In this document: in pieces, positions 1 to 64,000 of the stretch
How the letters are laid out: every line of letters starts with the position of its first letter
Numbering within the stretch: position 1 is the first letter of the stretch
Assembly: GCA_963802145.1 (NCBI GenBank)
Contig: CAWDHN010000006.1
Coordinates: forward strand, 7,434 to 71,433
Length of the DNA: 64,000 bases
Direction: 5' to 3'
Source of the DNA: an uncultured Rikenellaceae bacterium
GTDB taxonomy: Bacteria; Bacteroidota; Bacteroidia; Bacteroidales; VadinHA17
Program-made: the position numbers and the translations under genes
The notes under the pieces: generated by a model
What the model was told of the DNA's origin: nothing
What the model saw: the letters and a program-made list of their open reading frames with translations, nothing else
The model's database searches: none

Positions 1-313
1 TAAGGTAGTTGCACTCATAAAAATAGGGTCCGGAGATAAGGATCTCCTCACCCTGGCTGAACTTGGTAAGTTCGCTCATCCACTCTGAAGGGTTACAGAA
101 GTAGTATACGGAATATGAATCATAAATGGGTGAGAAACGTGCTGTTTTCGTGTCGGCATCATACGAAATATAAACATGCATCACATCCAAAGTGTCAAGT
201 GCATCGCCGTCGCATCCGCATTTCGGCTGTTTCTTGCAGCCCCCTGACAAAACAACCCCCGCTATGATCATCAGGGCTATCGAAATGTTTGCCAGTATCC
301 TTTTTCCTTTCAT
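1..313 (-). CDS. Putative lipoprotein, C-terminus cut by the window edge
   Basis: The reverse strand from ATG at 313 reads MKGKRILANISIALMIIAGVVLSGGCKKQP..., a signal peptide with a lipobox (LSGGC). The frame stays open to position 1. It is absent from the ORF track because no stop falls in the window. Confidence 0.6.
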   Translation of the reverse strand, partial: MKGKRILANISIALMIIAGVVLSGGCKKQPKCGCDGDALDTLDVMHVYISYDADTKTARFSPIYDSYSVYYFCNPSEWMSELTKFSQGEEILISGPYFYECNYL

Positions 314-362
314 CAGTTCACCTTTTATCCACGCACAAAATAACGTTTATTTTCCGTCTCTG

Positions 363-396
363 CAAAAAAGAAAGCCGGTTGAATAATCAACCGGCT
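363..396 (-). terminator. Intrinsic terminator after the rpoBC-DUF3467 operon
   Basis: Perfect 10-bp inverted repeat AGCCGGTTGA-ATAA-TCAACCGGCT at 373..396. On the minus strand it is followed by TTCTTTTTTG. It lies 22 nt downstream of the stop at 418. Confidence 0.75.
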
Positions 397-417
397 CATA
401 TTTAATATGTTAATTTC

Positions 418-735
418 TCATGCCTGGGCTGTTGGGCCGCCAAAAGTGACCGGCATTATCGGTCCGGAGCCCTTCACCTCGCGTATCGGACCGTGTGCGG
501 CCTCATACTTTGAGATATTGTCACTGAGAGCTGCCACTAAACGCTTGGCGTGCTCCGGCGTAAGAATGATCCTCGATTTGACCTTCGACTTGGGTACGCC
601 GGGCATTATCCGTATGAAATCAAGGACAAACTCAGCCGGTGAGTGGGTTATCACTGCAAGGTTTGAATATACACCTTCGGCAACCTCCTCACTGAGTTCA
701 ATATTAAACTGGCCCGGATTCTTGTTTTCTGCCAT
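418..735 (-). CDS. DUF3467-family small protein, conserved downstream of rpoC in Bacteroidota
   Basis: 105-aa ORF containing EVAEGVYSNLAVITHSPAEFVLDFIRIMPGVPKSKVKSRIILTPEHAKRL, which matches my memory of DUF3467 proteins. It sits 12 nt after rpoC. Confidence 0.75.
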   Translation of the reverse strand: MAENKNPGQFNIELSEEVAEGVYSNLAVITHSPAEFVLDFIRIMPGVPKSKVKSRIILTPEHAKRLVAALSDNISKYEAAHGPIREVKGSGPIMPVTFGGPTAQA

Positions 736-746
736 GATGATGATGT

Positions 747-3700
747 TTAATCCTGTTCAACCTCGCTGGTGCTCTGTTGTCCGGCATGCACAAGTGACTC
801 ATAGTCGTCAAGAGAGCCAACGATAATGTTATTGTACTCCCTGAGACCGGTTCCGGCCGGGATAAGATGTCCGACGATAACATTCTCCTTCAGGCCCTCA
901 AGGAAGTCTATCTTCCCCAGGATAGCCGCTTCATTCAGAACCTTGGTGGTCTCCTGGAATGAAGCTGCGGAGAAGAAGCTGTTTGTCTGGAGAGCGGCGC
1001 GGGTTATACCCTGCAGCACCTGCTGTGATGTTGCCGGTACCGCATCCCTTGCCTCAATCAGCTTGAGGTCACGGCGCTTGAGCAACGAATTCTCGTCTCT
1101 CAGCTTACGGGCCGTGATCACCATGCCTGCCCTCAGATTCTGGCTGTCGCCGGCATCAAGCACGATCTTCTTGCCATAAACCCAGTCGTTCTCATCCATG
1201 AACTCCAGCTTGTCAACAACCTGGCGCTCAAGGAACTTGGTGTCACCCGGGTCAATGATCTCCACCTTGCGCATCATCTGTCTGACGATGATCTCAAAGT
1301 GCTTGTCGTTGATCTTAACACCCTGGAGGCGGTATACCTCCTGTATCTCGTTGACAATGTACTCCTGGACTTTTGTCGGGCCCTTGATGGCAAGGATGTC
1401 CGAAGGTGTGATGGCGCCGTCGGACAGAGGTATGCCTGCCCTGACGTAGTCATTCTCCTGAACAAGGATCTGTTTTGAAAGGGGCACGAGGTACTTCTTC
1501 GTCTCTCCCGTTTTGGAGGTGATGGTTATCTCCCTGTTGCCTCTCTTGATCTTGCCGTAGGTCACCTCACCGTCAATCTCGGTCACGATGGCCGGGTTGG
1601 ACGGGTTACGGGCCTCGAAGAGCTCTGTCACGCGCGGCAGACCTCCGGTGATGTCACCTGATTTGCCTACTGCCCTTGGTATCTTCACGATGGTGTCTCC
1701 GGCCTCGACAAGCTTGTTGAGGTCAGTGACAAGATGTGCTCCCACGGGCAGGTTGTATGTCTTGATCTCCACCCCTTCCGGAGACATGATCTTGATGGCC
1801 GGGTTCTTGGTCTTGTCCCTGCTCTCGATGATCACCTTCTCCTTGAAGCCTGTCTGCTCATCGGACTCCTCACGGAAGGTCACGCCTTCAATGAGGTAAT
1901 CAAATGCCACCTTACCGGCCACTTCCGAGATGATGACGGCATTGAACGGATCCCATTCGCATATGAGTTCCCCCTTCTGTACCTCCTGGTTGGCCTTGAT
2001 GTAAAGCCTGCTGCCGTAGGGTATGGTATGTGTGGTCAGGGCAATGCCTGTCTTCTTGTCAACGATCCTGAGTTCACCCAGTCGACCGATGACGATATCC
2101 ACCTTGCCCTTCTCGGGGTCTTTCTTCTGGACGGTCCTCACCTCCTCGATGACGGCTATACCGCCGTATCTGGCAACGAGGTTTGATTCGGTGGTGATGT
2201 TCGAAGCTGTACCACCCACGTGGAATGTACGCAGGGTAAGCTGGGTACCGGGTTCACCGATACTCTGAGCTGCAATCACACCGGTTGCCTCGCCCTTCTG
2301 AACCATGCGGCCTGTGGCAAGGTTACGTCCGTAACACTTGGCGCAGACACCTTTCTTCGATTCACAAGTGAGAACTGAACGGATCTCAACCTGTTCAATG
2401 GGCGACTGGTCAATGCGGTTGGCCACCTCCTCGGTTATCTCCTCGCCGGCAGCGCTGATGAGCTCACCGGTAAGCGGGTTATAGATGTTATGTACGGTTG
2501 TGCGTCCAAGGATCCTGTCATAGAGTGACTCCACGATCTCCTCGTTGTTCTTGATGGCTGTTGCCACCAGTCCGCGCAGCGTACCGCAGTCCTCCTCGGT
2601 TATGATCACATCCTGTGAGACGTCTACCAGACGACGGGTAAGATAACCGGCGTCGGCAGTCTTCAGTGCGGTGTCAGCAAGACCCTTACGGGCACCGTGG
2701 GTTGAGATGAAGTACTCAAGCACGGAGAGACCCTCCTTGAAGTTAGACAGGATGGGGTTCTCGATGATCTCCGACCCTGATGAGCCTGACTTCTGGGGCT
2801 TGGCCATAAGACCCCTCATGCCCGAGAGCTGACGGATCTGCTCCTTCGAGCCCCTTGCACCTGAGTCGAGCATCATGTAAACTGAGTTGAAGCCCTGCTT
2901 GTCGGTTGACAGCTGCTTCATCAGACTCTGTGTCAGACGGGCGTTGACATGGGTCCATATATCAATGATCTGGTTGTACCTCTCATTGTTGGTGATGAAG
3001 CCCATGCTGTAGTTCGAGAGTACCTCGTCGACCTGCTCATAACCCTCCTCCACGAACATCTCCTTCTCCTCGGGGATGATGACGTCATCAAGGTTGAACG
3101 ACAGGCCGCCTGTGAATGCCATTCGGAACCCAAGGTCCTTGATGTCATCAAGGAAGTCAGCCGTCTTGGCAGTGCCTGCCTTTTTCAGCACATTGCCGAT
3201 GATATCCCTGAGTGATTTCTTGGTCAGGAGTTCGTTGATGAAACCAACCTCCTCCGGCACGAACTCATTGAAGAGCACACGGCCTACGGTAGTCTCAATA
3301 ATATGATTGACCTTTTTCCCGTCAACCATGTCATCAACCTTCACCTTGATGATGGCGTGGAGGTCTATCTTGTTTTCGTTATATGCTATGTGCACCTCCT
3401 CATGCGAGTAGAACGTGGTTCCTTCGCCCTTGACCTTTATTGATTCAGTGCTCTTGCGGGCCTTGGTGATATAATAAAGTCCGAGAACCATGTCCTGCGA
3501 GGGAACGGTTATAGGAGCGCCGTTGGCCGGGTTGAGGATGTTATGCGATGCAAGCATAAGCATCTGGGCCTCCAGTACGGCGGCATTGCCGAGCGGAAGG
3601 TGGACTGCCATCTGGTCACCGTCGAAGTCGGCGTTGAATGCCGTACAGACAAGCGGATGGAGCTGTATGGCCTTGCCCTCTATAAGCTTGGGCTGGAAGG

Positions 3701-5042
3701 CCTGTATACCGAGCCTGTGAAGGGTCGGTGCACGGTTGAGCATAACCGGATGACCCTTGAGAATATTCTCGAGGATATCCCATACAACCGGGTCCTTGCG
3801 GTCAACGATCTTCTTCGCGCTCTTTACGGTCTTGACGATGCCCCGCTCAATGAGCTTGCGTATCACAAAAGGCTTGTACAGCTCGGCCGCCATGTCTTTC
3901 GGAATGCCGGTCTCATGAAGCTTGAGCTCAGGACCTACGACGATTACGGAACGGGCCGAATAGTCAACCCTCTTTCCAAGCAGGTTCTGACGGAAGCGCC
4001 CCTGTTTGCCCTTGAGGCTGTCAGAGAGCGACTTGAGAGGCCTGTTGGCGTCAGTCTTGACGGCATTGGCCTTGCGTGAGTTGTCAAAGAGAGAGTCGAC
4101 GGCTTCCTGGAGCATCCTCTTTTCATTGCGGAGGATCACCTCTGGAGCCTTGATCTCGATAAGTCTCTTGAGACGGTTATTGCGTATTATCACCCTGCGG
4201 TAGAGGTCATTGAGGTCGCTGGTGGCAAAACGGCCGCCGTCAAGCGGTACGAGTGGCCTCAGTTCAGGCGGTATGACCGGAACGATCTTCACGATCATCC
4301 ATTCGGGCCTGTTGATGTTCTTTGACTCCCTGAAGGCTTCAACAACCTGCAGTCTCTTGAGAGCCTCGCTCTTGCGCTGCTGTGATGTCTCCGAGTTGGC
4401 GCGGTGACGCAGCGAATATGAAAGCTCATCGAGATCAAGCTTGTTCAGCAGCTTGTAGAGAGCCTCGGCTCCCATCTCAGCAACAAACTTGTCAGGATGG
4501 TCATCATCAAGATACTGGTTCTCTTTTGGCAGGGTCTCCACGATCTCCATATACTCCTCCTCGGAGAGGAAATCGAGGTATTTGACTCCGTCAACAGCCT
4601 TTACTCCCGGGTTGATGACTACATATCTCTCATAATAGATTATGCTGTCAAGCTTCTTCGTCGGCAGGCCAAGCAGGTAGCCGATCTTGTTAGGCAGCGA
4701 CCTGAAGTACCATATGTGGGCAACGGGAACCACCAGTGAGATGTGACCCATGCGCTCGCGCCTGACCTTCTTCTCCGTAACCTCCACGCCGCAGCGGTCG
4801 CAGACGATACCCTTGTAGCGTATCCTCTTGTACTTTCCGCAGTGGCATTCATAATCCTTTACCGGGCCGAATATCCTCTCACAGAAGAGGCCGTCGCGCT
4901 CAGGCTTATAGGTACGGTAGTTTATCGTCTCAGGCTTCAGGACCTCGCCGCTTGACTTGTCAAGTATCTCTTCGGGCGATGCCAGCCCTATCGATATCTT
5001 CGTGTAACTGGTCTTCTGTTTGTTATCCCTTCTGAATGACAT
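747..5042 (-). CDS. rpoC: DNA-directed RNA polymerase subunit beta prime
   Basis: 1431-aa ORF with the NADFDGDQM catalytic motif and an N-terminal zinc-binding CHCGKY...CDRCGVEV. It lies immediately downstream of rpoB. Confidence 0.98.
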
Positions 5043-5081
5043 ATATTTTTCCTTTTTATACTATTTGTGTACCCGGCTTAA

Positions 5082-8000
5082 TTACTCAAGGTTGATGCTC
5101 AGTCCGAGCCCGCGCAGTTCATGCAGGAGCACGTTGAGCGACTCAGGGATGCCCGGCATGGGCATCGGTTCACCCTTGACAATAGCCTCGTATGCCTTGG
5201 CTCTACCTATCACGTCGTCAGACTTGATGGTGAGTATCTCCTGGAGAATATGCGCCGCGCCGAATGCTTCCAGCGCCCATACCTCCATCTCTCCGAACCT
5301 CTGGCCTCCGAACTGTGCCTTACCTCCGAGAGGCTGCTGGGTGATGAGCGAGTAGGGCCCTATCGAACGGGCGTGCATCTTGTCATCAACCATATGGCCC
5401 AGCTTGAGCATATATATCATCCCCACGGTGGCCGGCTGGTCAAACCGTTCGCCGGTACCGCCGTCATAGAGATAGGTGGTGCCGTTACGCGGTATACCTG
5501 CCTTTTCCGTCAGGTCATTGATCTGCGATTGCTTCGCACCGTCGAAGATCGGTGTCGAGAATTGCATCCCCATCTCTTTGCCTGCCCATCCCAGGACAGT
5601 CTCATAAATCTGTCCGAGGTTCATCCTGGAAGGCACACCGAGCGGGTTAAGAACGATATCCACAGGCGTACCGTCAGCAAGGAAGGGCATGTCCTCGGCA
5701 CGGACTATCTTGGCAACGATACCCTTGTTACCGTGGCGTCCGGCCATCTTGTCTCCCACCCGTATCTTGCGCTTCTTGGCAATATAGACCTTGGCCAGCC
5801 TTACGATACCTGCGGGCAGCTCATCACCGATGGTGATGTTGTACCTCTTCCTCTTGTATACACCGTCAATCTCCTTGTACTTGATGATATAGTTGTGAAG
5901 GAGCTGTTTGATACTGTCGTTCTTCTTCTTGTCAGTGGTCCACTTGTTGGGGTTGATGTTCAGGAAGTCAATCTCCTGGAGCTGCTTCAGCGTGAACTTA
6001 GCTCCCTTGGGGATGACGTCGACGTTGAGGTAATCCTTTACGCCCTGCGACGTCTTGCCGTTAACAAGTATGAAGAGCTTGTCAACCAGCCTTGCCTTGA
6101 GATCGTCTGCCGTTCGGTTGAAGTCGGCGTCAATCTTGTCAAGCAGAGGTTTCTCGGCAGTCTTGGCCTTCCGGTCCTTGATAGCCCTGGTAAACAGTTT
6201 CTTGTCAATGACCACGCCTTCGAGCGACGGTCCGGCCTTGAGTGAAGCATCCTTCACGTCACCGGCCTTGTCTCCGAAGATAGCCCTGAGGAGCTTCTCC
6301 TCAGGTGACGGGTCTGATTCACCCTTGGGTGTGATCTTGCCGATGAGTATGTCTCCCGGCCTGATCTGTGCACCTATGCGTATAAGTCCGTTCTCGTCGA
6401 GGTTCTTTGTTGCCTCTTCGCTGACGTTGGGGATATCGGAGGTAAGCTCTTCCATCCCGCGCTTGGTGTCGCGCACCTCCAGGAGGTACTCGTCAATGTG
6501 CACCGAGGTGAAGACATCTTCCTGTACCACTCTCTCGCTGAGCACGATGGCATCCTCGAAGTTGTATCCCTTCCATGGCATGAATGCCACCTTGAGGTTA
6601 CGCCCGAGAGCCAGTTCGCCGTTCTTGGTGCCGTACCCTTCGGTAAGCACCTGTCCCTTGACAACCTTCTCACCCTTCTTTACTATGGGTATGAGGTTGA
6701 TGGTGGTGTTCTGGTTGGTCTTATGGTATTTGGGCAGCGTGTAGCGCCTGACGTCGTCGTCAAAGCTCACGAACTTCTCTTCGTCGGTCCTGCTGTACCT
6801 TATCACGATCTCGTTGGAGTCAACAAACTCCACCACGCCGTCGCCTTCGGCAACGATCAGGATCCTTGAGTCTTTTATAACCTGTGCTTCGAGGCCGGTG
6901 CCCACTATCGGAGCCTCGGGCCTTACCAGCGGTACTGCCTGGCGCATCATGTTCGATCCCATGAGCGCGCGGTTGGCATCGTCATGCTCAAGGAAGGGGA
7001 TCAGTGATGCGGCTATGGAGGCGATCTGGTTGGGCGCCACGTCCATCATCTGTACCTTCGTGACCTCCTCGTAGGGATAGTCTGCACCCAGCCTCGACTT
7101 GGCCCTTGGGTTGGTGAAGGTGCCGTCATCATTCAGCGGAGCGTTGGCCTGTGCCACGGTGAGGTACTCCTCGTCCTCGGCGGTGAGCCACCTGACGGTT
7201 TCATTGTTCAGGTCTACCTTGCCCTCAACCACGTCGCGGTAGGGTGTCTCAATGAAGCCCAGCGTGTTTATCTTGGCATAGACGCAGAGCGATGAGATAA
7301 GGCCGATGTTCGGACCTTCAGGCGTCTCTATGGGGCAGAGACGTCCGTAGTGCGTATAGTGTACGTCTCGTACCTCGAATCCGGCACGTTCGCGTGAAAG
7401 ACCGCCCGGGCCCAGGGCTGAGAGGCGGCGCTTGTGCGTCATCTCCGCCAGCGGGTTGGTCTGGTCCATGAACTGTGACAGCTGGTTGGTGCCGAAGAAC
7501 GAGTTGATGACAGATGAGAGCGTCTTTGAGTTGATAAGATCGACGGGGGTGAATACCTCGTTGTCTCTTACGTTCATGCGTTCGCGTATGGTACGGGCCA
7601 TGCGGGCGAGACCGACACTGAACTGTGCCGAGAGCTGTTCACCCACGGTGCGTACCCTCCTGTTGCTCAGGTGGTCAATGTCATCGACATCGGTCTTCGA
7701 GTTGATGAGCTCGATAAGATAACGGATGATGGCGATGATATCCTCGCGGGTGAGGATCTTGGTGTCCATGCCAATGTCGAGCTTCAGCTTGCGGTTTATC
7801 CGGAAGCGTCCTACCTCTCCAAGGTCATAGCGCTTGTCTGAGAAGAAGAGCTTGTCAATGACATCGCGGGCGGTGGCCTCATCAGGCGGCTCGGCGTTGC
7901 GCAGCTGCCTGTAGATGTATAGTACAGCCTCTTTCTCGGAGTTGCAGGGGTCTTTCTGCAGTGTGTTGTATATGATGGCGAAGTCAGAGAGGCTCATATC

Positions 8001-8891
8001 CTCGCGGTGAAGCAGGATGGATTTTGCCCCTGAGTCAACTATCAGGTCAACATGGTCATTCTCAATGACCGTCTCGCGGTCGAGAACCACCTCGTTACGC
8101 TCAATGGAGACAACCTCACCGGTATCCTCGTCAACGAAATCCTCAACCCAGGTGCGCAGCACCCTGGCTGCCAGCTTGCGGCCGACCAGTTTCTTGACGC
8201 TGACCTTCGAGACCTTGTGTTCCTCTGCGAGGTTGAAGATCTCAAGGATATCCTTGTCGCCCTCGAAGCCGATGGCCCTGAGAAGGGTTGTTACAGGAAG
8301 CTTCTTCTTCCTGTCGATGTAGGCGTACATCACGTTGTTGATGTCGGTGGCAAACTCGATCCATGATCCCTTGAAAGGTATGATTCGTGCTGAATAGAGT
8401 TTGGTGCCGTTGGCGTGTATGCTCTGCCCGAAGAAAACCCCCGGTGACCTGTGAAGCTGTGAGACGACAACCCTCTCTGCTCCGTTGATGACGAAGGTGC
8501 CACGCTCGGTCATATAGGGGATGACACCCAGGTATACATCCTGAATGACGGTGTCAAAATCCTCATGTTCGGGGTCAGTGCAGTAAAGCTTTAGTTTTGC
8601 CTTCAGAGGAACGCTGAAGGTCAGTCCTCTCTCGATACACTCATCAATGGTGTAACGGGGAGGGTCAATTGAATAGTCCAGGAACTCGAGCACGAAGTTG
8701 TTCCTGGTGTCGGTGATGGGGAAGTTCTCCATGAAGACCTGATAAAGGCCCTCTTTCCTCCTGTTCTCGGGTGTTGTGCCGAGCTGGAAAAACTCGGCAA
8801 AAGATTTTAACTGAATCTCAAGAAAGTCAGGGTATTCAAGCTGTTCCTTCTTGGAGGCGAAACTTATGCGTTCGATATTTTTTGAGGACAT
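5082..8891 (-). CDS. rpoB: DNA-directed RNA polymerase subunit beta
   Basis: ORF with typical beta-subunit blocks ([26 protein letters not shown]). The track start at 8927 is a TTG that overlaps the rplL-rpoB attenuator T-tract. The ATG at 8891 ([16 protein letters not shown]) fits Bacteroidota rpoB N-termini better. Confidence 0.97.
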
Positions 8892-8919
8892 TATGGTAGG
8901 ATTAAGTGAACTTTTGAAA

Positions 8920-8959
8920 AATGACAAAAAGGCTTAGCTCCGCCTGGTGGCGGAACTAA
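8920..8959 (-). terminator. rplL-rpoB intergenic attenuator or partial terminator
   Basis: Minus-strand hairpin TTAGTTCCGCC-ACCA-GGCGGAGCTAA (8934..8959) followed by GCCTTTTTGTCATTTTT. It occupies the classical position between rplL and rpoB. Confidence 0.65.
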
Positions 8960-8987
8960 ACCTGTAAACCCGGTAATCAGGTATAAC

Positions 8988-9362
8988 TTATTTAAGTTCA
9001 ACTTCAGCTCCTGATTCTTCCAATGTTTTCTTAATGTTCTCAGCCTCTTCCTTCGATACGCCTTCCTTGACGGCTCCGGGAGCGGCATCTACTACAGCTT
9101 TTGCTTCTTTCAGTCCAAGGCCGGTAAGATCTTTAACCAGCTTTACTATCTGAAGCTTCTGGCCGCCTGCACTCTTGAGGATAACATCAAATGAAGTCTT
9201 CTCGGCTACTGCCGGAGCGTCTGCTGCTGCCGGAGCTGCTACTGCAACTGCTGCTGCCGCGGGTTCAATGCCATACTCATCTTTCAATATTTTTGCAAGC
9301 TCATTAACCTCTTTGACGGTTAAGTTTACCAACTCTTCTGCAAATTTCTTAAGATCTGCCAT
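8988..9362 (-). CDS. rplL: 50S ribosomal protein L7/L12
   Basis: 124 aa with an Ala-rich hinge and the C-terminal domain [25 protein letters not shown]. Confidence 0.97.
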
Positions 9363-9399
9363 TTTTATAGGAATTTTTAATTTGATTAACTAATGATTA

Positions 9400-9915
9400 T
9401 TACTTCTTTGACAGTGTTTCCAGAACACCATGAATTGTTGAACCACCTGACTGCAGCGCGGAGATGACGTTCTTCGCGGGCGACTGCAGAAGCATGATGA
9501 TATCGCCGATAAGTTCCTCTCTCGATTTGAGGGCCACGAGGGTCTCAAGGAGGTTTTCACCGACATATACCGATTCTTCTATGTATGCGCCTTTTATCAG
9601 GGGTTTAGGATGCGATTTACGGAACTCCCTGATCATTTTTGCGGGAGTGTTTCCGTTATTCGAGAACATAACAGCAGTGGAGCCCTTAAGCACGGGGAAC
9701 AATTCCCCGCAATCAAGTCCCGCCTGCTCCAGCGCTCTCCTAAGGAGGGTGTTTTTAACGACAACCAGTCTTATCTGGTTTTCGAAACACTTCCTTCTGA
9801 GATCACTGGTGTCAGCAGCGTTGAGCTGTGCAGTGTCAGTCAGGTAAAAGTGACTGTACTCCTTTAGAGTATCAGCCAGACTGTTTATGATATCGGTTTT
9901 TTCGTCTCTTCTCAT
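9400..9915 (-). CDS. rplJ: 50S ribosomal protein L10
   Basis: 171 aa. Called from its position between rplA and rplL and from an L10-like sequence. Confidence 0.93.
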   Translation of the reverse strand: MRRDEKTDIINSLADTLKEYSHFYLTDTAQLNAADTSDLRRKCFENQIRLVVVKNTLLRRALEQAGLDCGELFPVLKGSTAVMFSNNGNTPAKMIREFRKSHPKPLIKGAYIEESVYVGENLLETLVALKSREELIGDIIMLLQSPAKNVISALQSGGSTIHGVLETLSKK

Positions 9916-9940
9916 AATCTCTCTGAATTATTGCTTTCAG

Positions 9941-10636
9941 TTAAACATCAAGGCTCTTTGGATCAACTTTCAATCCCGGGCTCATTGTGCTTGAGAGGAA
10001 GATACTTCTTACGTATGTTCCTTTCGCCGAGGCGGGTTTGAGTTTGTTGACCATGAAGAGAAATTCCCTTGCGTTTTCCATGATCTTATGAGGTTCAAAG
10101 GATACTTTTCCGATGGAAGCATGGACTATACCGGCTTTATCTACTTTAAAGTCGATTTTGCCCTGCTTAACCTCCTTGACAGCCTTACTTATCTCCATGG
10201 TCACCGTTCCGCTTTTGGGGTTCGGCATGAGACCACGGGGACCGAGTATTCGTCCCAACTGACCTATCTTACCCATCACTGAGGGCATGGTAATGATAAC
10301 ATCGATATCCGTCCAGCCGCCTTTGATCTTTTCAACCCACTCATCCAGCCCCACATGATCGGCTCCGGCCTCTTTTGCTTCGGCCTCCTTATCAGGGGTG
10401 ACCAGGGCCAGAACCCTGACCTCCTTGCCTGTGCCATGAGGAAGGGAGACGACACCGCGAACCATCTGGTTCGATTTGCGCGGATCAATTCCCAGCCTTA
10501 CGTCAATATCAACCGAGGCGTCGAACTTCACTTTTGTGATATCTTTTACCAATGCTGCCGCTTCTGACAAAGTATAGAGCTTGCCATGCTCGATTTTCTC
10601 GAGGGCAAACTTCTGATTCTTGGTAAGCTTAGCCAT
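9941..10636 (-). CDS. rplA: 50S ribosomal protein L1
   Basis: 231 aa containing [10 protein letters not shown]...[16 protein letters not shown], typical of L1. Confidence 0.96.
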
Positions 10637-10655
10637 TTCTATTCACTTAATTAGT

Positions 10656-11096
10656 TTATTTACCGGGGAATGCACCTGTTACGGTGATGCCCATACTTCT
10701 GGCCGTGCCAGCCACCATCTTCATCGCGGATTCGAGGGTAAAGCAGTTTAAGTCCTGCATCTTATCCTCTGCAATAGTCTTCACCTGGTTCCATGATATT
10801 GATGCCACCTTGTTGCGGTTGGGCTCTGGTGAGCCTTTCTTCACTTTGGTAGCCTCAATGATCTGAACTGCAACAGGAGGGGTCTTTGTGACAAAATCAA
10901 AAGATTTGTCATTGTATACGGTGATGATCACCGGTATGACCTTACCTGCCTTGTCCTGTGTCCGGGCATTGAACTGTTTGCAAAACTCCATGATATTCAC
11001 ACCTTTGGAACCCAGTGCGGGTCCTACGGGTGGAGATGGATTGGCTGCTCCGCCTTTAATCTGTAATTTGATTAATCCAGCAACTTCTTTTGCCAT
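10656..11096 (-). CDS. rplK: 50S ribosomal protein L11
   Basis: 146 aa containing [23 protein letters not shown], the L11 signature. Confidence 0.97.
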
Positions 11097-11183
11097 AATT
11101 AAAAATTTGCATTGTTTATAGCGAGAGCATGACGGCCGCTTAAGGAAGCATTATAATTCACGGCTGTCAATTTCCTTAATTCC

Positions 11184-11732
11184 CTAATTTTCTTTCTCTA
11201 CCTGCATGAAGCTCAGCTCGAGCGGGGTCTTGCGTCCGAAGATCTTGACCATCACTTTAAGCTTGCGCTTCTCTTCATTGACCTCTTCAATCACTCCTGA
11301 GAAGCTGTTGAAGGGGCCGTCTATCACTTTTACCGTCTCGCCGACGACGAACGGAACGTTCAGTTCCTCTTCGCTGGCTGCCAGTTCATCTACTTTACCG
11401 AGGATACGGTTGATCTCTGCCTTCCGTATCGGTGTCGGCTCTCCCGACTGAGTCCCGAGAAACCCGAGCACGTTTGGTATATTGCGCAAGACATGGGGAA
11501 CCTCACCCACCAGAGCGGCCTCAACAATGACGTAACCCGGAAAGAATGTGCGCTCTTTGCTAACCTTCTTGCCTGCCCGGATCTGGTAGACCTTCTCCGT
11601 AGGTATCAGCACCTGGGTGATGTAATCCTGCAGTTTAAGGCGCACGATCTCACTCTCAAGATATTCCTTGACCTTCTTCTCCTTGCCGCCTATAGCCCTG
11701 AGCACATACCACTTCTTAACGTTTTCACTCAT
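11184..11732 (-). CDS. nusG: Transcription termination/antitermination factor NusG
   Basis: 182 aa with an NGN domain (KWYVLRAIGGKEKKV) and a KOW motif (GETVKVIDGPFNSFSGVIEEV). Position follows the secE-nusG-rplK synteny. Confidence 0.95.
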   Translation of the reverse strand: MSENVKKWYVLRAIGGKEKKVKEYLESEIVRLKLQDYITQVLIPTEKVYQIRAGKKVSKERTFFPGYVIVEAALVGEVPHVLRNIPNVLGFLGTQSGEPTPIRKAEINRILGKVDELAASEEELNVPFVVGETVKVIDGPFNSFSGVIEEVNEEKRKLKVMVKIFGRKTPLELSFMQVEKEN

Positions 11733-11749
11733 CTGTGACCGTTATGATT

Positions 11750-11941
11750 TTAATATAACAAACCATATATCAGACCCATGGCCTTGTCAAATATGAAATC
11801 CATTGCCCATATTACCAGGGCGAGGATGACCGAAGTGACAAGTACAAGTGTGGCGCTTCCCTGGAGCTCGCTCCATGTCGGCCATGTCACCTTGTGCATG
11901 AGTTCGTTATATGATTCTTTAAAATAAGTAGCTATCTTCAT
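11750..11941 (-). CDS. secE: Preprotein translocase subunit SecE
   Basis: 63 aa with a single C-terminal TM helix, lying between tRNA-Trp and nusG. Confidence 0.88.
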   Translation of the reverse strand: MKIATYFKESYNELMHKVTWPTWSELQGSATLVLVTSVILALVIWAMDFIFDKAMGLIYGLLY

Positions 11942-11960
11942 AATAAGACTCCGATTTTAG

Positions 11961-12033
11961 CACGGGAGGAGAGACTCGAACTCCCGACACCTGGTTTTGG
12001 AGACCAGTGCTCTACCAACTGAGCTACACCCGT
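11961..12033 (-). tRNA. tRNA-Trp (anticodon CCA)
   Basis: A hand-folded cloverleaf on the minus strand has the anticodon loop CTCCAAA and the T-loop TTCGAGT. One T:T mismatch sits at acceptor pair 6:67. CCA is not encoded. Confidence 0.85.
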
Positions 12034-12100
12034 GTACATTCTGAAGGTATCCGTGCGCCCTCCGGCGAACGGATACCATATATATATATTTAATAAGGTC

Positions 12101-13288
12101 TTATTCGACAATATCGATGACCTGTCCGGCACCAACAGTACGTCCACCTTCGCGGATAGCGAACTGGAGACCTTTATTGATAGCCACCGGATAGATGAGC
12201 TCAACGGTTATGGTCACGTTGTCACCCGGCATCACCATCTCTGTTCCCTCGGGGAGAGCGATCTCACCGGTTATGTCAAGGGTACGGAGATAGAACTGGG
12301 GACGGTAATGATTGTGGAACGGGGTATGACGGCCACCTTCCTCTTTCTTAAGCACGTAGACCTCAGCCTTGAACTTGGTATGGGGTGTGATTGAACCCGG
12401 CTTGGCAAGTACATGACCTCTCTTGATCTCTTTCTTGTCAACACCGCGGAGGAGCAGACCCACGTTGTCACCGGCTTCACCCTGATCGAGTATCTTGCGG
12501 AACATCTCAACGCCGGTACATACTGACTTGCGTTTTTCTGCGCCGAGACCCACTATCTCAAGTTCGTCACCTGTGTGAACCATACCTGTTTCAATACGTC
12601 CCGTTGCAACGGTACCACGACCGGTGATCGAGAAGACGTCTTCAACCGGCATGAGGAACGGTTTTTCGTTCTCACGCGGAGGAATGGGTATGAATGAGTC
12701 AACTGCATCCATCAGTTCCATGACCTTATCTTCCCACTTGGGCTCATGGTTCATGGCGCCGAGGGCCGATCCGCGGATAACGGGAGCACCGTCACCATCG
12801 TACTTGTAGAATGTAAGAAGGTCGCGTATCTCCATCTCAACGAGGTCAATAAGCTCCTCATCGTCAACCAGGTCAACCTTGTTCAGGAAGACTACGATCT
12901 TAGGCACGTTCACCTGACGTGCGAGCAGGATATGTTCGCGTGTCTGGGGCATCGGGCCGTCAGTGGCGGCAACAACGATGATGGCGCCGTCCATCTGGGC
13001 AGCACCTGTAACCATGTTCTTGACATAGTCAGCGTGACCCGGACAGTCAACGTGCGCATAGTGACGGTTCGCCGTTGAATACTCGACGTGAGCCGTGTTG
13101 ATCGTAATACCCCTTTCCTTTTCTTCAGGAGCATTGTCGATTGAATCAAAGTCTCTTACTTCTGAGAGACCTTTCTTAGCGAGAACCATCGTAATAGCAG
13201 CTGTCAAGGTGGTCTTGCCGTGGTCGACGTGACCGATCGTACCGATATTTACGTGTGGCTTCGACCTGTCAAATTTTTCTTTTGCCAT
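12101..13288 (-). CDS. tuf: Elongation factor Tu
   Basis: 395 aa with [18 protein letters not shown] and NKVD G-motifs. Confidence 0.99.
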
Positions 13289-13331
13289 AACTAAAAGCTT
13301 ATTAAATTAAATTTACATCCAAAATCGTTTG

Positions 13332-13404
13332 AGCCGATGATGAGAGTTGAACTCATGACCCCTTCCTTACCAAGGAAGTGCTCTACCCCTGAGCTACATC
13401 GGCG
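13332..13404 (-). tRNA. tRNA-Thr (anticodon GGT)
   Basis: Cloverleaf with acceptor GCCGATG/CATCGGC, anticodon loop TTGGTAA and T-loop TTCAACT. Confidence 0.9.
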
Positions 13405-13409
13405 AATTG

Positions 13410-13482
13410 AGCGGGAGACGAAATTCGAATTCGCGACCCTTAGCTTGGAAGGCTAATGCTCTACCAACTGAGCTACTCCCGC
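13410..13482 (-). tRNA. tRNA-Gly (anticodon TCC)
   Basis: Cloverleaf with acceptor GCGGGAG/CTCCCGC, anticodon loop CTTCCAA and T-loop TTCGAAT. Confidence 0.9.
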
Positions 13483-13554
13483 TTATATCTTAAAACCGGC
13501 ACCCGGGTTACCCACCTGCAGGGAAAGAGTGCATTAATGCTGGCACTGTAAGTG

Positions 13555-13637
13555 TGGGGAGAGCAGGATTCGAACCTACGAAGTCTTCAGACAACAGATT
13601 TACAGTCTGCCCCAGTTGGCCACTTTGGTATCTCCCC
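13555..13637 (-). tRNA. tRNA-Tyr (anticodon GTA), long variable arm
   Basis: 83 nt with acceptor GGGGAGA/TCTCCCC, anticodon loop CTGTAAA (ACTGTAAAT in context) and T-loop TTCGAAT. Confidence 0.9.
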
Positions 13638-13685
13638 GTGTTTACAGTACATGCCTGGTTAGACATACATACTCATCACAAAATG

Positions 13686-13759
13686 AGCCGATGAAGGGAT
13701 TCGAACCCCCGACCTGCAGATTACAAATCAGCTGCTCTGGCCAACTGAGCTACATCGGC
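13686..13759 (-). tRNA. tRNA-Thr (anticodon TGT)
   Basis: Cloverleaf with acceptor GCCGATG/CATCGGC, anticodon loop TTTGTAA and T-loop TTCGAAT. Confidence 0.9.
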
Positions 13760-13809
13760 ATTTGAAAGAACGACCGATTTATGAGGATTTACCCTCAAAA
13801 ATCGGTTTG

Positions 13810-13841
13810 CAAATGTAGGAATTAAAAATTCAAATCTCAAA
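13810..13841 (-). promoter_or_regulatory. Bacteroidota-type promoter of the tRNA-tuf operon
   Basis: The minus strand has TTTG (13841..13838), a 20-nt spacer, then TACATTTG (13817..13810). This matches the -33 TTTG / -7 TAnnTTTG consensus and lies about 50 nt upstream of tRNA-Thr. Confidence 0.55.
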
Positions 13842-13872
13842 AATAATCTTAAGTTTTTTTGAGACGGGGATA

Positions 13873-14172
13873 TTACTCGCCGCGCATCTTACCCTTCTGT
13901 TTGACTATCTGCCGCTTAAGGGCTGCGACAACCATGTCGGTCGCTTCTTCAAAGGTTTTGCTCTGCTTGCGGGCAAAAAGCGGTCCGCCCGGATACTCTA
14001 CCTTGATCTCCGTGATCTTGTTCTCCCTCTCCTCATCATGGTCTAACTTCAGGAACACCTCTGCATTGACGATGTCATCACTTAAAAGAGCCAGTTTGTT
14101 GATTTTAAGTGTAACAAAATCAAGTAACTTCTTGTCAGCATCAAACCTGATTGAATGGATCTGAATGTTCAT
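13873..14172 (-). CDS. hpf: Ribosome hibernation promoting factor / RaiA family (short form)
   Basis: 99 aa. Its N-terminus (MNIQIHSIRFDADKKLLDFV) and the KQSKTFEEATDMVVAALKRQI block are typical of HPF/YfiA. Confidence 0.85.
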   Translation of the reverse strand: MNIQIHSIRFDADKKLLDFVTLKINKLALLSDDIVNAEVFLKLDHDEERENKITEIKVEYPGGPLFARKQSKTFEEATDMVVAALKRQIVKQKGKMRGE

Positions 14173-14196
14173 GGCAGTACCTCCTGTTATTGGTTT

Positions 14197-15078
14197 TTAC
14201 GCTCTTGGGTGAGCCTGTTTATATACTTTCTTTAACTGTTCAAACGTGTTGTGGGTGTATACCTGTGTGGCCGACAGGCTGGCGTGTCCCAGCAGCTCCT
14301 TTATCGAGTTGAGGTCAGCCCCGTGGTTGAGCATGTGGGTGGCAAACGTGTGCCTGAGTACATGCGGGCTCTTTTTCTCAACCGTGGTCACCATCGAGAG
14401 ATATCTCGTTACTATGTTATAAACACTCTTGTCGTACATTTTGTTCCCCCTGTCGGTGACAAAAAACCAGTCGCCCGGGAGACCTTCCCCTTTACGTGCC
14501 GCCAGGTATGAATGAAGTGATTTCATGAAGCCTGATGAGAGGGGAATCACCCTCTGCTTTCCTCTTTTACCCGTAACCCTTACCTGCCCCGAGGTGAGAT
14601 CCACATCCTCATCACGCAGGTTGATCAGTTCCGACCTCCTCATGCCTGTAAGATACAAAAATTCCACTATTGTCCTGTCGCGGAGACCGGAAAAATTATC
14701 TCCGAACTTAAAATCGTCGAGCAGCCTGTCGAGCGCCTCCTCTGCAACAAAAACAGGCAACCGTCCCGACTTCTTCGGAAGCTTAACGCCTGACATCGGA
14801 TCGGCACTGCTCATGCCGTGCTTCCGCAGATAACGGAAGAAAGCCCTGAGAGCTGACATCTTCCTGTGTACGGTGCCTGTGGCAGCCCCTCCCTCTATCA
14901 GCGACACCATCCAGCCCCTCACGTCAGATGAGGTCACTGAATCAGCAGTTGCTCCGGGATTATTATCCCCGAGCCAGCTGATAAACTGATCCAAGTCGTT
15001 CTTGTAGGAGGTGACTGTGTGCCGGGAATAGCGCTTCTCGGTACGGATGTATTGCAGGAACGATTCCTTTCTGTCCAT
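14197..15078 (-). CDS. Site-specific tyrosine recombinase, XerC/XerD family
   Basis: 293 aa with the catalytic-region motifs HVLRHTFATHML and LGHASLSATQVYTH. It follows the conserved rpsU-xer-hpf synteny. Confidence 0.9.
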   Translation of the reverse strand: MDRKESFLQYIRTEKRYSRHTVTSYKNDLDQFISWLGDNNPGATADSVTSSDVRGWMVSLIEGGAATGTVHRKMSALRAFFRYLRKHGMSSADPMSGVKLPKKSGRLPVFVAEEALDRLLDDFKFGDNFSGLRDRTIVEFLYLTGMRRSELINLRDEDVDLTSGQVRVTGKRGKQRVIPLSSGFMKSLHSYLAARKGEGLPGDWFFVTDRGNKMYDKSVYNIVTRYLSMVTTVEKKSPHVLRHTFATHMLNHGADLNSIKELLGHASLSATQVYTHNTFEQLKKVYKQAHPRA

Positions 15079-15129
15079 AAAAGGAACCTTTTGGTTGTTA
15101 TTATTTATGAATGGCAGAGTGCAGCGGAA

Positions 15130-15321
15130 CTATTCCTCTTCCTGCTGCATGTTCTGAACATATACGGCCTTCTTTATCTCTTCCCTGCGGCGGACCGAGG
15201 GTTTGACAAAAGCCTGACGTGACCTGAGCTCACGGATGACACCCGTCTTCTCGAATTTCCTCTTGAATTTCTTGAGTGCCCTGTCGATGTTCTCGCCTTC
15301 TTTTACCGGTACAATGATCAT
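15130..15321 (-). CDS. rpsU: 30S ribosomal protein S21
   Basis: 63-aa basic protein containing ALKKFKRKFEKTGVIRELRSRQAFVKPS. Confidence 0.93.
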   Translation of the reverse strand: MIIVPVKEGENIDRALKKFKRKFEKTGVIRELRSRQAFVKPSVRRREEIKKAVYVQNMQQEEE

Positions 15322-15369
15322 ATTATTACTTTATGTTAAAACGAGCCGCAAAATTAATACCTCTGAAAT

Positions 15370-16482
15370 TCATTTCAAAACTTTTGATGAAATAAATTCA
15401 TAATCGTTGCCCGCAGCGCCCGGGGAGGGCCTTACATAGGGAGCCAGACGCTCAGCCTGCTGCGTGCTGATGATCTTGTTGCCGACCATCGACCCCAGCG
15501 TCAGAGGGGGATCAGTGAGTGTCCTGAACCTGCTTATCAGCCTTGCGGTTTCATAACCCACATAGGGATGGCGTGCAAGATCACCGAAGGAAACGCTGTC
15601 GAGGAGCAGGGGCGCGACGGAATCAAAGGTCAGTGTCAACATGGGGGTTATCAGGCTGACGACAGAGCTGTCGAGGCCATATACCTCCCTGAGCTGGTCT
15701 GTTGCGACAAAACCGCCAAGCAGTGCGCGGTACTTTATTATCCTCGCCGAGAGTACCGGTCCGATGCCCGGCAGGCTCTCCAGCTCCTCTGCACTGCACC
15801 TGTTAAGATCGATAAGCACCACCGGTGACTCCCCTGGCGCCCCCTCTGCAGGAGTCCCACGCCCGGATGACGGGGAATACGCTGACTGAGTCCCACGCCC
15901 GGATGACGGGGAATACGCTGCCGGAGCCCCATGCCCGGATGACGTGGAGTACCGGTCAGCAGGCCTTGCTTCAGGAAAGTACCTGTCAGCCCTCCCGGCT
16001 CCCTCTGCCGGAGTGGTCGCCGACCCGTACGATACCTTTCCGGCAGGATCCTCTGCAATAATAATATACGGACCAAGGCGTGCGGCTGTTGATGAGTCTA
16101 TCCCGTAAACCCTGGCCAGATCTTCAGGCCGCCGGAACCTTGCACCGCTGTTACGGTAGTTTATAAGCGTGCCTGCCTGCTTCCCGGTAAGCCCCAGCCG
16201 CAGCAGGTCATCGTACGGGACCGTGTTGGGATCAAATGTGAAGAGCTCCGGGCTGAGGCTCGCATCTGCACCGTTGCCTGCCGTACTGTCGGCCGGTGCC
16301 GCGGGAGGCCTGAGATCGTCAGGCACCCTGCCGGGCCTGAGAGCGGTAAATCTCACCATTATAAGTACTATGAGCAATACCGACAGCAGGTACGTACCCC
16401 GCCTCTCCCGGCGGTCAAAACCGAATAACCCGGCAGCGATCTTCCTGAATGGCTTCACATCTGATACAGCAAGAGACAGCAC
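15370..16482 (-). CDS. ComEA-like helix-hairpin-helix DNA-binding protein with a low-complexity repeat linker
   Basis: 370 aa with one N-terminal TM helix and HhH motifs (LTGKQAGTLINYR; LESLPGIGPVLSARIIKYR). The central linker carries the repeat YSPSSGRGT. Confidence 0.75.
   Translation of the reverse strand: MLSLAVSDVKPFRKIAAGLFGFDRRERRGTYLLSVLLIVLIMVRFTALRPGRVPDDLRPPAAPADSTAGNGADASLSPELFTFDPNTVPYDDLLRLGLTGKQAGTLINYRNSGARFRRPEDLARVYGIDSSTAARLGPYIIIAEDPAGKVSYGSATTPAEGAGRADRYFPEARPADRYSTSSGHGAPAAYSPSSGRGTQSAYSPSSGRGTPAEGAPGESPVVLIDLNRCSAEELESLPGIGPVLSARIIKYRALLGGFVATDQLREVYGLDSSVVSLITPMLTLTFDSVAPLLLDSVSFGDLARHPYVGYETARLISRFRTLTDPPLTLGSMVGNKIISTQQAERLAPYVRPSPGAAGNDYEFISSKVLK
15854..15961. repeat. 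36-bp tandem repeat, 3 units, inside the ComEA-like CDS
   Basis: Units at 15854-15889 and 15890-15925 are nearly identical (gtcccacgcccggatgacggggaatacgctg...). The third unit is diverged. They encode the repeats (A/Q)SAYSPSSGRGT. Confidence 0.9.
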
Positions 16483-16520
16483 AAGTTATGCAAAAAAGAA
16501 ATCCGTGTCAAGAGCTGAGA

Positions 16521-16631
16521 GATTTGCGAACTGCGATTTGCGATTTGCGAATGGGGTGTTTGGCTTGAGATTTGCGATTTGGGATCTGGGTATTTTTAAA
16601 ATCGGCAATCGAAAATCTTAAATCGCAAATC
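16521..16631 (-). repeat. Heptad-hairpin intergenic element, copy A (full element with an internal insertion)
   Basis: It starts at the base after the TAG stop (16632-34) of the OMP gene. Read on the minus strand: GATTTGCGATTTAAGATTTTCGATTGCCGATTTT...CATTCGCAAATCGCAAATCGCAGTTCGCAAATC. The 12-mers 16569-16580 and 16620-16631 are perfect reverse complements. Confidence 0.85.
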
Positions 16632-18998
16632 CTAAAACGGATATCCAATCCCGATGACCATCGTCAGATCATCCCTGCGGTCAAAGGTGCCGTTCAGGGG
16701 TATCCACTTGGACCCCTCCGTGGCCATGGGATCGCGGAGTTTCATTCCAAAATCGGCCCTCAGGAGCACGAATTTGATGTCGAACCTTAATCCCGCCCCT
16801 GCCCCTACAGCGATATCGTCAAGGAAGGTATCAAACCTGAACTGGCTGCCGGGTCTGTCCTCATCAGGCTTTACGGTCCATATATTGCCCACATCAACAA
16901 ACGTTGCACCCTCAAGTATCCAGAAGAGCTTGAACCGGTATTCGATGTTGGCCTCCAGTTTCATGTCGGAAGTCAGGTTGATGAATGTACTCTCCTCGGG
17001 CATGACATAGGAGCCGGGACCGAGGGTCCGTACCACCCACGCCCTGATATCATTGGAGCCGCCACCGAAATACTGCTCCTCGAAGGGCATGACCTTTGAG
17101 TTCCCGTAGGCCCATCCTACGCCGGCATACCACCTGTAGACGATACTGCTTGCATCATTGAACCTGTAATTATACGCAGCATCCACCTCTGCCTTGATGA
17201 ATTGCGCAAAGGGCTGCCCGAAGAGGTGGTATGTACCGTCTGAAGCCTTCTCCGCGTTACCCAGGGAGTAAAACATGTTGAGCAGGTTACCGGCGATATC
17301 AAGTCCGAGGCGTATGTTCCAGTAATCCTTTGACTTAGGGATCAACTGGTTGTTGAAGACATAATCGTACCGTCCGCCCACAATCCTGACGTCGCGGTAA
17401 GAAGAGGCAAGGTATGAGGTGGTATCAATCATCGCCTGGTATTCGGGATCAACATAATGCATCTTGACCACATTGAACGACAGTGGAATGATATTGAATT
17501 TCGTGCGTTTGTTGCCAATCCACGAGTAGCCGAGGGATATATTGGCGACTGAGCGCGCGTAGACCGGCACCATCTGGAAGTTATAACCCGCCTGAAATAC
17601 CGTTCGGGGGTCATGGTCGCGGATAAACTTCTCCTTTTCGGGGATTGGCAAAAGGAATTTTGGCAGCCTGAGATTGGCTTCAAAGCCGTACTGCTGTATA
17701 TTCTCGAATCCTGCAGACTCGTCGTTGACAGATTCATATGCCCCCTGCAGCTTCAGGCTGAAGACCTCTGCGCCTCCGAAAAGGCTTTTGTTCTGATATA
17801 TCAGGTTCAGTGCTCCGCCAAGGTTACCTCCCCAATTTGTTGTACCTTCGAGCTCAACGGTGAATGACTGCCTCATCAGGGGAGTGAGCTGAATGATGCA
17901 GTCGAGCATGCCCACATCTCTCCTTTCACCGGTAATGCCTTCTGCATCGATGTATGACACATTAACAAGCCTGTGGTTCTTGAGATCGGCCAGGTGAGTT
18001 TCCGTCTGCCTGGCATTTGTCTGGCTGAACCACGCCCCGGGTGCGACATAGAGTGCCTGGGTCAGCACCTCGGGCTTGACCAGCTGCCTGCCGGGCGGTG
18101 CGACGAAGTGGATCCCCTTGTAAAAAGTTGTGTCAAAGGTCATGGTGTATGCCTCCCCTGCCGTGAGTGACAGACTGGGATCAAAGTCAGGAAAGACATA
18201 TACATCCCTTACCCGGTACATCCGGTGGTTGCTGTATTCCGGCCGGCCCTTGCTGTCCAGGGTGCTCCTTAGGGTAACGACATACTGTACAATGACCTGG
18301 TGGTTCATCTGCGTACTGTCAATACGGAAATAGATATTCTCCGACGAGAAGGTGAAAAAACCCAGGTCCCTTATGAAGAGTTCCAGTCTCTGGCGCTCAC
18401 GCTGGAGAAGGTCTACATCGTATATCATCCCCCTCTTCACGGTGCAGTTCGACGTGTCCATCATCACGAAGGTGGAAAGGATAGTATCCTGAATATCATA
18501 CTGTACGCTGGCTATTGTATAGGGTCTGCCGGGGTCAACGGCATACTGTACCCTGGCCTCTCTCTTTTCGGTCTTCACCGTGTCTGCGACCCTGGCATTG
18601 AAAAACCCCTTTGACCAAAGGTAGCTCTCTATCTGTCCGGCTGATCTGTCTGCCGCTGCGGGATCAAATACCACCGGCTCCTCGCCGATCCTTCTCAGCC
18701 ACCCGTGGGGCCACTTGCTCTTCTCAATATTTGAAAGGTTATAGAGCCCGAGGTGGAACCTGGCGCCAAAGATCTTCTTGTTTGGCTGTTGCCGGAGATA
18801 AGGTTTTATCGCACTCTTGCTGACCGTTGATGGCAACGGCACGCTGCTCTCTTTCAGCACAATCACGTTGCTGTTCAGGAGCAAGTCGTCTCTTGGGACA
18901 TATTTTGTGGGGTTGCAGGAGGCTACCGTAAAAATAATGATCACCAGCAGAAACAGTTTGGGAGCAGTAATTTTTATATTTGTTCTCTGATGGATCAA
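16632..18998 (-). CDS. BamA/TamA (Omp85) family outer membrane protein, lipoprotein-type signal
   Basis: Long ORF with a beta-barrel-like C-terminus ending in F. The track start (GTG at 19067) overlaps the divergent trmH gene and a -7 box. An in-frame TTG at 18998 gives (M)IHQRTNIKITAPKLFLLVIIIFTVASC. The start position is an inference. Confidence 0.75.
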   Translation of the reverse strand: MIHQRTNIKITAPKLFLLVIIIFTVASCNPTKYVPRDDLLLNSNVIVLKESSVPLPSTVSKSAIKPYLRQQPNKKIFGARFHLGLYNLSNIEKSKWPHGWLRRIGEEPVVFDPAAADRSAGQIESYLWSKGFFNARVADTVKTEKREARVQYAVDPGRPYTIASVQYDIQDTILSTFVMMDTSNCTVKRGMIYDVDLLQRERQRLELFIRDLGFFTFSSENIYFRIDSTQMNHQVIVQYVVTLRSTLDSKGRPEYSNHRMYRVRDVYVFPDFDPSLSLTAGEAYTMTFDTTFYKGIHFVAPPGRQLVKPEVLTQALYVAPGAWFSQTNARQTETHLADLKNHRLVNVSYIDAEGITGERRDVGMLDCIIQLTPLMRQSFTVELEGTTNWGGNLGGALNLIYQNKSLFGGAEVFSLKLQGAYESVNDESAGFENIQQYGFEANLRLPKFLLPIPEKEKFIRDHDPRTVFQAGYNFQMVPVYARSVANISLGYSWIGNKRTKFNIIPLSFNVVKMHYVDPEYQAMIDTTSYLASSYRDVRIVGGRYDYVFNNQLIPKSKDYWNIRLGLDIAGNLLNMFYSLGNAEKASDGTYHLFGQPFAQFIKAEVDAAYNYRFNDASSIVYRWYAGVGWAYGNSKVMPFEEQYFGGGSNDIRAWVVRTLGPGSYVMPEESTFINLTSDMKLEANIEYRFKLFWILEGATFVDVGNIWTVKPDEDRPGSQFRFDTFLDDIAVGAGAGLRFDIKFVLLRADFGMKLRDPMATEGSKWIPLNGTFDRRDDLTMVIGIGYPF

Positions 18999-19021
18999 TT
19001 TACCGGTAACATAGGTGCAAG

Positions 19022-19029
19022 CAAATATA
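19022..19029 (-). promoter_or_regulatory. -7 box (TATATTTG) for the Omp85-family gene
   Basis: The minus strand reads TATATTTG, matching TAnnTTTG, 24 nt upstream of the proposed TTG start. Confidence 0.4.
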
Positions 19030-19070
19030 CCATTATAAACTCTATTTTCAATCACTGAACAATGCACAGG

Positions 19071-19844
19071 ATGATCACCCGAAATCAGGCAAAAATGATA
19101 CTCTCACTGCAGAAGAGAAAGGTAAGGGAGGAGAACTCCCTCTTTGTCATCGAGGGTGATAAACTGGTTCGTGAGTATATCATGGCCGGTAACAGGGTAT
19201 CGCTTCTGGCAGGAAAGCCCGAGTGGATCGACGGTGAGCCTGAGGCGGTGATTGCGGGGGCAGATGAGATAGTCACTGTCAGCTATGAAGAGCTCCGGCG
19301 CATCAGCTCGCTGAAGACACCGCACAATGTGCTGGCCCTGGCGCCCATGGCAAAAGGCGATTACTCTGATCATCTCCTTACCGGGAGAGTCACTCCTGTG
19401 CTCGAGTATGTTCAGGACCCCGGGAATCTTGGAACAATAATACGTATTGCCGCCTGGTTCGGCATGTCAAACATTGTCTGTTCGCCCGACTGTGTCGACT
19501 TTTACAATCCGAAAGTGATACAGGCGACCATGGGGGCATTCATGCACGTCAGTGTATGGTACCGGCCACTGGAATCGTTTCTGGGGAAGGCAGTGACTGA
19601 TGGGATTCCGGTCTACGGGGCTACCATGGACGGGCGTTCGATATATGACGCTGATATCGGCGGTGAAGGCATTATTCTGTTTGGAAACGAATCGAGAGGT
19701 ATCTCCGATAAACTGCTTGGCTATGTGACCCGGCACATCACCATCCCCGGCCCCCCCAGGCCTCTGGCAGGAATTGAGTCTCTGAATGTAAGCATGGCCG
19801 CGGCCATCGTCTGTTCCGAATTTGCAAGGCGGAAACGTAGCTGA
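19071..19844 (+). CDS. TrmH/SpoU-family RNA 2'-O-methyltransferase
   Basis: Motifs DPGNLGTIIRIAAWFG, ILFGNESRGIS and ESLNVSMAAAIV. The likely start is the ATG at 19071 (MITRNQAK); the track starts at 19062. Confidence 0.88.
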   Translation: MITRNQAKMILSLQKRKVREENSLFVIEGDKLVREYIMAGNRVSLLAGKPEWIDGEPEAVIAGADEIVTVSYEELRRISSLKTPHNVLALAPMAKGDYSDHLLTGRVTPVLEYVQDPGNLGTIIRIAAWFGMSNIVCSPDCVDFYNPKVIQATMGAFMHVSVWYRPLESFLGKAVTDGIPVYGATMDGRSIYDADIGGEGIILFGNESRGISDKLLGYVTRHITIPGPPRPLAGIESLNVSMAAAIVCSEFARRKRS

Positions 19845-19852
19845 GAGGGACA

Positions 19853-19969
19853 GACTTCAGTCTTCAGTCTTCAGTCTTCAGTCCTCAGTCCTCAGTCTTG
19901 TCAATAGGCCTAACCATCTGTTTATTAATTCTTAATTCCTGCGACTGCCGACTGCTGACTGCCGACTGG
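19853..19969. repeat. Inverted (CAGTCNN)n heptamer arrays filling a convergent intergenic region (element F)
   Basis: The left array at 19853-19899 is (CAGTCTT)3(CAGTCCT)2CAGTCTT. The right array at 19939-19969 is CTGCGACTGCCGACTGCTGACTGCCGACTGG, the reverse complement of (CAGTCNN)4. Confidence 0.85.
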
Positions 19970-19970
19970 A

Positions 19971-21512
19971 TTACTGCCTGTCACGCGCCACTCTCCCGGC
20001 CACCAGCATGCCGTCGACTGCCGATGAGACGATGCCTCCGGCGTAGCCCGCTCCTTCACCTGCAGGAAATAATCCTTCAACATTGATCGCATTGAGCTTT
20101 TCAGGGTCACGGGTTATACGCACCGGCGAGGAGGTACGTGATTCCACTGCTGCCACGAGGGCCTCACCCGTAAGATAACCCTTCATCTTCTTCCCGAAAT
20201 CCCTGAACCCCTCACGCAACCGCATGGAGATCTCCTGTGGCAGCCACTCGTGCAGTGGCGAGGCCGTCAGGCCGGGGAAATATGATCCCTCCGGCAGTGT
20301 TGCCGATGCTCTTCCATCAACAAAATCAGTGAGCCTCTGTGCCGGAGCCCGCTGTGTCATGCCTCCTTCCCTCCATGAAAGCTGTTCAAGGAACGACTGG
20401 TATTCCAGCCCTGCAAGGGCTCCTCCCCCATAATGTATCGCATCCTCCTCCCTTATCTCCGTGACAATGCCGCTGTTTGCCCACCGCGAGTTGCGCCGCG
20501 ATGGTGACATGCCGTTCACCACCACCTCACCGGGACTGGTTGCCGAGGGTACCATGAAACCGCCGGGGCACATGCAGAATGAGTATACGCCGCGGCCACC
20601 GGCCTGCGTCACCAGGTTGTATGCGGCAGCCGGGAGGTACTGGCCTCTCGCCTTGCCGTGATACTGTATGCGGTCAATCAACTCCTGCGGATGCTCGACC
20701 CTGACTCCCATGGCAAACGGTTTGTATTCGAGACTCACTCCCAGGGAAGCGAGAATATGGTATATATCCCTTGCTGAATGGCCTGTGGCGAGAATAATAT
20801 CATCAGCCCTGAACTCCTCGTTGCCGTTGACTGTCACCCCCCGGAAGAGGCCGTTCTCAATCATCATTCCAGTGATGCGCTTCCCGAAGAGCACCTCTCC
20901 CCCTGCTCCGGTTATGCTCTCCCGTATTGCCGTTACGACTCCCGGCAGCCTGTCGGTGCCCAGATGGGGATGGGCCTCATACAGTATCGCCGGATCAGCA
21001 CCGTGCAGGACGAGCAATTCGACCACCCGGCGGTTGTCGCCTCTCTTCTTCGACCTGGTGTAGAGCTTTCCGTCAGAGAAGGTGCCTGCCCCGCCCTCAC
21101 CGAAGCAGTAATTTGAGTCTGAATCCACAATATGTTTTGTGCTGATGGCTGCCACATCCCTCTTGCGCTCCTTCACCTCCCTGCCCCGCTCCAGAATCAC
21201 AGGCTTCAGTCCCGCCTCAATCAGGCTCAGCGCCGCAAAGAGTCCAGCGGGGCCGCTGCCTGCCACGAGCACCTCCCTTGCCCGGGAGACATCCCTGACC
21301 TTCAGCGGCGGTATCACCTCAGGGGGTTCTCCGGCACCGATGATCTGAACGGTAATGTTGATTTTTATCTCCGGCCTGCGGGCATCAACGGATCGCCGGA
21401 CGATGCGCATGGTGAAATCATCCCTCCCGGTCTTCCTGACCAGATAAGTCCTGAGCGAAGCCTCGTCAAAGGCTGTCTGAGGAGGCAGAACCAGGCTCAG
21501 CTCCTCAGCCAT
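19971..21512 (-). CDS. FAD-dependent oxidoreductase (COG2509-like uncharacterised dehydrogenase)
   Basis: 513 aa with the dinucleotide-binding motif VLVAGSGPAGLFAAL and the C-terminal FPAGEGAGYAGGIVSSAVDG. Confidence 0.75.
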   Translation of the reverse strand: MAEELSLVLPPQTAFDEASLRTYLVRKTGRDDFTMRIVRRSVDARRPEIKINITVQIIGAGEPPEVIPPLKVRDVSRAREVLVAGSGPAGLFAALSLIEAGLKPVILERGREVKERKRDVAAISTKHIVDSDSNYCFGEGGAGTFSDGKLYTRSKKRGDNRRVVELLVLHGADPAILYEAHPHLGTDRLPGVVTAIRESITGAGGEVLFGKRITGMMIENGLFRGVTVNGNEEFRADDIILATGHSARDIYHILASLGVSLEYKPFAMGVRVEHPQELIDRIQYHGKARGQYLPAAAYNLVTQAGGRGVYSFCMCPGGFMVPSATSPGEVVVNGMSPSRRNSRWANSGIVTEIREEDAIHYGGGALAGLEYQSFLEQLSWREGGMTQRAPAQRLTDFVDGRASATLPEGSYFPGLTASPLHEWLPQEISMRLREGFRDFGKKMKGYLTGEALVAAVESRTSSPVRITRDPEKLNAINVEGLFPAGEGAGYAGGIVSSAVDGMLVAGRVARDRQ

Positions 21513-21514
21513 GA

Positions 21515-22237
21515 CTATTCAAAATGGAAAGAGAGAACCCACATCTGGGACCGCATCGACTGGATCGAATTGACGTATTCGGGATGACGGTCATCAGGTT
21601 CATGTACCAGGACGTCGAACAGGCCGTTGGACATCTTTGCTTCAATGGTGAGCTTGAAATATGGCAGGTAGAAGTCTATCCCCGCCCCTATCTCATAATA
21701 TAAGTCGGCCCTCTTCAGCCTCATCGATACGTTGCGCGAGTCATCATACTCCTTCTTGCCTGCCAGGTCATACCTGAAGTTCACGCCGCCGATAACATAA
21801 GGCCTGGAGTTGTTCAGCCTCATCCCCTTGTATTTTATGAGCAGAGGGAACTCGAGGAATGATGATTCCAGGATCTGCGTCTCCCCCCACAGGGTGCCGG
21901 TCGTATCGTAGAAATTAATGTTCCGCTGTCCGAATGAGACTCCCGGAAGGAACCTTATATCAAGATAGGTCGCCGGACGGTAGTCAGTGACAATCTGTAT
22001 GTTCAGGCCGGGTTTGAGAGAGACAACTTCAGCCTGGAGTGCGGACTCACTGTTCATTTTAATATTGAAGTCCATGGTGTTGGCTCCCATGCTGAAACCG
22101 AAATGCAGCAGCCTCTCGTCGTAATTCGAGTCATTCTTGGGTTTCGCTTTCTGTGCTGTCAGCACGACAGGGATCAATAGAAAGAGAAATATGGCAGTCC
22201 TTTTATTCACTGGTACGAAGAGTCCTAATAAACACAA
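21515..22237 (-). CDS. PorT-like outer membrane beta-barrel protein
   Basis: 240 aa with a signal peptide, alternating beta-strand pattern and a terminal F. It lies directly downstream of ubiE/menG, an arrangement I recall for porT/sprT in Bacteroidota. The family assignment is from memory. Confidence 0.55.
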   Translation of the reverse strand: MCLLGLFVPVNKRTAIFLFLLIPVVLTAQKAKPKNDSNYDERLLHFGFSMGANTMDFNIKMNSESALQAEVVSLKPGLNIQIVTDYRPATYLDIRFLPGVSFGQRNINFYDTTGTLWGETQILESSFLEFPLLIKYKGMRLNNSRPYVIGGVNFRYDLAGKKEYDDSRNVSMRLKRADLYYEIGAGIDFYLPYFKLTIEAKMSNGLFDVLVHEPDDRHPEYVNSIQSMRSQMWVLSFHFE

Positions 22238-22272
22238 CGCAAAAATTCCCGATTAATTGCATCCGGAATTCA

Positions 22273-23016
22273 TCATGGTCTGAAACCATGGTATATACTG
22301 GCTATCCCTCCTGTCAGCCTCGTCTGTTTCACCCCGGTAAAGCCCGCCAGTAGCATCAGTTCCAGGAACCGTTCATTGTCGGGAAATGACATCACCGATT
22401 CGGGCAGGTATGTATAGGCGTCAGGGTCGCCTGACACTTTCCTTCCTATCCGCGGAAGTATCCGTCTGAAATAGAGTCCGTATATCTGTTTCAGGGGGAA
22501 CCACGAGGGCCTGGAAAACTCCAGTACCATTATCATTCCTCCCGGTCTGAGTACCCTGCACATCTCGCGGAGGCCGGCACCTGTATCTTCAAAGTTACGG
22601 ACGCCGAAGGCAGACATCGTCACGTCAAATGTCCCGTCGCCAAATTCCATTGTCTGCGAGTCGCCCTTAACAAGCTCTATCCTCTCTCCGAGACCCATCC
22701 GGGTGATCTTCCGGCGGCCCTCCTCAAGCATCTTTCCGCTTATGTCTATCCCGGTGACCTTTTGCGGCCCGAGCTTCAGGGCCTCTATGGCCAGGTCACC
22801 TGTGCCCGTGGCCACATCAAGCATGGTTACCGGTCTGATATGAAAGCCTATGAGGTCAATCGCCCTGCTCCTCCAGCGTCTGTCGGTACCCATCGACAGG
22901 ATCCGGTTGAGCCTGTCATAATGCTTCGAAATGGAATCGAACATCGCCTCCACCTGTTCCTTCGGAGCACCTTTATGTTGTTTTTTGTCAGGCATCATTT
23001 TGCAATGGAGCGCCAA
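22273..23016 (-). CDS. ubiE: Demethylmenaquinone/ubiquinone methyltransferase
   Basis: Contains MFDSISKHYDRLNRILSMGTDRRWR and the SAM motif LDVATGTGDLA. The true start may be the MPDKK Met a few codons into the ORF. Confidence 0.9.
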   Translation of the reverse strand: MALHCKMMPDKKQHKGAPKEQVEAMFDSISKHYDRLNRILSMGTDRRWRSRAIDLIGFHIRPVTMLDVATGTGDLAIEALKLGPQKVTGIDISGKMLEEGRRKITRMGLGERIELVKGDSQTMEFGDGTFDVTMSAFGVRNFEDTGAGLREMCRVLRPGGMIMVLEFSRPSWFPLKQIYGLYFRRILPRIGRKVSGDPDAYTYLPESVMSFPDNERFLELMLLAGFTGVKQTRLTGGIASIYHGFRP

Positions 23017-23064
23017 AGATACCCTTAAAATTGTTTACATTTACCCCTCTTAAACAGATATCCC

Positions 23065-23829
23065 ATGAGAAAGACTGTACTTATCACCGGTGCAACCTCA
23101 GGCATCGGAGAAGCGACCGCAATCAAGTTCGCAGAAGCATCTGACAGACTAATTATTACAGGCAGAAGGAAAGAGAGACTTGACGAGCTCACCGGGCATC
23201 TTGTCACCACCTACGACGTAGAGGTCCTCTCTCTCTGTTTTGACGTAAGGGTAAAGAGTGAGGTGGATAAGCATCTCGGCAACCTCCCTGATGACTGGAA
23301 GAAGATAGATATCCTTGTCAACAATGCCGGGCTGGCAGTCGGACTCGGTCATATTGACAAAGGAGACACTGACGACTGGGACCGAATGATCGACACCAAT
23401 GTCAAGGGGCTGCTCTATGTCACCCGGGCTGTCTCTCCGGGGATGGTGGAGAGGGGTTCCGGTCACATAATAAATATCTCCTCCATTGCCGGCAAGGAGG
23501 TATATGAGAACGGGTCGGTCTACTGTGCATCCAAGCATGCCGTCGACGCTCTTTCGAAGGCGATGCGCATCGATCTGCTGAAGCACGGCATAAAAGTTAC
23601 GAACATAGCCCCGGGCATGGCGGAGACGGAGTTCTCCCTGGTACGCTTTAAGGGTGACAGTGACAGGGCATCTGCGGTTTATACCGGCATCCAGCCCCTG
23701 AGAGGCGAAGATATTGCAGAAGCAATCCATTATTGTACCAGCCTGCCGGATCACGTCTGCATTAATGATCTCGTGATCACTCCGAAGGCACAGGCAAACG
23801 CAACAAACAGTTACAGAAAAACAGAATAA
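23065..23829 (+). CDS. SDR-family NAD(P)-dependent oxidoreductase (YdfG-like)
   Basis: TGATSGIG cofactor motif, NNAG, and the catalytic YCASK. Confidence 0.88.
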   Translation: MRKTVLITGATSGIGEATAIKFAEASDRLIITGRRKERLDELTGHLVTTYDVEVLSLCFDVRVKSEVDKHLGNLPDDWKKIDILVNNAGLAVGLGHIDKGDTDDWDRMIDTNVKGLLYVTRAVSPGMVERGSGHIINISSIAGKEVYENGSVYCASKHAVDALSKAMRIDLLKHGIKVTNIAPGMAETEFSLVRFKGDSDRASAVYTGIQPLRGEDIAEAIHYCTSLPDHVCINDLVITPKAQANATNSYRKTE

Positions 23830-23831
23830 CA

Positions 23832-26800
23832 ATGAAAAGAACAATCCTTGTATCAATCCTGATCACTGCACTGCTTTCGATGGCAGTACAGGATATGAAT
23901 GGCATAAATACATCCGATACCAGGATGATGTCACAGCCGGCTGTCAGCCCATCACATATTGCTTTCATCTATGCAGAGGACCTTTGGGTAATGAATGCCG
24001 ACGGCTCCTCGCCCAGGCGGCTGACCGTGGATGAAGGGATCGAGTCTGACCCCTGCTTCTCTCCTGACGGTAAGCTGATTGCCTTCAGCGCCCAGTACGA
24101 CGGCAACACAGACGTCTTCATCATTCCTGTCGAAGGCGGCTTGCCCGTGAGGCTCACCTGGCACCCGGGAAACGACATTGTCAGTGGTTTTACCCCGAAT
24201 GGCACGAGTGTCTTGTTTTCATCTCAGAGGTCATCATTCACCAGCAGGTACACCCAGCTCTATACCATTGGTATCAGCGGCGGTTACCCCGTGAAGCTGC
24301 AGATACCCAACGCCTATGATGCAACATACTCTCCTGACGGCAGAAGGATGGCCTATATCCCGATAGCCCCCAGGCACGGTCAGTGGAAGAACTACAGGGG
24401 CGGGACAGTGTCAACCATCTGGGTATATGAATTTGCAGACCGCTCCGTGGTGAAAATTCCCCAGCCTGATGGAGGGTGCAATGACACTGAGCCAATGTGG
24501 ATCGGAGATAAAATATATTTCGTGAGCGACAGGAACGGTGAGTTGAACCTCTTTTCCTATAATGTCAGCGGGGGTGAGATCCTTCAGCTTACGAAATATG
24601 ACGATTTCCCTGTGCTGAAGGCTTCAGCCTCCACCGGCAGGATAGTCTTTGAACAGGCCGGTTATCTGCATTCTCTTGAGATTGCCACCGGTGCTGCGGC
24701 TAAACTGAAGGTGGGCATTGCAGCTGACCTGCTTGAATTGAGGCCCCGCTACATTCAGGGCCCTAACTACATCCGCAGCGGCGACATCTCCCCAACCGGC
24801 AGTCGCGTTGTGTTTGATTACAGGGGAGAGATTATCACACTTCCTGCCGAGAAGGGAGATCCGAGAAACATAACCCTTACCCCAGGTGCACATGAAACAT
24901 ACCCCTCCTGGTCACCTGACGGGAAGACAATCGCCTTTTTCTCCGATGCCTCGGGGGAATACACCCTCCACCTCAAGCCGCAGGACGGTAAAGGAGAACC
25001 GAAGATATTCACACTTCCGGGAACAGGTTTTTATGCTTTCCCGAAATGGTCACCAGACAGCAAAAAGATCACCTTCGTTGACAACGGGAGGAACTTTTAC
25101 CTGCTTGACATTCAGTCAGGAATAATCAACAAGATCGCTTCTGACGACCTGTACGTCCCGGACCCCTTCAGGGCAATGTCCGGCGACTGGTCATCAGACT
25201 CCAGATGGATCGCTTACACCAGAGTAATGCCAACTTACTTCAGGGTTGTCTACCTCTATTCCGTTGATCAGCAGAAGTCATTCCCCGTCACCGACGGATT
25301 GAGCGACGCCTCTGAACCGGTCTTCGATCCCAATGGAGAATATATTTATTTCTTTGCATCCACTGATGCCGGGCCGGTATTGAACTGGTTTGACCTTTCA
25401 TCGGCAGATATGAGGAGTACAAGCTCAATCTACCTCGTTACACTGAGAAAAGAGATCACCTCCCCCTTTGCAAAGGATAGTGATGAGGAGAAAGGCACAG
25501 AGGAGAAGGCTGATGCTGAGGCGCCTGCCCCCAATGCCCCCGGTAAAACCACAAAAAAAGATGCAAAGAAGGATCCTGCACCTGAGGTTAAGGCGAATTT
25601 GATGAAGATCGATACCGAAGGACTGCAGGAAAGAATTGTCAATGTACCGGTCTCTGCCGGCAACTATACCAATCTTGGAGTTGCCGCAACGGGAGAGATA
25701 CTCTACATTGAAAGGCCTGACGGTCAGGGCGCGTCGAAGCTTCACAAATATTCTGTAAAAGACAGGAAGGATGAGGAGGTGATGGAGCTTGACAACTACG
25801 CTGTCAGCGCTGACCGTAAGAAAATGCTCTATAACAAGGGGATGACATTCGGGATATCCGCCGCCGGCAAGAAGCCGGAACCGGGAAAAGGGATCCTCAA
25901 CACCGGAGCCCTCTCTGTCAGGATCGATCCGGTTGCCGAGTGGCCTCAGATATTTGACGAGGCATGGAGGATCAACCGCGATTACTTCTATGACCCGGGG
26001 ATGCATGGTGCCGACTGGAAGGCCATGAGGGTGAAGTATTCTCAGTTCCTGCCTGACGTTGCATGCAGAAGTGACCTCAACCGGGTGATACAGTGGATGT
26101 GCAGCGAACTCTCCGTTGGCCACCACAGGGTTGGCGGCGGCGACAGGATGAGCACTCCCCCGAGAGTGGGAGGCGGATTGCTTGGCGCCGACTTCAGCGT
26201 GGAAAACAACCGGTACCGTTTGAAGAAGATCTACGGCGGACTGAACTGGAGCCCCGACCTGAGGTCACCGCTGACAGAACCGGGACTGAACGTGAAGGAG
26301 GGTGAGTATATCCTTGCCATCGACGGTAAGGATGTCACAGCTGACAGGAATATACACTCATTCCTTGAAAATACAGACGGCAAGCTAATCGAGCTGACAG
26401 TAGGCCCCAATCCCGTTTATGCAGGATCAAGGGTGATAAAGGTTGTGCCTGTGGGCAATGAAAGCAGCCTGCGTAACCGCGACTGGGTAGAGGGGAACCT
26501 CAGGAAGGTGACCGAAGCCACGGACGGCCGCGTGGCATATGTCTATGTCCCCAATACATCAAACCAGGGACATGAGTATTTCAAGAGATATTTCTTCCCG
26601 CAGGCAGACAGGCAGGCGATCATCATTGATGAGAGGTTCAACGGAGGCGGATTGATAGCCGATTATTATATTGACCTTCTGCAGCGGCCCCTGCAGTCGT
26701 ACTGGAACATGCGCTACGGCAAAGACCTCAAGACACCCAGCGCTTCAATCCAGGGACCCAAGGTAATGATCATCGATGAGACAGCCGGATCAGGAGGGGA

Positions 26801-27131
26801 TATGCTTCCCTGGATGTTCAGGAAATTCAAGGTCGGAACACTTGTTGGCAAACGGACCTGGGGAGGCCTGGTGGGAACACTCGGATTTCCCGAGCTTATG
26901 GATGGAGGCATGGTGACGGCACCCAACCTGGCTATCTGGACTGACGAAGGTTTTATAGTGGAAAACGTAGGGGTGGCCCCGGACATTGAGGTTGAACAAT
27001 GGCCTGCAGATGTCATTGAGGGAAGGGATCCTCAGCTTGAGAAAGCCATTGAGGTGGCGCTCAGGGAGCTTGAGAAGAACCCGCCAGCCGAGCCGGTGAG
27101 GCCGCCATATCCGGTGAGGGTGAGGAAATAA
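23832..27131 (+). CDS. Tricorn-protease-like S41 peptidase (beta-propellers, PDZ, S41 domain)
   Basis: 1099 aa with a signal peptide, TolB/WD40-like repeats (SPDGK..IAF repeated), and a C-terminal S41 region (IDERFNGGG, TAGSGGD). Confidence 0.85.
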   Translation: MKRTILVSILITALLSMAVQDMNGINTSDTRMMSQPAVSPSHIAFIYAEDLWVMNADGSSPRRLTVDEGIESDPCFSPDGKLIAFSAQYDGNTDVFIIPVEGGLPVRLTWHPGNDIVSGFTPNGTSVLFSSQRSSFTSRYTQLYTIGISGGYPVKLQIPNAYDATYSPDGRRMAYIPIAPRHGQWKNYRGGTVSTIWVYEFADRSVVKIPQPDGGCNDTEPMWIGDKIYFVSDRNGELNLFSYNVSGGEILQLTKYDDFPVLKASASTGRIVFEQAGYLHSLEIATGAAAKLKVGIAADLLELRPRYIQGPNYIRSGDISPTGSRVVFDYRGEIITLPAEKGDPRNITLTPGAHETYPSWSPDGKTIAFFSDASGEYTLHLKPQDGKGEPKIFTLPGTGFYAFPKWSPDSKKITFVDNGRNFYLLDIQSGIINKIASDDLYVPDPFRAMSGDWSSDSRWIAYTRVMPTYFRVVYLYSVDQQKSFPVTDGLSDASEPVFDPNGEYIYFFASTDAGPVLNWFDLSSADMRSTSSIYLVTLRKEITSPFAKDSDEEKGTEEKADAEAPAPNAPGKTTKKDAKKDPAPEVKANLMKIDTEGLQERIVNVPVSAGNYTNLGVAATGEILYIERPDGQGASKLHKYSVKDRKDEEVMELDNYAVSADRKKMLYNKGMTFGISAAGKKPEPGKGILNTGALSVRIDPVAEWPQIFDEAWRINRDYFYDPGMHGADWKAMRVKYSQFLPDVACRSDLNRVIQWMCSELSVGHHRVGGGDRMSTPPRVGGGLLGADFSVENNRYRLKKIYGGLNWSPDLRSPLTEPGLNVKEGEYILAIDGKDVTADRNIHSFLENTDGKLIELTVGPNPVYAGSRVIKVVPVGNESSLRNRDWVEGNLRKVTEATDGRVAYVYVPNTSNQGHEYFKRYFFPQADRQAIIIDERFNGGGLIADYYIDLLQRPLQSYWNMRYGKDLKTPSASIQGPKVMIIDETAGSGGDMLPWMFRKFKVGTLVGKRTWGGLVGTLGFPELMDGGMVTAPNLAIWTDEGFIVENVGVAPDIEVEQWPADVIEGRDPQLEKAIEVALRELEKNPPAEPVRPPYPVRVRK

Positions 27132-27215
27132 AATTGCGATTTAAGATTTTCGATTGTCGATTTAAAAAACATTCGCAAATCGCAAATCGCAAATCGCAAA
27201 TCGCAAATCGCAAAT
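27132..27215 (+). repeat. Heptad-hairpin intergenic element, copy B (archetype)
   Basis: It starts at the base after the TAA stop (27129-31): AATTGCGATTTAAGATTTTCGATTGTCGATTTAAAAAACATT followed by (CGCAAAT)x6 at 27174-27215. The left arm is four degenerate NNGATTT heptads complementary to the right array. Confidence 0.9.
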
Positions 27216-27244
27216 ACTAACTACTTTCGACTAACCCCTCAGAC

Positions 27245-28324
27245 ATGTACGACCACAAATATCTGTTAGAATTCACCACTGAACTCTTCATGCGCATAGG
27301 CTGCAGCCGCGATGATGCCGGCGCTGTTGCCTCGGTGCTCATTGCTGCCGAGCTGCGCGGACACTCATCGCACGGCATGATAAGGATCAAGGAGTACTAT
27401 GACCTATGGAAGACAGGGCGGGTGAATGTAACCCCGGAGGTTAAGGTAGTTCACCAGACCCCTTCTACCGCTGTGGTCGACGGCGACAGGTGCTTCGGGA
27501 TGGTGGCAGGCATGAAGTCCATGAAGCTGGCTATTGAAAAGGCTGCGACCACTGGTACTGGGTGGGTGGCGACAAAAAACTCAAACCACTTCGGGATAGC
27601 CGGGTACTATGCCATGATGGCTCTTGAGCATGATATGGTAGGGATATGCGTCACTAACGCCAACCCCCTGGTGGTGCCCACCTGGTCGGTGAGCCGGTAC
27701 CTCGGTACCAATCCCCTTGCCGTGGCTGTACCGGCACTGCAGGAACCTCCCTTCATTGCCGATTTTGCCACTACCCCTATCGCCCGGGGAAAGCTCGCCG
27801 TATCCGAAAAGAAGGGCGAGAAGGTGCTGCTGGGATTTGTGCAGGATGCCGAGGGCAACCCGTCGGATGATCCTGGCATTCTTCGGCGTGGAGGCGGCAT
27901 GCTGACCCTTGGAGGCGATCGTCCCCACGGGAGCCATAAGGGTTACTGTATGGCAGCCGTGGTAGACATATTCAGTTCTGTCTTCAGCGGTGCCAACTTC
28001 GGGCCTTTTGTGCCACCAAGCGTGGCCTACCTGCCTGTGCCCGAAAACCAGCCGGGTGAGGGAACAGGACATTTCTTCGGGGCCATGCGCATCGATGCCT
28101 TCAGGCCGGCGGATGAATTCAAGAGCTCAATGGACCAGTGGATAAAAACATTTCGTAGTGCAAAACCGATAAAGGGGGAGACAAGGGTACTGATACCCGG
28201 TGATCCTGAACGGGAAGCAGAGGAGCAGAACAGGAAATCCGGAATTAAGCTGGTTCCTGCAGTGGTTGATGACCTCCGCACGCTGGCCACCACACTGGGA
28301 GTCGAATTCCGGGAAAGTGTCTGA
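27245..28324 (+). CDS. Ldh_2 family (malate/L-lactate/sulfolactate-type) dehydrogenase
   Basis: 359 aa containing GHSSHGMIRI, SNHFGIAGYY and GSHKGY, which are characteristic of the Ldh_2 family. Confidence 0.8.
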   Translation: MYDHKYLLEFTTELFMRIGCSRDDAGAVASVLIAAELRGHSSHGMIRIKEYYDLWKTGRVNVTPEVKVVHQTPSTAVVDGDRCFGMVAGMKSMKLAIEKAATTGTGWVATKNSNHFGIAGYYAMMALEHDMVGICVTNANPLVVPTWSVSRYLGTNPLAVAVPALQEPPFIADFATTPIARGKLAVSEKKGEKVLLGFVQDAEGNPSDDPGILRRGGGMLTLGGDRPHGSHKGYCMAAVVDIFSSVFSGANFGPFVPPSVAYLPVPENQPGEGTGHFFGAMRIDAFRPADEFKSSMDQWIKTFRSAKPIKGETRVLIPGDPEREAEEQNRKSGIKLVPAVVDDLRTLATTLGVEFRESV

Positions 28325-28440
28325 CGATGCCGGCGGCCGGTTAGCCACTGTCTGACATTCCTTATCCTCTTCGAGGAATTTTATTGGATTATAACCGTCT
28401 TTGCTACAATACTTTATGCGCTACGCGCAATTTTTCACCA

Positions 28441-28533
28441 CTGCTGACTGCCGTCCCGACGCACTTCGTGGCCGGGATTGAGCCTCCTCCTACGTCGGAG
28501 TCTCAAACTGCCGGCTGAGGACTTACCCTTCCC
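28441..28533 (+). repeat. Mosaic intergenic element G: heptads, conserved 60-nt two-hairpin core, GGCTGAGGAC module
   Basis: CTGCTGACTGCC, then the core 28453-28512 (GTCCCGACGCACTTCGTGGCCGGGATTGAGCCTCCTCCTACGTCGGAGTCTCAAACTGCC), then GGCTGAGGACTTACCCTTCCC. The core aligns with the reverse complement of 54203-54260. The last module aligns with 56663-56684. Confidence 0.8.
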
Positions 28534-28606
28534 TGCAATCTGGCTGCTCGCTGTAATGACCCACCGGGTCATTACTTAACGCTCGCCCCTCGACTGGTCT
28601 GCTGTC

Positions 28607-29350
28607 TCAGAAAACGAATCCCTGCCTCCGGATGACCTCAAGGTATTTTGCAGAGAAGAATTCGTTGTCAGCCTTCTTGTAACGAACATCAGTGAAGACC
28701 TGGGCAAGAGTTTTCTTGTTGTTCTCCGCAATGAACTGAAGGGAGTCATCACGGGCCTCCTTAGCCTTGTATATATCGTCAATCACTGACGGAGAATAAT
28801 CGCGATACCTCTCATAATGCACCACGGCCTCAAGCGGCAGCCTGTCAGGCTGCCCGGGTACCAGCGCCGGCCAGCCCACAGTTACTGTGGCGACAGGCAC
28901 CACCCCTCCTGGCAGCTCCAGAATATCGATGATCTTGTCAGCATTGTAGGTGACAGTACCCAGGTAGCATATACCCAACCCCTCCTCCTCGGCAGCATTG
29001 CAAACTGTCTGTGCGACAAGCAGTGCATCGATGGCAGCCGTCATGAAAGAGAGGAAATTGTCATAGCCGGGCTCCGCCTCGCGCTGCCGGCACCATCGGT
29101 TGAACCTGTTGAAGTCGGCACAGAAGGTCAGTATCACCGGCGCCTCCGTCACCATCGGCTGATTGAAGTGTGCCGGTGCCAGTCTTTTCTTCATCTCAGC
29201 ATCACGAGTCACTATAATGCTGTAAACCTGCATATTGCCCGTGGTTGAAGCCCTCGTGCCCGCAGTAAGAATCCGCTCAAGAAGCCTGCTCTCTATCTCC
29301 CTGTCCTCATACTTCCTGACTGTCCTCCTGGTAAAATATGTGCTGTTCAT
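28607..29350 (-). CDS. Nitroreductase-family NAD(P)H oxidoreductase (NfsA-like)
   Basis: 247 aa. The N-terminal RRTVRKY motif and overall length and pattern are typical of the nitroreductase fold. Confidence 0.78.
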   Translation of the reverse strand: MNSTYFTRRTVRKYEDREIESRLLERILTAGTRASTTGNMQVYSIIVTRDAEMKKRLAPAHFNQPMVTEAPVILTFCADFNRFNRWCRQREAEPGYDNFLSFMTAAIDALLVAQTVCNAAEEEGLGICYLGTVTYNADKIIDILELPGGVVPVATVTVGWPALVPGQPDRLPLEAVVHYERYRDYSPSVIDDIYKAKEARDDSLQFIAENNKKTLAQVFTDVRYKKADNEFFSAKYLEVIRRQGFVF

Positions 29351-29461
29351 CTCTGTTGCTGTTAATCCCCGGCAAAATAATTAAATAACGTTAAAAAATA
29401 CTCCTGCAAAATTCCTTATCTTACCTTAGCAATATAAATAAGCAACCCAAAACAACCCTTT

Positions 29462-32400
29462 ATGAAAAAAATTCTGACAGTAGCTTTGGTAATCGTGCTT
29501 GCCGGTTCATGCAGCCTGTGGGCACAGAAAAAGGAGACAAAGAAAGATGCGAAGGGATCTGAGACCCAGGTCAAGCCTTCCGTCCCCACCTCCCTATTCA
29601 GTAACATAACATTCAGGTCTGTGGGCCCTGCATGGGCTTCGGGACGTATTGCCGACCTGGCTGTAAACCCCTGCAATCATTCCGAGATCTATGCCGCGAT
29701 AGCTTCAGGCAACATCTGGAAGAGCGTAAACAACGGGACCACATGGCAACCAATATTTGACAAATACGGTGCTTATGCCATTGGGTGCATTGTGATTGAT
29801 CCCAGCAACCATAATGTCGTATGGGCCGGAACAGGCGAGAACAACCACCAGCGCGCACTCGGCTGGGGTGACGGCGTCTATCGCTCAGACGATGCAGGTG
29901 CCAGCTGGAAGAATATGGGGCTGAAGGAATCACGGCAGATAGGCGGTATCGCCATCGATCCCCGTAACAGTGATGTAGTCTATGTGGCTGCTGAGGGATC
30001 AGTGTGGGGGCCCGGCGGAGAGCGCGGGCTGTACAAATCAGTAAACGGCGGCAAGTCGTGGGAAAAGATCCTGAATATCAGCGAAAACACCGGTATCAAC
30101 AACGTGGTGCTCGATCCCCGTAATCCTGACGTGATCTATGCCACCAGCGAACAGCGGCGCAGGCACGTGGGACTGAAGATAAGCGGCGGCCCGGAGTCGG
30201 CCGTCTACAAATCCACCAACGGAGGCGTGTCATTCGACAAAATCATGAAGGGCCTCCCGGGAGGTGACATAGGCGGTATGGGCATCGCAATTTCGCCGGT
30301 AAACCCTGACGTGCTCTATCTTATCGTGGAGGCACAGGGCGAATCAGGGGGCTTCTACAGGACAGTGAACAGGGGCGCCTCGTGGGAGAGGATGAACTCA
30401 TACCATGCCAGCGGACAGTATTACAACAAGATAATATGTGATCCGAAGGATGTCGACCGGGTCTTCAGCCTTGATACATATACCCAGGTCACCCTTGACG
30501 GCGGCAAGACATTTTCAAGGGTGAGCAACGAAGGACGCCATGTGGATGACCACGCCATGTGGATCGATCCGGATGACACCAAACACTTCTACATAGGTGG
30601 CGACGGCGGCATCTACGAGACATGGGACAACGGCACTAATTTCATCTTCAAGTCGAATCTGCCCGTTACACAGTTCTACAGGGTGGCTGTTGATAACTCC
30701 TACCCCTTCTATTATATATATGGTGGCACCCAGGACAACAACTCCATGGGAGGACCCTCGGCAAGCACAAGCGACGGTGTGACCAATGACGACTGGTTTG
30801 TGACACAGGGAGGCGACGGCTTCTGGGTGGCTATTGACCCGACAGATCCGAATATCGTCTATACCGAATCACAGTATGGCAATGCATCGCGCTATGACCG
30901 CAAGAGCGGACAGAGCGTCAGCGTCAAACCCTTTCCCGGAGAAGGAGAACTGACCTACCGCTGGAACTGGGACACGCCAATACTCATCAGTCCGCATAAC
31001 AACAAACGCATCTATATGGCCGCCAACTTCCTCTTCCGCAGCGAGGACCAGGGCAGCAACTGGAAGACGATATCTCCGGACCTTACCAGGAATGAGAACA
31101 GGGACAACCTCAAGGTTATGGACAAATACTGGCCGGCTGATGCCGTCGCCAAAAACAAATCCACCTCACTCCTTGGCACAATCATTGCGCTCACAGAGTC
31201 AAAGGTTCAGAAAGACCTCCTCTATACAGGGAGCGATGACGGCGTGCTTTCGGTTACGGAAGACGGCGGGGCAAACTGGAGGATGATCAAGACCTTCCCG
31301 GGTGTGCCGGAATATGCCTATGTGAGTGATATCCTGGCCGACAAGTTCAATGCTGACATTGTCTACGTCACCTTTAACAATCATTTGCGTGACGACTTCA
31401 AGCCCTACGTTCTGAAGAGCACTGACAAGGGAAAGAACTGGATCTCCGTCAGCGGCAACCTGCCGGCGAACGGCCCCGTGCATACCATTGAGCAGGATCA
31501 CCTGAACCCGAACCTGCTGTTCCTGGGCACGGAATTCAGTTTCTTTGTCTCATTTGACGGCGGCACCAGCTGGACCGAGTTCAACAAGGGACTCCCGACG
31601 ATAGCTGTCCGTGACATAGCCATCCAGGAGCGTGAAAATGACCTCGTCATAGCAACGTTCGGAAGGGGATTCTATGTGATAGACGACTACACACCGCTCC
31701 GCAACTACAAAAAGGAGATTATGGGAAAACCCGGCTACATTTTCCCCGTCAGGGAGGCAAAGATGTTTGTCCAGACCAGTGAATTTGACAACCAGGGTTC
31801 AATGTACTATATGGCGAAAAACCCGGCTTACGGTGCAACTGTGACATACTATGTGGATACTGTCCCGAAAACCGGGAAGGATATCAGAAAGGATATGGAG
31901 AAGAAGCTATCTGAAAAGGGTGAGTTCATTCCCCAGCCGACAGCGAGGGAGCTGAGCCTGGAAGAGAGGGAGATCAAACCCTATCTCATCTTCACCATTA
32001 CCGATGATGACGGAAACGTCATCCGTAAGCTCTACAAGTCAGCATCAAAGGGTGTAGGCCGGGTGACATGGAACTTCACCTATGCCGGTTATCAGCCGGT
32101 CAGGGCAACTGAAAAGTTCAACCCTGTGTCAGAGGGCGAGGGTCGCAGCAGATGGGGCGGCGGAGGCATCTCTGTGATGCCGGGCAAATACTTCATCTCA
32201 ATGGCAATGTATGCCAAGGGTGAGGTGAAGGAGCTTGCCGGTCCCGAACCGTTTGTCTGCAAACCGCTTGACATTGTGACAATGCCTGTCACCGATGCTG
32301 CGGCCAAAGAGAGCTGGCTGAAGGAGATGACTGCACTCGCAAAGACAGCATATGGAGCCATCTCATATGCTGCAGAGCTCGAGAGCAAGGTGAACACCAT

Positions 32401-32764
32401 CATGCAGACCATACATCAGACGCCCGAAGCACCGGCATCGCTCATGAAGGAAGCTGCTGCACTCAGCGATGAGATGAGCGAGATCACCTATCTCATCAGG
32501 GGTATTTCCGTCGGGGCCAGCACGGAGGAGACTCCTCCGTCACCGGTATCGCTGTCGGCAAGGCTCTCAGCCATGTCAAGATCACTTTACGGCAACACGG
32601 GTGACATCTCCGGTATCGCCGACCAGCAGTTCCGGATCCTGAAGAAGGAGTTCCCCGTTCTGCTTGAGAGGATACAGAAGGCAGGCGTGGCTGTTGATGC
32701 CATGAATGCCAGTCTTGACGAGATCAGGGCGCCGTGGACCTCAGGGAGGGTCCCGAAACTGTAA
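29462..32764 (+). CDS. Secreted BNR/Asp-box repeat beta-propeller protein (sortilin/VPS10-like)
   Basis: 1100 aa with a signal peptide and at least 9 Asp-box motifs (SxDxGxxW type), for example SDDAGASWKN, SVNGGKSWEK, SEDQGSNWKT, STDKGKNWIS, SFDGGTSWTE. Confidence 0.8.
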   Translation: MKKILTVALVIVLAGSCSLWAQKKETKKDAKGSETQVKPSVPTSLFSNITFRSVGPAWASGRIADLAVNPCNHSEIYAAIASGNIWKSVNNGTTWQPIFDKYGAYAIGCIVIDPSNHNVVWAGTGENNHQRALGWGDGVYRSDDAGASWKNMGLKESRQIGGIAIDPRNSDVVYVAAEGSVWGPGGERGLYKSVNGGKSWEKILNISENTGINNVVLDPRNPDVIYATSEQRRRHVGLKISGGPESAVYKSTNGGVSFDKIMKGLPGGDIGGMGIAISPVNPDVLYLIVEAQGESGGFYRTVNRGASWERMNSYHASGQYYNKIICDPKDVDRVFSLDTYTQVTLDGGKTFSRVSNEGRHVDDHAMWIDPDDTKHFYIGGDGGIYETWDNGTNFIFKSNLPVTQFYRVAVDNSYPFYYIYGGTQDNNSMGGPSASTSDGVTNDDWFVTQGGDGFWVAIDPTDPNIVYTESQYGNASRYDRKSGQSVSVKPFPGEGELTYRWNWDTPILISPHNNKRIYMAANFLFRSEDQGSNWKTISPDLTRNENRDNLKVMDKYWPADAVAKNKSTSLLGTIIALTESKVQKDLLYTGSDDGVLSVTEDGGANWRMIKTFPGVPEYAYVSDILADKFNADIVYVTFNNHLRDDFKPYVLKSTDKGKNWISVSGNLPANGPVHTIEQDHLNPNLLFLGTEFSFFVSFDGGTSWTEFNKGLPTIAVRDIAIQERENDLVIATFGRGFYVIDDYTPLRNYKKEIMGKPGYIFPVREAKMFVQTSEFDNQGSMYYMAKNPAYGATVTYYVDTVPKTGKDIRKDMEKKLSEKGEFIPQPTARELSLEEREIKPYLIFTITDDDGNVIRKLYKSASKGVGRVTWNFTYAGYQPVRATEKFNPVSEGEGRSRWGGGGISVMPGKYFISMAMYAKGEVKELAGPEPFVCKPLDIVTMPVTDAAAKESWLKEMTALAKTAYGAISYAAELESKVNTIMQTIHQTPEAPASLMKEAAALSDEMSEITYLIRGISVGASTEETPPSPVSLSARLSAMSRSLYGNTGDISGIADQQFRILKKEFPVLLERIQKAGVAVDAMNASLDEIRAPWTSGRVPKL

Positions 32765-32786
32765 CGGCAGCCTGCTGAATGCAAAA

Positions 32787-32820
32787 AAAACCGGTTCTGT
32801 TCCCAGAGCCGGTTTTTTTA
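32787..32820. terminator. Bidirectional intrinsic terminator
   Basis: A-run, then AACCGGTTCT-GTTCCC-AGAGCCGGTT (one G:U pair), then a T-run. It lies 23 nt after the stop of the BNR protein. Confidence 0.75.
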
Positions 32821-32821
32821 T

Positions 32822-32905
32822 AAGTCATAAAGTCTTGAAAATTTGCGATTTGCGATTTGCGATTTGCGATTAAATCGACAATCGAAAATCTTAAATCGAA
32901 AATTC
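32822..32905 (-). repeat. Heptad-hairpin intergenic element, copy C
   Basis: Read on the minus strand, beginning 12 nt after the msrBA stop: GAATTTTCGATTTAAGATTTTCGATTGTCGATTTAA followed by (TCGCAAA)x4. On the plus strand this is (ATTTGCG)x4 at 32841-32868. It ends in TAAGTCATAAAGTCT nonamer-like units. Confidence 0.88.
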
Positions 32906-32914
32906 TTCTTCTGC

Positions 32915-33850
32915 CTAGAAACGTTTGGTATACGCATGGCAATAAGGAACCTTCCCGTTCCGGAAATAGTAATCCTGGTGATATTCCTCTGCAGGATAGA
33001 ACTCAGAGGCCTTCGTAACCTCCGTGGCTACCTTCACTCCCTTTGCCTTCAGCACTCCCAGCAGCTTCTCCGCCACCTTCTTCTGGTCAGCGTTCTTGTA
33101 GAAGATCTCCGAGCGGTACTGGTCACCTATGTCAGGGCCCTGTCTCCCGATCTGTGTGGGGTCATGTATCTCCAGGAAGAGCATAAGCAGTTTTTCGTAC
33201 GAAGTCTTCTTCAGGTCATACGTCACCTTCACTGTCTCGGCATGTCCGGTCCTGCCTGTAACAACCTCGCGGTAAGAGGGATTTTTAACATGGCCGCCTG
33301 TGAAGCCTGAAACTACGGCCACAACACCCGGTTCTTTCTGAAGGAAGTACTCCACCCCCCAGAAGCATCCCCCGGCGAACAGTGCGGTACCATAGTTACC
33401 GGCAGGGAGAACCGCCGGCACAAAATCGAGGGAGACAGAGTTGACGCAGTGACGGGTATTCTTCGGGGTAAAACCCTCTCCTGTGAAGACATGACCCAGG
33501 TGTCCGTTGCATGATGCACACACTATCTCAGTACGCATGCCGTCAGCATCCCTTATACGTTTGACCGCACCGTCTATCTCATCGTCAAAGCTGGGCCAGC
33601 CGCAGCTGGCATCGAACTTGGCATCAGACTGGTACAGCGCATTGCCGCACTGCTTGCAGAGATAGGTACCCTTGCCATTGAACTTTTCATATATTCCAGT
33701 GAACGGATATTCCGTTGACTTACTGATAATTATCTTAGATTCTTCCGAAGTAAGATCATTGTATGCAGGTCTATCCTGCGATGTCATTTCCTTTTCCATT
33801 GAAAGCAAAGCTATGGTAAAAAATAATGTAGTATAAATGTGTGATTTCAT
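32915..33850 (-). CDS. msrAB: Bifunctional methionine sulfoxide reductase B/A, secreted
   Basis: Signal peptide, an MsrB part (CKQCGNALY...CGWPSF...CASCNGHLGHVF), then an MsrA part (FAGGCFWGVEYF). Confidence 0.92.
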   Translation of the reverse strand: MKSHIYTTLFFTIALLSMEKEMTSQDRPAYNDLTSEESKIIISKSTEYPFTGIYEKFNGKGTYLCKQCGNALYQSDAKFDASCGWPSFDDEIDGAVKRIRDADGMRTEIVCASCNGHLGHVFTGEGFTPKNTRHCVNSVSLDFVPAVLPAGNYGTALFAGGCFWGVEYFLQKEPGVVAVVSGFTGGHVKNPSYREVVTGRTGHAETVKVTYDLKKTSYEKLLMLFLEIHDPTQIGRQGPDIGDQYRSEIFYKNADQKKVAEKLLGVLKAKGVKVATEVTKASEFYPAEEYHQDYYFRNGKVPYCHAYTKRF

Positions 33851-33983
33851 TGTAACCTGTTTCCTTAAATAACAATTCAGTACGTTGAAGGTTTAAAAAA
33901 ACCTCTGTATCAAAATAATAATATGGCACAAATCTTGTTTTAAAAATAAAGTTAATTTTGTCACAGACTTAAAGGCAGGTAAT

Positions 33984-34109
33984 ATGAAAAAAGTTAGTCT
34001 TATTGTTGTTCTCGCTTTTATTGCTGCGCTTGTGCTCAGTTCATGCAACCGTGAAGCATGCCCCGCATACAGCAGCAACGATACGGAAACAACGGAGCAG
34101 GCAGGCTGA
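33984..34109 (+). CDS. Small lipoprotein (41 aa), not in the ORF track
   Basis: From ATG at 33984: MKKVSLIVVLAFIAALVLSSCNREACPAYSSNDTETTEQAG, ending in TGA at 34107-09. It has a canonical signal peptide plus lipobox (LSSC) and lies just upstream of a secreted protein gene. Confidence 0.55.
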   Translation: MKKVSLIVVLAFIAALVLSSCNREACPAYSSNDTETTEQAG

Positions 34110-34152
34110 ACCTTCCTCCCTCCCTATTGCCAGTCTTGATATCTGCGATACT

Positions 34153-34947
34153 ATGAATATAAGATTGTGGCATGTTATATTATTTATTTTTGTCGCCGGG
34201 CCTCTGGCGGCACAGGGAGATCTTGATCCGCAGAACAGGCTTTTCTGGCGCAATGAGAGATCAATAGGAGCCGCTCTCAATTCTGACGGCTGGTCTGTCA
34301 TATACCGTGATCTCCGGCAGGTAAAACCATCACACAGGTATTTTCTGGAGGGAAGTGTTGAAGGCTTCAAGCACCCCAAGGAGATTAAACTCACGAACTA
34401 TTATTTCCAGGGCACGGGCACCTATGTCTTCGGCAAGCTCAACTCGACATGGACCACCGGAGTCGGGGCCGGCTATCAGATAGAGATCTTCGAAAAGCAC
34501 GACCTTGGCGGCGTATCAGTCAGCTGGTTGGGTGGTGCAGGAGTCACGCTTCTGTATGCCAAGCCCATTTACTATGATGTCATTGTTCTCGTCGGGCAGG
34601 ACTACTACACCGTTGAGCAGCAGAAGTTTGACATGACGATACATCAACCCCTTGATATCATGGGGAAGGCATCGTTCTTCATGGGCTTCGACGAGATTAA
34701 AGTATACCCCGGACTGTATGCCCGGACCGGGTTCAGTTTCGAATACAGCAAGAATGACAGGGTGACACATGCCATTGAGGTGGGTGCCTCCCTACATGCC
34801 TTTTCAAACGTTATCCCCATCATGGCCTCCGAAGACAACAAGCAGTTCTTTCCTGCAATATTTGTCAGTTACCGCATCGGAATGATCCTTGATCCCATGA
34901 ACCCGGGCGGCCTCTTCAACCTGCTGCGCCGGCAGCCACAGGAATAA
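34153..34947 (+). CDS. Hypothetical secreted or outer-membrane protein
   Basis: The internal ATG at 34153 gives MNIRLWHVILFIFVAGPLAAQG, a signal peptide. The track start at 34003 adds a non-signal extension that overlaps the small lipoprotein ORF. I recognise no family. Confidence 0.6.
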   Translation: MNIRLWHVILFIFVAGPLAAQGDLDPQNRLFWRNERSIGAALNSDGWSVIYRDLRQVKPSHRYFLEGSVEGFKHPKEIKLTNYYFQGTGTYVFGKLNSTWTTGVGAGYQIEIFEKHDLGGVSVSWLGGAGVTLLYAKPIYYDVIVLVGQDYYTVEQQKFDMTIHQPLDIMGKASFFMGFDEIKVYPGLYARTGFSFEYSKNDRVTHAIEVGASLHAFSNVIPIMASEDNKQFFPAIFVSYRIGMILDPMNPGGLFNLLRRQPQE

Positions 34948-34959
34948 TTTACACCCTTC

Positions 34960-34990
34960 TTTGGCCTCTCCTTTTTATTTTGTACCTTTG
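34960..34990 (+). promoter_or_regulatory. Bacteroidota-type promoter of gap
   Basis: TTTG (34960-63), a 19-nt spacer, then TACCTTTG (34983-90), 36 nt upstream of the ATG. Confidence 0.55.
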
Positions 34991-35025
34991 TCGTTCATTT
35001 CAATAATCATATTAACGTATTAACA

Positions 35026-36036
35026 ATGGCAAAGATTAAAGTAGCAATCAACGGTTTCGGAAGGATAGGCCGCAATGTGTTCAAACTGGCATTTGACAGG
35101 CCTGATATTGAGATAATAGGCATCAATGACCTCACCGATACAAAAACTCTTGCTCATCTTCTCAAGTATGACTCTACTCAGGGTCAGTTCCCGGGAGTCA
35201 CTCATGATGAGCAGAACATCATCGTCAGAGGTGATAAGATCAGAGTACACTCAGAAAAGAATCCTGCAGCTATTCAATGGGAGAGCACGCCTGACATCGT
35301 AATAGAGTCAACGGGCATCTTCACCTCCAAGGAGAGTCCCAAGGGAGGATACGGCGACCATCTCAAGAACGGCGCGAAGAAGGTTATCCTTACCGTTCCC
35401 TCAAAGGATGCCATAGATGCGATGATAGTCGTAGGCGTCAATGATGAGATGCTCAAGCCTGAGCACTCCTGTGTTTCAAACGCATCATGCACAACCAACT
35501 GTCTGGCCCCCGTGGCAAAGGTTCTCAATGACAACTGGGGAATAGAGATAGGGTTCATGACCACGATACACTCATATACCAATGACCAGCGTATCCTTGA
35601 TCTTCCGCACAAGGACCTTCGCAGGGCCAGGTCAGCTGCCCTGTCACAGATTCCCACCACCACCGGTGCAGCCAAGTCAGTTGGCAAGGTCATCCCCGAG
35701 CTCAAAGGCAAGCTCGATGGTATCTCGGTTAGGGTCCCGACGCCCACCGGTTCACTGGTTGACTTCGTGGCAGTGCTTAAGAAGGCAGCCACAAAGGAAG
35801 AGATCAACGCCGCCATGAAGAAGGCAGCCGACGGTCCGATGAAAGGCATTCTCGAATATACTGAAGACGAGATCGTTTCCGTCGACGTGATACATAACCC
35901 TGCTTCATCAATATTCGATGCACAGAGTACAATGGTCAACGGCACGATGATCAAGGTGCTTGCATGGTACGATAATGAATGGGGTTATTCCGCAAGATGC
36001 GTTGACCTCATTTCAATGATGGCCAAATCGCTTTAA
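35026..36036 (+). CDS. gap: Type I glyceraldehyde-3-phosphate dehydrogenase
   Basis: 336 aa with INGFGRIGR, the active site SNASCTTNCLAP, and WYDNEWGYS. Confidence 0.98.
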   Translation: MAKIKVAINGFGRIGRNVFKLAFDRPDIEIIGINDLTDTKTLAHLLKYDSTQGQFPGVTHDEQNIIVRGDKIRVHSEKNPAAIQWESTPDIVIESTGIFTSKESPKGGYGDHLKNGAKKVILTVPSKDAIDAMIVVGVNDEMLKPEHSCVSNASCTTNCLAPVAKVLNDNWGIEIGFMTTIHSYTNDQRILDLPHKDLRRARSAALSQIPTTTGAAKSVGKVIPELKGKLDGISVRVPTPTGSLVDFVAVLKKAATKEEINAAMKKAADGPMKGILEYTEDEIVSVDVIHNPASSIFDAQSTMVNGTMIKVLAWYDNEWGYSARCVDLISMMAKSL

Positions 36037-36053
36037 GACTTTCCGTCATATTT

Positions 36054-36098
36054 AAACAGGAAGAGACGCCTCCCAAGGGCGTCTCTTCCTGTTTTATT
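36054..36098 (+). terminator. Intrinsic terminator after gap
   Basis: 17-bp stem AAACAGGAAGAGACGCC / GGCGTCTCTTCCTGTTT followed by TATT. Confidence 0.8.
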
Positions 36099-36110
36099 CC
36101 GGATCGGCCG

Positions 36111-36482
36111 TCATAGTACCATCTGGACATCGAGGTTCACGCCGGCGGCGTCACGGTAGTGTTCACCGAGCTCATGCATTGACTCATCGTCCTCCTCATA
36201 AAGCCATGTAATCTTAATCCTGTACTGGGGAGGCCTGTATTCACTGATCATACGGAGCACATCACGCAGGGCCTTCGATGAACCGCTGTTGATGTATTCC
36301 AGGAATATTACCACCCTCAGCTGGTTGAACCTGCTGAGGTGCAGCCTGATCCATTCAGAGAGCGGATTGTAGATTACCTCCGGCCTCTCGGCTATGGAGC
36401 GGCCCGTTATGCTAAGGACATCTTCATCCGCATCATAGGTGATCCGCGGTATATTATTTGACCCTGCCTGAATTATTTCCAT
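36111..36482 (-). CDS. DUF1987 / SiaC-family protein
   Basis: 123 aa. I recognise the pattern ITGRSIAE.PEVIYNPL..WI......L.VVIFLEYINSGSSKAL as DUF1987 from memory. Confidence 0.6.
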   Translation of the reverse strand: MEIIQAGSNNIPRITYDADEDVLSITGRSIAERPEVIYNPLSEWIRLHLSRFNQLRVVIFLEYINSGSSKALRDVLRMISEYRPPQYRIKITWLYEEDDESMHELGEHYRDAAGVNLDVQMVL

Positions 36483-36523
36483 ATTCCTGGCATTTTATCC
36501 CTGTTCAGACCAGATTCTGCCTG

Positions 36524-37804
36524 TTATTCATAACGCAGCGCCTCTATCGGATCCACCGCCGAGGCCTTGACGGCCGGCAGGTATCCCGATGCCATTCCCA
36601 CAATGAAGCATGCGAGTACGCCTCCTATCACCCAGAGCCATGGTACGGTGAAGCTTGAGCCCATTCCCAGCGATACCAGGTTGCCGATGATTATACCTGC
36701 TATAATACCCATCAATCCTCCCATCTGACCTATTATAACCGATTCATAGAGGAACTGCTGCCTTATGACTGACTTCCTTGCTCCCAGGGCCTTGCGGACA
36801 CCTATCTCCCTCGTTCGCTCGGTTACCGAGACCAGCATTATGTTCATCAGCCCTACCGCAGCACCGAAAAGGGTTATGAGACCTATAATGGTAGCTGCAA
36901 GAGTGACATACTTGATGTTCTCCATCAGTATCTGAATGATGGAGTCGCTCTTCTGTACGTTGAAATCGGACTCATCCCGCGGATCAAGGTTGCGGACAAT
37001 GCGGAAGATTCCTTCGGCCTCGCTTGCCATCATGTCAAGACTGACCGACTTGTAGGGCATGACACCTATGTTGTATGTGATGTTTGGCCTTGAAAAATAC
37101 TGTCGGGCGGTGGTAACGGGAATGATCGTCACCTGGTCACCGCCCATCATGCTGGAGCCTTTTGATTTAATTACACCTATGACTGTCAGCTTCAGTCCAG
37201 GCAGGCTTATCTCCTGCCCCAGCGGATCCACGCCCGGGAAAAGGAACTTCACAATATCCTGCCCGATGATCACAACGTGCCTGCTGCCGAGCAGATCTTC
37301 CTGCGAGAAGTTGCGTCCTGATTCAAGCTCCTGTCCGGAAATGGTGAGATAGTCTTCATCAGAACCGATTACGGCAATATTGGGATTGGTCTTGTTGCTC
37401 CTGAAGCGGTATTCAGCCATTCCTGTTGCGTTGAAGGAGACCGAGACCCAGGCAGGCTCCTGGAACATCTCCTTAAACTCCATCGCTTCCCTGTAGGTTA
37501 TGTGCGAATGGTTCTTCGTCCGGTATTGCGCATTGCCCATGTGTACGCGCAACGACCTGGAGGTAATTGAAAACGAGTTGGCTCCCATCATTGTGAACTG
37601 CTCTGTGAGCGTGCTCTTCAGTCCGTCAATGGCAGTCAGTATGCCCACCAGCGCCATGATCCCGAACGCGATGATGGACATCGTCAGCGCAGCCCTTACC
37701 CTGTTCGACCTGATCGCCTTGAAAGCGACCCGGACATTCTCATAAAATAATGCAAATCTGCTCACACTCTTCATACCTCCTGCAATAAAGGACCTAAGAT
37801 ACAT
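36524..37804 (-). CDS. ABC transporter permease, MacB/FtsX family
   Basis: 426 aa with an N-terminal TM helix, a large periplasmic domain and a C-terminal FtsX domain of 3 TM helices (REIGVRKALGA). The start may be the Met at 37774. Confidence 0.85.
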   Translation of the reverse strand: MYLRSFIAGGMKSVSRFALFYENVRVAFKAIRSNRVRAALTMSIIAFGIMALVGILTAIDGLKSTLTEQFTMMGANSFSITSRSLRVHMGNAQYRTKNHSHITYREAMEFKEMFQEPAWVSVSFNATGMAEYRFRSNKTNPNIAVIGSDEDYLTISGQELESGRNFSQEDLLGSRHVVIIGQDIVKFLFPGVDPLGQEISLPGLKLTVIGVIKSKGSSMMGGDQVTIIPVTTARQYFSRPNITYNIGVMPYKSVSLDMMASEAEGIFRIVRNLDPRDESDFNVQKSDSIIQILMENIKYVTLAATIIGLITLFGAAVGLMNIMLVSVTERTREIGVRKALGARKSVIRQQFLYESVIIGQMGGLMGIIAGIIIGNLVSLGMGSSFTVPWLWVIGGVLACFIVGMASGYLPAVKASAVDPIEALRYE

Positions 37805-37860
37805 CTTTTATTAATTTCTGCTTACGGGTCATGCAAAATGATAATTCAGGAAAATATATT

Positions 37861-37902
37861 TAAGAAATTAGTTGTATATTTAATTTCTTAGTTATATATT
37901 TG
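37861..37902 (+). promoter_or_regulatory. Candidate BlaI-family operator palindrome overlapping the promoter
   Basis: Perfect 10-bp inverted repeat TAAGAAATTA-(10 nt)-TAATTTCTTA at 37861-37890, followed by the -7 box TATATTTG at 37895-37902. It is just upstream of the blaI-like gene. Confidence 0.5.
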
Positions 37903-37912
37903 TACTTATTAA

Positions 37913-38308
37913 ATGCATGCTATTATGGAGATAAAGGAACTGACAAGGGCTGAGGAGGAGGTAATGCAGATACTGTGGAGGCTTAAAAAGGGCTTCATCA
38001 AGGAGATACTCGAAAAATTTGACGAACCCAGGCCTGCATACTCAACCGTAAGCACCATTATAAGAATACTTCAGGATAAGGGATTTGTAAATTACAGGGC
38101 GTACGGTAGGACACACCAGTACTTTCCGGTCATATCAAAGGACGATTACCGCAAGTCACAGATGAGCAGCTTTGTGAAAAACTACTTCTCAAACTCGTAC
38201 CAGAAGATGGTTAGCTTCTTTGCCCGTGAAGATTCCATCACCGTTAAGGAGATGGAGGAGATCATGGCGATGATGAAAAATGAGGACCGTAATAAAAAGA
38301 GGAAATGA
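37913..38308 (+). CDS. BlaI/MecI/CopY-family transcriptional repressor
   Basis: 131 aa with the winged-helix N-terminus LTRAEEEVMQILW.....IKEILE...EPRPAYSTVSTIIRIL..KGFV. It overlaps the blaR1-like gene by 4 bp. Confidence 0.88.
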   Translation: MHAIMEIKELTRAEEEVMQILWRLKKGFIKEILEKFDEPRPAYSTVSTIIRILQDKGFVNYRAYGRTHQYFPVISKDDYRKSQMSSFVKNYFSNSYQKMVSFFAREDSITVKEMEEIMAMMKNEDRNKKRK

Positions 38309-39561
38309 TGCACGGCATGATGGTTTACGCAGTTGAGAGCAGCGTCTGCCTGACCCTGCTCTGGGCCTTTCACGAGATAGCCCTCAGGCGCGACACCCGT
38401 CACAGGAGGAACAGGTCCTTCCTCCTCGGGTCAATGATCTTTTCCCTGGTGGTGCCCCTGCTGAACATAAGAATAGAGGTACCCGCCGGCCTGCTGCAGG
38501 CGGGCGGACTGGCCTCCTTTCTGCTGCCGGAGACGGTTGTCACCCCGGCAGGATCAGAACAGTACGCAGGCATATTTAGCGGCCTGCTTCCCCGGATATA
38601 TATAATAGGTGTGATTATTTCCGCGGGATCCATTGTCACAGGCGCCGCGTGGCTTATAAAACTTACGCTTAAGGGGAGGAGGAACGGAAGGGTGATAGTC
38701 TTCGACTCAGACAGTCACGCCTGTTTTTCAGCTTTTGGCTTTGTCTTCATCAGCAGTTCGGTCTCTGATGGCGATGCCGGGCGCATGATCAACCACGAGA
38801 TGAAGCATATCGGGCTCGGGCATCACACCGACCTTCTGATAGCCGGACTCATTACATTAGTACAGTGGTTCAATCCTGCCGCATACCTGATTCGGAGGTC
38901 ACTTCAGTCTGTCCATGAATATGAGGCTGACAGTGAATGTATTACCGGCGGTGAAGATCCGGTCTCATACCAGGAGCTGCTGCTTGCCTATGTCTTCCGG
39001 AGCCCTGCTCCGGTCTTTTCAAATACCTTCTCAAAAAGATCACTCCTTAAAAACCGAATAATCATGATGACAAAGAAAAGAACGGGAGGCAGCGCTTCCC
39101 TGAAGTTGATCCTGGCAATTCCGCTTGCCCTGGTGATGATACTCATGTTTTCCTGCAAGGACCGCAGTGAAGTGCAGAAAGAAACAGCCGCGGTGATGGA
39201 AAAGGCAGCACCTGCCGCTGACGAATATGTAGCCCCCGACGAAGTGTTTATGGTTGTTGAAAAGATGCCCGTCTTCCGGAATGACACCACCTACGCCGAA
39301 CTGGGGAAGTGGATTGGTGCGAATGTACAATACCCTGCCGAAGCAGCCCAGAAGGGGATACAGGGCAGAGTATTTGTCAGATTCACTATTGACTACAAGG
39401 GTAATGTTAAAGATCCGGAAATTGTAAAGAGTGTCGATCCGCTTCTTGACAAGGCCGCCATAGATGTGATCTCAGCCTGCCCCCAATGGAGCCCCGGCTT
39501 ACAGGGAGGCAAACCGGTAAATGTCGGCATGACCATACCGATAAGCTTCGCACTGAACTGA
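38305..39561 (+). CDS. BlaR1-like M56 peptidase sensor with a TonB C-terminal domain
   Basis: 418 aa, multi-TM, with the HEMKH zinc motif (INHEMKHIGLGHH). The C-terminus is TonB-like (PEAAQKGIQGRVFVRFTIDYKGNV). Confidence 0.85.
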   Translation: MMHGMMVYAVESSVCLTLLWAFHEIALRRDTRHRRNRSFLLGSMIFSLVVPLLNIRIEVPAGLLQAGGLASFLLPETVVTPAGSEQYAGIFSGLLPRIYIIGVIISAGSIVTGAAWLIKLTLKGRRNGRVIVFDSDSHACFSAFGFVFISSSVSDGDAGRMINHEMKHIGLGHHTDLLIAGLITLVQWFNPAAYLIRRSLQSVHEYEADSECITGGEDPVSYQELLLAYVFRSPAPVFSNTFSKRSLLKNRIIMMTKKRTGGSASLKLILAIPLALVMILMFSCKDRSEVQKETAAVMEKAAPAADEYVAPDEVFMVVEKMPVFRNDTTYAELGKWIGANVQYPAEAAQKGIQGRVFVRFTIDYKGNVKDPEIVKSVDPLLDKAAIDVISACPQWSPGLQGGKPVNVGMTIPISFALN

Positions 39562-39576
39562 TTTTTACAGATTGGA

Positions 39577-39604
39577 TAAAAGAGGCCCCGCGCCTCTTTT
39601 TTTT
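39577..39604 (+). terminator. Intrinsic terminator after the blaR1-like gene
   Basis: AGAGGC-CCCGC-GCCTCT flanked by an A-run and an 8-T run. Confidence 0.6.
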
Positions 39605-39633
39605 CACATTATCATTTTTGTACATTTGCCCGT

Positions 39634-40686
39634 ATGCAAACGGGCATTTTTTCATTTGAGAAGAGAGTAGAGGCCTTCGCAGCCCTGGGAAAGGTGATGC
39701 GCGACGGAGCTGCAGGCGTGACTGCAGGCCATGCCGGTCGCTTCGCGAGGCTCATTGATACCCTTCACCTTTCTAACCCCTGGTTCACGCCTGACAACGT
39801 AAGGCGCGCCGTGGCAGCCATCGGCAACAATCTTACCCCGGAGAAGCTGCACCGGTGGCTCTCGGCCTACCCCGGGGTGATGGAAGAGCATGAACCCGCT
39901 ACCGTCGGTGTGGTAATGGCCGGCAACATACCCCTCGTAGGCTTCCATGACCTCCTCTGCGTATTGATAACCGGCAACAGGCTGCAGGCAAAGCTGAGCA
40001 GCAAGGATGAACCGCTTATGCAGGCAGTGACCGGAACTCTGACTGACCTTGAACCCTCTTTCGGCAACCTGATTGATATTACCAATGACAGGCTGAAGGG
40101 ATTTGACATGGTGATAGCCACCGGCAGCAACAACACCTCAAGGTACTTTGAATACTACTTCAGGAGAGTTCCGTCCATAATACGCCGTAACCGGAACAGC
40201 ATCGCCATACTGGACGGAACCGAGACCCCTGACGAGCTTGATCTTCTCGGTGACGATATCTTCGCCTACTTCGGCCTTGGCTGCCGCAACGTTTCAAAGC
40301 TGTTTCTCCCGGAAGGGTATGACCCTGCAAACCTGCTTAAATTCTGGCACAGGTATGAGCTTCTCCGGTTGCACGGCAAATATGCAGTGAACTATGACCA
40401 CAATAAGGCCATAATGATTGTCAACAGGGAGCCCTTCATTGACGGGGGGTTCGTTCTGCTAAGGGAGGCACCCTCACTGGCTCCTCCCATGGCGGTAGTT
40501 CACTATGAGTTTTACGGCGCCGGAATTGCGACTGAGCAGTTGTCCGAAACGGACAAAAACATGCTTCAGTGCGTTGCAGGTCATGGCCGCCTTCCCTTTG
40601 GCAAATCGCAACAGCCCGAATTATGGGAATATGCAGACAATATTGATACAATTTCCTTCGTTCTAAAAAAAAATAGTATACGGTGA
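39634..40686 (+). CDS. Acyl-CoA reductase (LuxC-like)
   Basis: 350 aa. Its length and sequence pattern (VVMAGNIPLVGFHD, GLGCRNVSK) match the acyl-CoA reductase family common in Bacteroidota, as I remember it. Confidence 0.7.
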   Translation: MQTGIFSFEKRVEAFAALGKVMRDGAAGVTAGHAGRFARLIDTLHLSNPWFTPDNVRRAVAAIGNNLTPEKLHRWLSAYPGVMEEHEPATVGVVMAGNIPLVGFHDLLCVLITGNRLQAKLSSKDEPLMQAVTGTLTDLEPSFGNLIDITNDRLKGFDMVIATGSNNTSRYFEYYFRRVPSIIRRNRNSIAILDGTETPDELDLLGDDIFAYFGLGCRNVSKLFLPEGYDPANLLKFWHRYELLRLHGKYAVNYDHNKAIMIVNREPFIDGGFVLLREAPSLAPPMAVVHYEFYGAGIATEQLSETDKNMLQCVAGHGRLPFGKSQQPELWEYADNIDTISFVLKKNSIR

Positions 40687-40734
40687 ACGTATATTAAAAA
40701 ACATTAAATTGCACAGGTTGAAACTGAGAGTGAC

Positions 40735-41298
40735 ATGGTTTACAGGTTTGTGGTGTTAACTGATGAAGATGAGGCGTTTATCCGGGAGTTTGAGTTTCTT
40801 GACAGTCAGACTCTGCTCGATTTTCACCTTGCCCTGCAGGAAGAGCTTGAGTTTGACAGATCTCAGATAGCTTCATTCTATCTGGCTACAGAGAGCTGGG
40901 AGAAGGAGGAGGAGTTTACGCTCTTCGACATGGGCGCCGGCTCATCGACGATGGAAAATGCCGTTCTGGAAGATGTCATTTTCAGAAAGAACCAGAAACT
41001 TCTCTATGTATTTGACTTTTTCAATGACAGGGCTCTCTTTGTAGAGTATGTAGGTGAAGTAAAGGAAGATGATGGCAGGGAATACCCGGCCTGCACCAAC
41101 TCGAAGGGTTTGCCTCCCAAGCAGATCACCTTCGGCGGTGTCGCCCGCAAGAAATACAACAATCTCGTTGTCACTGATGACGACGAAGACGATGTTGACG
41201 AGGAGGTCATTGACGACGAGATCTTCTTTGAAGGTGACGATGAAGAAGATTTGTCTGAGTTCGACAACATCGAAAAGCTTGATGATGAGGAGGAATAG
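40735..41298 (+). CDS. Hypothetical protein with a poly-acidic C-terminal tail, possibly pRiA4b ORF-3-like fold
   Basis: 187 aa. The N-terminal 120 aa look globular (LLYVFDFFNDRALFVEYVG). The C-terminal 50 aa are almost entirely D/E. The family guess is weak. Confidence 0.45.
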   Translation: MVYRFVVLTDEDEAFIREFEFLDSQTLLDFHLALQEELEFDRSQIASFYLATESWEKEEEFTLFDMGAGSSTMENAVLEDVIFRKNQKLLYVFDFFNDRALFVEYVGEVKEDDGREYPACTNSKGLPPKQITFGGVARKKYNNLVVTDDDEDDVDEEVIDDEIFFEGDDEEDLSEFDNIEKLDDEEE

Positions 41299-41319
41299 CA
41301 CCTCCCATTTCCTGATCAC

Positions 41320-42225
41320 ATGAAAAATACCCTTATTGTTCTTCCCGGCCCCACCGGCGTGGGGAAGACGGAGTTTGCCATGGAGCTGGCCTCAAGACTG
41401 CATTGTGACATCATCTCATGTGACTCGAGGCAGTTCTACCGTGAGATGCGGATAGGCACTGCCGCTCCCGATGATGACCAGCTGGCAAGGGTAAAACACC
41501 ATTTCATCCGTTTCCTCTCCGTTACCGATTACTACAGCATCAGCCTCTTTGAACGCGATGTGATGGCACTACTGCCCTCTCTGTTCTCCCGGAACCCGGT
41601 TGCAGTGATGACCGGAGGATCAATGCTATATATGGATGCCGTCTGCCGCGGGATGGACGATATCCCCGATACGGATCCGGCCGTCAGGCAGAAATATATA
41701 GAAATGTACCAGCGTGAAGGCATTGAAGGACTCCGCCTGGCACTTAAGATGGTTGACCCTGTCCATTATGCCAGGGTCGATCTGCACAATCCCCGCCGGA
41801 TCATGCGTGCCCTTGAGATCACCGGGAGCACCGGCAGGCCCTACTCCTCCTTTCTTACTGCTTCAACCAGGGAGCGCAGTTTCAGGATAATAAAGGCAGG
41901 ACTGACGCGTGAGAGGGGCGAGCTTTACCGGAGGATAGACAAAAGGGTTGATATTATGCTTGAACAGGGACTTGAAGAGGAGGCAGCTTCACTTGTCGGT
42001 TACCGGGGACTCAATGCACTTAACACTGTCGGTTACCGTGAAATGTTCAGCTTTTTTGACGGGCTCATTACCCGTGAGCAGGCTGTCGGCCTGATAAAGA
42101 GGAACAGCAGGCGGTATGCGCGCAAACAACTTACATGGTGGAACAGGGACAGTGAGATAAAATGGTTCGATGCCTCTGACAGCATGGAGATAATCAACCG
42201 GATAGAAGGGCAAATGGCTGACTGA
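41320..42225 (+). CDS. miaA: tRNA dimethylallyltransferase
   Basis: P-loop GPTGVGKT, followed by SCDSRQFYREMRIGTA. Confidence 0.95.
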   Translation: MKNTLIVLPGPTGVGKTEFAMELASRLHCDIISCDSRQFYREMRIGTAAPDDDQLARVKHHFIRFLSVTDYYSISLFERDVMALLPSLFSRNPVAVMTGGSMLYMDAVCRGMDDIPDTDPAVRQKYIEMYQREGIEGLRLALKMVDPVHYARVDLHNPRRIMRALEITGSTGRPYSSFLTASTRERSFRIIKAGLTRERGELYRRIDKRVDIMLEQGLEEEAASLVGYRGLNALNTVGYREMFSFFDGLITREQAVGLIKRNSRRYARKQLTWWNRDSEIKWFDASDSMEIINRIEGQMAD

Positions 42226-42233
42226 CACCGGTT

Positions 42234-42887
42234 TTAAACAGGCTCCCTGAGCCTGCGGATCACCTCTGCAGGGTCAGACGACGAGAAGACTGTGTTTCCG
42301 GCCACAAGCACATCTGCTCCTGCATGAATCAGCACGGGCGCATTCTGAAGATCGATGCCTCCGTCAACCTCTATCAGGACATCATAGCCGCCTTCATCAA
42401 TCATGCTTCTCAGTTCACCTATCTTGTTTATGCTGCCGGGGATAAAGGTCTGTCCTCCGTAGCCCGGATTAACGGTCATAAGAAGCACCATGTCGATGTA
42501 GGGCAGGATGTCCCTGAGAAGCATCACCGGGGAGTGCGGGTTGAGCGTCACCCCGGCCTTCATGCCCAGCCTGCGTATCTCTGTCACCGTGCGGTGGAGG
42601 TTCTGGCAGGTTTCATAATGGACCGTCAGGGTTGATGCCCCTGCATCCCGGAATCGTTCCAGATACCTGTCAGGGTCAACTATCATCAGATGAACATCGA
42701 GGGGCTTGACGGACAGATCGCGTACGGCCTCAATTACCGGGAATCCGAATGAGATGTTCGGCACAAAGACGCCGTCCATGATGTCAAGGTGCAGCCAGTC
42801 GGCCACACTGTCATTTATCATCTCAACTTCAGATGCAAGGTTCGCAAAGTCAGCGGCAAGAAGTGACGGGGCTACAAGGTGGCTCAT
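42234..42887 (-). CDS. rpe: Ribulose-phosphate 3-epimerase
   Basis: 217 aa containing APSLLAADF, HLDIMDG.FVPN and VNPG.GGQ.F. Confidence 0.96.
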   Translation of the reverse strand: MSHLVAPSLLAADFANLASEVEMINDSVADWLHLDIMDGVFVPNISFGFPVIEAVRDLSVKPLDVHLMIVDPDRYLERFRDAGASTLTVHYETCQNLHRTVTEIRRLGMKAGVTLNPHSPVMLLRDILPYIDMVLLMTVNPGYGGQTFIPGSINKIGELRSMIDEGGYDVLIEVDGGIDLQNAPVLIHAGADVLVAGNTVFSSSDPAEVIRRLREPV

Positions 42888-42911
42888 GACAAACGGATCT
42901 GAATTACATTA

Positions 42912-43781
42912 TTACCCCAGGTAAGACTTGAGTATGCGGCAGCGCGTTGTGAACTGAATACGTTTTATGGCCTTCTCCTTTATCTGTCTCACCCGTTCAC
43001 GCGTGAGCTTCAGCTCCTCTCCTATCTCCTCCAGTGTGAAGGGGTGTTTCATGCCAATGCCGAAGTAAAGCTTCAGCACCCTGGCTTCACGCGGTGAAAG
43101 TGTATTTAGGGCCTTCTCTATCTCGTACGAAAGTGATTCATTGATGAGATTGCGGTCAGGGCTCGGAGTGTCTTCGCTCTGCATCACGTCGTACATGTTG
43201 TTGTCCTCCTCCGAGCTTATGGGAGCGTCCATGCTCAGCGTCCTGCCGTTGGTGCGTATGGCCTCCTTCACATCCTCAGGGGCTATCTCCAGCAGATCTG
43301 CAATCTCCTGGGCCGATGGCTCCCTCTCGTACTCCTGTTCGAGCTTTGAATATGCCCTGTTGATCCGGTTGATTGACCCGATCTTGTTCACGGGAAGCCT
43401 GACTATTCTCGCCTGTTCGGCCAGCGACTGCAGTATGGCCTGCCTGATCCACCATACGGCATAAGAAATGAATTTAAAACCCCGGGTCTCGTCAAACCTC
43501 TGGGCAGCCTTGATAAGCCCGAGATTTCCTTCGTTGATAAGATCAGGGAGGGTCATGCCCTGGTTCTGATACTGCTTTGCCACTGATACCACAAACCTCA
43601 GGTTGGCCTTTACAAGCCTTGCAAGGGCATCATGATCACCGGCCCTTATGCGCCGAGCCAGCGAAACCTCCTCCTCTGGTGAGATCAGTTCAACCTTGCC
43701 TATCTCCTGCAGATACTTGTCAAGAGAAGGAGTGTCACGGTTGGTGACCTGCTTGGTTATTTTTAACTGACGCATTGACAA
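42912..43781 (-). CDS. rpoD: Primary RNA polymerase sigma factor (Bacteroidota short sigma-A type)
   Basis: 289 aa with sigma-70 regions 2-4 ([50 protein letters not shown]). Confidence 0.93.
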
Positions 43782-44081
43782 TAACTTAGAAAACTCCCTG
43801 CCGTTTTTTTAAGCAAAAGCCTACAATTCTAATAAATTTTTCTCAAAAAAACAACTAATGTGCAAGTTTTCATTAAATATACCTCAAAAACCTCTAAAAT
43901 CAATATATATGCTCATGCCAGAGGTCTATTTTTACACTGGTTATTTGCATTTTAACGATTTTATGCTTACCATTGCACCGGAATACCGACGCGAGTCGGT
44001 TCTTCAGTCGGCGGGGTCTATTTCATTCCCCACTTCACCAAAAAAATCAATCGTACTTACTTTTCTACACATTTTCAAAAC

Positions 44082-46187
44082 ATGCATGATATTCTTGAAC
44101 TGAGCGAAATGCTTGTTCCCGAATTGAGGGAAATAGCGAAGCAGCTCAAAATTAAGAGGGCAGAGCTCCTCAAGAAACAGGATCTCATATATAAGATCCT
44201 TGATCAGCAGGCCATAGATGCTGCTGACACCCGTAAAACAGCCAGAATTGAAGGCCCGTCGCCCGACAGGCAGGCGGACCGCTCCGGTCAGCAGCAGAAA
44301 CAGCCTGACAGGCCCAGGCCACCGCAGCAACAGCAGAAACCCAGGGGGCCGAAGCCCCAGGGGCAGCAGCAGAGGCCGCCGCAACCGCAGGACCAGCGGC
44401 AGCAGAAGCCTCAGCAGCCACAGGGACCGAAGCCAAACCAGCCTCAGCAGCAATCGCAGCCGCAATTGCCTGGCCAGCCACAGCAGCAGAACCAGCAGAG
44501 GCCACCGCAACAGAACCAGCAGCAACAGAGCCAGCCGCAGCCCGGACAACCCCAGCAGGGACCGGCACAGGGTCAGCCTCAGAGACAGCCGCAGCAGCAG
44601 AGGCCGCAACAGCCGCAGAAGTGGAACCAAAACCGCAATAAACGGCCGCGCACCTACAATAATGACCAGCCGGATCAAAGAAGGCCTGATGGTGATCGTC
44701 AGCCCCAGCAGCAGCAATCAATCCCTGCTGCTCCCGGAAGAGAGACGCCTCAGACTCAGTCACAGTCACAGCAGCCGCAGCAGAACCAACAGCAGCAGAA
44801 CCAGCCGCAATATAGCCAGCCGCAGCAGAACCATCCGCAGCCTCAGTCGCAGCCCGACAGGCCCATGTTTGCTTCCGAACAGGTCAATGAGCATGATCAG
44901 GATCTGCTCCGATTCAGCGAACCTGAAAATGATACACACATCATTGAAGCGGCGGCAACATCCGATGCATCGGTTATACTTCCTCCTGCCGCTCCTGAAG
45001 CCGTACCCGGCCACCATGATATTCCGGAGCCTGTAAGGGAAGAGAGAAAGGAAAGAGCATACGATTTTGAAGGTATAGTAGCCAACACCGGTGTACTGGA
45101 GATAATGCCCGACGGTTACGGGTTCCTCCGTTCTCCGGATTACAACTACCTCAGCTCACCTGATGACATATACGTATCACAGTCGCAGATAAAGCTCTTC
45201 GGGCTTAAGACCGGAGACACCATCAGGGGTACTATCCGCCCGCCGCGTGAGGGAGAGAAGTATTTCCCGCTCATAAAGGTTGAAGAGATCAACGGCCGCA
45301 CTCCTGATTTCATCCGTGACAGGGTGCCGTTCGATTACCTCACTCCGCTTTTCCCAAATGAAAAATTCACGCTCTGCAAACCCGGTGAAGGAAACCTGTC
45401 AGTGCGTATCGTTGACATGTTCTGCCCGATAGGCAAGGGACAGCGCGGCCTGATAGTGGCACAGCCCAAGACAGGTAAGACGATCCTCCTTCAGGATATT
45501 GCCAACGCAATTGCCAAATTCCATCCGGAGGTCTACCTGATGATCCTCCTCATAGATGAACGTCCAGAAGAGGTGACTGAGATGGCTCGCAACGTCAACG
45601 CCGAGGTCATCGCCTCTACCTTTGACGAACCTGCCGAGAGGCACGTGCGTATCGCCACCATAGTTCAGGAAAAGGCCAAGAGGCTTGTCGAGTGCGGTCA
45701 TGACGTGGTCATACTCCTTGACTCCATCACCCGCCTTGCAAGAGCATTCAATACCATAGCTCCCGCATCAGGCAAGGTTCTCTCGGGCGGTGTTGATTCC
45801 AACGCCCTGCATAAACCGAAGAGGTTCTTCGGCGCAGCACGCAACATTGAGAACGGAGGCTCACTAACCATCATCGCCACCGCCCTCACAGACACCGGGT
45901 CAAAAATGGATGATGTCATCTTTGAAGAGTTCAAGGGTACGGGTAACATGGAGCTCCAGCTCGACCGCAAGCTGTCAAACAGGAGGATATTCCCTTCCAT
46001 AGACATACCTGCCTCAAGCACACGGCGCGAAGACCTGCTGCTCGACAGGAACATGCTGAGCAAGATATGGATACTCCGCAACTACCTCACCGACATGAAC
46101 TCGGTGGAAGCCATGGAATTCCTGCGTGACCGCATAACCCAGACACGCTCCAATGAGGAGTTCCTTATTTCGATGAACAGCGAATAA
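44082..46187 (+). CDS. rho: Transcription termination factor Rho with a Q/P-rich insertion of about 280 aa
   Basis: Rho_N ([18 protein letters not shown]), a low-complexity insert at aa 46-325, a CSD/OB domain ([14 protein letters not shown]), and an ATPase domain ([17 protein letters not shown]). Confidence 0.97.
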
Positions 46188-46263
46188 AATTCCGGAAAAA
46201 ATCCGTAAATTTGCAGTTTATTTTTTTAAAGGTTATTTGATCACTAATCATTCATAATCAGAA

Positions 46264-49200
46264 ATGGCAACAAAAAAATTCATTACTTGTGACGGCAACC
46301 AGGCAGCGTCGCACATTGCTTATATGTTCAGCGAAGTGGCCTGCATCTATCCAATCACTCCCTCGTCCACCATGGCAGAATATGTCGATGAGTGGGCAGC
46401 TCACGGACTGAAGAACATGTTCGGCGAGGAGGTAAAGGTGGTTGAGATGCAGAGCGAAGCGGGTGCTGCGGGCGCAGTGCACGGTTCACTGCAGTCGGGT
46501 GCCCTTACTTCAACATTCACGGCTTCACAGGGGCTGCTTCTTATGATCCCCAACATGTATAAGATCTCCGGTGAACTTCTTCCGGGTGTGTTTCATGTCA
46601 GTGCCCGTACTGTAGCAGGTCATGCACTCTCAATCTTCGGTGACCACGGCGACATCTACGCAACGCGCCAGACAGGTTTTGCACTGCTTGCAAGCGGCGG
46701 CATCCAGGAGATAATGGACCTCGCCGGGGTGGCTCACCTCGCCTCGATTAAATCAAGGGTCCCCTTCCTTCATTTCTTTGACGGCTTCCGTTCTTCACAC
46801 GAGATCCAGAAGATCGAAGAGCTTGGCATCGAAGACATGAAAAAGCTCGTCGACATGGATGCACTGCAGGCCTTCCGAGACAGGGCGCTCAATCCCGAGC
46901 ATCCTGTGACAAGAGGAACGGCGCAGAACCCTGACATCTTCTTTCAGGCAAAAGAGGCCTCAAACCCGTTCTACACAAATCTTGACGATACGGTCAATGA
47001 GTACATGGAAAAAGTATCCGCTCTCACCGGTCGTCAGTACAAGCCATTCACATACTACGGCGCACCTGATGCTGAGAACATAATCATTGCCATGGGATCG
47101 GTTACTGAGACCATCATGGAGGTCATTGATTACCTGGCTGAAACGAAGGGCGAAAAGCTCGGCCTCATCTCAGTACATCTTTACAGGCCCTTCTCGGCCA
47201 AATACCTGTTCAATGTTCTTCCAGAGAGCGTGAAGCGCATCACCGTGCTTGACCGCACCAAGGAACCGGGTGCAAACGGAGAGCCGCTCTACCTGGATGT
47301 TAGTGAAGTCTTCTATGACAGACCTACCCGCCCGGTGATCATCGGCGGCCGTTACGGCCTGAGCTCAAAAGACACCACCCCGGCTCAGATAATATCCGTC
47401 TTCGAGAACATGAAGAAGGAGAAATTCATGAACCAGTTTACGGTAGGTATCGTTGACGATGTCACCTTCAGGTCACTCCCTGTCATCCCGGAGATAAACG
47501 TAAGCCACAAGGGTACATACTCCGCTAAGTTTTACGGCATCGGCGCCGATGGCACCGTGGGTGCAAACAAAGCCTCCATAAAGATCATCGGTGACACCAC
47601 TGACAAATACTGCCAGGCATACTTCGCCTATGACTCCAAGAAATCAGGCGGCGTGACAACATCACACCTCCGCTTCGGCGACCAGCCGATACGATCGCCG
47701 TACCTTGTCAACACACCCGACTTCGTGGCCTGCCACGTACCGGCTTATCTCGACAAGTATGATATGCTCAGGGGCCTGAAGAAGGGAGGAACATTCCTCC
47801 TGAACTCAATCTGGGAGCCGGAGGAGACACTGACCAAACTGCCCGATCACATGAAGAAGTACATGGCAGAGAATAATATCGGCTTCTACATCATCAATGC
47901 CACGGCAATTGCTGAAGAACTGGGATTGGGTACCAGAACCAATACGATAATGCAGAGCGCATTCTTCAAGGTATCTGAAGTCATTCCCTACAAGCTTGCC
48001 GTTGACGAGATGAAGCATGCCGTCATCAAGGCCTACGGCAAGAAGGGTGAGAACATTGTCAAGATGAATAATGATGCCATCGACCGCGGTGGAGACGTTA
48101 CAAAGGTTGAGATACCCGCAGAGTGGGCTTCAATAAAGGTTGTAGCTGACAAGGCTGACCCCCGCAAGCCGGAGTTTATCCGTGAAGTGGTTGATGTGAT
48201 AAACGGCATGAGGGGTGACGACCTTCCGGTCAGCGCATTCCTCGGTCGTGAAGACGGTACATTCCCGGCAGGAACATCAGCTTATGAAAAGCGCGGCATC
48301 GCCGTAAACGTCCCCGAGTGGCAGATGGACAAGTGCATCCAGTGCAACCAGTGTTCATACGTCTGTCCTCACGCTGCCATCCGTCCCTTCCTCCTTACCG
48401 ATGAAGAGCTGGCTGCTGCACCGGAAGGCACGACGGCAAAACAGGGTATCGGCAACACCAAGAGCCACAAGTTCAGGATCCAGGTGAGTGTCTATGACTG
48501 CACCGGTTGCGGTAACTGCGCCGATGTTTGTCCCTCCAAGGAGAAGGCTCTCATCATGAAGCCGCTTGAGACACAGCTTGTCGAGGCTGACAGGTGGACC
48601 TACATGCATGAGAAGGTTGGTTATAAGGATACCGTCGTTGACAAGTTCACCAACGTGAAGAACTCACAGTTTGCACAGCCGCTCTTCGAATTCTCAGGAG
48701 CATGCGCAGGTTGCGGCGAGACACCTTACATCAAGGCCATCACACAGCTTTACGGCGACCGTATGGTCATATCCAACGCCACCGGTTGTTCATCCATCTA
48801 CGGAGGCTCCGCACCATCAATGCCCTATACCGTCAACAGGAACGGCAACGGTCCCGCATGGGCCAACTCTCTCTTTGAAGACAACGCAGAGTACGGCTTT
48901 GGCCTGATGCTGGGTGCCACAAGGATCAGGGAACGCCTCGAGCGCCTTATGAAGGAAAACCTCAACGGCGGACTGGCACCTGACACTGTGGCTGCATTCA
49001 ATGAGTGGATAGCTGAGAAAGACAATGCCAAAGCCAGCAGGACCGTTTCTGAAAAGGTGATTGCTGCATGTGAGAAGGATAAGGCACCCGTTTGCAAGGA
49101 GATACTCGACCTTAAAAAGTACCTGGTGAAGAAATCATACTGGGTCTTTGGCGGCGACGGCTGGGCATATGATATCGGTTACGGCGGTCTTGACCACGTG

Positions 49201-49824
49201 CTTGCCTCGGGTGAGAATATAAATGTCCTCGTGCTCGACACGGAGGTCTATTCAAACACCGGCGGCCAGGCATCGAAATCGACCCCTGCCGGCGCTGTTG
49301 CCAAGTTCGCTGCTTCAGGCAAGAAGATACGCAAGAAGGACCTCGGACAGATGGCCATGACCTACGGTTATGTCTATGTTGCGCAGGTAGCCATGGGATC
49401 AAGCCAGAACCAGTTTTTCAAGGCTATGCGAGAGGCTGAGGAATACCCCGGACCGTCACTCATCATTGCCTACTCACCATGTATCAACCACGGTCTCCGC
49501 AACGGCATGGGCAAGACCCAGCAGCAGTCGGAAGATGCGGTGGCAGCAGGGTACTGGCATCTCTACAGGTTCGACCCGCGCCTCGAGGCTCAGGGCAAGA
49601 ACCCCTTCCAGCTTGATTCCAAGGAACCCGACTGGAGCAAGTTCCAGGACTTCCTGAAGTCAGAGGTGCGTTACACCTCGCTTCTCAAGGACTTCCCCGG
49701 AGAGGCCGGGTACCTCTTCAAGCAGGCTGAGGAAAACGCAAAATGGAGATACAACAGCTACAGGCGTTTTTCAGAGATGAATTTCACTGTTGCTGAAGCA
49801 CCTGCTGAAGCAAAGACAGAATAA
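46264..49824 (+). CDS. nifJ: Pyruvate:ferredoxin (flavodoxin) oxidoreductase
   Basis: 1186 aa. Two ferredoxin-type clusters (CIQCNQCSYVCP, CTGCGNCADVCP) and a TPP-binding region (GGDGWAYDIG). Confidence 0.97.
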   Translation: MATKKFITCDGNQAASHIAYMFSEVACIYPITPSSTMAEYVDEWAAHGLKNMFGEEVKVVEMQSEAGAAGAVHGSLQSGALTSTFTASQGLLLMIPNMYKISGELLPGVFHVSARTVAGHALSIFGDHGDIYATRQTGFALLASGGIQEIMDLAGVAHLASIKSRVPFLHFFDGFRSSHEIQKIEELGIEDMKKLVDMDALQAFRDRALNPEHPVTRGTAQNPDIFFQAKEASNPFYTNLDDTVNEYMEKVSALTGRQYKPFTYYGAPDAENIIIAMGSVTETIMEVIDYLAETKGEKLGLISVHLYRPFSAKYLFNVLPESVKRITVLDRTKEPGANGEPLYLDVSEVFYDRPTRPVIIGGRYGLSSKDTTPAQIISVFENMKKEKFMNQFTVGIVDDVTFRSLPVIPEINVSHKGTYSAKFYGIGADGTVGANKASIKIIGDTTDKYCQAYFAYDSKKSGGVTTSHLRFGDQPIRSPYLVNTPDFVACHVPAYLDKYDMLRGLKKGGTFLLNSIWEPEETLTKLPDHMKKYMAENNIGFYIINATAIAEELGLGTRTNTIMQSAFFKVSEVIPYKLAVDEMKHAVIKAYGKKGENIVKMNNDAIDRGGDVTKVEIPAEWASIKVVADKADPRKPEFIREVVDVINGMRGDDLPVSAFLGREDGTFPAGTSAYEKRGIAVNVPEWQMDKCIQCNQCSYVCPHAAIRPFLLTDEELAAAPEGTTAKQGIGNTKSHKFRIQVSVYDCTGCGNCADVCPSKEKALIMKPLETQLVEADRWTYMHEKVGYKDTVVDKFTNVKNSQFAQPLFEFSGACAGCGETPYIKAITQLYGDRMVISNATGCSSIYGGSAPSMPYTVNRNGNGPAWANSLFEDNAEYGFGLMLGATRIRERLERLMKENLNGGLAPDTVAAFNEWIAEKDNAKASRTVSEKVIAACEKDKAPVCKEILDLKKYLVKKSYWVFGGDGWAYDIGYGGLDHVLASGENINVLVLDTEVYSNTGGQASKSTPAGAVAKFAASGKKIRKKDLGQMAMTYGYVYVAQVAMGSSQNQFFKAMREAEEYPGPSLIIAYSPCINHGLRNGMGKTQQQSEDAVAAGYWHLYRFDPRLEAQGKNPFQLDSKEPDWSKFQDFLKSEVRYTSLLKDFPGEAGYLFKQAEENAKWRYNSYRRFSEMNFTVAEAPAEAKTE

Positions 49825-49844
49825 AATCATAAAATTCAATAACG

Positions 49845-49873
49845 GAGAGCCGGACATCCCGGCTCTCTTTTTT
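49845..49873 (+). terminator. Intrinsic terminator after nifJ
   Basis: GAGAGCCGG-ACATC-CCGGCTCTC followed by TTTTTT. Confidence 0.85.
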
Positions 49874-49890
49874 ATGTCTTGCAAAACCGG

Positions 49891-49898
49891 TAAATTTG
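49891..49898 (+). promoter_or_regulatory. -7 box (TAAATTTG) upstream of ruvX
   Basis: It matches TAnnTTTG and overlaps the ORF-track TTG start at 49896, which argues for a downstream start. Confidence 0.4.
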
Positions 49899-49931
49899 TG
49901 CCGCGGAAACAAATCTATAAGGCGTAATAAC

Positions 49932-50360
49932 TTGGGCAGGGCGTTGGCCATAGACTACGGAAAGAAAAGGTGCGGACTGGCAGTGACAGACCCGATGAGG
50001 ATCATTGCCTCCCCCCTTGTCACCGTGCCGGCAGGAGAGCTGGAGGCCTTCCTGAAGGATTACATTCCGCGCGAGAATGTGACTGATGTTGTGCTGGGTT
50101 ATCCCGTCACCGTGAACAATTTACCCAGTGAAAGCGTAAGATACATTGATCCGTTCATAGCAAGGTTCAGGAAACTCTTCCCTGAGACACCACTGCACCT
50201 GGCCGATGAGCGTTTCACCTCCCAAATGGCCATGAGGACCATGATCGACGGCGGAGTGAAGAAGAGCGACAGACGTGACAAGGCTATGGCCGACCGCATC
50301 AGCGCATCGATAATACTTCAGTCGTGGCTCAGAAGCCGGGAGAACAGTAACAGTAACTAA
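49932..50360 (+). CDS. ruvX: Holliday junction resolvase-like nuclease RuvX/YqgF
   Basis: (L)GRALAIDYGKKRCGLAVTD matches the YqgF N-terminus, and the ORF also contains DERFTS. TTG at 49932 is inferred as the start; there is no in-frame ATG nearby. Confidence 0.85.
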   Translation: MGRALAIDYGKKRCGLAVTDPMRIIASPLVTVPAGELEAFLKDYIPRENVTDVVLGYPVTVNNLPSESVRYIDPFIARFRKLFPETPLHLADERFTSQMAMRTMIDGGVKKSDRRDKAMADRISASIILQSWLRSRENSNSN

Positions 50361-50369
50361 AGAAATAGA

Positions 50370-50930
50370 ATGACATATCCCATTTACGTATACGGCCATC
50401 CGGTACTGCGAAAAGTGGCAAAGGACATAGAGCGGGACCACCCCGGACTTGACACCCTGATAGCCGACATGTTTGAGACGATGTACAACTCGGACGGTCT
50501 GGGCCTTGCCGCTCCCCAGATAGGAAAATCACTGAGGCTGTTCGTCATCGACGGCGAGCCACTGGGTGAAGATCACCCTGAGATGAAAGACTTTAAAAAA
50601 ACCTTCATCAATCCGCAGGTGGTTGAACGCAAAGGCGAAAAGGTACCTATGAACGAGGGATGCCTGAGCCTTCCGGGCATACACGAGGAGGTGGACCGCG
50701 AGTCGGAACTGCGCATTCAGTACTATGACACGGAGTGGAACTTCCACGATGAGGTATATAAGGGCTACAAGGCAAGGGTAGTGCTTCATGAGTATGATCA
50801 TCTTGACGGTATCCTGTTCCCGGACAGGCTGAGTCCTCTTCGCCGCAGGCTTATAAGGGGTAAGCTGAATGATCTCAGCAAAGGAAAGTTCACGGCTGAC
50901 TACCGTACCGTACTTCCTAACGGAAAGTAA
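50370..50930 (+). CDS. def: Peptide deformylase
   Basis: The three deformylase motifs are present: GLAAPQIG, EGCLSLPG and HEYDHLDG. Confidence 0.97.
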   Translation: MTYPIYVYGHPVLRKVAKDIERDHPGLDTLIADMFETMYNSDGLGLAAPQIGKSLRLFVIDGEPLGEDHPEMKDFKKTFINPQVVERKGEKVPMNEGCLSLPGIHEEVDRESELRIQYYDTEWNFHDEVYKGYKARVVLHEYDHLDGILFPDRLSPLRRRLIRGKLNDLSKGKFTADYRTVLPNGK

Positions 50931-50992
50931 CGCAACCCCGTTGCTTTTATTCCTTAATTCACTTAACTTTAATGGGTCTAAAGCTGTGACCC

Positions 50993-52729
50993 GTGCAATT
51001 CAGGGAAAAACCTTTCCTGAGGCTTTATGCACCTTTATGTGCAGGTGTGATCGTGGCGGAGGCTGCGCCGCCGCTGACTGCTGTTGCCTGGACCCTGGCT
51101 GCCCTCTCGGCGGCCGTGATGACGCTTCGGCTCTTCCGCAAAAGCTATTTCTCTGATGTCCTTTTCGGAACAGCGATCATACTCTTCCTTTTCGCAGCCG
51201 GTATTCTTCTCCGAACCGGGGAGAAGGCCCGTACCAGTGAACTGAGCGAACGCCGGCAGCTGGTCACCGTACGCCTCTCAGGTTATCCTGAGAAGAGGAA
51301 CGCAAGCTGGTCGTTCAGGGCCAGGATCATCAGCGTCACGGAGGATGACTCTGTCCGGCATGCCCGCGGATCACTGATGCTCTGGTTCATGAGTGACACC
51401 CTGCCCCTGGTCTGGAAACCGGGCGATCAGATGACACTGCGCCTCAAACCGCGCAGGGTTGAGAACAACGGCAACCCCTGTGAATTCAACTACCGCCGCT
51501 ACCTGGAAGGCCAGGGGATAAAACAGATGGCTTTCTTCCGCGCCGCAGATATCATTGATTACCGCAACGATGGCCGGCGTACGGTGAGGGAGAGCTCTCT
51601 GATTGCGGCACACGCAATGACAGGCGCTTTCAGGAGAGCGGGGCTGAGCGGTGAGGAGCTGGGGCTGGTAACGGCCCTTACTATTGGCGATAAGGAACTT
51701 CTTGACAAGGAGCAGCTCACATCCTTCTCCAGGTCGGGTGCCATGCACATCATGGCCGTCTCTGGACTGCATGTGGGGATGATCAGCATGGCTCTCTCAG
51801 GTATGCTCTTTTTTCTCCGGGGCAGGATGAAGATCATCAGGCCGTTGATAATCGTGCCTGCCCTGTGGGGATTTGCCTTCATCACAGGCATGTCGCCTTC
51901 CGTATTGCGGGCTACCATAATGTTTACATTCCTGCAGGCAGGGTCTCTGTTGCACAGGCCTGCTCCCGCGATGAACAGCCTGCTGGCCTCTGCCTTCATC
52001 CTGACAGCGGCACGCCCCGCCGTGCTCTTCGAGGCGGGGTTTCAGCTCTCATACCTGGCCGTGGCATTCATCATCACCTTTTATTATCCCTTTTACAGGC
52101 TACTCAGAATAAAAAACCGCATTGCCGACTGGTTCTGGCAGATGACGGCCGTCTCGCTGGTGGCACAGGCAGGCACCCTGGCCCTGACAGTGAGGCTGTT
52201 CAATATCTTTCCCCTCCTTTTCCTCCTTACAAATATTGTGGTCATCCCCATCTCCTTCATTGTGCTCCTGCTCGCGATGCTGCTCCTGGTCACCGCCGCC
52301 TTCCCTCCTCTCTCCGCCTTAATTGCCCTCATCCTTGAACACCTGGCACGGTTTACTCTCAGCTTCACGGGTGTGATCAGCTCGATGAACCACGGGGTGA
52401 TCATGAACATCGGGATGTCATCCGCTGAGACCATTCTGCTGACAGCAGCCACAGCACTCCTGCTTACATCACTGCTGAGGGTTCAGAAGATGACGCTGAA
52501 ACCTTTCATTGTAACGATGCTTCTCCTGATCGGCTGCAACATGGTCAAGACGGTACAGGAGATGCGCAGGGAAAGGGTCATCGTCTACAACATCAGGGGT
52601 ACTGAGCTTAAGGTAAGGCAGCACGGGAGGCTGCTGCTGGTGCCCTCCGGTGATGGTCTCGTGCCGGCGGAGGTAAGGAGGCACGCTGACACACGAGGAC
52701 TAAAGATTGAGGTAATAGACCCCGGGTAA
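50993..52729 (+). CDS. ComEC/Rec2-family competence channel protein (no obvious C-terminal metallo-beta-lactamase domain)
   Basis: 578 aa, polytopic, with the competence-domain block FSRSGAMHIMAVSGLHVG. Only about 70 aa follow the last TM segment. Confidence 0.8.
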   Translation: MQFREKPFLRLYAPLCAGVIVAEAAPPLTAVAWTLAALSAAVMTLRLFRKSYFSDVLFGTAIILFLFAAGILLRTGEKARTSELSERRQLVTVRLSGYPEKRNASWSFRARIISVTEDDSVRHARGSLMLWFMSDTLPLVWKPGDQMTLRLKPRRVENNGNPCEFNYRRYLEGQGIKQMAFFRAADIIDYRNDGRRTVRESSLIAAHAMTGAFRRAGLSGEELGLVTALTIGDKELLDKEQLTSFSRSGAMHIMAVSGLHVGMISMALSGMLFFLRGRMKIIRPLIIVPALWGFAFITGMSPSVLRATIMFTFLQAGSLLHRPAPAMNSLLASAFILTAARPAVLFEAGFQLSYLAVAFIITFYYPFYRLLRIKNRIADWFWQMTAVSLVAQAGTLALTVRLFNIFPLLFLLTNIVVIPISFIVLLLAMLLLVTAAFPPLSALIALILEHLARFTLSFTGVISSMNHGVIMNIGMSSAETILLTAATALLLTSLLRVQKMTLKPFIVTMLLLIGCNMVKTVQEMRRERVIVYNIRGTELKVRQHGRLLLVPSGDGLVPAEVRRHADTRGLKIEVIDPG

Positions 52730-52772
52730 CATTTCTTTTGTATAACTTTGCGCATATTTTACCAAGGCGAAA

Positions 52773-54128
52773 ATGAGAATAGTAATTGCCGGCGCTGGAG
52801 AGGTGGGGACCCATCTGGCCAAGATGCTCTCGCAGAGCGAACATGAGATCATTCTGATAGACTCCGAGGCTGAGCGTCTCAAACCTGTTGATGCAGCCCT
52901 TGACGTTCTTACTTTCGAGGGTTCGGCTACCTCGCTCAACCTTCTCCGGGAGGCCATCAAGAAGCATACCGACCTCTTTATAGCCGTTGCGCACTATGAG
53001 GACACGAACATCACTTCCGCCGTCCTGGCCAAGAAACTGGGCGCCCGTAAGGTGATAGCACGCATTGACAATATGGAATACCTTGAGCGTGCCAACAAGG
53101 AGTTCTTCCGGGAGATGGGTGTTGATCACCTGATCTACCCGGAGCTTATTGCCGCCAAAGAGGTGATAAGCCTGCTGAAGGAGACCGGCACCACCGAGTT
53201 CATGGATTTTGCCGGCGGGCTGCTGTCGCTCTACGTACAGAAGCTCGAGAAGAACGCCCCTGTCCTCAATCGCAGCCTCGAGGAGGTTAGCAACACCCTG
53301 GGATCAATCATAAAGTACCGTGCAGTGGCAATCAAGAGACATGAGCTGACCATCATTCCAAGGGGCAAGGAGGAGTTTCACGAAGGTGACCTGGCGTTTG
53401 TCATCTCCACCCGTGACGGGATAGATGACATGATGAAGTTCTCAGGCAAGCGCAACACTCAGGCCAAGAGCATCATGGTGCTCGGAGGAAGCCGTATCGG
53501 GAGGCATATAGCGCTCAACCTGCAGCACGACTGCCAGGTGAAGCTGATCGATTATAACATGGAGAAATGCCGCGACCTGGCTGAGGAGCTCGAGGAGACA
53601 CTGGTGATACACGGTGACGGAAGGAACGGTGACCTGCTTGCCGAGGAGGGTCTTCAGCATATGGATGCCTTCGTTGCCGTGACTGGCAACTCCGAGACAA
53701 ACATACTCTCATGCCTCCTGGCAAAGAAGATAGGTGTGATGAAGACCATTGCCGAGGTGGAGAACATGGAATACATCAATCTTGCCGAGAACTCAGGGAT
53801 TGACACCATCATCAACAAGAAGATAGCCACTGCCAGCCGTATCTTCCGACATACCATGAACCCCAACGTCACCCAGGTCAAGATGATGACCGGCACCGAG
53901 GCTGAGGTCATTGAATATAATGTCCCGGAGGGTGCGCGCATCACCAGCGGACCGCTGAAGCTGATAGACTTTCCCAAGGATGCAATCGTCGGTGGCGGGA
54001 TTCGCGACTACAAGCCATATATTGCAACCGGAGACACCCTTATCAGGGCCGGAGACAAGGTGGTGGTCTTCGCCCTGCCGTCAGCCTTTGACAAGCTGAA
54101 CAAGTTTTTCAATTCGGAAAAGAGGTAA
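52773..54128 (+). CDS. trkA: Trk system potassium uptake protein TrkA
   Basis: 451 aa with two Rossmann NAD-binding modules (IVIAGAGEVG; IMVLGGSRIG), each followed by a TrkA_C region. Confidence 0.93.
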   Translation: MRIVIAGAGEVGTHLAKMLSQSEHEIILIDSEAERLKPVDAALDVLTFEGSATSLNLLREAIKKHTDLFIAVAHYEDTNITSAVLAKKLGARKVIARIDNMEYLERANKEFFREMGVDHLIYPELIAAKEVISLLKETGTTEFMDFAGGLLSLYVQKLEKNAPVLNRSLEEVSNTLGSIIKYRAVAIKRHELTIIPRGKEEFHEGDLAFVISTRDGIDDMMKFSGKRNTQAKSIMVLGGSRIGRHIALNLQHDCQVKLIDYNMEKCRDLAEELEETLVIHGDGRNGDLLAEEGLQHMDAFVAVTGNSETNILSCLLAKKIGVMKTIAEVENMEYINLAENSGIDTIINKKIATASRIFRHTMNPNVTQVKMMTGTEAEVIEYNVPEGARITSGPLKLIDFPKDAIVGGGIRDYKPYIATGDTLIRAGDKVVVFALPSAFDKLNKFFNSEKR

Positions 54129-54282
54129 GAAGGCTGAAAGTCCTTAAAGTCTGTAAGGTCCATAAAGTCCGTAAAGTCCGTAAAGTCGAAAGTCTGAAAA
54201 TTGCAAATTTGAGCCTGCGATCTAGGAGCAGGATAAATCCCGGACACGCAGTGTCGGGACGCAAATCGAAAATCGCAAATCA
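54129..54282. repeat. Mosaic intergenic element D: nonamer array, two-hairpin core (reverse orientation), AAATCGC heptads
   Basis: It fills the whole trkA/tsaC convergent gap. Nonamers (RTAAAGTCY) run 54137-54196. The core is at 54203-54260. The sequence GCAAATCGAAAATCGCAAATCA at 54261-54282 runs into the tsaC stop codon. Confidence 0.85.
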
Positions 54283-54894
54283 CAATTCCAGCACTCCCCT
54301 GCCCTGCCTTAGTATGACGGGTTCCGGGCCTGTGCAGTCAACCACGGTTGAGGGTTCGTTGCTCCCGAAACCACCGTCAACCACCAGGTCGGCAAAATCA
54401 TCATACTTCTCATGAATAAGCTCGGGATCAGTTATATACTCAATGATCTCGTCATCCTCATGTATGGAGGTAGTCACCAGTGGCCTGCCCAGATCGTTGA
54501 CTATTGCCAGTGTGATGCTGTTGTCAGGTATGCGGATCCCCAAGGTCTTCTTGCGGTGCCTGAACATGGCCGGTATCTGGTTGTTCGCAGGTACAATGAA
54601 TGTGAATGGCCCCGGCAGGTTGCGCTTCAGCAGCCTGAAGAGGTTGTTGTCATGAATGACCGTGTATTCGGAGAGCTGACTCATTGACGAAAAGATCATC
54701 GACATGTCGGGGTTGCCCGGATTGAGGCCTTTGAAACGCGCGATCTTCTCAATGGTCTTTCCGGCTTTAATGTCGCAACCCATGGCATATATGGTGTCAG
54801 TGGGGTATATGACGATACCTCCCTGCTCAAGAACAAAGGTGACCCTTCGTATATGATCGGCATTGGGATTCTCCGGATAGATCTTCAGTATCAT
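54280..54894 (-). CDS. tsaC: L-threonylcarbamoyladenylate synthase (TsaC/YrdC type)
   Basis: 204 aa with YrdC-domain motifs (VIYPTDTIYAMGCD, PGPFTFI, TTSIH). Confidence 0.88.
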   Translation of the reverse strand: MILKIYPENPNADHIRRVTFVLEQGGIVIYPTDTIYAMGCDIKAGKTIEKIARFKGLNPGNPDMSMIFSSMSQLSEYTVIHDNNLFRLLKRNLPGPFTFIVPANNQIPAMFRHRKKTLGIRIPDNSITLAIVNDLGRPLVTTSIHEDDEIIEYITDPELIHEKYDDFADLVVDGGFGSNEPSTVVDCTGPEPVILRQGRGVLEL

Positions 54895-54952
54895 CGCTTC
54901 TTTAAAGTGACGGCAAATATATAAACTTCTTGCGAGAGGGGGGTAAAAAAAA

Positions 54953-55049
54953 GGGTAAGCTACTCACATCGCACCGCTACAACCTTCTACCCTTGCTGTC
55001 TTCCAACCCTGGGGGAGTTCAAAGGGAGCTGGTCGTATGAGACTTACCC
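54953..55049 (-). ncRNA. ffs: Signal recognition particle RNA (4.5S type)
   Basis: The minus strand reads GGGTAAG...CCCCCAGGGTTGGAAGACAGCAAGGGTAGAAGG...CTTACCC. The terminal helix is closed by GGGTAAG/CTTACCC. The GGAAG.CAGCAAGG.AG segment matches the conserved SRP domain IV motif (E. coli GGAAGGAAGCAGCCAAGGCAG). A canonical promoter lies upstream. Confidence 0.8.
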
Positions 55050-55053
55050 CGCA

Positions 55054-55085
55054 CAAAAATACGAACTTTTAAGCCCTGCTCCAAA
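55054..55085 (-). promoter_or_regulatory. Bacteroidota-type promoter of SRP RNA
   Basis: The minus strand has TTTG (55085-82), a 20-nt spacer, then TATTTTTG (55061-54), ending 4 nt before the first G of the RNA helix. Confidence 0.6.
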
Positions 55086-55163
55086 TATTAGTTCTTATTT
55101 CACAAAAGCAGAGATTTGCGCAAATAGATTATATTTGTTTTCAAAACCTAAAACTCGCGTAAA

Positions 55164-55709
55164 ATGGAACAGAAAAGATCGATCTGGAAAGAGACCCTGA
55201 ACTATGGCATCATACTTGGTCTGATCGCATTGGGCTTCTCCCTGCTAACTTATATGTTTGATCTCACATTCAAGACCTGGATCCTATGGCCAAGTCTCCT
55301 GATCACAATTCTCGTTCTCTACTTTCTGCTGCGCTCATACCGTGATCATTACAATAACGGGTATATCACCTACGGCAAATCTGTCGGCGCCGGCGTCGTG
55401 ATAAACGTCTACGCAGCTATCATAACCGCTCTGTATATTTATGTCCTATATGCATTTATTGATCCGGGACTGGTTGAAAAGTCGCTTGCCGTTCAGGAAG
55501 AAAGATTCCTTGCCAAGGGAATGCCTGAGGCCGCCATCGATCAGGCACTGGCTATGCAGGCCAAGATGATGAAGCCATGGTTCACCGCCCTCATGTCAAC
55601 CCTGGGCAGCGTGTTTTACGGACTTATTCTCTCACTGATCGTATCACTGTTTATTGTTAAAAAGGGCAATCCTCTCCTTGATGAGGTGGCAGAAGAACCA
55701 AAAGAATAA
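55164..55709 (+). CDS. DUF4199-family membrane protein
   Basis: 181 aa with 4 predicted TM helices. The organisation is as I recall for DUF4199, upstream of a GT2 gene. Confidence 0.6.
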   Translation: MEQKRSIWKETLNYGIILGLIALGFSLLTYMFDLTFKTWILWPSLLITILVLYFLLRSYRDHYNNGYITYGKSVGAGVVINVYAAIITALYIYVLYAFIDPGLVEKSLAVQEERFLAKGMPEAAIDQALAMQAKMMKPWFTALMSTLGSVFYGLILSLIVSLFIVKKGNPLLDEVAEEPKE

Positions 55710-56668
55710 TGGATCTTACCGTTTTAGTCCCCGCTTACAACGAGGCGGAATCCCTGCCGGAGCTGGCACAATGGATCGACAAGGTATGTATCTCGTCTTC
55801 AATTGATTACGAACTGATTATTATTGATGACGGAAGCTCTGACAACACCTGGGAGGTGTTGAGGCAGCTGTCGGCAAAAAACGAGAGGATCAGGGCTGTC
55901 AGGTTCCGCCGCAATTATGGGAAGGCAGCTGCCCTGCAGACAGGATTTGAAGCCTCGGCTGGTGATGTGGTCATTACAATGGATGCCGACCTGCAGGACA
56001 GTCCTGATGAGATACCCGAACTGGTCAGGATGGTCCGCGAAGAGGGATATAATATTGTCTCCGGATGGAAGAAAAAGAGATACGATCCGTTCATCAAGAG
56101 AACCACTTCTAAATTATACAACTACACGGCAAGAAAATTTTCAGGTATAAGACTGCACGACTTCAACTGCGGGTTAAAGGCCTATGATGGGGAGGTGGTG
56201 AGGAGCATCGAGGTCTATGGAGAGATGCACAGGTACATACCCATGCTGGCAAGGGAGGCCGGCTTTAAGAATATCGGCGAAAAGGTTGTGCAACACCAGC
56301 CCCGCAAGTACGGTGTTACAAAGTATGGGTTCGACAGATTCCTGAAGGGTTATCTTGACATGCTGACCATCAGTTTCATCACGCGTTTTGGCAAGAGTCC
56401 GATGCATCTGTTCGGAACCTTCGGAACACTGATGTTCCTCACCGGGTTTATTATGGCAGCCTATCTTGGTATACGGAAGCTGGTCTGCATTCATGAAGGA
56501 TTACGGGCACCGCTGGTGACCGACAGTCCTTTCTTTTACATAGCACTTACTGTTATGGTAATAGGGTCACTGTTCTTCCTCGCCGGATTCCTGGCCGAGC
56601 TGGTCAACAGGCGCGCCCCCGACCGGAACCGTTACCTGGTGAGGGAAAAGCTGAATATTAAGGGCTGA
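55709..56668 (+). CDS. Family 2 glycosyltransferase (polyprenol-phosphate sugar transferase-like), C-terminal TM helices
   Basis: Contains VLVPAYNEAESL, IIDDGSSDNT and MDADLQD. It shares 1 bp with the upstream gene, since the ATG overlaps that gene's stop. Confidence 0.88.
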   Translation: MDLTVLVPAYNEAESLPELAQWIDKVCISSSIDYELIIIDDGSSDNTWEVLRQLSAKNERIRAVRFRRNYGKAAALQTGFEASAGDVVITMDADLQDSPDEIPELVRMVREEGYNIVSGWKKKRYDPFIKRTTSKLYNYTARKFSGIRLHDFNCGLKAYDGEVVRSIEVYGEMHRYIPMLAREAGFKNIGEKVVQHQPRKYGVTKYGFDRFLKGYLDMLTISFITRFGKSPMHLFGTFGTLMFLTGFIMAAYLGIRKLVCIHEGLRAPLVTDSPFFYIALTVMVIGSLFFLAGFLAELVNRRAPDRNRYLVREKLNIKG

Positions 56669-56723
56669 GGACGTTACCCATCCCATTCGACAATCGCAAA
56701 TCGCAAATCGCAAATCGCAAATC
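56663..56723 (+). repeat. Mosaic intergenic element E (half element): GGCTGAGGAC module plus (CGCAAAT)x4
   Basis: GGCTGAGGACGTTACCCATCCC (56663-84, spanning the TGA stop of the GT2 gene), then ATTCGACAAT, then (CGCAAAT)x4 at 56695-56722. No complementary left arm is present. Confidence 0.8.
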
Positions 56724-56744
56724 TCCCTGCCCCTGGTCCCTTGC

Positions 56745-57893
56745 CTAAAGGCTCCTGCCTCTCTGCATGTCACGTGCCAGTGTCCGAAGTGCCTCAGTCA
56801 GCTTGTCCCATGAGTAGGACTTTTTCTGTTCTTCAATGCCGGCCATGAATCTATCCTCGTCTCCGCTGAAAAAGTCATTCATTGCCTTTGCTATGGCTCC
56901 CGGCTCCGGGGCAACCACATAGCCGCATTTCCCGTCAGGCACTATCTCCGCCAGTCCTCCCACGTCAGTGACAACCATCGGTTTGTTGAAGTGATAGGCC
57001 ACCTGCGTGACACCGCTCTGTGTCGCGCTGCGATAGGGCTGGACCACCAGCGAGGCTGCCGAGAAATAATACCTCACCTCCTCGTCACTTATGAAGTGGG
57101 AGTGCAGGTTTATGCTATCGGCAATGTCCAGTTTATGTATCAGATCGAAATAGGGCTTCTCATCCTCATAAAACTCCCCGGCCACTATCAGTTTGATTCC
57201 CAGGCTACGGATGTCAGGGTCAGCCATCGCTTTCAGCAGAAGGTCAAGACCCTTGTACTGCCTGATAAACCCGAAGAAGAGAATGTATCTGTAGGCAGGA
57301 CAGAGTTTCAGGTGCACAATGGCCTCCGCCCGTGAGACCGGCTCACTGTAGTTGTCGAAGAGGGGATGGGGTGAGATGACGCACGGCATGGTCCTGGTAA
57401 ACTGCCTCAGTTCGTTTTCCACCGATCTCGTCATCACCAGGGCCCCGTGGATGCTCTTTATGAAGAAACGGGTAAGAATCCTGTCACCGAAGTGTTTCTC
57501 ATGAGGCACCACATTATCAAAGATGGTAACTATCTTGGTATGCCCGTTGCTCCTTATGATGCGTGCAATGAATCCCAGGGCCGGAGCCAGGAAGGGAAGC
57601 CAGTAACGCATTATAATCAGGTCAGGCCTGGTGCGTCGCAGCCTGAGGCCGATGGTGAACCAGTTCAGCGGGTTGACAGAGTTGATGGCACGGGTTATCG
57701 TCACCCCCTCAGGGGCATAGCCATCATCATACTGTGTCTTCCCCGGGAAAAGAAAAGATGGGTACTGCAGCTTAAAGGTATAGATGGCAGCGGCATCCCC
57801 CTCCTGAAGGAACTGCTGTGCCAGCCTCTCGTTATATACTGCGATGCCGCCGCGGTAAGGATGCGCCGGCCCGCAGATGACAATACGCATCAT
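56745..57893 (-). CDS. Family 4 (GT-B, group 1) glycosyltransferase
   Basis: 382 aa. The C-terminal half has the GT4 pattern (LIVAGEF..., VQPYRSATQSGV). It overlaps the upstream gene by 4 bp. Confidence 0.8.
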   Translation of the reverse strand: MMRIVICGPAHPYRGGIAVYNERLAQQFLQEGDAAAIYTFKLQYPSFLFPGKTQYDDGYAPEGVTITRAINSVNPLNWFTIGLRLRRTRPDLIIMRYWLPFLAPALGFIARIIRSNGHTKIVTIFDNVVPHEKHFGDRILTRFFIKSIHGALVMTRSVENELRQFTRTMPCVISPHPLFDNYSEPVSRAEAIVHLKLCPAYRYILFFGFIRQYKGLDLLLKAMADPDIRSLGIKLIVAGEFYEDEKPYFDLIHKLDIADSINLHSHFISDEEVRYYFSAASLVVQPYRSATQSGVTQVAYHFNKPMVVTDVGGLAEIVPDGKCGYVVAPEPGAIAKAMNDFFSGDEDRFMAGIEEQKKSYSWDKLTEALRTLARDMQRGRSL

Positions 57894-59125
57894 GACTTTG
57901 TTCTCCCTGAATTGACCCAGTCAGTCAGATAAAGGTACTGCGGCTCCAGCCTGCCTCCGCTGGTGATGGTAGCACGCTGTATCATCGGCGAATCATTGTC
58001 GAGGAACAGGTCATGCAGCACATGCTCTGTCAGCTGCTTGCCGAAATCGCTGGAGGCATCCCTTGGCAGCTCACCGGGAAGGTTGTCTATTGACATGACG
58101 GTGATATTGTCAGGGTGTTTGAACGCATCCTCCTCACAGTGACGGTTGCGGTTGTAGCTATAGAAGGGATCCGCTATGGTGGTCGCCCTCAGTGTCGTTG
58201 GAATAGGTCCGTCGATGTCACAGCTTATGTCTCCGATGACCGATATCCTGAAGTCCGGCCTCTCAAGATCCTCACGGGTAAAGAAGACGGGCGATTTCGG
58301 ATCCCAGAAGTGCGCTGCGATCAGAACGTCAGTCACCTTTGTGTATTTAAGGAAATCCGAAAGGTAATCTTCGGGATGATAGACGAAGTTATTGAAATCG
58401 AACGGCCGGCCGTCTGTGTGCTTCACATAGTGCTGCGGGCCTATCTGGCAGACGACAGGTATATCATACTCCTTCGTAAGGAAGTCCTCATGCGATACCT
58501 TCAGCAGGTTAGAGCAGTTGGCCAGGGTCTCCATGGCACCTGAGGCCACCCTTCCCTCGCCCGTGACAAGGATCTTCAGTCCGGGCTTGAGTTGTATCAG
58601 TCTGAGGCCTGCCCACATCTCATCAAGGTCACGGCACTGATAAGCCGGTTTGAGCTTGAACCTGTTTGTCTTGATCCCTCTGGCTCGCAGCGCATTATAA
58701 GCGCCTACTATCCCTGCCCAGCGGCCGAAGGCAACCACTCTCTGGCCCTTGTCGGTAGTGAGATACTCATAATCGATTATCCTGACCTTCTTATCAAGTA
58801 TCTCGAGAAGCATCTCGCGGTTATGATCCTGTTTCTTCGCCACATGTGCAAAGAAGATATAGGTCTTACCCGGGATAAAGACTCTTTTATCGACCTCCTT
58901 CACACCCATGAGTATGTCGCAGTTGCTAAGGTCCTCGCGCAGCGGTATTTTCAGGTACTTATACTCTTCATCGGTATAACATCTGATGTCTGAGGGCTGA
59001 ACGAAGAATTCGACGAACGGATAGCGCTCCCTGAGTTCCACTATCTGTGCCGGGGTAAGGGGTACCCTTCTGTCAGGCGGGATCTTCGTTTCCCGTAAAA
59101 TGCCAATCCTGAGTTCTTTTTTCAT
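57890..59125 (-). CDS. Alanine dehydrogenase/PNT-domain oxidoreductase (saccharopine dehydrogenase/lysine-ketoglutarate reductase-like)
   Basis: 411 aa. The N-terminus IGILRETKIPPDRRVPLTPAQ and the Rossmann motif ILVTGEGRVASGA resemble the LKR/SDH N-terminal module. Confidence 0.55.
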   Translation of the reverse strand: MKKELRIGILRETKIPPDRRVPLTPAQIVELRERYPFVEFFVQPSDIRCYTDEEYKYLKIPLREDLSNCDILMGVKEVDKRVFIPGKTYIFFAHVAKKQDHNREMLLEILDKKVRIIDYEYLTTDKGQRVVAFGRWAGIVGAYNALRARGIKTNRFKLKPAYQCRDLDEMWAGLRLIQLKPGLKILVTGEGRVASGAMETLANCSNLLKVSHEDFLTKEYDIPVVCQIGPQHYVKHTDGRPFDFNNFVYHPEDYLSDFLKYTKVTDVLIAAHFWDPKSPVFFTREDLERPDFRISVIGDISCDIDGPIPTTLRATTIADPFYSYNRNRHCEEDAFKHPDNITVMSIDNLPGELPRDASSDFGKQLTEHVLHDLFLDNDSPMIQRATITSGGRLEPQYLYLTDWVNSGRTKS

Positions 59126-59166
59126 ATGGAACGAATTTCTTGCTTCAAGCCATAAAATTATTCAAA

Positions 59167-61647
59167 TTAATCTGATAAAAGTTGATTCGCGGCCAGTACA
59201 AGGAACATAAAATTGGTTGCGCCTCCCCCCATGACATATTCCTGCTGCTGCCACAAATACGGCCAGTCAAGTAATTCCGGAAAATCGGGACGTATAAGCG
59301 CTGTTCCTGAAGAAACACCACCCGGGATATATGACCAGTCTGCCCTGTTAATTCCATAGGCTACCGTGGTTGATCTGGCGCCCACTCCCGAAGCAAAAGA
59401 TGCTGTGTTAATTCCGGGATGGACACCCAGGATGAAGTTCAGGGCATTATAGATATAATCAGCCGGGAAAACATCAGGAAAACCTTTGTGAAGGAAATAC
59501 TGACGTACACCGAAGCTCTGTATGTCCCAGCCTGCTCCCCAGATATTCGGGCGATAGGGAACTCCAAAAGGAGTTTCTTTCCCCTGCCTGGTTATTTCGG
59601 AAGAGAATTCTCTTGCGGCTGCGGTCAGAGATTGCGTAAAAACAGCATCATTTATCTTTGGAAGGACAGGTGCCAGATGCCATCCAATGGTCCTGAACTC
59701 TTTAACGATCAATGATTTATTTTCAAGAATATAATCCTTATAGCTCCTTTTGCCTGTAGTCAGGAAAAGCTCGGCAGCAGCATGGATTTTTGCTGTGGTG
59801 GCACGCTCTGTGAGTGTCTGATCGTGTCCGAAGATTGCTTCGGCAATTTCCAGACACTGAAGGCTCAGTGTATCGTTAAATCCCTTCAATACCCTTGAAG
59901 CTGCCGCCAGGTGAGCGGCGGTCGTCAGTTCCCTTGGCGGGTTATTTTCCGTAAACACCCATCGGTCATCAGCCAGTGAAGAATGGGTTGCAGTCGTTTC
60001 GCCTGTTTTCAGATCGTCGCTGAAAATCAGTCCGTCAGTCATATTAATACCATCTCCAAGCAAGGTGTACTGACGTAATGTGGGACAGATAATTCCCCTG
60101 TAGAGTCTCCCCAGATTCCGGTATCCGCCCACAACCGAAAGCGCACCATGTTCAATCTGCTGAAGGATGTCAGGCTTTCCGTCAGGCTGGTGTATCTCCA
60201 CGATCCGGGAATGCTGGTCGACGGATGTTTCATCATAATTTATGCTGAAAGCCTCATAAGCCTGTGTAAGAATGTAAACTTCACCGCTCTGCGATTCAAC
60301 TCTCAGGTCGTAATCGCCTGCATCATGCCATCCGCCGGTATTAAGACCGGGAACATGTTCACCTGGTTTATAGGAAGTTAATGTGGACTCTCCCTGGAGA
60401 TACCCGTCAAAATGGTTTGTGTCGGCAGGCGCCATGCGCGCATCGTCCATATGACACAAGCCATGCCATACACGGTACTTTTCATTTACTCTCATGTGGC
60501 ACATCTGTACCGGGAGAAAATATTCCAGTGTCGGCTGCCAGACATTCCGTTCAAAAACATCATCGGCGATACGGAATGGCTGAGATGTCTGATCCCCGTA
60601 TTTGACAAGATACATTCCGGGAGCTTTGACAGATGAAAAATCAAAGCTTAAATAATTGTATCTTAAGAACTTACCCCATTCAAAGGGCTTATCGTATCTG
60701 ACTGTTTGCTGTTTACCGTCTGCATCAATACGGACCAGCTTAACCGTATCCCTTTTAAGGTCGTTTTTATCGAGTTCGACAAGCGCAAGTTTTTGTTGCA
60801 AAGGATGATACCCGATCTGGGAAACATGGATGACAGGGTCGGCAATCCATCCGCTGATGCTATTTGGTGTGATAATCCATTCAACGGCTTTTTGTGTTGT
60901 ACCGGCAGCTATGGGTGTCCTTACTATAAACCAGCCATTGTTATGCAGATAACGACCGTCAATCAGCTGAAGAGTGCCTGATGCGGAACGGATTGTCAGT
61001 CTCAGGTTCTCATCTTCCGGAGCAACGACAAGCTGCTGACCGCTTGCCATTGGTTCCGCAGCAACAATATCTCCTCTTTTATCATACATTGCGGGTCCGT
61101 TGACCTGTCGGGGAAATATTCCGGACTGGTCATCAATCATCCATGTTTTTCCAAACAGGGCACCTGGAAACAGCTCCAGGTTAAATCCGACTTTGCCAAT
61201 GAATTCATCCGGCAAAGGCCGGTCAAGGTCGACTGTGACGATAACAGATCCGCCTTCAGCACGGGTTTTAACCGTGTAGTTGAAATAAAGCTCGGGATAT
61301 ATTATGGGATTAAACCCTGTGCGGTTGTTAGCCGAATCGGGATAAGTAAGGTATGCGGTTATCAATTGGTCAGATTTATCCGTTACCCGTTTTTGCTGTT
61401 TCGGTGTCGGCTGCCACTGTCCCGGAGCCTCGTCCAGCCTCAGATCGCCATTGGCTGCAATTCTGATTCCATGCATGATAACTGTTACACCTCCCTGGTG
61501 CCCTGAAGGGTAAAAGTCACTGAAGGCCATCACGCTGACTCCGCTGTTCTCGAAATATTCCTGGTCGTTAAGCCGGAACTGGCCTTTTTGTGCAGATCCG
61601 TTGATTGAGATCATCAGCAGGCAAGCGACTGTCAGAATCCTATTCAT
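59167..61647 (-). CDS. Secreted glycoside hydrolase family 9 protein with an N-terminal Ig-like domain
   Basis: 826 aa with a signal peptide (MNRILTVACLLMISINGSAQ). It has the GH9 signature GGWHDAGDYDLRV and an (alpha/alpha)6-like C-terminal part. Confidence 0.7.
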   Translation of the reverse strand: MNRILTVACLLMISINGSAQKGQFRLNDQEYFENSGVSVMAFSDFYPSGHQGGVTVIMHGIRIAANGDLRLDEAPGQWQPTPKQQKRVTDKSDQLITAYLTYPDSANNRTGFNPIIYPELYFNYTVKTRAEGGSVIVTVDLDRPLPDEFIGKVGFNLELFPGALFGKTWMIDDQSGIFPRQVNGPAMYDKRGDIVAAEPMASGQQLVVAPEDENLRLTIRSASGTLQLIDGRYLHNNGWFIVRTPIAAGTTQKAVEWIITPNSISGWIADPVIHVSQIGYHPLQQKLALVELDKNDLKRDTVKLVRIDADGKQQTVRYDKPFEWGKFLRYNYLSFDFSSVKAPGMYLVKYGDQTSQPFRIADDVFERNVWQPTLEYFLPVQMCHMRVNEKYRVWHGLCHMDDARMAPADTNHFDGYLQGESTLTSYKPGEHVPGLNTGGWHDAGDYDLRVESQSGEVYILTQAYEAFSINYDETSVDQHSRIVEIHQPDGKPDILQQIEHGALSVVGGYRNLGRLYRGIICPTLRQYTLLGDGINMTDGLIFSDDLKTGETTATHSSLADDRWVFTENNPPRELTTAAHLAAASRVLKGFNDTLSLQCLEIAEAIFGHDQTLTERATTAKIHAAAELFLTTGKRSYKDYILENKSLIVKEFRTIGWHLAPVLPKINDAVFTQSLTAAAREFSSEITRQGKETPFGVPYRPNIWGAGWDIQSFGVRQYFLHKGFPDVFPADYIYNALNFILGVHPGINTASFASGVGARSTTVAYGINRADWSYIPGGVSSGTALIRPDFPELLDWPYLWQQQEYVMGGGATNFMFLVLAANQLLSD

Positions 61648-61792
61648 GTTTCAATTTCAAATTAGTGATTAGTACTGTTGATTATTCCGGGGAACCCGGG
61701 GTGATTAAGGAATTGCCCTTCATCTTAATTTGTGAATATAATTAAACCTGTCTGATTTTTGAGAAATATAGCCCGGTTCTTTTACAATGTAG

Positions 61793-61800
61793 TATCTTTG
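61793..61800 (+). promoter_or_regulatory. -7 box (TATCTTTG) upstream of tmRNA
   Basis: It matches TAnnTTTG, 14 nt upstream of the mature 5' GGGGCUG. Confidence 0.45.
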
Positions 61801-61814
61801 CATTTCATATCAAT

Positions 61815-62208
61815 GGGGCTGACCTGGTTTTGACAGCAAGCCGCGGTGGTATGTAAGCATGCAGAGTAGGGTGACGCATCTCTTTAACTTGTGTCACAAA
61901 ACAACAACAGGCGAGAATAACTACGCTCTTGCTGCGTAACTGAACTAAGTAGGTTATGCTTAATCCCGGCACAAGGTGCCGGGACGAGACGTTTCCCGGG
62001 CGGTGATGCCCAGTACCAACCCGATCAGGAAGCGCACGCAATTCAGGGATAGCCTGATGGTCTCTCCGGCCTGACGGTGAAATTAAAGGAGATAAGGTGT
62101 GATTCGGCTGTCTGCCACCTGGTCACACCCGACAATCAAGGCAGGATAAGCATGTAGAAAGCATATGGTCGCCTTGCCTGGACGCGGGTTCGACTCCCGC
62201 CAGCTCCA
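61815..62208 (+). ncRNA. ssrA: Transfer-messenger RNA (tmRNA)
   Basis: 5' GGGGCTGAC pairs with 3' CAGCTCCA. The T-arm is GGGTTCGACTCCC. The tag reading frame at 61910-61939 (GGCGAGAATAACTACGCTCTTGCTGCGTAA) encodes GENNYALAA, the Bacteroidota-type tag. Confidence 0.93.
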
Positions 62209-62228
62209 CGATCAAGCAGAAAACAAGC

Positions 62229-62254
62229 ACCCCCGAAAGGGGGTTTTTGTTTTT
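62229..62254 (+). terminator. Intrinsic terminator after ssrA
   Basis: ACCCCC-GAAA-GGGGGT followed by TTTTGTTTTT. Confidence 0.85.
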
Positions 62255-62581
62255 GAAAAGACCCGAAGAAAGCTCGCTTTCTGAAGGGGATTTGAGAAAA
62301 CAAAAAGCCATGCGCAGCATGGGGCTTGTTTTCTATTTGCAGGACTGGAGCCCAGGGAGAGCGATCCCGGCCGATCAAGGGGAGGTCGGGAGAACACCCC
62401 CGCCTGATTTCGCAAGGCTGATTTTCATTACGGGAGTTAAGGGAGGGCCGATCCCGGCCTGCAATATCAATAGGCGCCTTTTCAAAATATACGGATATTC
62501 GTCAATCACGGAGTTCATTTACTTTTGCAAGGGTGTTTCTCGGAATCGTAAGCTTAATACCGCAGTGAAAGTGTTTGCCAG

Positions 62582-62616
62582 AGACTGCTTTCATGCAGTC
62601 TTTTCTTGCTTTTTTC
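62582..62616 (+). terminator. Terminator-like hairpin in the non-coding stretch
   Basis: AGACTGC-TTTCAT-GCAGTCT followed by TTTCTTGCTTTTTTC. Confidence 0.5.
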
Positions 62617-62680
62617 TGGAAGGTTTCTTATCTTTGTTTCAATCCATTATATATGGAGGTGGAGGGTTGTAAGGCCCTTG

Positions 62681-62706
62681 CCCCGGAAACGGGGTTTTTT
62701 GTTTTT
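62681..62706 (+). terminator. Terminator-like hairpin in the non-coding stretch
   Basis: CCCCG-GAAA-CGGGG followed by TTTTTTGTTTTT. The tail is almost identical to the tail of the ssrA terminator. Confidence 0.65.
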
Positions 62707-63017
62707 CCTACTTTGATTACCCGTTTGCAGCAAACAAGTTTTCTGATTTCTTACTCCTTATTTCCTGCATTTGCCTTAACCTGCCACAGCTTGCCGTGGA
62801 AATCAGGGTTTAATTCGGAAGAGGTACTCCATATATCTGCATAAATATTATTCAATTAGTCAAGGATTACTAAGTACGGCAAATTGAATTTGTAATTCAT
62901 TTTAAAAATTATAATTAAATTTGATATTCTCGCGTGAAACATTAATGAAATAATAGGGTTCCTGTCTTCTTTAAGGAGTTAAAAAAATTTTGATAGTTTA
63001 GCTATACCTAAACATTT

Positions 63018-63410
63018 ATGCGTAAATTTGCGTTAATAAGAATAGAACAGGTTAAAGGGAAGCTTCAATTTTTTAAACTTCAGACTGACGGAATTTGTGA
63101 ATTTGATCAATTCTGTGAGTCTTTAGAGAGAACCGGCAACAAAAAACAGCTAAGTACTATATATGCAATAATGGATTTAGTTGCTAACCTTCATTATATG
63201 CCAAAAAGCAAGTACAGGGAACTGAAGGGCAGGAGAAAAAGTGACAAAGTCAAGGATTTTGAAATTAAGAAAGATGACATAAGGATTTATCTCTTTAAAG
63301 ACCAGTCAGGGAATATTGTAGTTTTTGGAGGGTTCAAAAGAAATCAGACTGAGGATATTACAAGATTAAGAAGAATTAAAAGTGAATTTGTAAACCAGAT
63401 CAGCAAATGA
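63018..63410 (+). CDS. RelE/ParE-superfamily toxin (HigB / phage Gp49-like)
   Basis: 130 aa. The C-terminal part (DFEIKKDDIRIYLFKDQSGNIVVFGGFKRNQTEDITRL) resembles Gp49/HigB-type toxins. It overlaps a downstream HTH gene by 4 bp (ATGA) and lies in AT-rich DNA. Confidence 0.6.
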   Translation: MRKFALIRIEQVKGKLQFFKLQTDGICEFDQFCESLERTGNKKQLSTIYAIMDLVANLHYMPKSKYRELKGRRKSDKVKDFEIKKDDIRIYLFKDQSGNIVVFGGFKRNQTEDITRLRRIKSEFVNQISK

Positions 63411-63928
63411 TGACCAGAGAAGACTTATTAAAAAGCAGCGATTACTGGATTGAAATAATTCAGAATAAAATATTCAGTGATTTAATTGAATATATTGAAG
63501 ATAACAATATTTCAAATGAGCAATTACGTGAAATACTTGGGGTCTCGAAGGGAAGGGTATCTCAAATTAAAAGTGGTAATAACCTAAATTTCAGGATTGA
63601 CTCCTTGGTCAAGTTATGTATCTCAATAAATAAAATTCCTGATTTTCAGCTTGTCGATATAACAGAGTTTATAAAAAGGGAAGAAGAGAGTTCAATGTCG
63701 CTTGTTTTCAAGGAGACTAAACATATTCAAAAACCGGCTGATGAGATGATCCGGTACAAGCAGGGCTTGAAATATAGTAAGATCTATCTTCCAATTGATA
63801 CGACTAAAAGACTTGAGCCGGTTTTAATTTCATCAGAAATCCTGAAGAAATTCAGATGTCTTGATATACTCTTTGCAATAGACCGAATTTGCAAGATAAT
63901 AGATGTCATAAAAATGCCTTACTTTTGA
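63407..63928 (+). CDS. XRE-family HTH protein, putative cognate antitoxin with a C-terminal extension of about 100 aa
   Basis: 173 aa. The HTH motif is LREILGVSKGRVSQIKSGNNLNFRIDSLVKL. It is translationally coupled to the toxin-like gene. Confidence 0.6.
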   Translation: MMTREDLLKSSDYWIEIIQNKIFSDLIEYIEDNNISNEQLREILGVSKGRVSQIKSGNNLNFRIDSLVKLCISINKIPDFQLVDITEFIKREEESSMSLVFKETKHIQKPADEMIRYKQGLKYSKIYLPIDTTKRLEPVLISSEILKKFRCLDILFAIDRICKIIDVIKMPYF

Positions 63929-64000
63929 CCAATCCTCTCAATACCATCATCAAAACACGATAGCCTGATAAAGAAAGGATCTGAAGTCTCTGTCAGGGTT

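Follow-up and report, generated by a model that had tools for sequence, protein, structure and literature searches.

A dispersed heptad palindrome with a duplicated right arm between an Omp85/BamA-like gene and a ComEA-like gene of a Rikenellaceae bacterium

The intergenic element that follows an Omp85/BamA-like gene, referred to here as copy A, is by its sequence a member of a dispersed, Rikenellaceae-type Bacteroidales family of intergenic imperfect palindromes. Its second right arm is a lineage-specific tandem duplication, as reconstructed from alignment, of ~32-34 nt that comprises loop sequence and the start of an arm. Copy A belongs, as an ordinary member, to a class of bacterial repeats that is known but poorly understood. 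The reading that we consider probable joins four points: membership in the palindrome family, a duplicated arm, a branched hairpin that engages both right arms, and a REP-like role in the 3′ UTR. The window referred to below is the whole 64-kb stretch of DNA that was analysed (64,000 nt).

The initial annotation had placed the start of the element at the base after the TAG of the Omp85-family gene, and had described two separate AAATCGC-type arrays after the left arm and two co-directional neighbours, an OMP gene and then a ComEA-like gene. The layout of the locus bears out each of these points, with the domains of the two products assigned by Pfam:

16632..19055, minus strand: Omp85/BamA-like gene, 807 aa as called in public assemblies, PF01103 plus POTRA
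16634-16632, minus strand: TAG stop codon of the Omp85/BamA-like gene, read from the sequence
16599..16631, minus strand: left arm of copy A, an imperfect heptad array of 33 nt, GATTTGCGATTTAAGATTTTCGATTGCCGATTT, from the first base after TAG (16631)
16625-16606, minus strand: the invariant 20-mer of the family, CGATTTAAGATTTTCGATTG, inside the left arm
16583..16598, minus strand: loop 1, 16 nt, UAAAAAUACCCAGAUC, between the left arm and the proximal arm
16567..16582, minus strand: proximal short right arm, CCAAATCGCAAATCTC, the extra arm
16554..16566, minus strand: spacer of 13 nt separating both right arms
16519..16553, minus strand: distal, canonical right arm, CATTCGCAAATCGCAAATCGCAGTTCGCAAATCTC, in which CATTCGCAAATCGCAAATCGCAGTTCGCAAATC corresponds to 16553-16521
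16482..16511, minus strand: promoter-like motif, TTGACA (16511-16506), 17-nt spacer, TAACTT(G) (16488-16482)
15370..16458, minus strand: ComEA-like (HHH_3) gene, Pfam PF12836

The 807-aa protein P0001 is 100% identical to the Omp85/BamA-like product, and its homologues are named BamA or TamA by their sources. The ComEA-like gene has a likely GTG start at 16458-16456 (MKPFRKI..., with a hydrophobic N-terminal helix).

A search for the 12-mer AAATCGCAAATC located it at 16620-16631 on the plus strand and at 16569-16580 and 16535-16546 on the minus strand. This confirmed the perfect reverse complementarity claimed earlier for 16620-16631 and 16569-16580, and also the proposal that the distal array can pair with the same left arm, through the identical 12-mer at 16535-16546. 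The 12 nt at the 5′ end of the left arm thus have a perfect complement in each right arm. When up to one mismatch is allowed, the 64-kb window contains 18 occurrences of the 12-mer, against 0.42 expected, and none of 100 shuffles reaches 18. Period-7 arrays were detected by TRF at 16524-16552, 16598-16631, 27173-27215, 32841-32871 and 56692-56723, in agreement with a periodicity scan, and tandem arrays of at least three 7-nt units are present.

The exact 20-mer CGATTTAAGATTTTCGATTG is found three times in the window, in copies A, B and C. When 185,579 species genomes were scanned with this 20-mer, 24 loci were returned, 11 of which are Rikenellaceae/Bacteroidales MAGs that display the same architecture, a left arm (G)AATTTTCGATTTAAGATTTTCGATTGTCGATTTAATC followed by (CGCAAAT)n. 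The 20-mer is also carried by L032, a locus fetched separately from the genome scan. The window and 12 related loci together gave 16 strong left-arm copies in an nhmmer search, and the architecture is uniform: the left arm, with consensus (G)AATTTkCGATTTAAGATTTTCGATTGyCGATTT, is interrupted and nearly invariant, and the right arm, (AAATCGC)n, is variable. The copies form long imperfect hairpins of -20.8 to -24.3 kcal/mol (z -2.8 to -4.6). Multi-arm or multi-module variants account for 5 of 17 copies, i.e., L006, L010, L019, L021 and window copy A. Further repeat features of the window, with the terminator that accompanies one of them, are the following:

27132..27216, plus strand: copy B, beginning directly after the TAA that ends a Tricorn/S41 peptidase gene
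32841..32910, minus strand: copy C, almost loopless, starting 8 nt after the TAG of the minus-strand gene 32915-33850
32786-32819: canonical bidirectional terminator after copy C on the minus strand, -18.9 and -22.2 kcal/mol, z = -5 and -8
56684..56728, plus strand: right-arm-type array only, CATTCGACAATCGC(AAATCGC)3AAATCTC, between convergent genes
19845..19970, strand not assigned: palindrome of a second heptad family, (CAGTCTT)7 ... (GACTGCN)4

The second palindrome fills the convergent junction between a SpoU methylase gene and an FAD-dependent gene. The right arm of copy B has the form (AAATCGC)6 in the window; 8 further assemblies of this species have four units there, with flanks that are otherwise identical. 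Because of this difference the right arm is considered slippage-prone, and arm duplications appear to be a kind of variant that arises repeatedly in the family. No hits to the 20-mer were obtained in the viral contigs scanned, which leaves a phage origin unsupported. The plasmid scan gave just weak partial matches, to Nostoc heptad arrays and to a heptad palindrome of a Chlorohelix plasmid, and literature string searches for the heptad sequences found no published description.

Copies of the family are located at the 3′ ends of genes, and none is situated between divergent genes. The distance from the same-strand stop codon to the element is 0 nt for copies A and B and 8 nt for copy C, and 12 of the 17 family copies lie in sense orientation at most 87 nt from such a stop codon. 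The orientation bias, 12 of 15, is of modest significance (binomial p = 0.035, or 0.09 with orthologous copies collapsed). In the window 4 of 8 convergent junctions hold a repeat array, against 2 of 38 tandem and 0 of 9 divergent ones, and the convergent class differs from the rest with a Fisher p = 0.0027; it should be noted that these counts come from approximate ORF calls and a small sample. Copy C lies between a stop codon and the canonical terminator at 32786-32819; its location is thus a 3′ UTR, and the terminator is a separate structure. Copy B, in a tandem junction of 113 nt, is separated from the next ATG by only 28 nt; it must therefore be read through or contain a promoter, and efficient termination is disfavoured there.

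Omp85 to HHH_3 junctions of relatives were recovered by way of their BamA homologues. The region between the two genes differs among them as follows, with the identity of the BamA homologue given in each case:

L028-L030 (same species), BamA 100%: junction identical to that of the window
L032, BamA 85%: element at the same base after TAG, one right arm, 32-nt gap opposite the proximal arm
L042, BamA 83%: no element, 30-nt spacer
L033 (Rikenella sp. MAG), BamA 78%: short, degenerate version
L043 and L044, BamA 70%: a different heptad palindrome, (AGTCGGC)n / (GACTGnn)n
L045, BamA 68%: terminator-like GC hairpin with T-run

The closest orthologue that bears the element, L032, does not have the second arm, and its single arm is orthologous to the distal arm of copy A, which also resembles the arms of copy B and of the 56684 array. 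In copy A each right arm and the sequence 5′ of it make up one unit of a direct repeat, at a spacing of 34 nt and with an identity of 80%. The duplicated unit takes in the proximal arm, the greater part of loop 1 and some of the spacer. It is this direct repeat, and the 32-nt gap against the single-armed L032, that lead us to read the second arm as a tandem duplication. The alignment of window copy A with L032, counted by eye, shows ~2 differences in the 33 nt of the left arm and ~6-7 in the 35 nt of the right arm. The palindrome found in L043 and L044 belongs to the family represented in the window at 19845..19970. The junction of L042 folds only into an insignificant small hairpin (z = -0.05); a strong hairpin is thus dispensable at the Omp85/ComEA junction.

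The stretch from the stop codon to the promoter-like motif is not conserved among the orthologous junctions. The motif itself, in the form CTTGAC ... TAaCTTg / TAyCTTTC, is kept in 6 of 6 of them (window, L032, L033, L042, L043 and L045). The order of sequences 3′ of the variable slot is CTTGAC, ~19 nt, TAaCTTg or TAyCTTTC, TCTTGCTGTAT, and GTG (ATG in L045). In the window the leader TCTTGCTGTAT is at 16474-16464, preceding the GTG of the ComEA-like gene, and GTGAAG and the leader are kept in orthologues. The motif resembles the Bacteroidetes -33/-7 pattern. A scan of the minus strand of 16300-16800 for the sigma-70 consensus flagged no promoter, at the promoter-like motif or elsewhere. We infer that the conserved block 3′ of the element is a Bacteroidetes-type promoter with the leader of the ComEA-like gene. 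The position of this conserved motif, immediately 3′ of the element, makes it probable that the ComEA-like gene is served by a promoter of its own.

Structure modeling of copy A in the RNA form gives -24.3 kcal/mol with z = -4.2, and equal stability was reached by 0 of 200 shuffled sequences. The minimum free energy (MFE) structure of the minus-strand RNA is one branched hairpin that engages both right arms simultaneously, with the outer 12 bp of the left arm paired to the distal array and the inner half (AGAUUU.CGAUU) paired to the proximal array. A search of the whole 64-kb window with Rfam 15 at the gathering threshold revealed no family, and at E<=10 the region 16400-16720 gave only sub-threshold chance hits to miRNA models.

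The function proposed for copy A would then be as follows. In the sense orientation of the BamA-like gene, the RNA of the element would form one long branched hairpin that begins 2-3 nt past the stop codon. REPs shield the upstream mRNA from 3′ exonucleases, as in the malE-malF example, and in E. coli those within ~15 nt of a stop codon can influence translation termination. Our proposal is that copy A would act as a REP-like hairpin in the 3′ UTR and may mark or protect the 3′ end of the BamA-like transcript. Differential mRNA stability, which the initial annotation had also raised, is plausible for the hairpin as it is for REP elements. The hairpin starts within the footprint of the ribosome at the stop codon, thus contact with terminating ribosomes is possible, and termination of translation may be affected, as reported for E. 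coli REPs. Transcription of the ComEA-like gene would start from a separate promoter immediately downstream of the element, and the extra arm would most likely lengthen the stem and have no separate function. In favor of a role at the 3′ end, the same Omp85/ComEA slot is filled in other lineages by the palindrome of L043 and L044 or by the terminator-like hairpin and T-run of L045. The L042 junction, without the element at a BamA identity of 83%, speaks against the 3′-UTR-hairpin reading.

The main rival explanation is that the element is functionless DNA, a slippage-driven or selfish repeat in which heptameric arrays expand in permissive 3′ intergenic DNA and are tolerated away from promoters. 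Presence, absence and arm number are polymorphic among close relatives, as expected of such DNA, and several unrelated heptad and nonamer families are found at similar sites. The absence from divergent junctions is likewise shared with the heptameric repeats of Xanthomonas and Nostoc (PMC4692102), and heptamers have been reported as the most abundant class of tandem repeats and ascribed to polymerase slippage (PMC4679880). However the interrupted left arm is near-identical in at least 16 copies from several species, which is unexpected for neutral DNA, and between window copy A and L032 the left arm has changed far less than the right arm. Hairpin-type elements also recur at the Omp85/ComEA junction in different lineages. 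The invariant left arm thus argues against pure neutrality, and the functionless reading, while a possible one, is rather unlikely. The near-invariance of the left arm across species goes beyond what a generic hairpin role would ask for and hints at sequence-specific recognition or at concerted evolution.

It is improbable that the element itself terminates the BamA-like gene, as a Rho-dependent or a non-canonical hairpin terminator. Termination would suit a slot that holds a terminator-like hairpin with a T-run in L045, the position upstream of the conserved promoter-like motif, and the enrichment at convergent junctions; it does not suit the absence of a U-tract, the separate canonical terminator that follows copy C, or copy B with the short distance to the next start codon in its tandem junction. 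The element is AU-rich and lacks a U-tract, thus it is not a classical terminator. An intrinsic terminator was rejected, since the GC-rich stem with U-tract that defines one is replaced here by an AU-rich stem and no site was found on the minus strand of 16300-16800. Canonical terminators do exist in this genome, e.g., at 32786-32819, and a terminator-like site is present at the orthologous position in L045.

The initial annotation had proposed that the two right arms allow mutually exclusive hairpins, i.e., a two-state RNA switch in which the left arm alternates between the proximal and distal arrays and tunes read-through or stability from the BamA-like to the ComEA-like gene. The alternative pairing stands, since the outer 12-mer complements both arrays and the two hold the identical perfect complement. 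The exclusivity, the conservation and the read-out do not stand, in view of the folding, the orthologues and the terminator scan. Computation of MFE and suboptimal structures gave a single dominant branched fold, not two comparable states, and in 2000 sampled structures both arms are engaged in 74%, the distal arm only in 24% and the proximal arm only in 2.5%. The ensemble free energy, -30.9 kcal/mol without constraints, rises to -29.0 when the proximal arm is blocked and to -22.7 when the distal arm is blocked. In the left arm, the outer 12-mer is ~97% paired with the distal arm and ~2% with the proximal arm; the inner half splits between the two (59% proximal vs 39% distal), a point in favor of the switch. 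Since the fold engages both arms at once, copy A is not a two-state switch. It should be noted that the left-proximal hairpin (-18.6 kcal/mol) is the MFE structure of the nascent transcript as long as the distal array has not been made. The barrier from this hairpin to the final fold is ~13.8 kcal/mol, a heuristic estimate from findpath, thus a transient kinetic trap is conceivable. However the proximal-only hairpin is ~8 kcal/mol worse and is rarely sampled, and therefore would be a co-transcriptional intermediate at most.

A read-out for such a switch is equally hard to find. The terminator scan of the minus strand of 16300-16800 found no U-tract after either alternative hairpin, thus an arm swap would neither create nor abolish a terminator. 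There is no leader peptide or known aptamer, Rfam being empty except for the chance miRNA-model hits, and the ComEA-like gene has its own conserved promoter-like motif downstream of the element. The two-arm layout is not conserved in the orthologous intergenic regions, with one arm in L032 and the entire element absent from L042. On these grounds a switch at this junction is very improbable. If real, it would be a new kind of intergenic regulator; the evidence points instead to a duplication variant of a repeat.

An element acting at the DNA level, as a recombination substrate (a 10.5-kb inversion between copies A and B) or as a site for a DNA-binding protein or transposase, cf. REP/RAYT, would fit the conserved left-arm sequence. 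It would also fit two contigs, L031, which breaks within the left arm, and L001 (ERZ781241), which joins the 3′ end of the copy B peptidase gene and left arm to the copy A loop, right arms and ComEA-like gene, with the crossover inside 23 nt common to both copies. However L001 has a coverage of 2.7x and a second, non-colinear breakpoint within the peptidase gene. The reciprocal junction is absent in 8 listed contigs that contain the gene downstream of copy B, all of them from other samples, which leaves room for a variant specific to the sample of L001, and contigs of the same study from two other samples, with a 99.7% match to the ComEA-like allele of L001, keep the standard order. Thus the inversion was rejected and L001 is most likely a chimeric assembly. 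In a comparison with MITEs, the arms of copy A are inverted repeats, and no target-site duplication is visible against the L042 empty site, the one such site examined, where ~30 nt are replaced. A DNA-level role is highly unlikely on this evidence.

The core of the left arm is also found outside of the Bacteroidales. Among the loci recovered, 24 genome loci and 17 metagenome loci, 41 in total, contain an exact match to its reverse complement, CAATCGAAAATCTTAAATCG. Outside of the Bacteroidales it is found in genomes of 57-70% GC, often within the longer word AAATCG[T/A]CAATCGAAAATCTTAAATCG. The hosts include members of the Chloroflexota, Acidobacteriota, Verrucomicrobiota, Kiritimatiellota and Gammaproteobacteria, with Terriglobales, Opitutaceae, Kiritimatiellales and Cellvibrionaceae, among others. 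At least 9 loci have an array whose end is 1-10 nt upstream of the ATG of a long ORF, with no intervening SD, and the genes are unrelated. Judged from N-terminal sequence alone, the downstream ORFs are thrS-like in three Opitutaceae and ABC ATPase-like in a Chloroflexota MAG, and the Kiritimatiellales array precedes a gene that resembles U32 peptidase. Some of the cross-phylum arrays are hairpins with a GATTnnn left arm, and the hairpin array of the Chlorohelix plasmid is situated between a four-helix-bundle gene and a Swt1-HEPN gene. The enrichment was judged against a rough expectation of ~1 chance hit and the improbability of an AT-rich 20-mer at 57-70% GC. The cross-phylum occurrence of CAATCGAAAATCTTAAATCG may be treated as a lead. 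That arrays with an AATC/GATT core are a functional RNA motif across phyla, and not slippage debris, seems distinctly unlikely. If true, a conserved RNA-binding factor could recognise the word, or it could be used as an SD-independent signal for translation or stability, and the hairpin form of the Rikenellaceae would mask or present such a signal.

The family described here extends the intergenic heptameric repeats of Xanthomonas and cyanobacteria to the Bacteroidales, in the form of a palindrome with an invariant arm. The natural one-arm, two-arm and empty alleles at one junction offer a handy system for the effects of repeats on mRNA 3′ ends. In addition, these repeats break or mis-join short-read assemblies, as in L031 and L001, which is relevant to the quality of MAGs.

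Among known systems the closest match is with the intergenic heptameric SSRs, GGGAATC in Xanthomonas and GGGGA(C/T)T in Nostoc (Rehm et al. 2015, PMC4692102). These are strongly intergenic, near the ends of ORFs and under-represented between divergent ORFs; they vary in length and sequence in close relatives, some pairs are inverted repeats, and their function is unknown (PMC4692102). Tandem 7-nt units and an AATC/GATT core are common to both, and the pattern is matched in the window by the empty divergent junctions (0 of 9) and the 6 vs 4 units of copy B. Intergenic bias and variation in unit number, the latter in copy B and in the right arms of window copy A and L032, are both seen in the family. 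However the unit AAATCGC is not rich in G and lacks the potential for G-quadruplexes, the arrays form a defined palindrome with an invariant interrupted left arm, and the phylum is Bacteroidota. The unit AAATCGC / GATTTnn matches none of the named heptamers (GGGAATC, GGGGAYT, TAACTGA, STRR1-3), with the AATC core alone common to it and to GGGAATC and GGGGATT.

The cyanobacterial STRRs are intergenic 7-bp tandem repeats that can form hairpins between co-transcribed genes, e.g., hupS-hupL, and a role in transcript stability has been proposed (PMC2670836). Their heptamer sequences and phylum are different, and the STRR passage of that source mentions no conserved interrupted arm. The TAACTGA direct repeats are scattered across phyla, in Beggiatoaceae, cyanobacteria and a few Bacteroidetes (MacGregor 2015, PMC4679880); they are intergenic, and horizontal gene transfer or a post-transcriptional role has been proposed for them (PMC4679880). 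The AATC-core arrays directly before start codons in other phyla parallel the TAACTGA position. Copy A differs, in that its repeats are inverted and immediately downstream of a stop codon, whereas those of TAACTGA are direct and immediately upstream of start codons.

With attenuators copy A shares one segment, the left-arm 12-mer, that has two possible complementary partners. The partners are non-exclusive in copy A, however, with no U-tract and no sensor, and the layout is not conserved in orthologues. The comparable exclusive states, the conservation among orthologues and the known sensor or RNA family of attenuators and riboswitches are all absent.

The likeness to the REP/BIME elements of enterobacteria and pseudomonads is in kind and in location. 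Both are dispersed, extragenic, imperfect palindromes, in 3′ UTRs or at co-directional or convergent junctions, and both can lie between the stop codon and the real terminator. The family described here is such a dispersed extragenic palindrome at the 3′ ends of genes, with 3 full copies in 64 kb, at 0-8 nt after the stop codon. It differs from REP/BIME in being AU-rich and longer (60-113 nt), in the absence of the conserved GTAG/CTAC head of the REP type, and in its construction from heptad tandem repeats with a variable number of units.

The right arm of copy B (window 27173-27216), the heptad element directly 3′ of the Tricorn/S41 peptidase gene, consists of six AAATCGC units here, as opposed to four in eight other same-species assemblies. 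The flanks are identical between the window and these eight assemblies, and the difference is a heptad copy-number polymorphism.

A metagenome contig, L001 (ERZ781241 NODE_1130, coverage 2.7x), was compared over its positions 1-1700 with window 26043-27156 and 16440-16605. In this contig the 3′ end of the peptidase-S41 gene and the copy B left arm are fused to the loop and right arms of copy A, i.e., the element 3′ of the Omp85/BamA-like gene, followed by the ComEA-like gene. L001 is probably a chimeric assembly, joined at 23 nt common to copies A and B. The same arrangement would result if the two copies, which are inverted relative to each other, had recombined to invert 10.5 kb, but colinearity in L001 breaks a second time, at window 26043, and a reciprocal junction was not found in contigs from other samples. 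Another contig, L031, terminates within the left arm.

Repeat arrays are also present in convergent junctions of the window:

19845-19970, second heptad palindrome family, (CAGTCTT)7 ... (GACTGCn)4, between the SpoU methylase and FAD-dependent genes
54129-54282, junction wholly taken up by the next three elements
54130-54199, nonamer array (AAAGTCCGT)n, in junction 54129-54282
within 54129-54282, small GC hairpin (CCCGGACACGCAGTGTCGGG)
within 54129-54282, short AAATCGn array, running up to the minus-strand gene's stop codon
56684-56728, right-arm-type array (CATTCGACAATCGC(AAATCGC)3AAATCTC), in a 76-nt junction

The palindrome at 19845-19970 spans its entire junction, touching both stop codons, with a folding energy of -35 to -40 kcal/mol, and the same family is found in the Omp85/ComEA junction of relatives (L043/L044). 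In many loci from Rikenellaceae (L009, L011, L012, L015, L021, L022), the heptad element likewise has nonamer GACTTTnnn arrays at its flanks. No recognisable left arm is found at the array 56684-56728.

Repeats are found inside genes as well:

15851-15952, 36-nt (12-aa) tandem coding repeat, within the ComEA-like gene
44477-44846, overlapping CAG/CAGCAGAAC-type repeats with periods of 3, 12, 15, 21 and 24, within ORF 44082-46187 (+)

Across its repeat-bearing part the ComEA-like gene has ~159 nt less in other same-species assemblies, and the protein as called is 370 aa in the window versus 317 aa in those assemblies. The repeats of ORF 44082-46187 probably encode a Q/N-rich low-complexity region.

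Rfam identifies the following RNAs, which fit an origin in Bacteroidales (Rikenellaceae-like):

11961-13759, five-tRNA cluster, adjoining the EF-Tu gene
54949-55056, Bacteroidales small SRP RNA
61815-62211, tmRNA

The GC content falls to 0.43 over the window's final 4 kb.

Taken as its reverse complement, CAATCGAAAATCTTAAATCG, the core of the left arm has exact matches in many phyla, some in genomes of 57-70% GC (loci L004, L008, L013, L016, L017, L020, L027, L048, L057, L058; further loci L005, L007, L014, L018, L024, L026, L046, L050, L054). In at least nine loci with CAATCGAAAATCTTAAATCG, a long ORF has its ATG 1-10 nt after the end of an (nAATCnn)n array, and no Shine-Dalgarno sequence lies between the two. 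Judged from N-terminal sequence alone, the gene behind the array is, for example, putatively thrS-like in three Opitutaceae and ABC ATPase-like in a Chloroflexota MAG. The remaining loci include hairpins whose left arm is GATTnnn.

Follow-up and report, generated by a model that had tools for sequence, protein, structure and literature searches.

What two opposed heptanucleotide arrays signify in the narrow space between convergent genes is the question raised by this locus in an uncultured Bacteroidales bacterium, where a gap of 126 nt from stop to stop (19845-19970) consists almost wholly of repeat. Coordinates are those of the window, by which we mean the whole 64-kb stretch of DNA that was analysed; it has a G+C content of 51% and contains a Bacteroidales-type small SRP RNA. 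On one side of the gap lies a SpoU/TrmH-type RNA methyltransferase gene (19062-19844, + strand; Pfam PF00588 and PF22435), named 'TrmH family RNA methyltransferase' by one source, and on the other a convergent gene for an FAD-dependent protein (19971-21512, - strand; Pfam PF21688). The repeat element between them is 118 nt long and built of tandem units. Its left arm (19851-19899, + strand), CAGACTT (CAGTCTT)3 (CAGTCCT)2 CAGTCTT, comprises seven units with the consensus CAGTCYT (TRF period 7, 7.0 copies, score 77) and begins 7 nt past the TGA stop of the methylase gene. After a loop at 19900-19938, the right arm (19939-19968, + strand) reads CTGCGA CTGCCGA CTGCTGA CTGCCGA CTGG, that is (GACTGCN)4, and finishes 2 nt short of the stop codon of the FAD gene; TRF places it at 19942-19968 (3.9 copies, score 47). 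The reverse complement of the right arm is (CAGTCGG/CAGTCAG)n. The arms, 39-44 nt apart, have a pentamer in common that is invariant except in the first left unit, CAGACTT, while the accompanying dinucleotide varies within the window's arms. Inverted arrays around a 39-nt AT-rich loop had been described here by the original prediction, and that description stands: the sequence reads identically, TRF detects both arms, and the loop is 39 nt long with 69% A+T.

The 3' UTR of the methylase gene would contain a hairpin made of these arms, and the 3' UTR of the FAD gene its reverse complement. RNA folding of either strand predicts a ladder of four to five 5-bp CAGUC/GACUG helices with 2x2 loops between them, the fold z-scores being -2.1 to -2.3 for the + strand and -2.6 to -2.7 for the - strand; the proposed ladder of 5-bp helices and internal loops was in this respect borne out on both strands (z -2.1 to -2.7). 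A stable DNA cruciform was considered and set aside, the support from the DNA fold being weak (z -1.15). No terminator-like site was detected at 19845-19970, and no T-run follows either arm on either strand at the locus; with neither U-tract nor consensus match, an intrinsic (Rho-independent) terminator is ruled out. Canonical terminators occur elsewhere in the window, at 32786-32820 and 36055-36100. A known RNA family is likewise ruled out, since Rfam 15 gave no match at the locus at gathering thresholds, nor over 16400-33000 at E <= 1.

Taken by itself, the complementarity of the window's two arms is not significant: their consensus units are complementary at 5/7 positions, a level equalled or exceeded by 17% of unrelated array pairs. 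We take the pair to be real because the orthologous gaps of relatives hold inverted pairs. In L128, a relative with an FAD protein at least 90% identical, (CAGTCTT)n faces a longer (GAYTGCY)n arm with fold z-scores of -3.4/-4.1, and in L131, at 78% identity, the arms are complementary at all seven positions, with G-U pairs (z -5.3/-5.1); the corresponding values for the window hairpin are -2.1/-2.7. Both orthologs also carry an arm of the GACTGCN type. The methylase-proximal units of L131 are CAGTC followed by AG, GG or TG, exact complements of GACTGCN, and those of the window and L128 are CAGTC followed by TT or CT. The loop sequence is not conserved, the loops of L128 and L131 being unrelated. 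An inverted CAGTC/GACTG pair consequently persists at the trmH/FAD gap even where protein identity has fallen to 78%. It has been lost from L127 (at least 90% identical), which has instead a direct (AATCGCA)n array and an 8-mer array; the trmH/FAD gap of L127 folds into no hairpin (z -0.8/+1.5), and the hairpin is therefore dispensable at that gap.

The periodic 2-nt mismatch of the ladder looks like a derived, decaying state and not an architecture, because the L131 ortholog is an almost perfect hairpin (z -5.3). Once one arm has been homogenised to a variant unit, the identical 2-nt mismatch must recur every 7 nt. The polarity 'perfect hairpin first, ladder derived' depends on L131 as the outgroup. 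Furthermore, a CAGTCGG unit near the stop with a distal GACTGAA unit recurs as a combination in another gap of L128, so that the mismatch may have come with a copied element instead of originating in this gap. A mirror-symmetric order of variant units between the arms, which would point to hairpin-templated copying, was also sought; the arrays are so homogeneous that all in-phase registers score alike.

Other orthologous gaps show the same turnover of repeat families. The Omp85/comEA gap carries the AATCG family in the window and in L127, whereas L128 and L131 have an inverted pair of AGGCA/TGCCT there. In the gap between a Tricorn-like peptidase gene and Ldh_2, the window (27090-27275) has an AATCG composite, L127 (4220-4400) has that composite reverse-complemented, and L128 (4170-4410) has an element that runs from CAGTCGG through a two-hairpin core, present twice, to GACTGAA. 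This spacer is wholly different among relatives with proteins at least 90% identical, and the flanking stop and start regions are conserved. Two further features were seen around comEA. The Omp85/comEA gap of L127 (14893-15022) contains about three repeats of a unit of about 45 nt that itself includes (ATTTGCG)3, a higher-order repeat; and within the comEA-like (HHH_3) gene of the window lies a 36-nt tandem repeat (15851-15952; 2.8 copies, 89% matches), the called product of this gene being 317, 346, 370 or 157 aa, depending on the relative.

How the arms change over short times can be read from six near-identical metagenome contigs with an identical methylase protein, which were aligned with the window. 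Five of them span the gap, with lengths of 112, 119 or 126 nt: the left arm is shorter by 7 nt (one unit) in L001, L002 and L004, and the right arm by 14 nt (two units) in L003. The (AATCGCA)n array in the GT2/GT4 gap likewise has a variant with 7 additional nt. Such gain and loss of whole 7-nt units between near-identical strains points to replication slippage, and whole-unit copy-number polymorphism between strains is a property of long simple sequence repeats (SSRs). Substitutions reach the pentamer as well, CAGTC having become CATTC in one left unit of L002 and L004, and GACTG having become TACTG in the right arm of L001; in the strain alignment none is accompanied by a compensating change in the opposite arm. 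The arms are also unequal, seven units standing against four. They behave like a slippage-prone microsatellite, unlike a constrained recognition array, and the uncompensated changes and unmatched arm lengths look neutral. As a separate observation, the short-read contigs L132, L212, L213 and L214 of relatives end in or just beside the arrays of the trmH/FAD gap; the arrays fragment short-read assemblies, and such repeats will therefore be under-counted in metagenome-assembled genomes (MAGs).

The locus is one copy of a fast-evolving set of intergenic repeats of 7-nt period that is abundant in this Bacteroidales lineage. The window contains 6-8 period-7 arrays, whereas other periods from 4 to 12 each give 0-2, and 68 kb of close relatives contain 7, against 0-1 of other periods; period 7 is specifically over-represented and is a lineage-wide property, the excess having been measured on these 64 kb plus 68 kb. 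More distant Bacteroidota yielded 9 period-7 arrays in 161 kb and 8 in 786 kb. Besides the CAGTC pair, the window has arrays of an AATCG/CGATT family at 16522-16631, 27132-27215, 32841-32903, 54263-54285 and 56692-56723, and three of these loci are inverted pairs too. Every array locus in the window sits in a gap that receives the 3' end of a gene. On a manual reading of the list of open reading frames, arrays occupy 4 of 7 convergent gaps (5 of 7 with the remnant at 28441, described below) as against 2 of about 44 other gaps, a preference with a Fisher p of 0.002 to 0.0002.

Three of the AATCG loci (16522-16631, 27132-27215 and 32841-32903) are copies of one composite element, in which a perfect (ATTTGCG)n/(AATCGCA)n array is joined to a fixed degenerate arm, AAATCGNCAATCGAAAATCTTAAATCGN. 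That arm keeps one order of variant units in all three window copies, each of which directly adjoins a stop codon. The identical order argues for copying between loci and against independent slippage. A fixed orientation of the composite relative to the upstream gene, suggested by 3 of 3 window copies, was discarded, as L127 has the reverse complement at the orthologous gap.

Repeats of other kinds were noted along the way. Right after the stop codon of a trkA-like gene, at 54130-54199, stands an array of 9-nt period, (AAAGTCCGT)n, in a gap that also houses a small hairpin and an AATCG array and is 36 nt shorter in the close relative L210. Among divergent gaps, only that between FtsX-like and TonB/M56-like genes was seen to have a repeat, a 20-nt A+T-rich tandem repeat (37854-37901; 2.4 copies). 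A long insertion of repetitive, CAG/CAA-rich sequence, rich in glutamine codons, is present in the rho gene (44290-44860); in it several tandem-repeat periods (15, 21 and 24 nt) overlap. In three more distant Bacteroidota relatives, inverted heptamer pairs occur at apparently one position (L136:1300-1382, L140:5530-5640 and L147:1509-1609), near a conserved gene start (..ggtctgctcat); their units are unrelated (AAGACCG/CCGTCTT, AAGTCNG/..CTTCC and GTTCCTC/GAGGACC), and they lie upstream of the start, not 3' of a stop.

A connection between the trmH/FAD gap and repeats at 28441-28523 had been proposed, and one of its two sequence links has held. The GACTGCN-family remnant CTGCTGACTGCC (28441-28452, + strand) is an exact recurrence of a 12-mer for which 0.01 is expected and is significant. 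The 9-mer AGTCCTCAG at 28515-28523, found 3 times against 0.71 expected, is not significant alone. The connection is supported further by related genomes that carry a companion module inside the trmH/FAD gap itself. In the window this module (28510-28595, + strand) consists of GGCTGAGGACTTACCC..GCAATCTGGCTGCT, the hairpin AATGACCCACCGGGTCATT and CGCCCCTC; in L128 and L132 it appears as GGACTTAYCC..GCAATCTGGCT with hairpin and CGCCCCTC, adjoining the GAYTGCY arm, and related modules are found in the trmH/FAD gap of L213 and L214. The remnant CTGCTGACTGCC adjoins a two-hairpin segment of about 54 nt (28453-28506), which, compared with L127, has been inserted in a GACTGNN run; the L127 ortholog has a degenerate GACTGNN run without it. 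ACTGCC borders the insertion and is also an array unit. A further gap of L128 holds the two-hairpin core between CAGTCGG and GACTGAA units. Together, the recurring modules and CAGTC units indicate that the lineage has a mosaic of small intergenic modules, of which CAGTC arrays are one component. The spread of these modules by transposition, by gene conversion or by exchange of whole spacers between strains is possible in each case.

Some details of the modules may be recorded here. Dispersed copies of the companion module lie at 28510-28595 and, in part, at 56661-56690 in the window, and at L128:3049-3118 and L128:11549-11618. Both L128 copies have the hairpin variant CCGCCAGCTGGCGG in place of the AATGACCCACCGGGTCATT of the window and L127, a common variant suggesting that, in the L128 genome, the module was recently copied or one copy was converted. 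The small hairpin ATCCCGGMCACG.AGTG.GTCGGGAC occurs at 28453-28506 and at 54238-54259 in opposite orientations, each time beside a heptamer array; the copy at 28453 belongs to the 54-nt two-hairpin segment, and this segment is tandemly duplicated in L128:4254-4364.

Scanning for (CAGTCNN)3CAGTC, with one genome per species, found at least 120 loci in many phyla; filamentous cyanobacteria, Acidobacteriota, Bacteroidota, Chloroflexota and Planctomycetota are included among the matches listed. In 837 kb around these listed matches there are 149 heptamer arrays that had not been selected for, as against 0-17 for any other period. The expectation that (CAGTCNN)n arrays always form inverted pairs failed, most listed arrays having no partner: among the matches listed, an exact-pentamer inverted partner was found at about 10 of 120 loci, and 59 of 252 arrays of every kind have, no more than 150 nt away, an inverted partner with a match of at least 17/21. 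Pairing is nevertheless far above its controls, which for the same listed matches gave 18 direct partners and 3-4 reversed and complement ones against the 59 inverted; across phyla, inverted partners stand about 15-fold above controls among the matches listed. When 72 neighbouring array pairs from the listed matches are sorted by complementarity, 14 fall in the 7/7 class (about 0.4 expected by chance), 15 in the 6/7 class (about 2.5) and 8 in the 5/7 class (about 9), so that the two best classes together, again among the matches listed, hold 29 pairs against about 3 expected. A general '5+2 ladder' architecture is rejected on these counts, the 5/7 class not being enriched among the listed matches and the 6/7 and 7/7 classes being so. 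The window's 5/7 pair stands at the degenerate end of inverted pairs. Location is informative as well: among the matches listed, 15 of 28 classifiable inverted pairs lie in convergent gaps, against a background of 15% (p 3e-6), and one lies in a divergent gap. T-runs follow few of the listed inverted pairs.

The locus belongs to the heptamer long SSR phenomenon known from other bacteria and is not a new recognition system. Tandem 7-nt units occur here beyond chance, as in heptanucleotide long SSRs; shuffles of the window give 0.25 two-unit matches. In many prokaryotes heptamers are the most abundant class of long SSR, for which polymerase slippage has been proposed (Mrazek 2007, as reported in PMC4679880 and PMC4692102). 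The long SSRs of that survey (Mrazek, Guo and Shah 2007), as they are reported there, resemble the present arrays in their tandem 7-nt units, intergenic position, excess of period 7 in some genomes, unit-step length change and scattered phylogenetic distribution; the accounts of the survey in PMC4679880 and PMC4692102 do not report any treatment of inverted pairs or of location at 3' ends. A close likeness in arrangement is offered by Xanthomonas, whose genomes each have 70-75 inverted pairs of GGGAATC arrays; related species keep the type of pair and differ in its lengths and sequences (Rehm et al. 2015, PMC4692102). There, too, nearby arrays lie on opposite strands, and stem-loop or cruciform potential was noted. 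Opposed nearby arrays of the Xanthomonas type are what we find, and the G-rich GGGAATC unit is not: the Xanthomonas units, in another phylum, form G-quadruplexes, whereas the CAGTCNN units, both CAGTCYT and GACTGCN, have no G-tracts. Moreover, no companion hairpin modules are reported for Xanthomonas (PMC4692102), whereas they are present in this Bacteroidales lineage.

TAACTGA arrays, known from Beggiatoaceae, Cyanobacteria and some Bacteroidetes, change in 7-nt steps and may be missing in close relatives (MacGregor 2015, PMC4679880). They resemble the present arrays in being intergenic, in their 7-nt indels between strains, in the mixed heptamer arrays of Bacteroidetes intergenic regions (PMC4679880), and in that relatives with a matching gene neighbourhood may be without arrays. 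They are mostly direct and just upstream of starts, with one indirect repeat in 170 sets in BOGUAY (PMC4679880), whereas the arrays of the present locus are inverted and follow stop codons; the units also differ, CAGTCTT against CAGTTAT, the reverse complement of TAACTGA. The REP, BIME and REPIN elements of Proteobacteria are dispersed, hairpin-forming, mosaic and intergenic, mainly downstream of coding regions (PMC3733652, PMC3116915), and the present elements are alike in being dispersed mosaic hairpin repeats 3' of genes, plausibly transcribed as RNA hairpins. REPs, however, are imperfect palindromes of 20-40 nt with a GTAG or CGTC tag and a link to RAYTs, and the present arms are microsatellites of variable length; no family-wide tag was found in the copies from the window, L127 and L128. 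Our literature search found no paper on such arrays in Bacteroidales or on the units CAGTCNN, AATCGCA or AGGCANN. The STRR heptamers of heterocystous cyanobacteria, described by Mazel in 1990 and Elhai in 2008, are reportedly families of intergenic arrays into which very small hairpin elements are inserted. In another phylum and with other units, the 54-nt two-hairpin segment (28453-28506) standing within an array would be a counterpart of these insertions, and the small hairpin ATCCCGGMCACG.AGTG.GTCGGGAC that forms part of it resembles the very small mobile elements reportedly present in cyanobacterial heptamer arrays.

That reading of the locus, an inverted pair of heptanucleotide microsatellites, has to be weighed against three others. 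One, which goes back to the original prediction of a protein or recombinase recognition repeat, is that the arrays are periodic sites for a recombinase, nucleoid or RNA-binding protein that reads CAGTC and ignores the two variable bases. The invariance of the pentamer within the window's arms beside its varying dinucleotide suggested it, and the return of CAGTCGG and GACTGAA units at a second locus in L128 is consistent with it. We nonetheless regard it as very unlikely. Every position of the heptamer is paired in the L131 ortholog (z -5.3), pairs of the 5/7 class are no commoner than chance would give (8 observed against about 9 expected among the 72 pairs from the matches listed), strains tolerate the pentamer changes CATTC and TACTG, uncompensated, together with unmatched arm lengths, and comparing any two homogenised arrays automatically gives a periodic mismatch. 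Orthologous gaps, finally, carry unrelated heptamers, AATCG, AGGCA, AAGAC and GGTTCTC among them, in an unchanged arrangement; a single sequence-specific binder cannot explain AATCG, AGGCA and CAGTC in one arrangement at orthologous gaps. Somewhat less improbable, though still rather doubtful, is the neutral view that two independent microsatellites share the gap and that their hairpin is incidental, with no consequence at the RNA or DNA level. The 5/7 match of consensus units that 17% of unrelated array pairs attain, the modest fold z-scores, the unconstrained strain variation and the hairpin-free gap of L127 all agree with it; the inverted and much better paired CAGTC/GACTG arrangement kept by L128 and L131 tells against it, as do the 15-fold excess of inverted partners over controls across phyla, among the matches listed, and the concentration of inverted pairs in convergent gaps.

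A better case, if still an improbable one, can be made for a non-autonomous MITE-, REPIN- or BIME-like element with heptamer arrays as its arms, which would spread between gene 3' ends by means of a transposase (RAYT/IS200-like or other) encoded elsewhere in the genome, slippage only modifying its copies. Composites do recur with a fixed order of variant units, AAATCGNCAATCGAAAATCTTAAATCGN with (ATTTGCG)n three times in the window; CAGTCGG/GACTGAA units bracket the two-hairpin core in another L128 gap; the 54-nt segment has been inserted into the window's GACTGNN run by comparison with L127; the two L128 module copies are more alike than their orthologs; and at the Tricorn/Ldh_2 gap the orientation of the AATCG element is reversed between the window and L127, L128 having a CAGTC element there instead. 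Yet no transposase, RAYT (Y1/HUH transposase) or nuclease gene was found within the 64-kb window or the flanks analysed. The gene content of the window is housekeeping (rpoBC, ribosomal proteins, tuf, Omp85, rho, PFOR, GAPDH and similar), and its sole integrase-family gene is XerD-like, a neighbour of rpsU. As compared with MITEs, the arrays themselves serve as inverted termini; apart from them, terminal inverted repeats could not be recognised, no target-site duplication was clear, and the whole spacers of relatives differ without clean boundaries. The CAGTC pair at the trmH/FAD gap has, moreover, been vertically inherited down to 78% protein identity, and gene conversion or homologous exchange of whole spacers between strains explains the swaps equally well.

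The reading that we prefer, with a probability of about 0.6, is that of an inverted pair of heptanucleotide microsatellites, driven by slippage, which descends from a better-paired hairpin and would most likely be a 3'-end RNA hairpin or a tolerated repeat. The arrays follow closely on stop codons, and most lie between convergent genes. Slippage would homogenise one arm to the variant CAGTCTT instead of CAGTCNG, whereupon two mismatches would recur every 7 nt, and an imperfect hairpin would follow directly after the stop codon in both convergent transcripts. This hairpin would most likely act as a 3'-end structure that blocks 3'-5' exonucleases or helps pausing or termination where there is no canonical terminator; equally open to it is the role of a tolerated selfish repeat, like REP elements and MITEs. 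Copies and modules would in addition move or convert between gaps. A function at the transcript 3' end is the likeliest guess, and the hairpin may have no effect at all. The missing U-tract on both strands, the hairpin-free gap of L127 and the neutral look of the strain variants count against such a function. Against this explanation, too, slippage alone leaves unexplained the differences of whole spacers among relatives with proteins at least 90% identical.

Taken alone, a microsatellite hairpin between convergent genes is nothing out of the ordinary. The regularity to which it leads is under-studied: some bacterial genomes make many 7-nt arrays, about a quarter of which, among the matches listed, form inverted pairs that prefer convergent gaps. 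The present lineage is suited to tests of the choice of period 7, the origin of the inverted partner and any action of the hairpins on transcripts, since its close strains have unlike array families in shared gaps. A joint reading of these results, which we offer as speculative and consider improbable, is that hairpins of inverted heptamer arrays are cross-phylum, self-renewing, length-tunable elements of gene 3' ends that also serve as the arms of mobile mosaics. If this is true, selection or arm-to-arm templated repair would maintain an architecture in which two opposed 7-nt arrays directly follow stop codons, preferably between convergent genes; the sequence of the unit would meanwhile be replaced entirely, orthologous gaps holding the CAGTC, AATCG or AGGCA family; and in Bacteroidales an undescribed, very small mobile mosaic element would swap between gaps and invert in place.

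Follow-up and report, generated by a model that had tools for sequence, protein, structure and literature searches.

The spacer behind the tricorn-type protease gene of the window (the whole 64,000-nt stretch of DNA that was analyzed) contains a heptad hairpin element. It is best explained, at a probability of about 0.55, as one member of a family of mosaic extragenic palindromic repeats, specific to the lineage of an uncultured Rikenellaceae-like Bacteroidales bacterium, that is made of slippage-prone heptads and would evolve at the DNA level. The core of this family would be an arm, AAATCGACAATCGAAAATCTTAAATCG, pairing with a (GCGATTT)n array, and the core would often be flanked, in a fixed order, by AAAGTCYRT 9-mers and TGCCTAT heptads. 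The statistics given below are based on the 64-kb window and on MAG fragments, some of which have N-runs inside the arrays. When the window was compared with a protein collection, the best protein identity was 87%.

The heptad hairpin and its copies in the window

The product encoded upstream of the element carries the Pfam domains PD40, PDZ_Tricorn, Tricorn_C1 and Peptidase_S41, which identify a tricorn-type protease. Its TAA codon is followed by AATT, after which the element begins. The initial annotation had described a degenerate arm, an A-rich loop and six perfect CGCAAAT units behind this stop, and this layout was confirmed, with the start located 4 nt past the TAA. The arm is composed of the heptads GCGATTT, AAGATTT, TCGATTG and TCGATTT. 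According to a direct reading of the sequence, 5 of its 28 positions depart from (GCGATTT)4, leaving the 23 of 28 positions that had been proposed to pair. TRF delimited the array at 27173-27215, with 6.1 copies and a 100% match; together with further arrays at five loci of the window, this corresponds to heptameric repeats of the LSSR/STRR type (at least three head-to-tail 7-nt units). When the 27136-27215 element was folded as RNA, a free energy of -24.2 kcal/mol was obtained (z = -4.16), and none of 200 shuffles was as good; folded as DNA, it gave -18.6 kcal/mol (z = -3.67). The predicted hairpin has an interrupted, AU-rich stem and no U-tract. The rest of the spacer, up to the ATG that opens the Ldh_2-family gene, lacks a T-run and carries remnants of the 9-mer and of CAGAC-type units (ACTTTCGACT and CTCAGAC). 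A CAGAC motif before the Ldh_2 start was found in several relatives as well, but it was not general for the window genes and was dropped as a candidate.

Features of the heptad element, its sister copies and neighboring arrays in the window
Feature	Coordinates	Strand	Basis or remark
TAA stop of the tricorn-like protease gene 23832-27131	27129-27131	+	ORF list, Pfam, sequence
Degenerate arm GCGATTTAAGATTTTCGATTGTCGATTT (reverse complement AAATCGACAATCGAAAATCTTAAATCGC)	27136-27163	+	5' arm of hairpin, 28 nt
A-rich loop AAAAAACATT, 10 nt	27164-27173	+	Sequence, fold
Perfect (CGCAAAT)6 array, 3' hairpin arm, slippage-prone	27174-27215	+	TRF
Spacer remainder, 29 nt, up to the Ldh_2 ATG at 27245	27216-27244	+	Sequence
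Copy A: Omp85 gene stop, arm 16599-16626, spacer, broken (CGCAAAT) arrays 16524-16585	16524-16631	-	TRF, sequence, fold
Copy C: (ATTTGCG)4.4 at 32841-32871 abutting arm 32872-32899 plus AAAT	32841-32903	-	TRF, sequence, fold
Gene upstream of the 27136-27215 element	23832-27131	+	Stop-to-arm gap 4 nt
Gene upstream of copy A	16632-19067	-	Stop-to-arm gap 0-5 nt
Gene upstream of copy C	32915-33850	-	Stop-to-arm gap 11-15 nt
Solitary short AAATCGA/AAATCGC array	54263-54283	+	Overlaps TGA stop of minus-strand Sua5/TsaC gene
Solitary (AATCGCA)4.6 array	56692-56723	+	Convergent spacer, without partner arm; TRF
Sister family (CAGTCTT)7, 42-nt loop, (CGACTGC)4	19851-19968	.	Convergent spacer; TRF and fold
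(AAAGTCYRT)n 9-mer array	54130-54199	+	1 nt past TrkA gene stop; TRF, sequence
Canonical bidirectional intrinsic terminator: A8, 11-bp GC stem, T7	32783-32819	.	Copy C spacer; sequence reading

The same arm had been reported at two other loci of the window, and both were recovered, at 16599-16626 (copy A, with 2 mismatches to the arm at 27136-27163) and at 32872-32899 (copy C). In each of them the arm paired with a (GATTTGC)n array, and the arm-array folds of these two copies gave z = -3.37 and z = -2.41. Copy C follows the stop of msrAB, on the minus strand, after 11-15 nt, and the next minus-strand gene starts 42 nt downstream of copy A. Each of the three window copies turns its degenerate arm toward the stop of a gene.

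The AAATCGC arrays were found at five loci of the 64 kb (16524-16631, 27136-27215, 32841-32903, 54263-54283 and 56692-56723), as stated initially. The AAATCGC dimer AAATCGCAAATCGC, with at most 1 mismatch allowed, had 15 matches in the window, against 0.05 expected from shuffles. The array at 54263-54283 is preceded by a GC hairpin, and a similar composite was found in a relative (L051). As RNA, the array at 56692-56723 was unstructured, with z = +1.55, and was less structured than its own shuffles. The sister family at 19851-19968 folded at -35 to -40 kcal/mol into a heptad zipper of 5-bp helices split by 2x2 internal loops; its CAGTCTT/CGACTGC composite also occurs at a nonorthologous spacer in another relative (L052). 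In relatives, the (AAAGTCYRT)n module usually adjoins a (GATTTGC)n array with its arm, in a fixed order.

A stem-loop soon after a stop codon is also what a Rho-independent terminator looks like, and a noncanonical transcription terminator or a bidirectional roadblock would fit the enrichment of arrays in convergent spacers, several of which were without a canonical terminator in our pattern scan. However, no U-tract or T-run follows the hairpin at 27136-27215, the scan reported no terminator at the element, and the interrupted, AU-rich stem differs from that of such terminators. Copies A and B (the latter being the element at 27136-27215) have a co-directional gene 29-42 nt downstream with no recognizable promoter in between, and the solitary arrays do not fold. 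Moreover, copy C has a true terminator beside it, at 32783-32819, which the pattern scan missed because its stem carries one mismatch; in the msrAB transcript, the heptad hairpin comes first and this terminator after it. As far as its sequence can tell, the heptad hairpin is not an intrinsic terminator, in agreement with the initial annotation, and we regard a role as a terminator or roadblock as very unlikely.

Copies in relatives and turnover at orthologous spacers

The 20-mer CAATCGAAAATCTTAAATCG from the core was found, as an exact match, at 24 loci in species-representative genomes and at 17 loci in metagenomes. The 28-nt arm was identical at at least 14 nonorthologous spacers from at least 8 Bacteroidales genomes, where the flanks GATT...AAAATTCCTCT were often kept. 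An identical core of 20-28 nt was shared by the 3 window sites and at least 14 nonorthologous sites in Rikenellaceae/Bacteroidales MAGs, and at about a dozen of these MAG loci, the arm was identical and the flanks were conserved. The order of modules, (AAAGTCYRT)n, (GATTTGC)n, arm, AAAATTCCTCT and (TGCCTAT)n, recurred at six loci (L006, L008, L009, L012, L019 and L040). BIME-type mosaics likewise join a palindromic unit to other short motifs in an order that recurs. The same interrupted hairpin was predicted for every Rikenellaceae/Bacteroidales copy that was folded, and, given these folds and its location, the element is a short imperfect extragenic palindrome, as REPs and REPINs are. The proposal of a dispersed hairpin family of the REP/BIME type was therefore supported by the folds, by the recurrent mosaic order and by the extragenic placement. 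What weighs against a mosaic repeat is the apparently low number of exact cores, 6 in the best-sampled related genome (MAG CAWFSO01), which differs from classical REP with its tens to hundreds of copies per genome; the 64-kb window has 3 cores.

If each array had arisen by microsatellite drift in its own spacer, no copying between sites would be needed. Slippage is clearly active in these arrays and, as Mrazek (2007) is reported to have found, no long simple-sequence repeats are commoner than heptanucleotides in many bacteria. However, the same three substitutions (C at unit 2 and TT at unit 3) with the same flanks are present at at least 14 unrelated spacers, and the composite order recurs. 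Independent drift is contradicted for the arm, and the earlier judgment that simple drift is the less likely origin was borne out by the identical 28-nt arm at these nonorthologous spacers. As a general explanation drift is hardly credible; for the solitary perfect arrays, it may hold.

No named family matched the element. An Rfam scan of the window at the gathering threshold found nothing at the element, and E-value scans of two copies returned sub-threshold miRNA-hairpin noise only (best score, 22.6 bits against a threshold of 195). The window also holds a Bacteroidales-type small SRP RNA and a tmRNA. A blastn search of the plasmid collection gave no match to the element, and a full-text literature search for the heptad dimers returned nothing relevant. 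The element thus belongs to an unnamed repeat family, with no named one found in Rfam or in the literature, in line with the initial annotation, which could not name it either.

To gain further information on how the element changes, orthologous spacers were compared. One MAG locus (L022, from CAWFSO01) is syntenic with positions 19414-27421 of the window and 91.6% identical to it over 7.5 kb. Past the orthologous tricorn stop, the whole element was reverse-complemented, giving the order stop, perfect array, arm, and the inverted loop matched the window loop AAAAAACATT at 8 of 10 positions. The arrays at the counterpart of 19845-19970 differed from those of the window. None of the other five exact-core copies in this genome aligned to the window; therefore, neither copy A nor copy C of the window is shared with it as an exact core. 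A more distant relative (L016) lacked the tricorn gene and kept the element before Ldh_2, and at the other spacer, which in the window is occupied by the CAGTCTT family, it had an AAATCG hairpin. Nine further syntenic loci were gathered through Ldh_2 homologues. The orthologous spacers of seven loci (L042, L044, L045, L047, L049, L051 and L052) held other, unrelated 7-9-nt arrays, GC-rich sequence, or a canonical terminator only. L052 had a CAGTCTT/GACTGCY composite at the orthologue of the copy C spacer, and L051 had a perfect (AAATCGA)4 at the position of the degenerate arm of L016. L042 and L043, two samples of one species, were 99.95% identical over 21,083 nt, with 4 substitutions; their sole indel was one 7-nt unit of a (GATTTGC) array (6 units in L042, 5 in L043). 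Unit-number polymorphism and the lack of conservation at orthologous genes, both traits of LSSRs, were found here.

At the DNA level, the number of units shifts through replication slippage, and the palindrome can flip as a unit; the core also spreads by copying from spacer to spacer, and from one related genome to the next, entire arrays are exchanged for others. From these comparisons at orthologous loci, it follows that slippage, inversion and module replacement are much faster than point substitution. The comparison with relatives points to turnover at the DNA level rather than to a conserved RNA, as far as sequences can indicate, and no evidence for a conserved regulatory RNA was found in the spacers of the relatives. 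That array-free spacers carry other hairpins or terminators is a point against a mosaic repeat, since it fits selection for some hairpin behind the stop.

The copying of the core raises the question of a mobile element of the MITE or REPIN type, whose terminal inverted repeats would be the two arms and whose transposase (for example, a hairpin-recognizing enzyme of the RAYT or IS200/IS605 type) would act in trans. An identical core with conserved flanks at many nonorthologous sites would be expected of such an element, as would the presence of both orientations at one orthologous site, inverted partners of the same polarity in other phyla (for example, the 19-bp stem of L001) and two near-identical copies within single phage contigs. 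However, neither the window nor the loci of the relatives showed a transposase gene, and no RAYT was found among the 10 window genes scanned. Inverted arms are present, but no target-site duplication was evident at the boundaries of the element, and none of the orthologous spacers of the relatives was a clean, precise empty site. In addition, the ends are blurred by arrays of variable length, the number of exact cores is low, and the inversion could equally come from recombination or template switching between the arms. We consider a mobile element of this kind improbable. The same absence of a transposase, a target-site duplication and a clean empty site also counts against a mosaic repeat whose core is copied between spacers.

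Placement relative to genes and a possible role in RNA

Arrays with a period of 6-10 nt were strongly concentrated outside genes, with 4 in about 200 kb of coding sequence, whereas the spacers, about 18 kb in total, had more than 40. In a set of spacers partly chosen for carrying the motif, 9 of 24 convergent, 12 of 61 tandem and 3 of 29 divergent spacers bore an array. Spacers with gene 3' ends were favored by the short-unit arrays, and in 9 of 47 window genes an array started within 25 nt past the stop, the stop codon itself being sometimes inside the array. Some copies, on the other hand, immediately preceded a start codon or occupied a divergent spacer, and several arrays reached the start codon of the next gene. 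The arrays were also considered as promoters for the downstream gene; this was rejected, as the TTTG/TTGAC motifs are on the strand pointing into the hairpin and not toward the next gene.

In the family as a whole, the arm faced the stop in 11 copies and did not in 3 (L009, in a divergent spacer, L019 and L022), and 3 further copies were unscored. The element is palindromic; whichever way it lies, and on whichever strand, the RNA has a 5' arm of the GAUUU type and a 3' arm of the AAAUCG type. No copy had a hairpin of the opposite polarity. Because the palindrome yields nearly the same RNA both ways, the argument from orientation is weak. The fixed position and orientation behind stop codons claimed at first hold for all three window copies, and arrays do favor gene 3' ends; the orientation is not kept in the inverted copy of L022 nor throughout the family, given the tally of 11 to 3. 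No sign of an orientation- or gene-specific role was seen in the sequences. The excess of 11 over 3 nevertheless hints at an asymmetry beyond a purely neutral model and, as such, speaks against the mosaic repeat.

The initial annotation took the element as the archetype of a 3'-untranslated region (3'-UTR) RNA element, selected for its orientation and acting on the upstream gene as an mRNA 3'-end stabilizer, a processing site or a protein platform. The 3/3 window copies located 0-15 nt past a stop, the 11 copies in which the arm faces the stop and the stable hairpin (z down to -4.2) are in keeping with this. So is a subfamily (L003, L007, L009, L012, L019 and L034) with the 5' arm GA(A)TTTTGATT, which would pair with AATCGAAAATC on the AAATCG strand through a G-U wobble, a tolerance of RNA only. 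However, this G-U position goes back to a single shared substitution and is not consistently in the mRNA sense. When 15 copies were aligned, none of the 13 predicted pairs showed a double (compensatory) change. Since no pair was compensatory, it is the sequence rather than the pairing that appears conserved; the pairs were nearly invariant and the power was low, so this covariation check was uninformative to negative. In L022, from a genome about 92% identical, the orthologous copy has the reverse orientation, copies also lie in a divergent spacer and directly before start codons, and the orthologous spacers are not conserved. An archetype implies conservation, and because the orthologous spacers hold other arrays, GC-rich sequence or a terminator, that part of the claim was not supported. 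On the sequences compared, the reading as an orientation-fixed 3'-UTR RNA element is weakened, and we judge it unlikely.

For a mosaic repeat evolving at the DNA level, placement would be explained differently. The element would persist where it is least harmful, mostly on the stop-codon side of the spacer, away from the next promoter or leader, and such persistence alone would yield the pattern of elements right after a stop. Where transcribed, the element is expected to fold, past the stop codon or in an intercistronic stretch, into a stem-loop with a free energy of about -20 to -30 kcal/mol. In analogy to enterobacterial REP, this structure could hold back 3'-to-5' exonucleases and make the upstream message more stable.

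Occurrences in other phyla and comparison with known repeats

Outside Bacteroidota, the 20-mer CAATCGAAAATCTTAAATCG was found in Chloroflexota, in Terriglobales and Sulfopaludibacter (Acidobacteriota), in Opitutaceae (Verrucomicrobiota), in Kiritimatiellales (Kiritimatiellota), in Cellvibrionaceae (Gammaproteobacteria) and in unassigned metagenome contigs. There it typically lay in short spacers between housekeeping genes of the same direction, followed after 8-20 nt by an ATG without a Shine-Dalgarno sequence; the settings included znuA to an ABC ATPase gene, NADH-dehydrogenase/hydrogenase subunit genes, cysS to thrS, and an M20 peptidase pair. A significant complementary partner was found upstream in 10-11 of 23 loci with the 20-mer and downstream in none; the polarity, 5'-GATT...AATC-3', was constant. 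At L001, the inverted-repeat partner formed a perfect 19-bp stem. As an unbiased check, the cysS-thrS spacer of Opitutaceae was surveyed, and the motif was present in 2 of 6 lineages and absent from L054-L057; in the two lineages that have it, it replaces a leader which elsewhere carries an anticodon-arm-like hairpin. The remainder of the unit differed by lineage in this biased sample, being GCA in Bacteroidales and GTC elsewhere, which reads as TTTG and TTGAC on the opposite strand.

Viral contigs were scanned with the first 18 nt of the arm (19 matches), with swapped units (17 matches), with arbitrary units (12 matches) and with a scrambled core (1 match). The exact 20-mer had no match in the viral contigs, and single phage contigs contained two near-identical copies. 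According to these control scans, the identity of the 20-mer across phyla can be explained by a common grammar of AATCG heptads. Horizontal transfer of a specific 20-mer block was considered and dropped, given the 2 of 6 lineages at cysS-thrS and a swapped-unit control that was nearly as frequent. AATCG-core heptad arrays in at least 6 phyla and in phage contigs constitute a grammar which itself lacks an explanation in the mosaic-repeat model, and their spread across phyla and phages is a point against that model in suggesting a sequence-specific constraint.

Such a constraint could come from a widely conserved reader for which the AATCG heptads would be a cis-element, the hairpin of the window being the Bacteroidales version. 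Among the candidate readers, ribosomal protein S1 or cold-shock proteins could act on an unstructured leader, Rho could recognize spaced UC dimers, and RNA polymerase could read the -35/-33-like TTGACG/TTTG repeats. The same 20-mer in Chloroflexota, Acidobacteriota, Verrucomicrobiota, Kiritimatiellota, Gammaproteobacteria and Bacteroidota would fit a common reader, as would its frequent position before Shine-Dalgarno-less ATG codons outside Bacteroidota, the 12-19 viral matches of AATCG arrays against 1 for the scrambled core, the constant polarity, the solitary array that is less structured than its shuffles, and the lineage-specific GCA or GTC in the unit. A comparable proposal, with S1, Csp or CsrA as readers, was made by MacGregor for TAACTGA repeats (PMC4679880). 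However, no factor was identified, the sense strand is inconstant (L030 has GATTT in the sense strand upstream of an ATG), the cysS-thrS spacer of Opitutaceae does not conserve the motif, and, with the swapped-unit control as frequent as the target, the exact 20-mer needs only a common heptad grammar. A common reader is therefore rather improbable in our view. A wider version, which we also rate as unlikely, would unite the AATCG arrays and the 5'-(NNCGATT)n...(AATCGNN)n-3' hairpins into one cross-phylum, partly phage-borne class of cis-elements. A conserved cellular factor would read them in translation initiation or standby binding, in interaction with Rho or RNA polymerase, or in RNA decay. 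Each lineage would have its own setting of the variable positions (TTTG type in Bacteroidota, TTGAC type elsewhere), and the window hairpin and the (AATCGGG)n of Xanthomonas would be local dialects.

If the element is a copy of a mosaic palindromic repeat, an unnamed Bacteroidales family would join the old, still unexplained class of intergenic heptamers, and it would do so with unusually clear evidence, at orthologous sites, on how such repeats evolve by slippage, whole-element inversion and module replacement. Since the arrays coincide with N-runs and contig problems, the assembly and annotation of MAGs would benefit from such evidence. The arrays could also serve as strain-typing markers. 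AATCG heptads of fixed polarity in at least 6 phyla and in phages might offer a handle on a putative sequence-specific reader.

Similar repetitive spacer DNA has already been described in Xanthomonas, in cyanobacteria and in other Bacteroidetes, and heptanucleotides are, as cited above, abundant among bacterial simple-sequence repeats. A REP hairpin stabilizes the malE mRNA. The layout at L001, with a binding-protein gene, a hairpin and an ABC ATPase gene, resembles malE-malF. Like REP/BIME, the window family consists of short imperfect extragenic palindromes, mostly at gene 3' ends, arranged in mosaics and in both orientations. The REP/BIME and REPIN sequences of enterobacteria and Pseudomonas (Bertels and Rainey 2011, PMC3116915) are set apart by not being tandem heptads, by their hundreds of copies and by their ties to RAYT transposases.

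The window family shares with the STRR of cyanobacteria dispersed intergenic tandem heptamers within one lineage. As Mazel and co-workers are said to have described in 1990, the cyanobacterial STRR comprise several families of tandem heptamers that are intergenic in one lineage. To our knowledge, their function has been without an explanation for decades. Compared by description only, the STRR (units such as CCCCAGT) differ from the window element in that they are not generally described as hairpin pairs at stops; the heptanucleotide repeats of Calothrix/Nostoc are cited by Rehm et al. (PMC4692102).

TAACTGA heptamers are common to Beggiatoaceae, Cyanobacteria and Bacteroidetes (MacGregor 2015, PMC4679880). 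They are intergenic and often lie just upstream of start codons without a ribosome-binding site, and Bacteroidetes spacers were described there as containing "assemblages of heptamer repeats" that are missing from close relatives (PMC4679880). The likeness to the window family lies in a heptamer that is common to distant phyla, in its intergenic position and in the heptamer assemblages that close relatives lack. Unlike the window element, the TAACTGA repeats are nearly all direct, with one inverted case, favor the 5' side of genes and have another unit.

The GGGAATC heptamer repeats of Xanthomonas are 89-93% intergenic, with a mean distance of 28 nt to the upstream ORF and of 160 nt to the downstream ORF, and they include 70-75 inverted pairs; between two related species, the genes next to the repeats are not the same (Rehm et al. 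2015, PMC4692102). Unlike the window element, they are G-rich and quadruplex-forming, conserve GGGA.T and not AATCG, and occupy hundreds of sites per genome; the degenerate 28-nt arm and the fixed order of modules belong to the window family, none having been described for the Xanthomonas repeats. Both are intergenic heptamers near the upstream ORF, with inverted stem-loop pairs, a variable number of units and no conservation between species, and the Xanthomonas unit, when read as (AATCGGG)n, contains AATCG as the window arrays do. On our best reading, and by analogy, these inverted heptamer pairs would be the closest published counterpart of the element.

Gene order and assembly at short-unit arrays

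The tricorn-like protease gene was found in the window, in its close relative L022 and in the loci L042, L045 and L047. It is missing from the loci L016, L049/L050 and L051; there, the array-bearing spacer comes directly after adh_short, and Ldh_2 is next. Array-bearing spacers are also the sites of synteny breaks in L044 and L045. Several MAG contigs carry N runs within or beside short-unit arrays (see the table). Evidently, such arrays disrupt or mislead assemblies, and their MAG-derived copy numbers are therefore lower bounds.

Related heptad elements in other contexts

A composite of (CAGTCTT)n and (GACTGCY)n lies in the window and again, in a non-orthologous spacer, in the relative L052. 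Its folding gives a heptad zipper, and it is a sister family of the heptad hairpin at 27136-27215.

Heptads with an AATCG core were also found in Opitutaceae, metagenome and viral sequences. Upstream of thrS in Opitutus terrae (L054) and in the Opitutaceae locus L057, there is a hairpin, CCTGCAATCGTAGGCAGG, with the loop U-CGU-A, which is similar to the tRNA-Thr anticodon loop. The hairpin is a possible ThrRS operator. An AATCG heptad block of 40-50 nt takes the place of the hairpin-bearing leader in three other Opitutaceae (L010, L013 and L024) and links cysS directly to thrS. L030, an AT-rich metagenome contig, has AATCG heptad arrays to the left and right of a small 23S_rRNA_IVP (PF05635) gene. 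This gene adjoins hsdS, a specificity gene of type I restriction-modification. The high-GC viral contigs L062 and L063 each carry several AATCG-heptad hairpins or arrays; the arrays of L063 are found at three sites, 18-39 nt upstream of ATG codons that are preceded by AAAGGAG.

Other features and a second dispersed element

The window also holds stable RNA genes and intragenic tandem repeats, listed in the table.

Coordinates of the features in the window and in loci retrieved from other genomes or contigs
Feature	Location	Position	Remark
Tricorn-like protease gene	window	23832-27131	3.3 kb
CAGTCTT/GACTGCY composite	window	19851-19968	
CAGTCTT/GACTGCY composite	L052	~7950-8060	
N run	L016	7920-7945	
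N run	L019	~4190	
N run	L052	~8100-8200	
Region with thrS-leader hairpin	L054	3690-3945	
Region with thrS-leader hairpin	L057	2902-3020	
AATCG arrays, 23S_rRNA_IVP gene	L030	2663-2700; 3066-3120	
AATCG-heptad copies	L062	4762-4860; 12827-12925	near-identical
Five tRNA genes	window	11961-13759	minus strand
Small SRP RNA	window	54949-55056	minus strand; Bacteroidales-type
tmRNA	window	61815-62211	plus strand
Tandem repeat, 36-nt unit	window	15851-15952	2.8 copies; within HHH_3 (ComEA-like) gene
Tandem repeats, CAG/CAGCAGAAC-type	window	44477-44846	5' part of ORF 44082-46187
Non-heptadic element	window	28530-28600	
Its core hairpin	window	28556-28572	
Copy	L006	4847-4863	
Copy	L047	1412-1428	
Copy	L051	4005-4021	

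Another dispersed intergenic element, of about 70 nt and free of heptad units (CCCTGCAAtCTGGC..CTCGCTAAAATGACCCACCGGGTCATTacTTAACGCTCgCCCCTC), was found in non-orthologous spacers of four genomes, including that of the window. It had no match in Rfam at the gathering threshold. Possible identities are a REP-like element and a small RNA.

Follow-up and report, generated by a model that had tools for sequence, protein, structure and literature searches.

The window analysed here, a 64,000-nt stretch of DNA from an uncultured Rikenellaceae bacterium, contains two copies (c1 and c2) of a two-hairpin sequence that we interpret as an interspersed and probably mobile DNA repeat, the hairpins being the recognised structure. 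We put the probability of this interpretation at roughly 0.55. For the wider family, the best reading by analogy with known systems is that of palindromic units, like those of REP/BIME or of cyanobacterial small dispersed repeats (SDR), nested in Bacteroidales heptad microsatellites. The family is restricted to the lineage. Its precise ends in unrelated arrays and its relocation between sister species suggest a discrete unit that was inserted somehow, and the mosaics that its loci have in common, together with empty alleles that replace whole segments, show that array-mediated recombination also moves and removes the element.

Two copies in convergent gene gaps

The copies lie in two convergent gaps, as a preliminary description of this DNA had stated. 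The flanking genes, the copies and their flanks are as follows.

27245–28324 (+) and 28607–29350 (−): Ldh_2-family dehydrogenase and nitroreductase, bounding the convergent gap of locus 1 (282 nt)
28438–28452 (+): left flank of c1, heptads (C)CACTGCT GACTGCC
28453–28506 (+): c1, 54 nt, GTCCCGA...CTCAA, two adjoining palindromic units (CM R1 77 bits, E 1e-16)
28454–28477 (+): palindromic unit 1 of c1 (PU1, hairpin 1 type a), foot TCCCG/CGGGA, inner CAC-TTC-GTG
28478–28506 (+): palindromic unit 2 of c1 (PU2, hairpin 2 type x), TTGAG-C-CTCC, loop TCCTACGTC, GGAG-T-CTCAA
28507–28513 (+): right flank of c1, heptad ACTGCCG, a direct repeat of the unit preceding the element
52773–54128 (+) and 54280–54894 (−): TrkA and Sua5/YciO-type genes, bounding the convergent gap of locus 2 (151 nt)
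54130–54208 (−): right flank of c2, ATTTGCA ATTTTCA followed by a nonamer array (GGACTTTAC)n (TRF period 9, 5.7 copies)
54209–54260 (−): c2, 52 nt (CM R1 70.9 bits)
54209–54237 (−): hairpin 2 of c2, type y
54238–54259 (−): hairpin 1 of c2, type a'
54261–54279 (−): left flank of c2, heptads TTTGCGA TTTTCGA TTTGC, adjoining the stop codon TGA (54280–54282) of the Sua5-like gene

A core of about 60 nt had been proposed for both copies. Aligned from end to end, 28453–28512 (+) and the reverse complement of 54203–54260 share 46 identities, with 12 mismatches and one 2-nt gap, and the global alignment score lies at z = 10.5 against shuffles. With c1 as a single query over the window, nhmmer returned c2 at E = 5.1e-5 and no other match. 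The observation holds, with a correction to the length of the core. The common sequence stops at CTCAA (28506 in c1, 54209 in c2), and the final 6 nt of the 60-nt core (ACTGCC in c1, ATTTGC in c2) duplicate the heptad unit of the locus. Since the heptad after CTCAA repeats the unit just before the element, we locate the core inside short tandem arrays. The flanks themselves differ between the loci as first described, with heptads, nonamers and the GGCTGAGGAC module recovered from the sequence and by TRF. The stretch ACTGCTGACTGCCG in the left flank of c1 is identical to 19951–19964, and c2 starts 20 nt past the stop codon of the Sua5-like gene.

The hairpin-1 pattern GTCCCGACN{5,12}CCGGGAT matches the c1 and c2 sites and no others in the window (0.00 matches expected). 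Neither nhmmer nor CM scans identified a third copy in the window, and a further 10 kb to its left held no copy. A weak match within the tmRNA gene (61945–61985) was judged to be due to chance (nhmmer E 0.06; CM 21 bits). The window encodes tRNAs in addition to this tmRNA, and a small SRP RNA of the Bacteroidales type at 54949–55056. Its tandem arrays are distributed by gap type as convergent 5/8, tandem 2 and divergent 0. Their units are ATTTGCG/CGCAAAT, CAGTCTT/GACTGCC and the nonamer GGACTTTAC, and several arrays are inverted and fold into long imperfect hairpins.

A family of paired palindromic units with invariant ends

We fetched orthologous loci through exact-protein matches and determined their identity to the window by blastn. 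The resulting family set holds about 12 distinct copies, all from the approximately 0.7 Mb of loci reached through window proteins. Full members measure 51–59 nt and consist of PU1 and PU2 side by side. PU1 (22–30 nt) has the foot YCCCGA...CGGGR and an interior that is variable but self-complementary. PU2 (29–31 nt) has the foot TTGAG...CTCAA, an inner stem of 4–6 bp and a loop of 5–11 nt. The hairpin types are distributed among the copies as follows.

Hairpin 1 type a (..CACTTCGTG..): c1, e1, m1
Hairpin 1 type a': c2
Hairpin 1 type b (ATCCGCC-AGCT-GGCGGAT): m2, m3, m5–m7
Hairpin 2 type x (CTCC/GGAG): c1, e1, e2, m1
Hairpin 2 type y (CCTGC/GCAGG): c2, m2, m3
Hairpin 2 type z (GACCC-TGC-GGGTC): m5–m7

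These modules occur in the combinations a+x, a'+y, b+y and b+z. Solo units are represented by e2, a type-x PU2 (L065, 11952–11989), and by m4, whose two arms are of differing types; a regex scan of 11 sources found no solo PU1 or PU2 beyond those already known. The hairpin-2 loop TCCTA..TC had been presented as part of the shared structure. It holds for the window copies and varies in the family, other members of which have TCCTGCGTC, AACTGCGTC or CAATT.

Read 5' to 3', the element starts with (G)YCCCGA and terminates in CTCAA without variation over the approximately 12 copies, in three or four kinds of array. With a slash marking each junction, the transitions between array and element read ACTGCC/G..CTCAA/ACTGCC, ATTTGC/G..CTCAA/ATTTGC, ATTGTC/G..CTCAA/ATTGTC and TCTGAAG/G..CTCAA/TCTGAAG. 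Every copy sits exactly at an array unit boundary, in a single orientation relative to the unit. All copies are intergenic, downstream of genes and within tandem arrays of 7–8-nt units. The a+x type occurs with identical ends in ACTGCCG arrays (the window and L065) and in TCTGAAGG arrays (L052), and m1 has just two TCTGAAGG units around it and lacks an array to the left. The window holds 2 copies in 64 kb, and L052 holds 6 in 21 kb. In the latter, mosaics of about 250–300 nt are common to two different convergent gaps and run in the order arrays, b+z element, arrays, inverted y-type element, arrays.

Folding and base-pair changes

The claim that both window copies form the same two hairpins is borne out by folding as RNA and as DNA. 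The RNA folds of the 60- and 58-nt cores of c1 and c2 gave z = −1.5 and −2.5, and the DNA folds of the trimmed 54- and 52-nt elements gave z = −2.3 and −3.4. The stability of the full 93-nt interval is no better than that of shuffles (z = −0.6 and −1.2). The two-hairpin fold is common to all full family members, whose z values range from −2.3 to −4.9, and 9 of the 10 pairs of PU2 form in the fold of c1.

Standard pairs fill 84% of the pair cells in the family CM alignment. Shuffles gave 80.7%, with 0 of 500 reaching 84%, and a control in which pairing partners were slid along the alignment gave at most 53.5%. Changes on both sides are present at four pairs, including T-A to C-G in the PU1 foot, which occurs in the b+z type, and C-G to G-C in PU2. 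The latter is the compensatory swap in hairpin 2 noted between the window copies; it recurs in the family alignment as C-G in six rows and G-C in four. The PU1 interiors CAC-TNC-GTG, ATA...TAT and ATCCGCC-AGCT-GGCGGAT are mutually unrelated, and each is self-complementary.

Stems disrupted without compensation had been named as evidence against a conserved structure, and such disruption is found in some members, while the majority of stems remain intact. A G-to-U change in c2 breaks an outer pair that is intact in other strains, and a T-to-C change in e1 breaks an inner pair. The chimeric solo PU2 m4 (L052, 11267–11304) has mostly unpaired arms and z = −0.2. An A.C mismatch in hairpin 1 of c1 corresponds to an A-T pair in the homologous copy e1 (L065). 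Across the family pairs, we found no strand-specific G.U signal.

Presence and absence among strains and relatives

The occupancy of the two loci and of the other regions covered is as follows.

Same species (L004–L016), about 99% identity: c1 at locus 1 in 8 of 8 covering contigs; c2 at locus 2 in 4 of 5; no copies elsewhere
Relative L028/L049/L063 (1.23-Mb contig), about 93% ANI: heptads only at loci 1 and 2; no copy in 62 kb
Relative L065, about 91% ANI: locus 1 without the element; c1-type e1 and solo PU2 e2 in the gap between Tricorn protease and Ldh_2
Species D (L052–L057), about 80% ANI: two copies (m5, m4) at locus 1; six copies in 21 kb of L052
Species B (L039–L048), about 78%: Sua5–TrkA gap of 10 nt; no copies elsewhere
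Species C (L058–L062), about 79%: Sua5–TrkA gap an unrelated 90 nt; no copies elsewhere

Within the species, the c2 site is filled in L012, L013, L014 and L016 and empty in L015, a strain with 98.8% identity to the window that has about 35 nt of heptads instead. The nonamers to the right of c2 are also missing from L013, L014 and L016. At locus 1, the empty allele of L049 contains one single ACTGCCG. In L065, e2 precedes e1, and the flanks are ACTGCC heptads like those of c1 in the window. Presence and position thus differ among strains and sister species, and at neither locus is the element conserved. The empty alleles of both loci are not clean excisions, as the neighbouring heptads differ too, so that gain or loss through recombination of the arrays is equally possible.

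Exact-pattern scans of genome, metagenome and viral contigs returned matches that inspection and nhmmer marked as chance; the patterns demanded CCGGGATT together with CTCCT(A), which other family variants lack, and the scans are therefore uninformative on distribution. Plasmid sequences gave no blastn match to the element.

Search for signatures of transposition

We identified no transposase in the window by Pfam, and the fetched loci contain just an IS110-family element (L006 and L038). Pfam lists for the window and the fetched loci include no Y1 or RAYT gene. The IS110-family element was considered as a mobiliser of the core and rejected: it has no sequence in common with the core and adjoins a separate repeat, box B (described below).

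The preliminary description had also raised the possibility that the core is the terminal repeat of a known transposon. No transposon with the core as its end was found. Terminal inverted repeats (TIRs) spanning the element are absent, so that it is not a MITE: TCCCGAC, at the 5' end, and TTGAGAC, the 3' end read on the opposite strand, agree at just 4 of 7 bases; inverted ends, TTGAG/CTCAA, are a property of PU2 by itself. Direct repeats flanking the element are 7 nt (ACTGCCG, ATTGTCG, ATTTGCG/A) or 8 nt long (TCTGAAGG) and equal the local array unit. Since their length follows the array period, they may not be target-site duplications (TSD). The last letters of the left flanks are GCCG, TGCG, GTCG and AAGG; no tetra- or pentanucleotide is common to them beyond the final (C)G.

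Transcript signals and orientation

At both loci, Rfam returned no relevant family either at the gathering threshold or at E ≤ 10, a search that had been proposed at the outset. A match to snR58 on the nonamers was dismissed as chance (12.9 bits, cutoff 70). Simple scans for promoter-like and terminator-like sites that would delimit a discrete transcript gave none at the element, and an intrinsic terminator was rejected because a U-tract is missing after every copy. The locus 1 gap contains two terminator-like hairpins with T-runs, both upstream of c1, and c1 may consequently lie outside the Ldh_2 transcript.

Orientation relative to genes is mixed. Copies in convergent gaps are sense to the nearer gene in six of seven cases, and the paired copies m6/m3 and m5/m4 each face their own gene; this bias might also reflect a role at the level of RNA. 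Tandem gaps hold four copies (m1, m7, e1 and e2), and each of these runs antisense to the genes on either side.

The choice originally offered was between a functional structured RNA and a mobile element. Presence and absence, relocation, precise ends and module shuffling favour a dispersed or mobile element. The Rfam result, the lack of orthologous conservation, the mixed orientation, the lack of transcript signals and the stem defects speak against an RNA gene, and the view that the element is a conserved structured RNA gene is not supported.

Competing explanations

In the mechanism that we favour, the palindromic units would spread as DNA. Their hairpins would be kept through recognition, in extruded or single-stranded DNA, by a trans-acting enzyme or by a replication or recombination process. 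Array-mediated recombination would then copy entire mosaics from gap to gap, and any effects on adjacent mRNAs, such as REP-like protection of 3' ends, would be secondary. A more specific version, which we regard as speculative and improbable, is that the units are ultra-small mobile elements of about 25–30 nt, often paired, that integrate in a single orientation, exactly at heptad or octad unit boundaries and thus with an insertion specificity not described before, by means of a host or unlinked enzyme acting on extruded or single-stranded hairpin DNA. In that case, the heptad arrays might in part be products of repeated 7–8-bp duplications.

The units may instead lack mobility of their own and be by-products of, and passengers on, unstable heptad arrays, with a single or few origins. 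They would be copied, exchanged and lost through template switching or gene conversion between arrays with unit sequences in common, without a dedicated enzyme. This explanation, which we consider unlikely but worth retaining, accommodates the mosaics of about 250–300 nt common to different L052 gaps, the like ACTGCC flanks of c1 and e1 at different loci, the segment replacement, with no clean insertion, in both empty alleles, the swapping of unrelated palindromes at one site (28553–28575 and its L065 counterpart) and the flanking repeats whose length tracks the array period of 7 or 8 nt. However, homology-driven copying does not predict the identical ends of a+x elements in unrelated arrays (ACTGCCG versus TCTGAAGG), and the placement of m1 between just two TCTGAAGG units, where the left array is absent, and boundaries that are base-precise in three to four contexts likewise weigh against it. 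Somewhat less probable still is that the element acts in cis as an RNA structure of the 3' UTR, whether originally or by later recruitment. Its hairpins would keep 3' exonucleases off the upstream mRNA or influence termination or processing in the manner described for REP sequences, and its stems would be under selection as RNA. Every copy lies downstream of genes, c2 a mere 20 nt past the Sua5-like stop; sense orientation prevails in convergent gaps (6 of 7), where m6/m3 and m5/m4 face their own genes; and stems are mostly retained, with some double changes. Yet m1, m7, e1 and e2 are antisense to both neighbours, c1 is downstream of two terminator-like hairpins, the host genes lack the element in sister species, U-tracts and a strand-specific G.U signal are missing, and decayed copies persist. 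The two hairpins with their partly conserved pyrimidine-rich loop, and the one compensatory pair between the window copies, would also suit a free-standing small regulatory RNA gene in two paralogues, with the C/U-rich loop CUCCUA as seed. We hold this to be highly improbable, and it is largely refuted: neither an Rfam match nor flanking promoter- or terminator-like signals were found, the loop varies across the family, the element is missing at locus 1 from the relatives at 93% and 91% ANI and at locus 2 from the relative at 93% ANI, and it sits in repeat arrays in variable orientation.

Relation to known repeat systems

We compared the family with several classes of small bacterial repeats. 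Like the REP/BIME sequences of Enterobacteria and Pseudomonas, the copies are short extragenic imperfect palindromes at the 3' ends of genes, with units in the REP size range of 20–40 nt, form mosaics with other short motifs, are species-restricted and vary in presence between strains. The neighbourhood of REP sequences is a target of IS110-family elements. Such an insertion is also present near our element, beside box B. PMC3116915 states, through its refs 41–42, that IS elements target REP sequences. The differences are substantial. The family heads are G(T/C)CCCGA and TTGAG, without a GTAG-type tetranucleotide; two unlike hairpins stand in tandem, in contrast to the inverted doublet of the same REP in REPINs; the units are embedded in heptad arrays, unlike those of BIMEs; there is no sequence similarity; and no RAYT gene, as in REPIN-RAYT systems, is present in the window or the fetched loci.

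The nearest parallel in architecture comes from cyanobacteria, in which degenerate heptanucleotide repeats (STRR-type) in the P6b element of the Nostoc tRNA-Leu intron pair into hairpins, and strains differ in the number of heptad units and in indels of non-heptad elements (PMC3488679). The resemblance to our family is one of architecture only: tiny hairpin repeats nested in heptamer arrays, with presence and absence among close relatives. The non-heptad inserts were reportedly named 'small dispersed repeats' by Elhai et al. in 2008 (Genome Res 18:1484) and are said to be 21–27 nt long. The elements described here differ in phylum (Bacteroidota versus Cyanobacteria), share no sequence similarity with them, occupy 3' intergenic gaps and not an intron as in Nostoc, and consist of units of 24–31 nt, usually paired to 51–59 nt, as opposed to 21–27 nt. 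We know of no mechanism that mobilises the cyanobacterial SDR, the only comparable system.

Heptamer arrays with the unit TAACTGA are on record from a small number of Bacteroidetes, Beggiatoaceae and Cyanobacteria. Most of them closely precede start codons, and a role in translation was proposed; in some Bacteroidetes, including Paludibacter, one gap can hold several heptamer types (MacGregor 2015, PMC4679880). Both those arrays and ours consist of intergenic tandem heptamers, and ours differ in lying downstream of stop codons, in having other units and in containing palindromic inserts.

Pneumococcal BOX elements are modular small intergenic repeats. BrickBuilt of P. gingivalis is a MITE with terminal inverted repeats and an internal minisatellite (PMC4596501). 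Our family resembles BOX and BrickBuilt in being small, non-coding, intergenic, modular and strongly structured, with strain-variable copies, and differs from BrickBuilt in that the tandem repeats lie outside the element and no TIRs span it.

PATEs, palindrome-associated elements that derive from IS200/IS605, are without TIRs and a proven TSD, carry similar subterminal hairpins at their two ends and go in 3' of a conserved tetra- or pentanucleotide, in one orientation relative to this flanking motif; the right end of IS608 is TCAA. Our elements likewise have no TIRs, no proven TSD, hairpins at their ends and one orientation, and their 3' end, ...TCAA, is like that of IS608. However, their hairpins are dissimilar and terminal, no spacer or guide separates hairpin 1 from the left end, no conserved target tetra- or pentanucleotide stands on the left and no Y1 transposase was seen. 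As a GTAG head, an inverted doublet, TIRs and a target tetranucleotide were all looked for and found to be absent, we do not assign the family to any named one.

If the interpretation as a mobile DNA repeat is correct, the copies would represent an undescribed palindromic mini-repeat family of uncultured Bacteroidales known from metagenome assemblies, of which one or more bear the label wastewater. The family would be tied to heptad microsatellites that change from strain to strain at about 99% identity. It would further provide a second, independent SDR-like case, with precise ends and a fixed unit phase as a handle on the movement of tiny repeats. Should the units be ultra-small mobile elements, they would be a Bacteroidota counterpart of the unexplained cyanobacterial SDR phenomenon. 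In practice, such gaps break assemblies and yield strain markers. Repeats of this kind can also mislead screens for non-coding RNA, since stem-preserving changes between paralogous copies mimic RNA covariation.

Neighbouring repeats in the locus 1 gap

The locus 1 gap contains further repeats next to c1.

28404–28432 (+): box B, a separate repeat family, CTACAATACTTTAT with the mini-hairpin GCGC-TAC-GCGC
28513–28552 (+): module G, a separate repeat, GGCTGAGGACTTACCCTTCCCTGCAATCTGGCTGC...
28553–28575 (+): perfect palindrome GTAATGACCC-ACC-GGGTCATTAC, without a U-tract

Box B lies outside the core, yet is part of the mosaic that makes up this gap; the IS110-family element of L006 and L038 is inserted next to it. 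Module G has a partial copy at 56663–56687 and two copies in L065. The hairpin at 28553–28575 is perfect and has no U-tract, as reported at first, and the same site in L065 holds an unrelated palindrome, TCCGCCAGCTGGCGGA.

Box B and an IS110-family element

We identified a second repeat family, box B, beside the two-hairpin element (a 51-59-nt repeat) at its window copy c1 and in related loci.

Window 28404-28432: box B
L006 (same species) 5845-5857, 5889-5901: box B
L038 9722-9734, 9774-9786, 11089-11101: box B

In box B, a conserved CTACAATACTTTAT box precedes a hairpin of 4-5 bp with a TAC or TAT loop and a covarying stem (GCGC/GCGC, CTCC/GGAG, TCGCC/GGCGA and ACCGC/GCGGT). An IS110-family element (331-aa DEDD transposase) ends ~22 nt from a box B in two different genomic places. 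This association suggests that box B is a target of the element.

Module G and its neighbouring palindrome

A third dispersed module, module G (GGCTGAGGAC(G)TTACCC(W)TCCC..TGCAATCTGGCTGC), also lies near c1.

Window 28513-28552, 56663-56687: module G
L065 (91%-ANI relative) 10788-10822, 19288-19300: module G

The window's second copy, at 56663, runs across the end of a glycosyltransferase gene (55709-56668), overlapping its stop codon. Module G is adjoined in the window by a palindrome (GTAATGACCC-ACC-GGGTCATTAC, 28553-28575) that the 93%-ANI relative also has at this position. The equivalent position in L065 (10770-10783) holds an unrelated palindrome, TCCGCCAGCTGGCGGA, which recurs in the 80%-ANI species as the interior of the type b form of hairpin 1.

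Variation in the c2 gap

The gap that contains c2, the window's other two-hairpin copy (gap 54129-54279), takes at least four forms within one species (98.8-99.3% identity; strain alignment).

Element with nonamers, as two forms that differ in the loop
Element without nonamers
Heptads only

Four substitutions separate c2 from its counterpart in strain L012, all inside hairpin 2.

Heptad arrays

Tandem heptad arrays are present in the window and also in relatives without the two-hairpin element.

Window 16519-16636, 19851-19968, 27132-27215, 32838-32905, 56687-56723: tandem heptad arrays
L040 (species B) 8166-8232; L064 3207-3256: tandem heptad arrays

Within the window, the arrays are distributed among convergent (5/8), tandem (2) and divergent (0) gaps. 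Their layout is frequently inverted, as (ATTTGCG)n...(CGCAAAT)n or CAGTCNN...GACTGNN, and inverted arrays form long hairpins with periodic mismatches. Arrays begin directly after stop codons.

Region downstream of tmRNA

Strain-variable DNA follows the tmRNA gene (region 61815-64000).

61815-62211: tmRNA gene
63407-63928: HTH_26 gene, with a 130-aa ORF upstream

The HTH_26 gene has no record in any other assembly; strain L012 encodes DUF6088/AbiEii genes in place of this gene and the 130-aa ORF. The region is probably an integration hot spot.

Repeats within genes

Repeats also occur inside coding sequences. Gene 15370-16482 contains 2.8 copies of a 36-nt repeat (15851-15952), and CAG/CAGCAGAAC-rich repeats (44477-44846) lie in the Rho gene (44082-46187), within its N-terminal portion.
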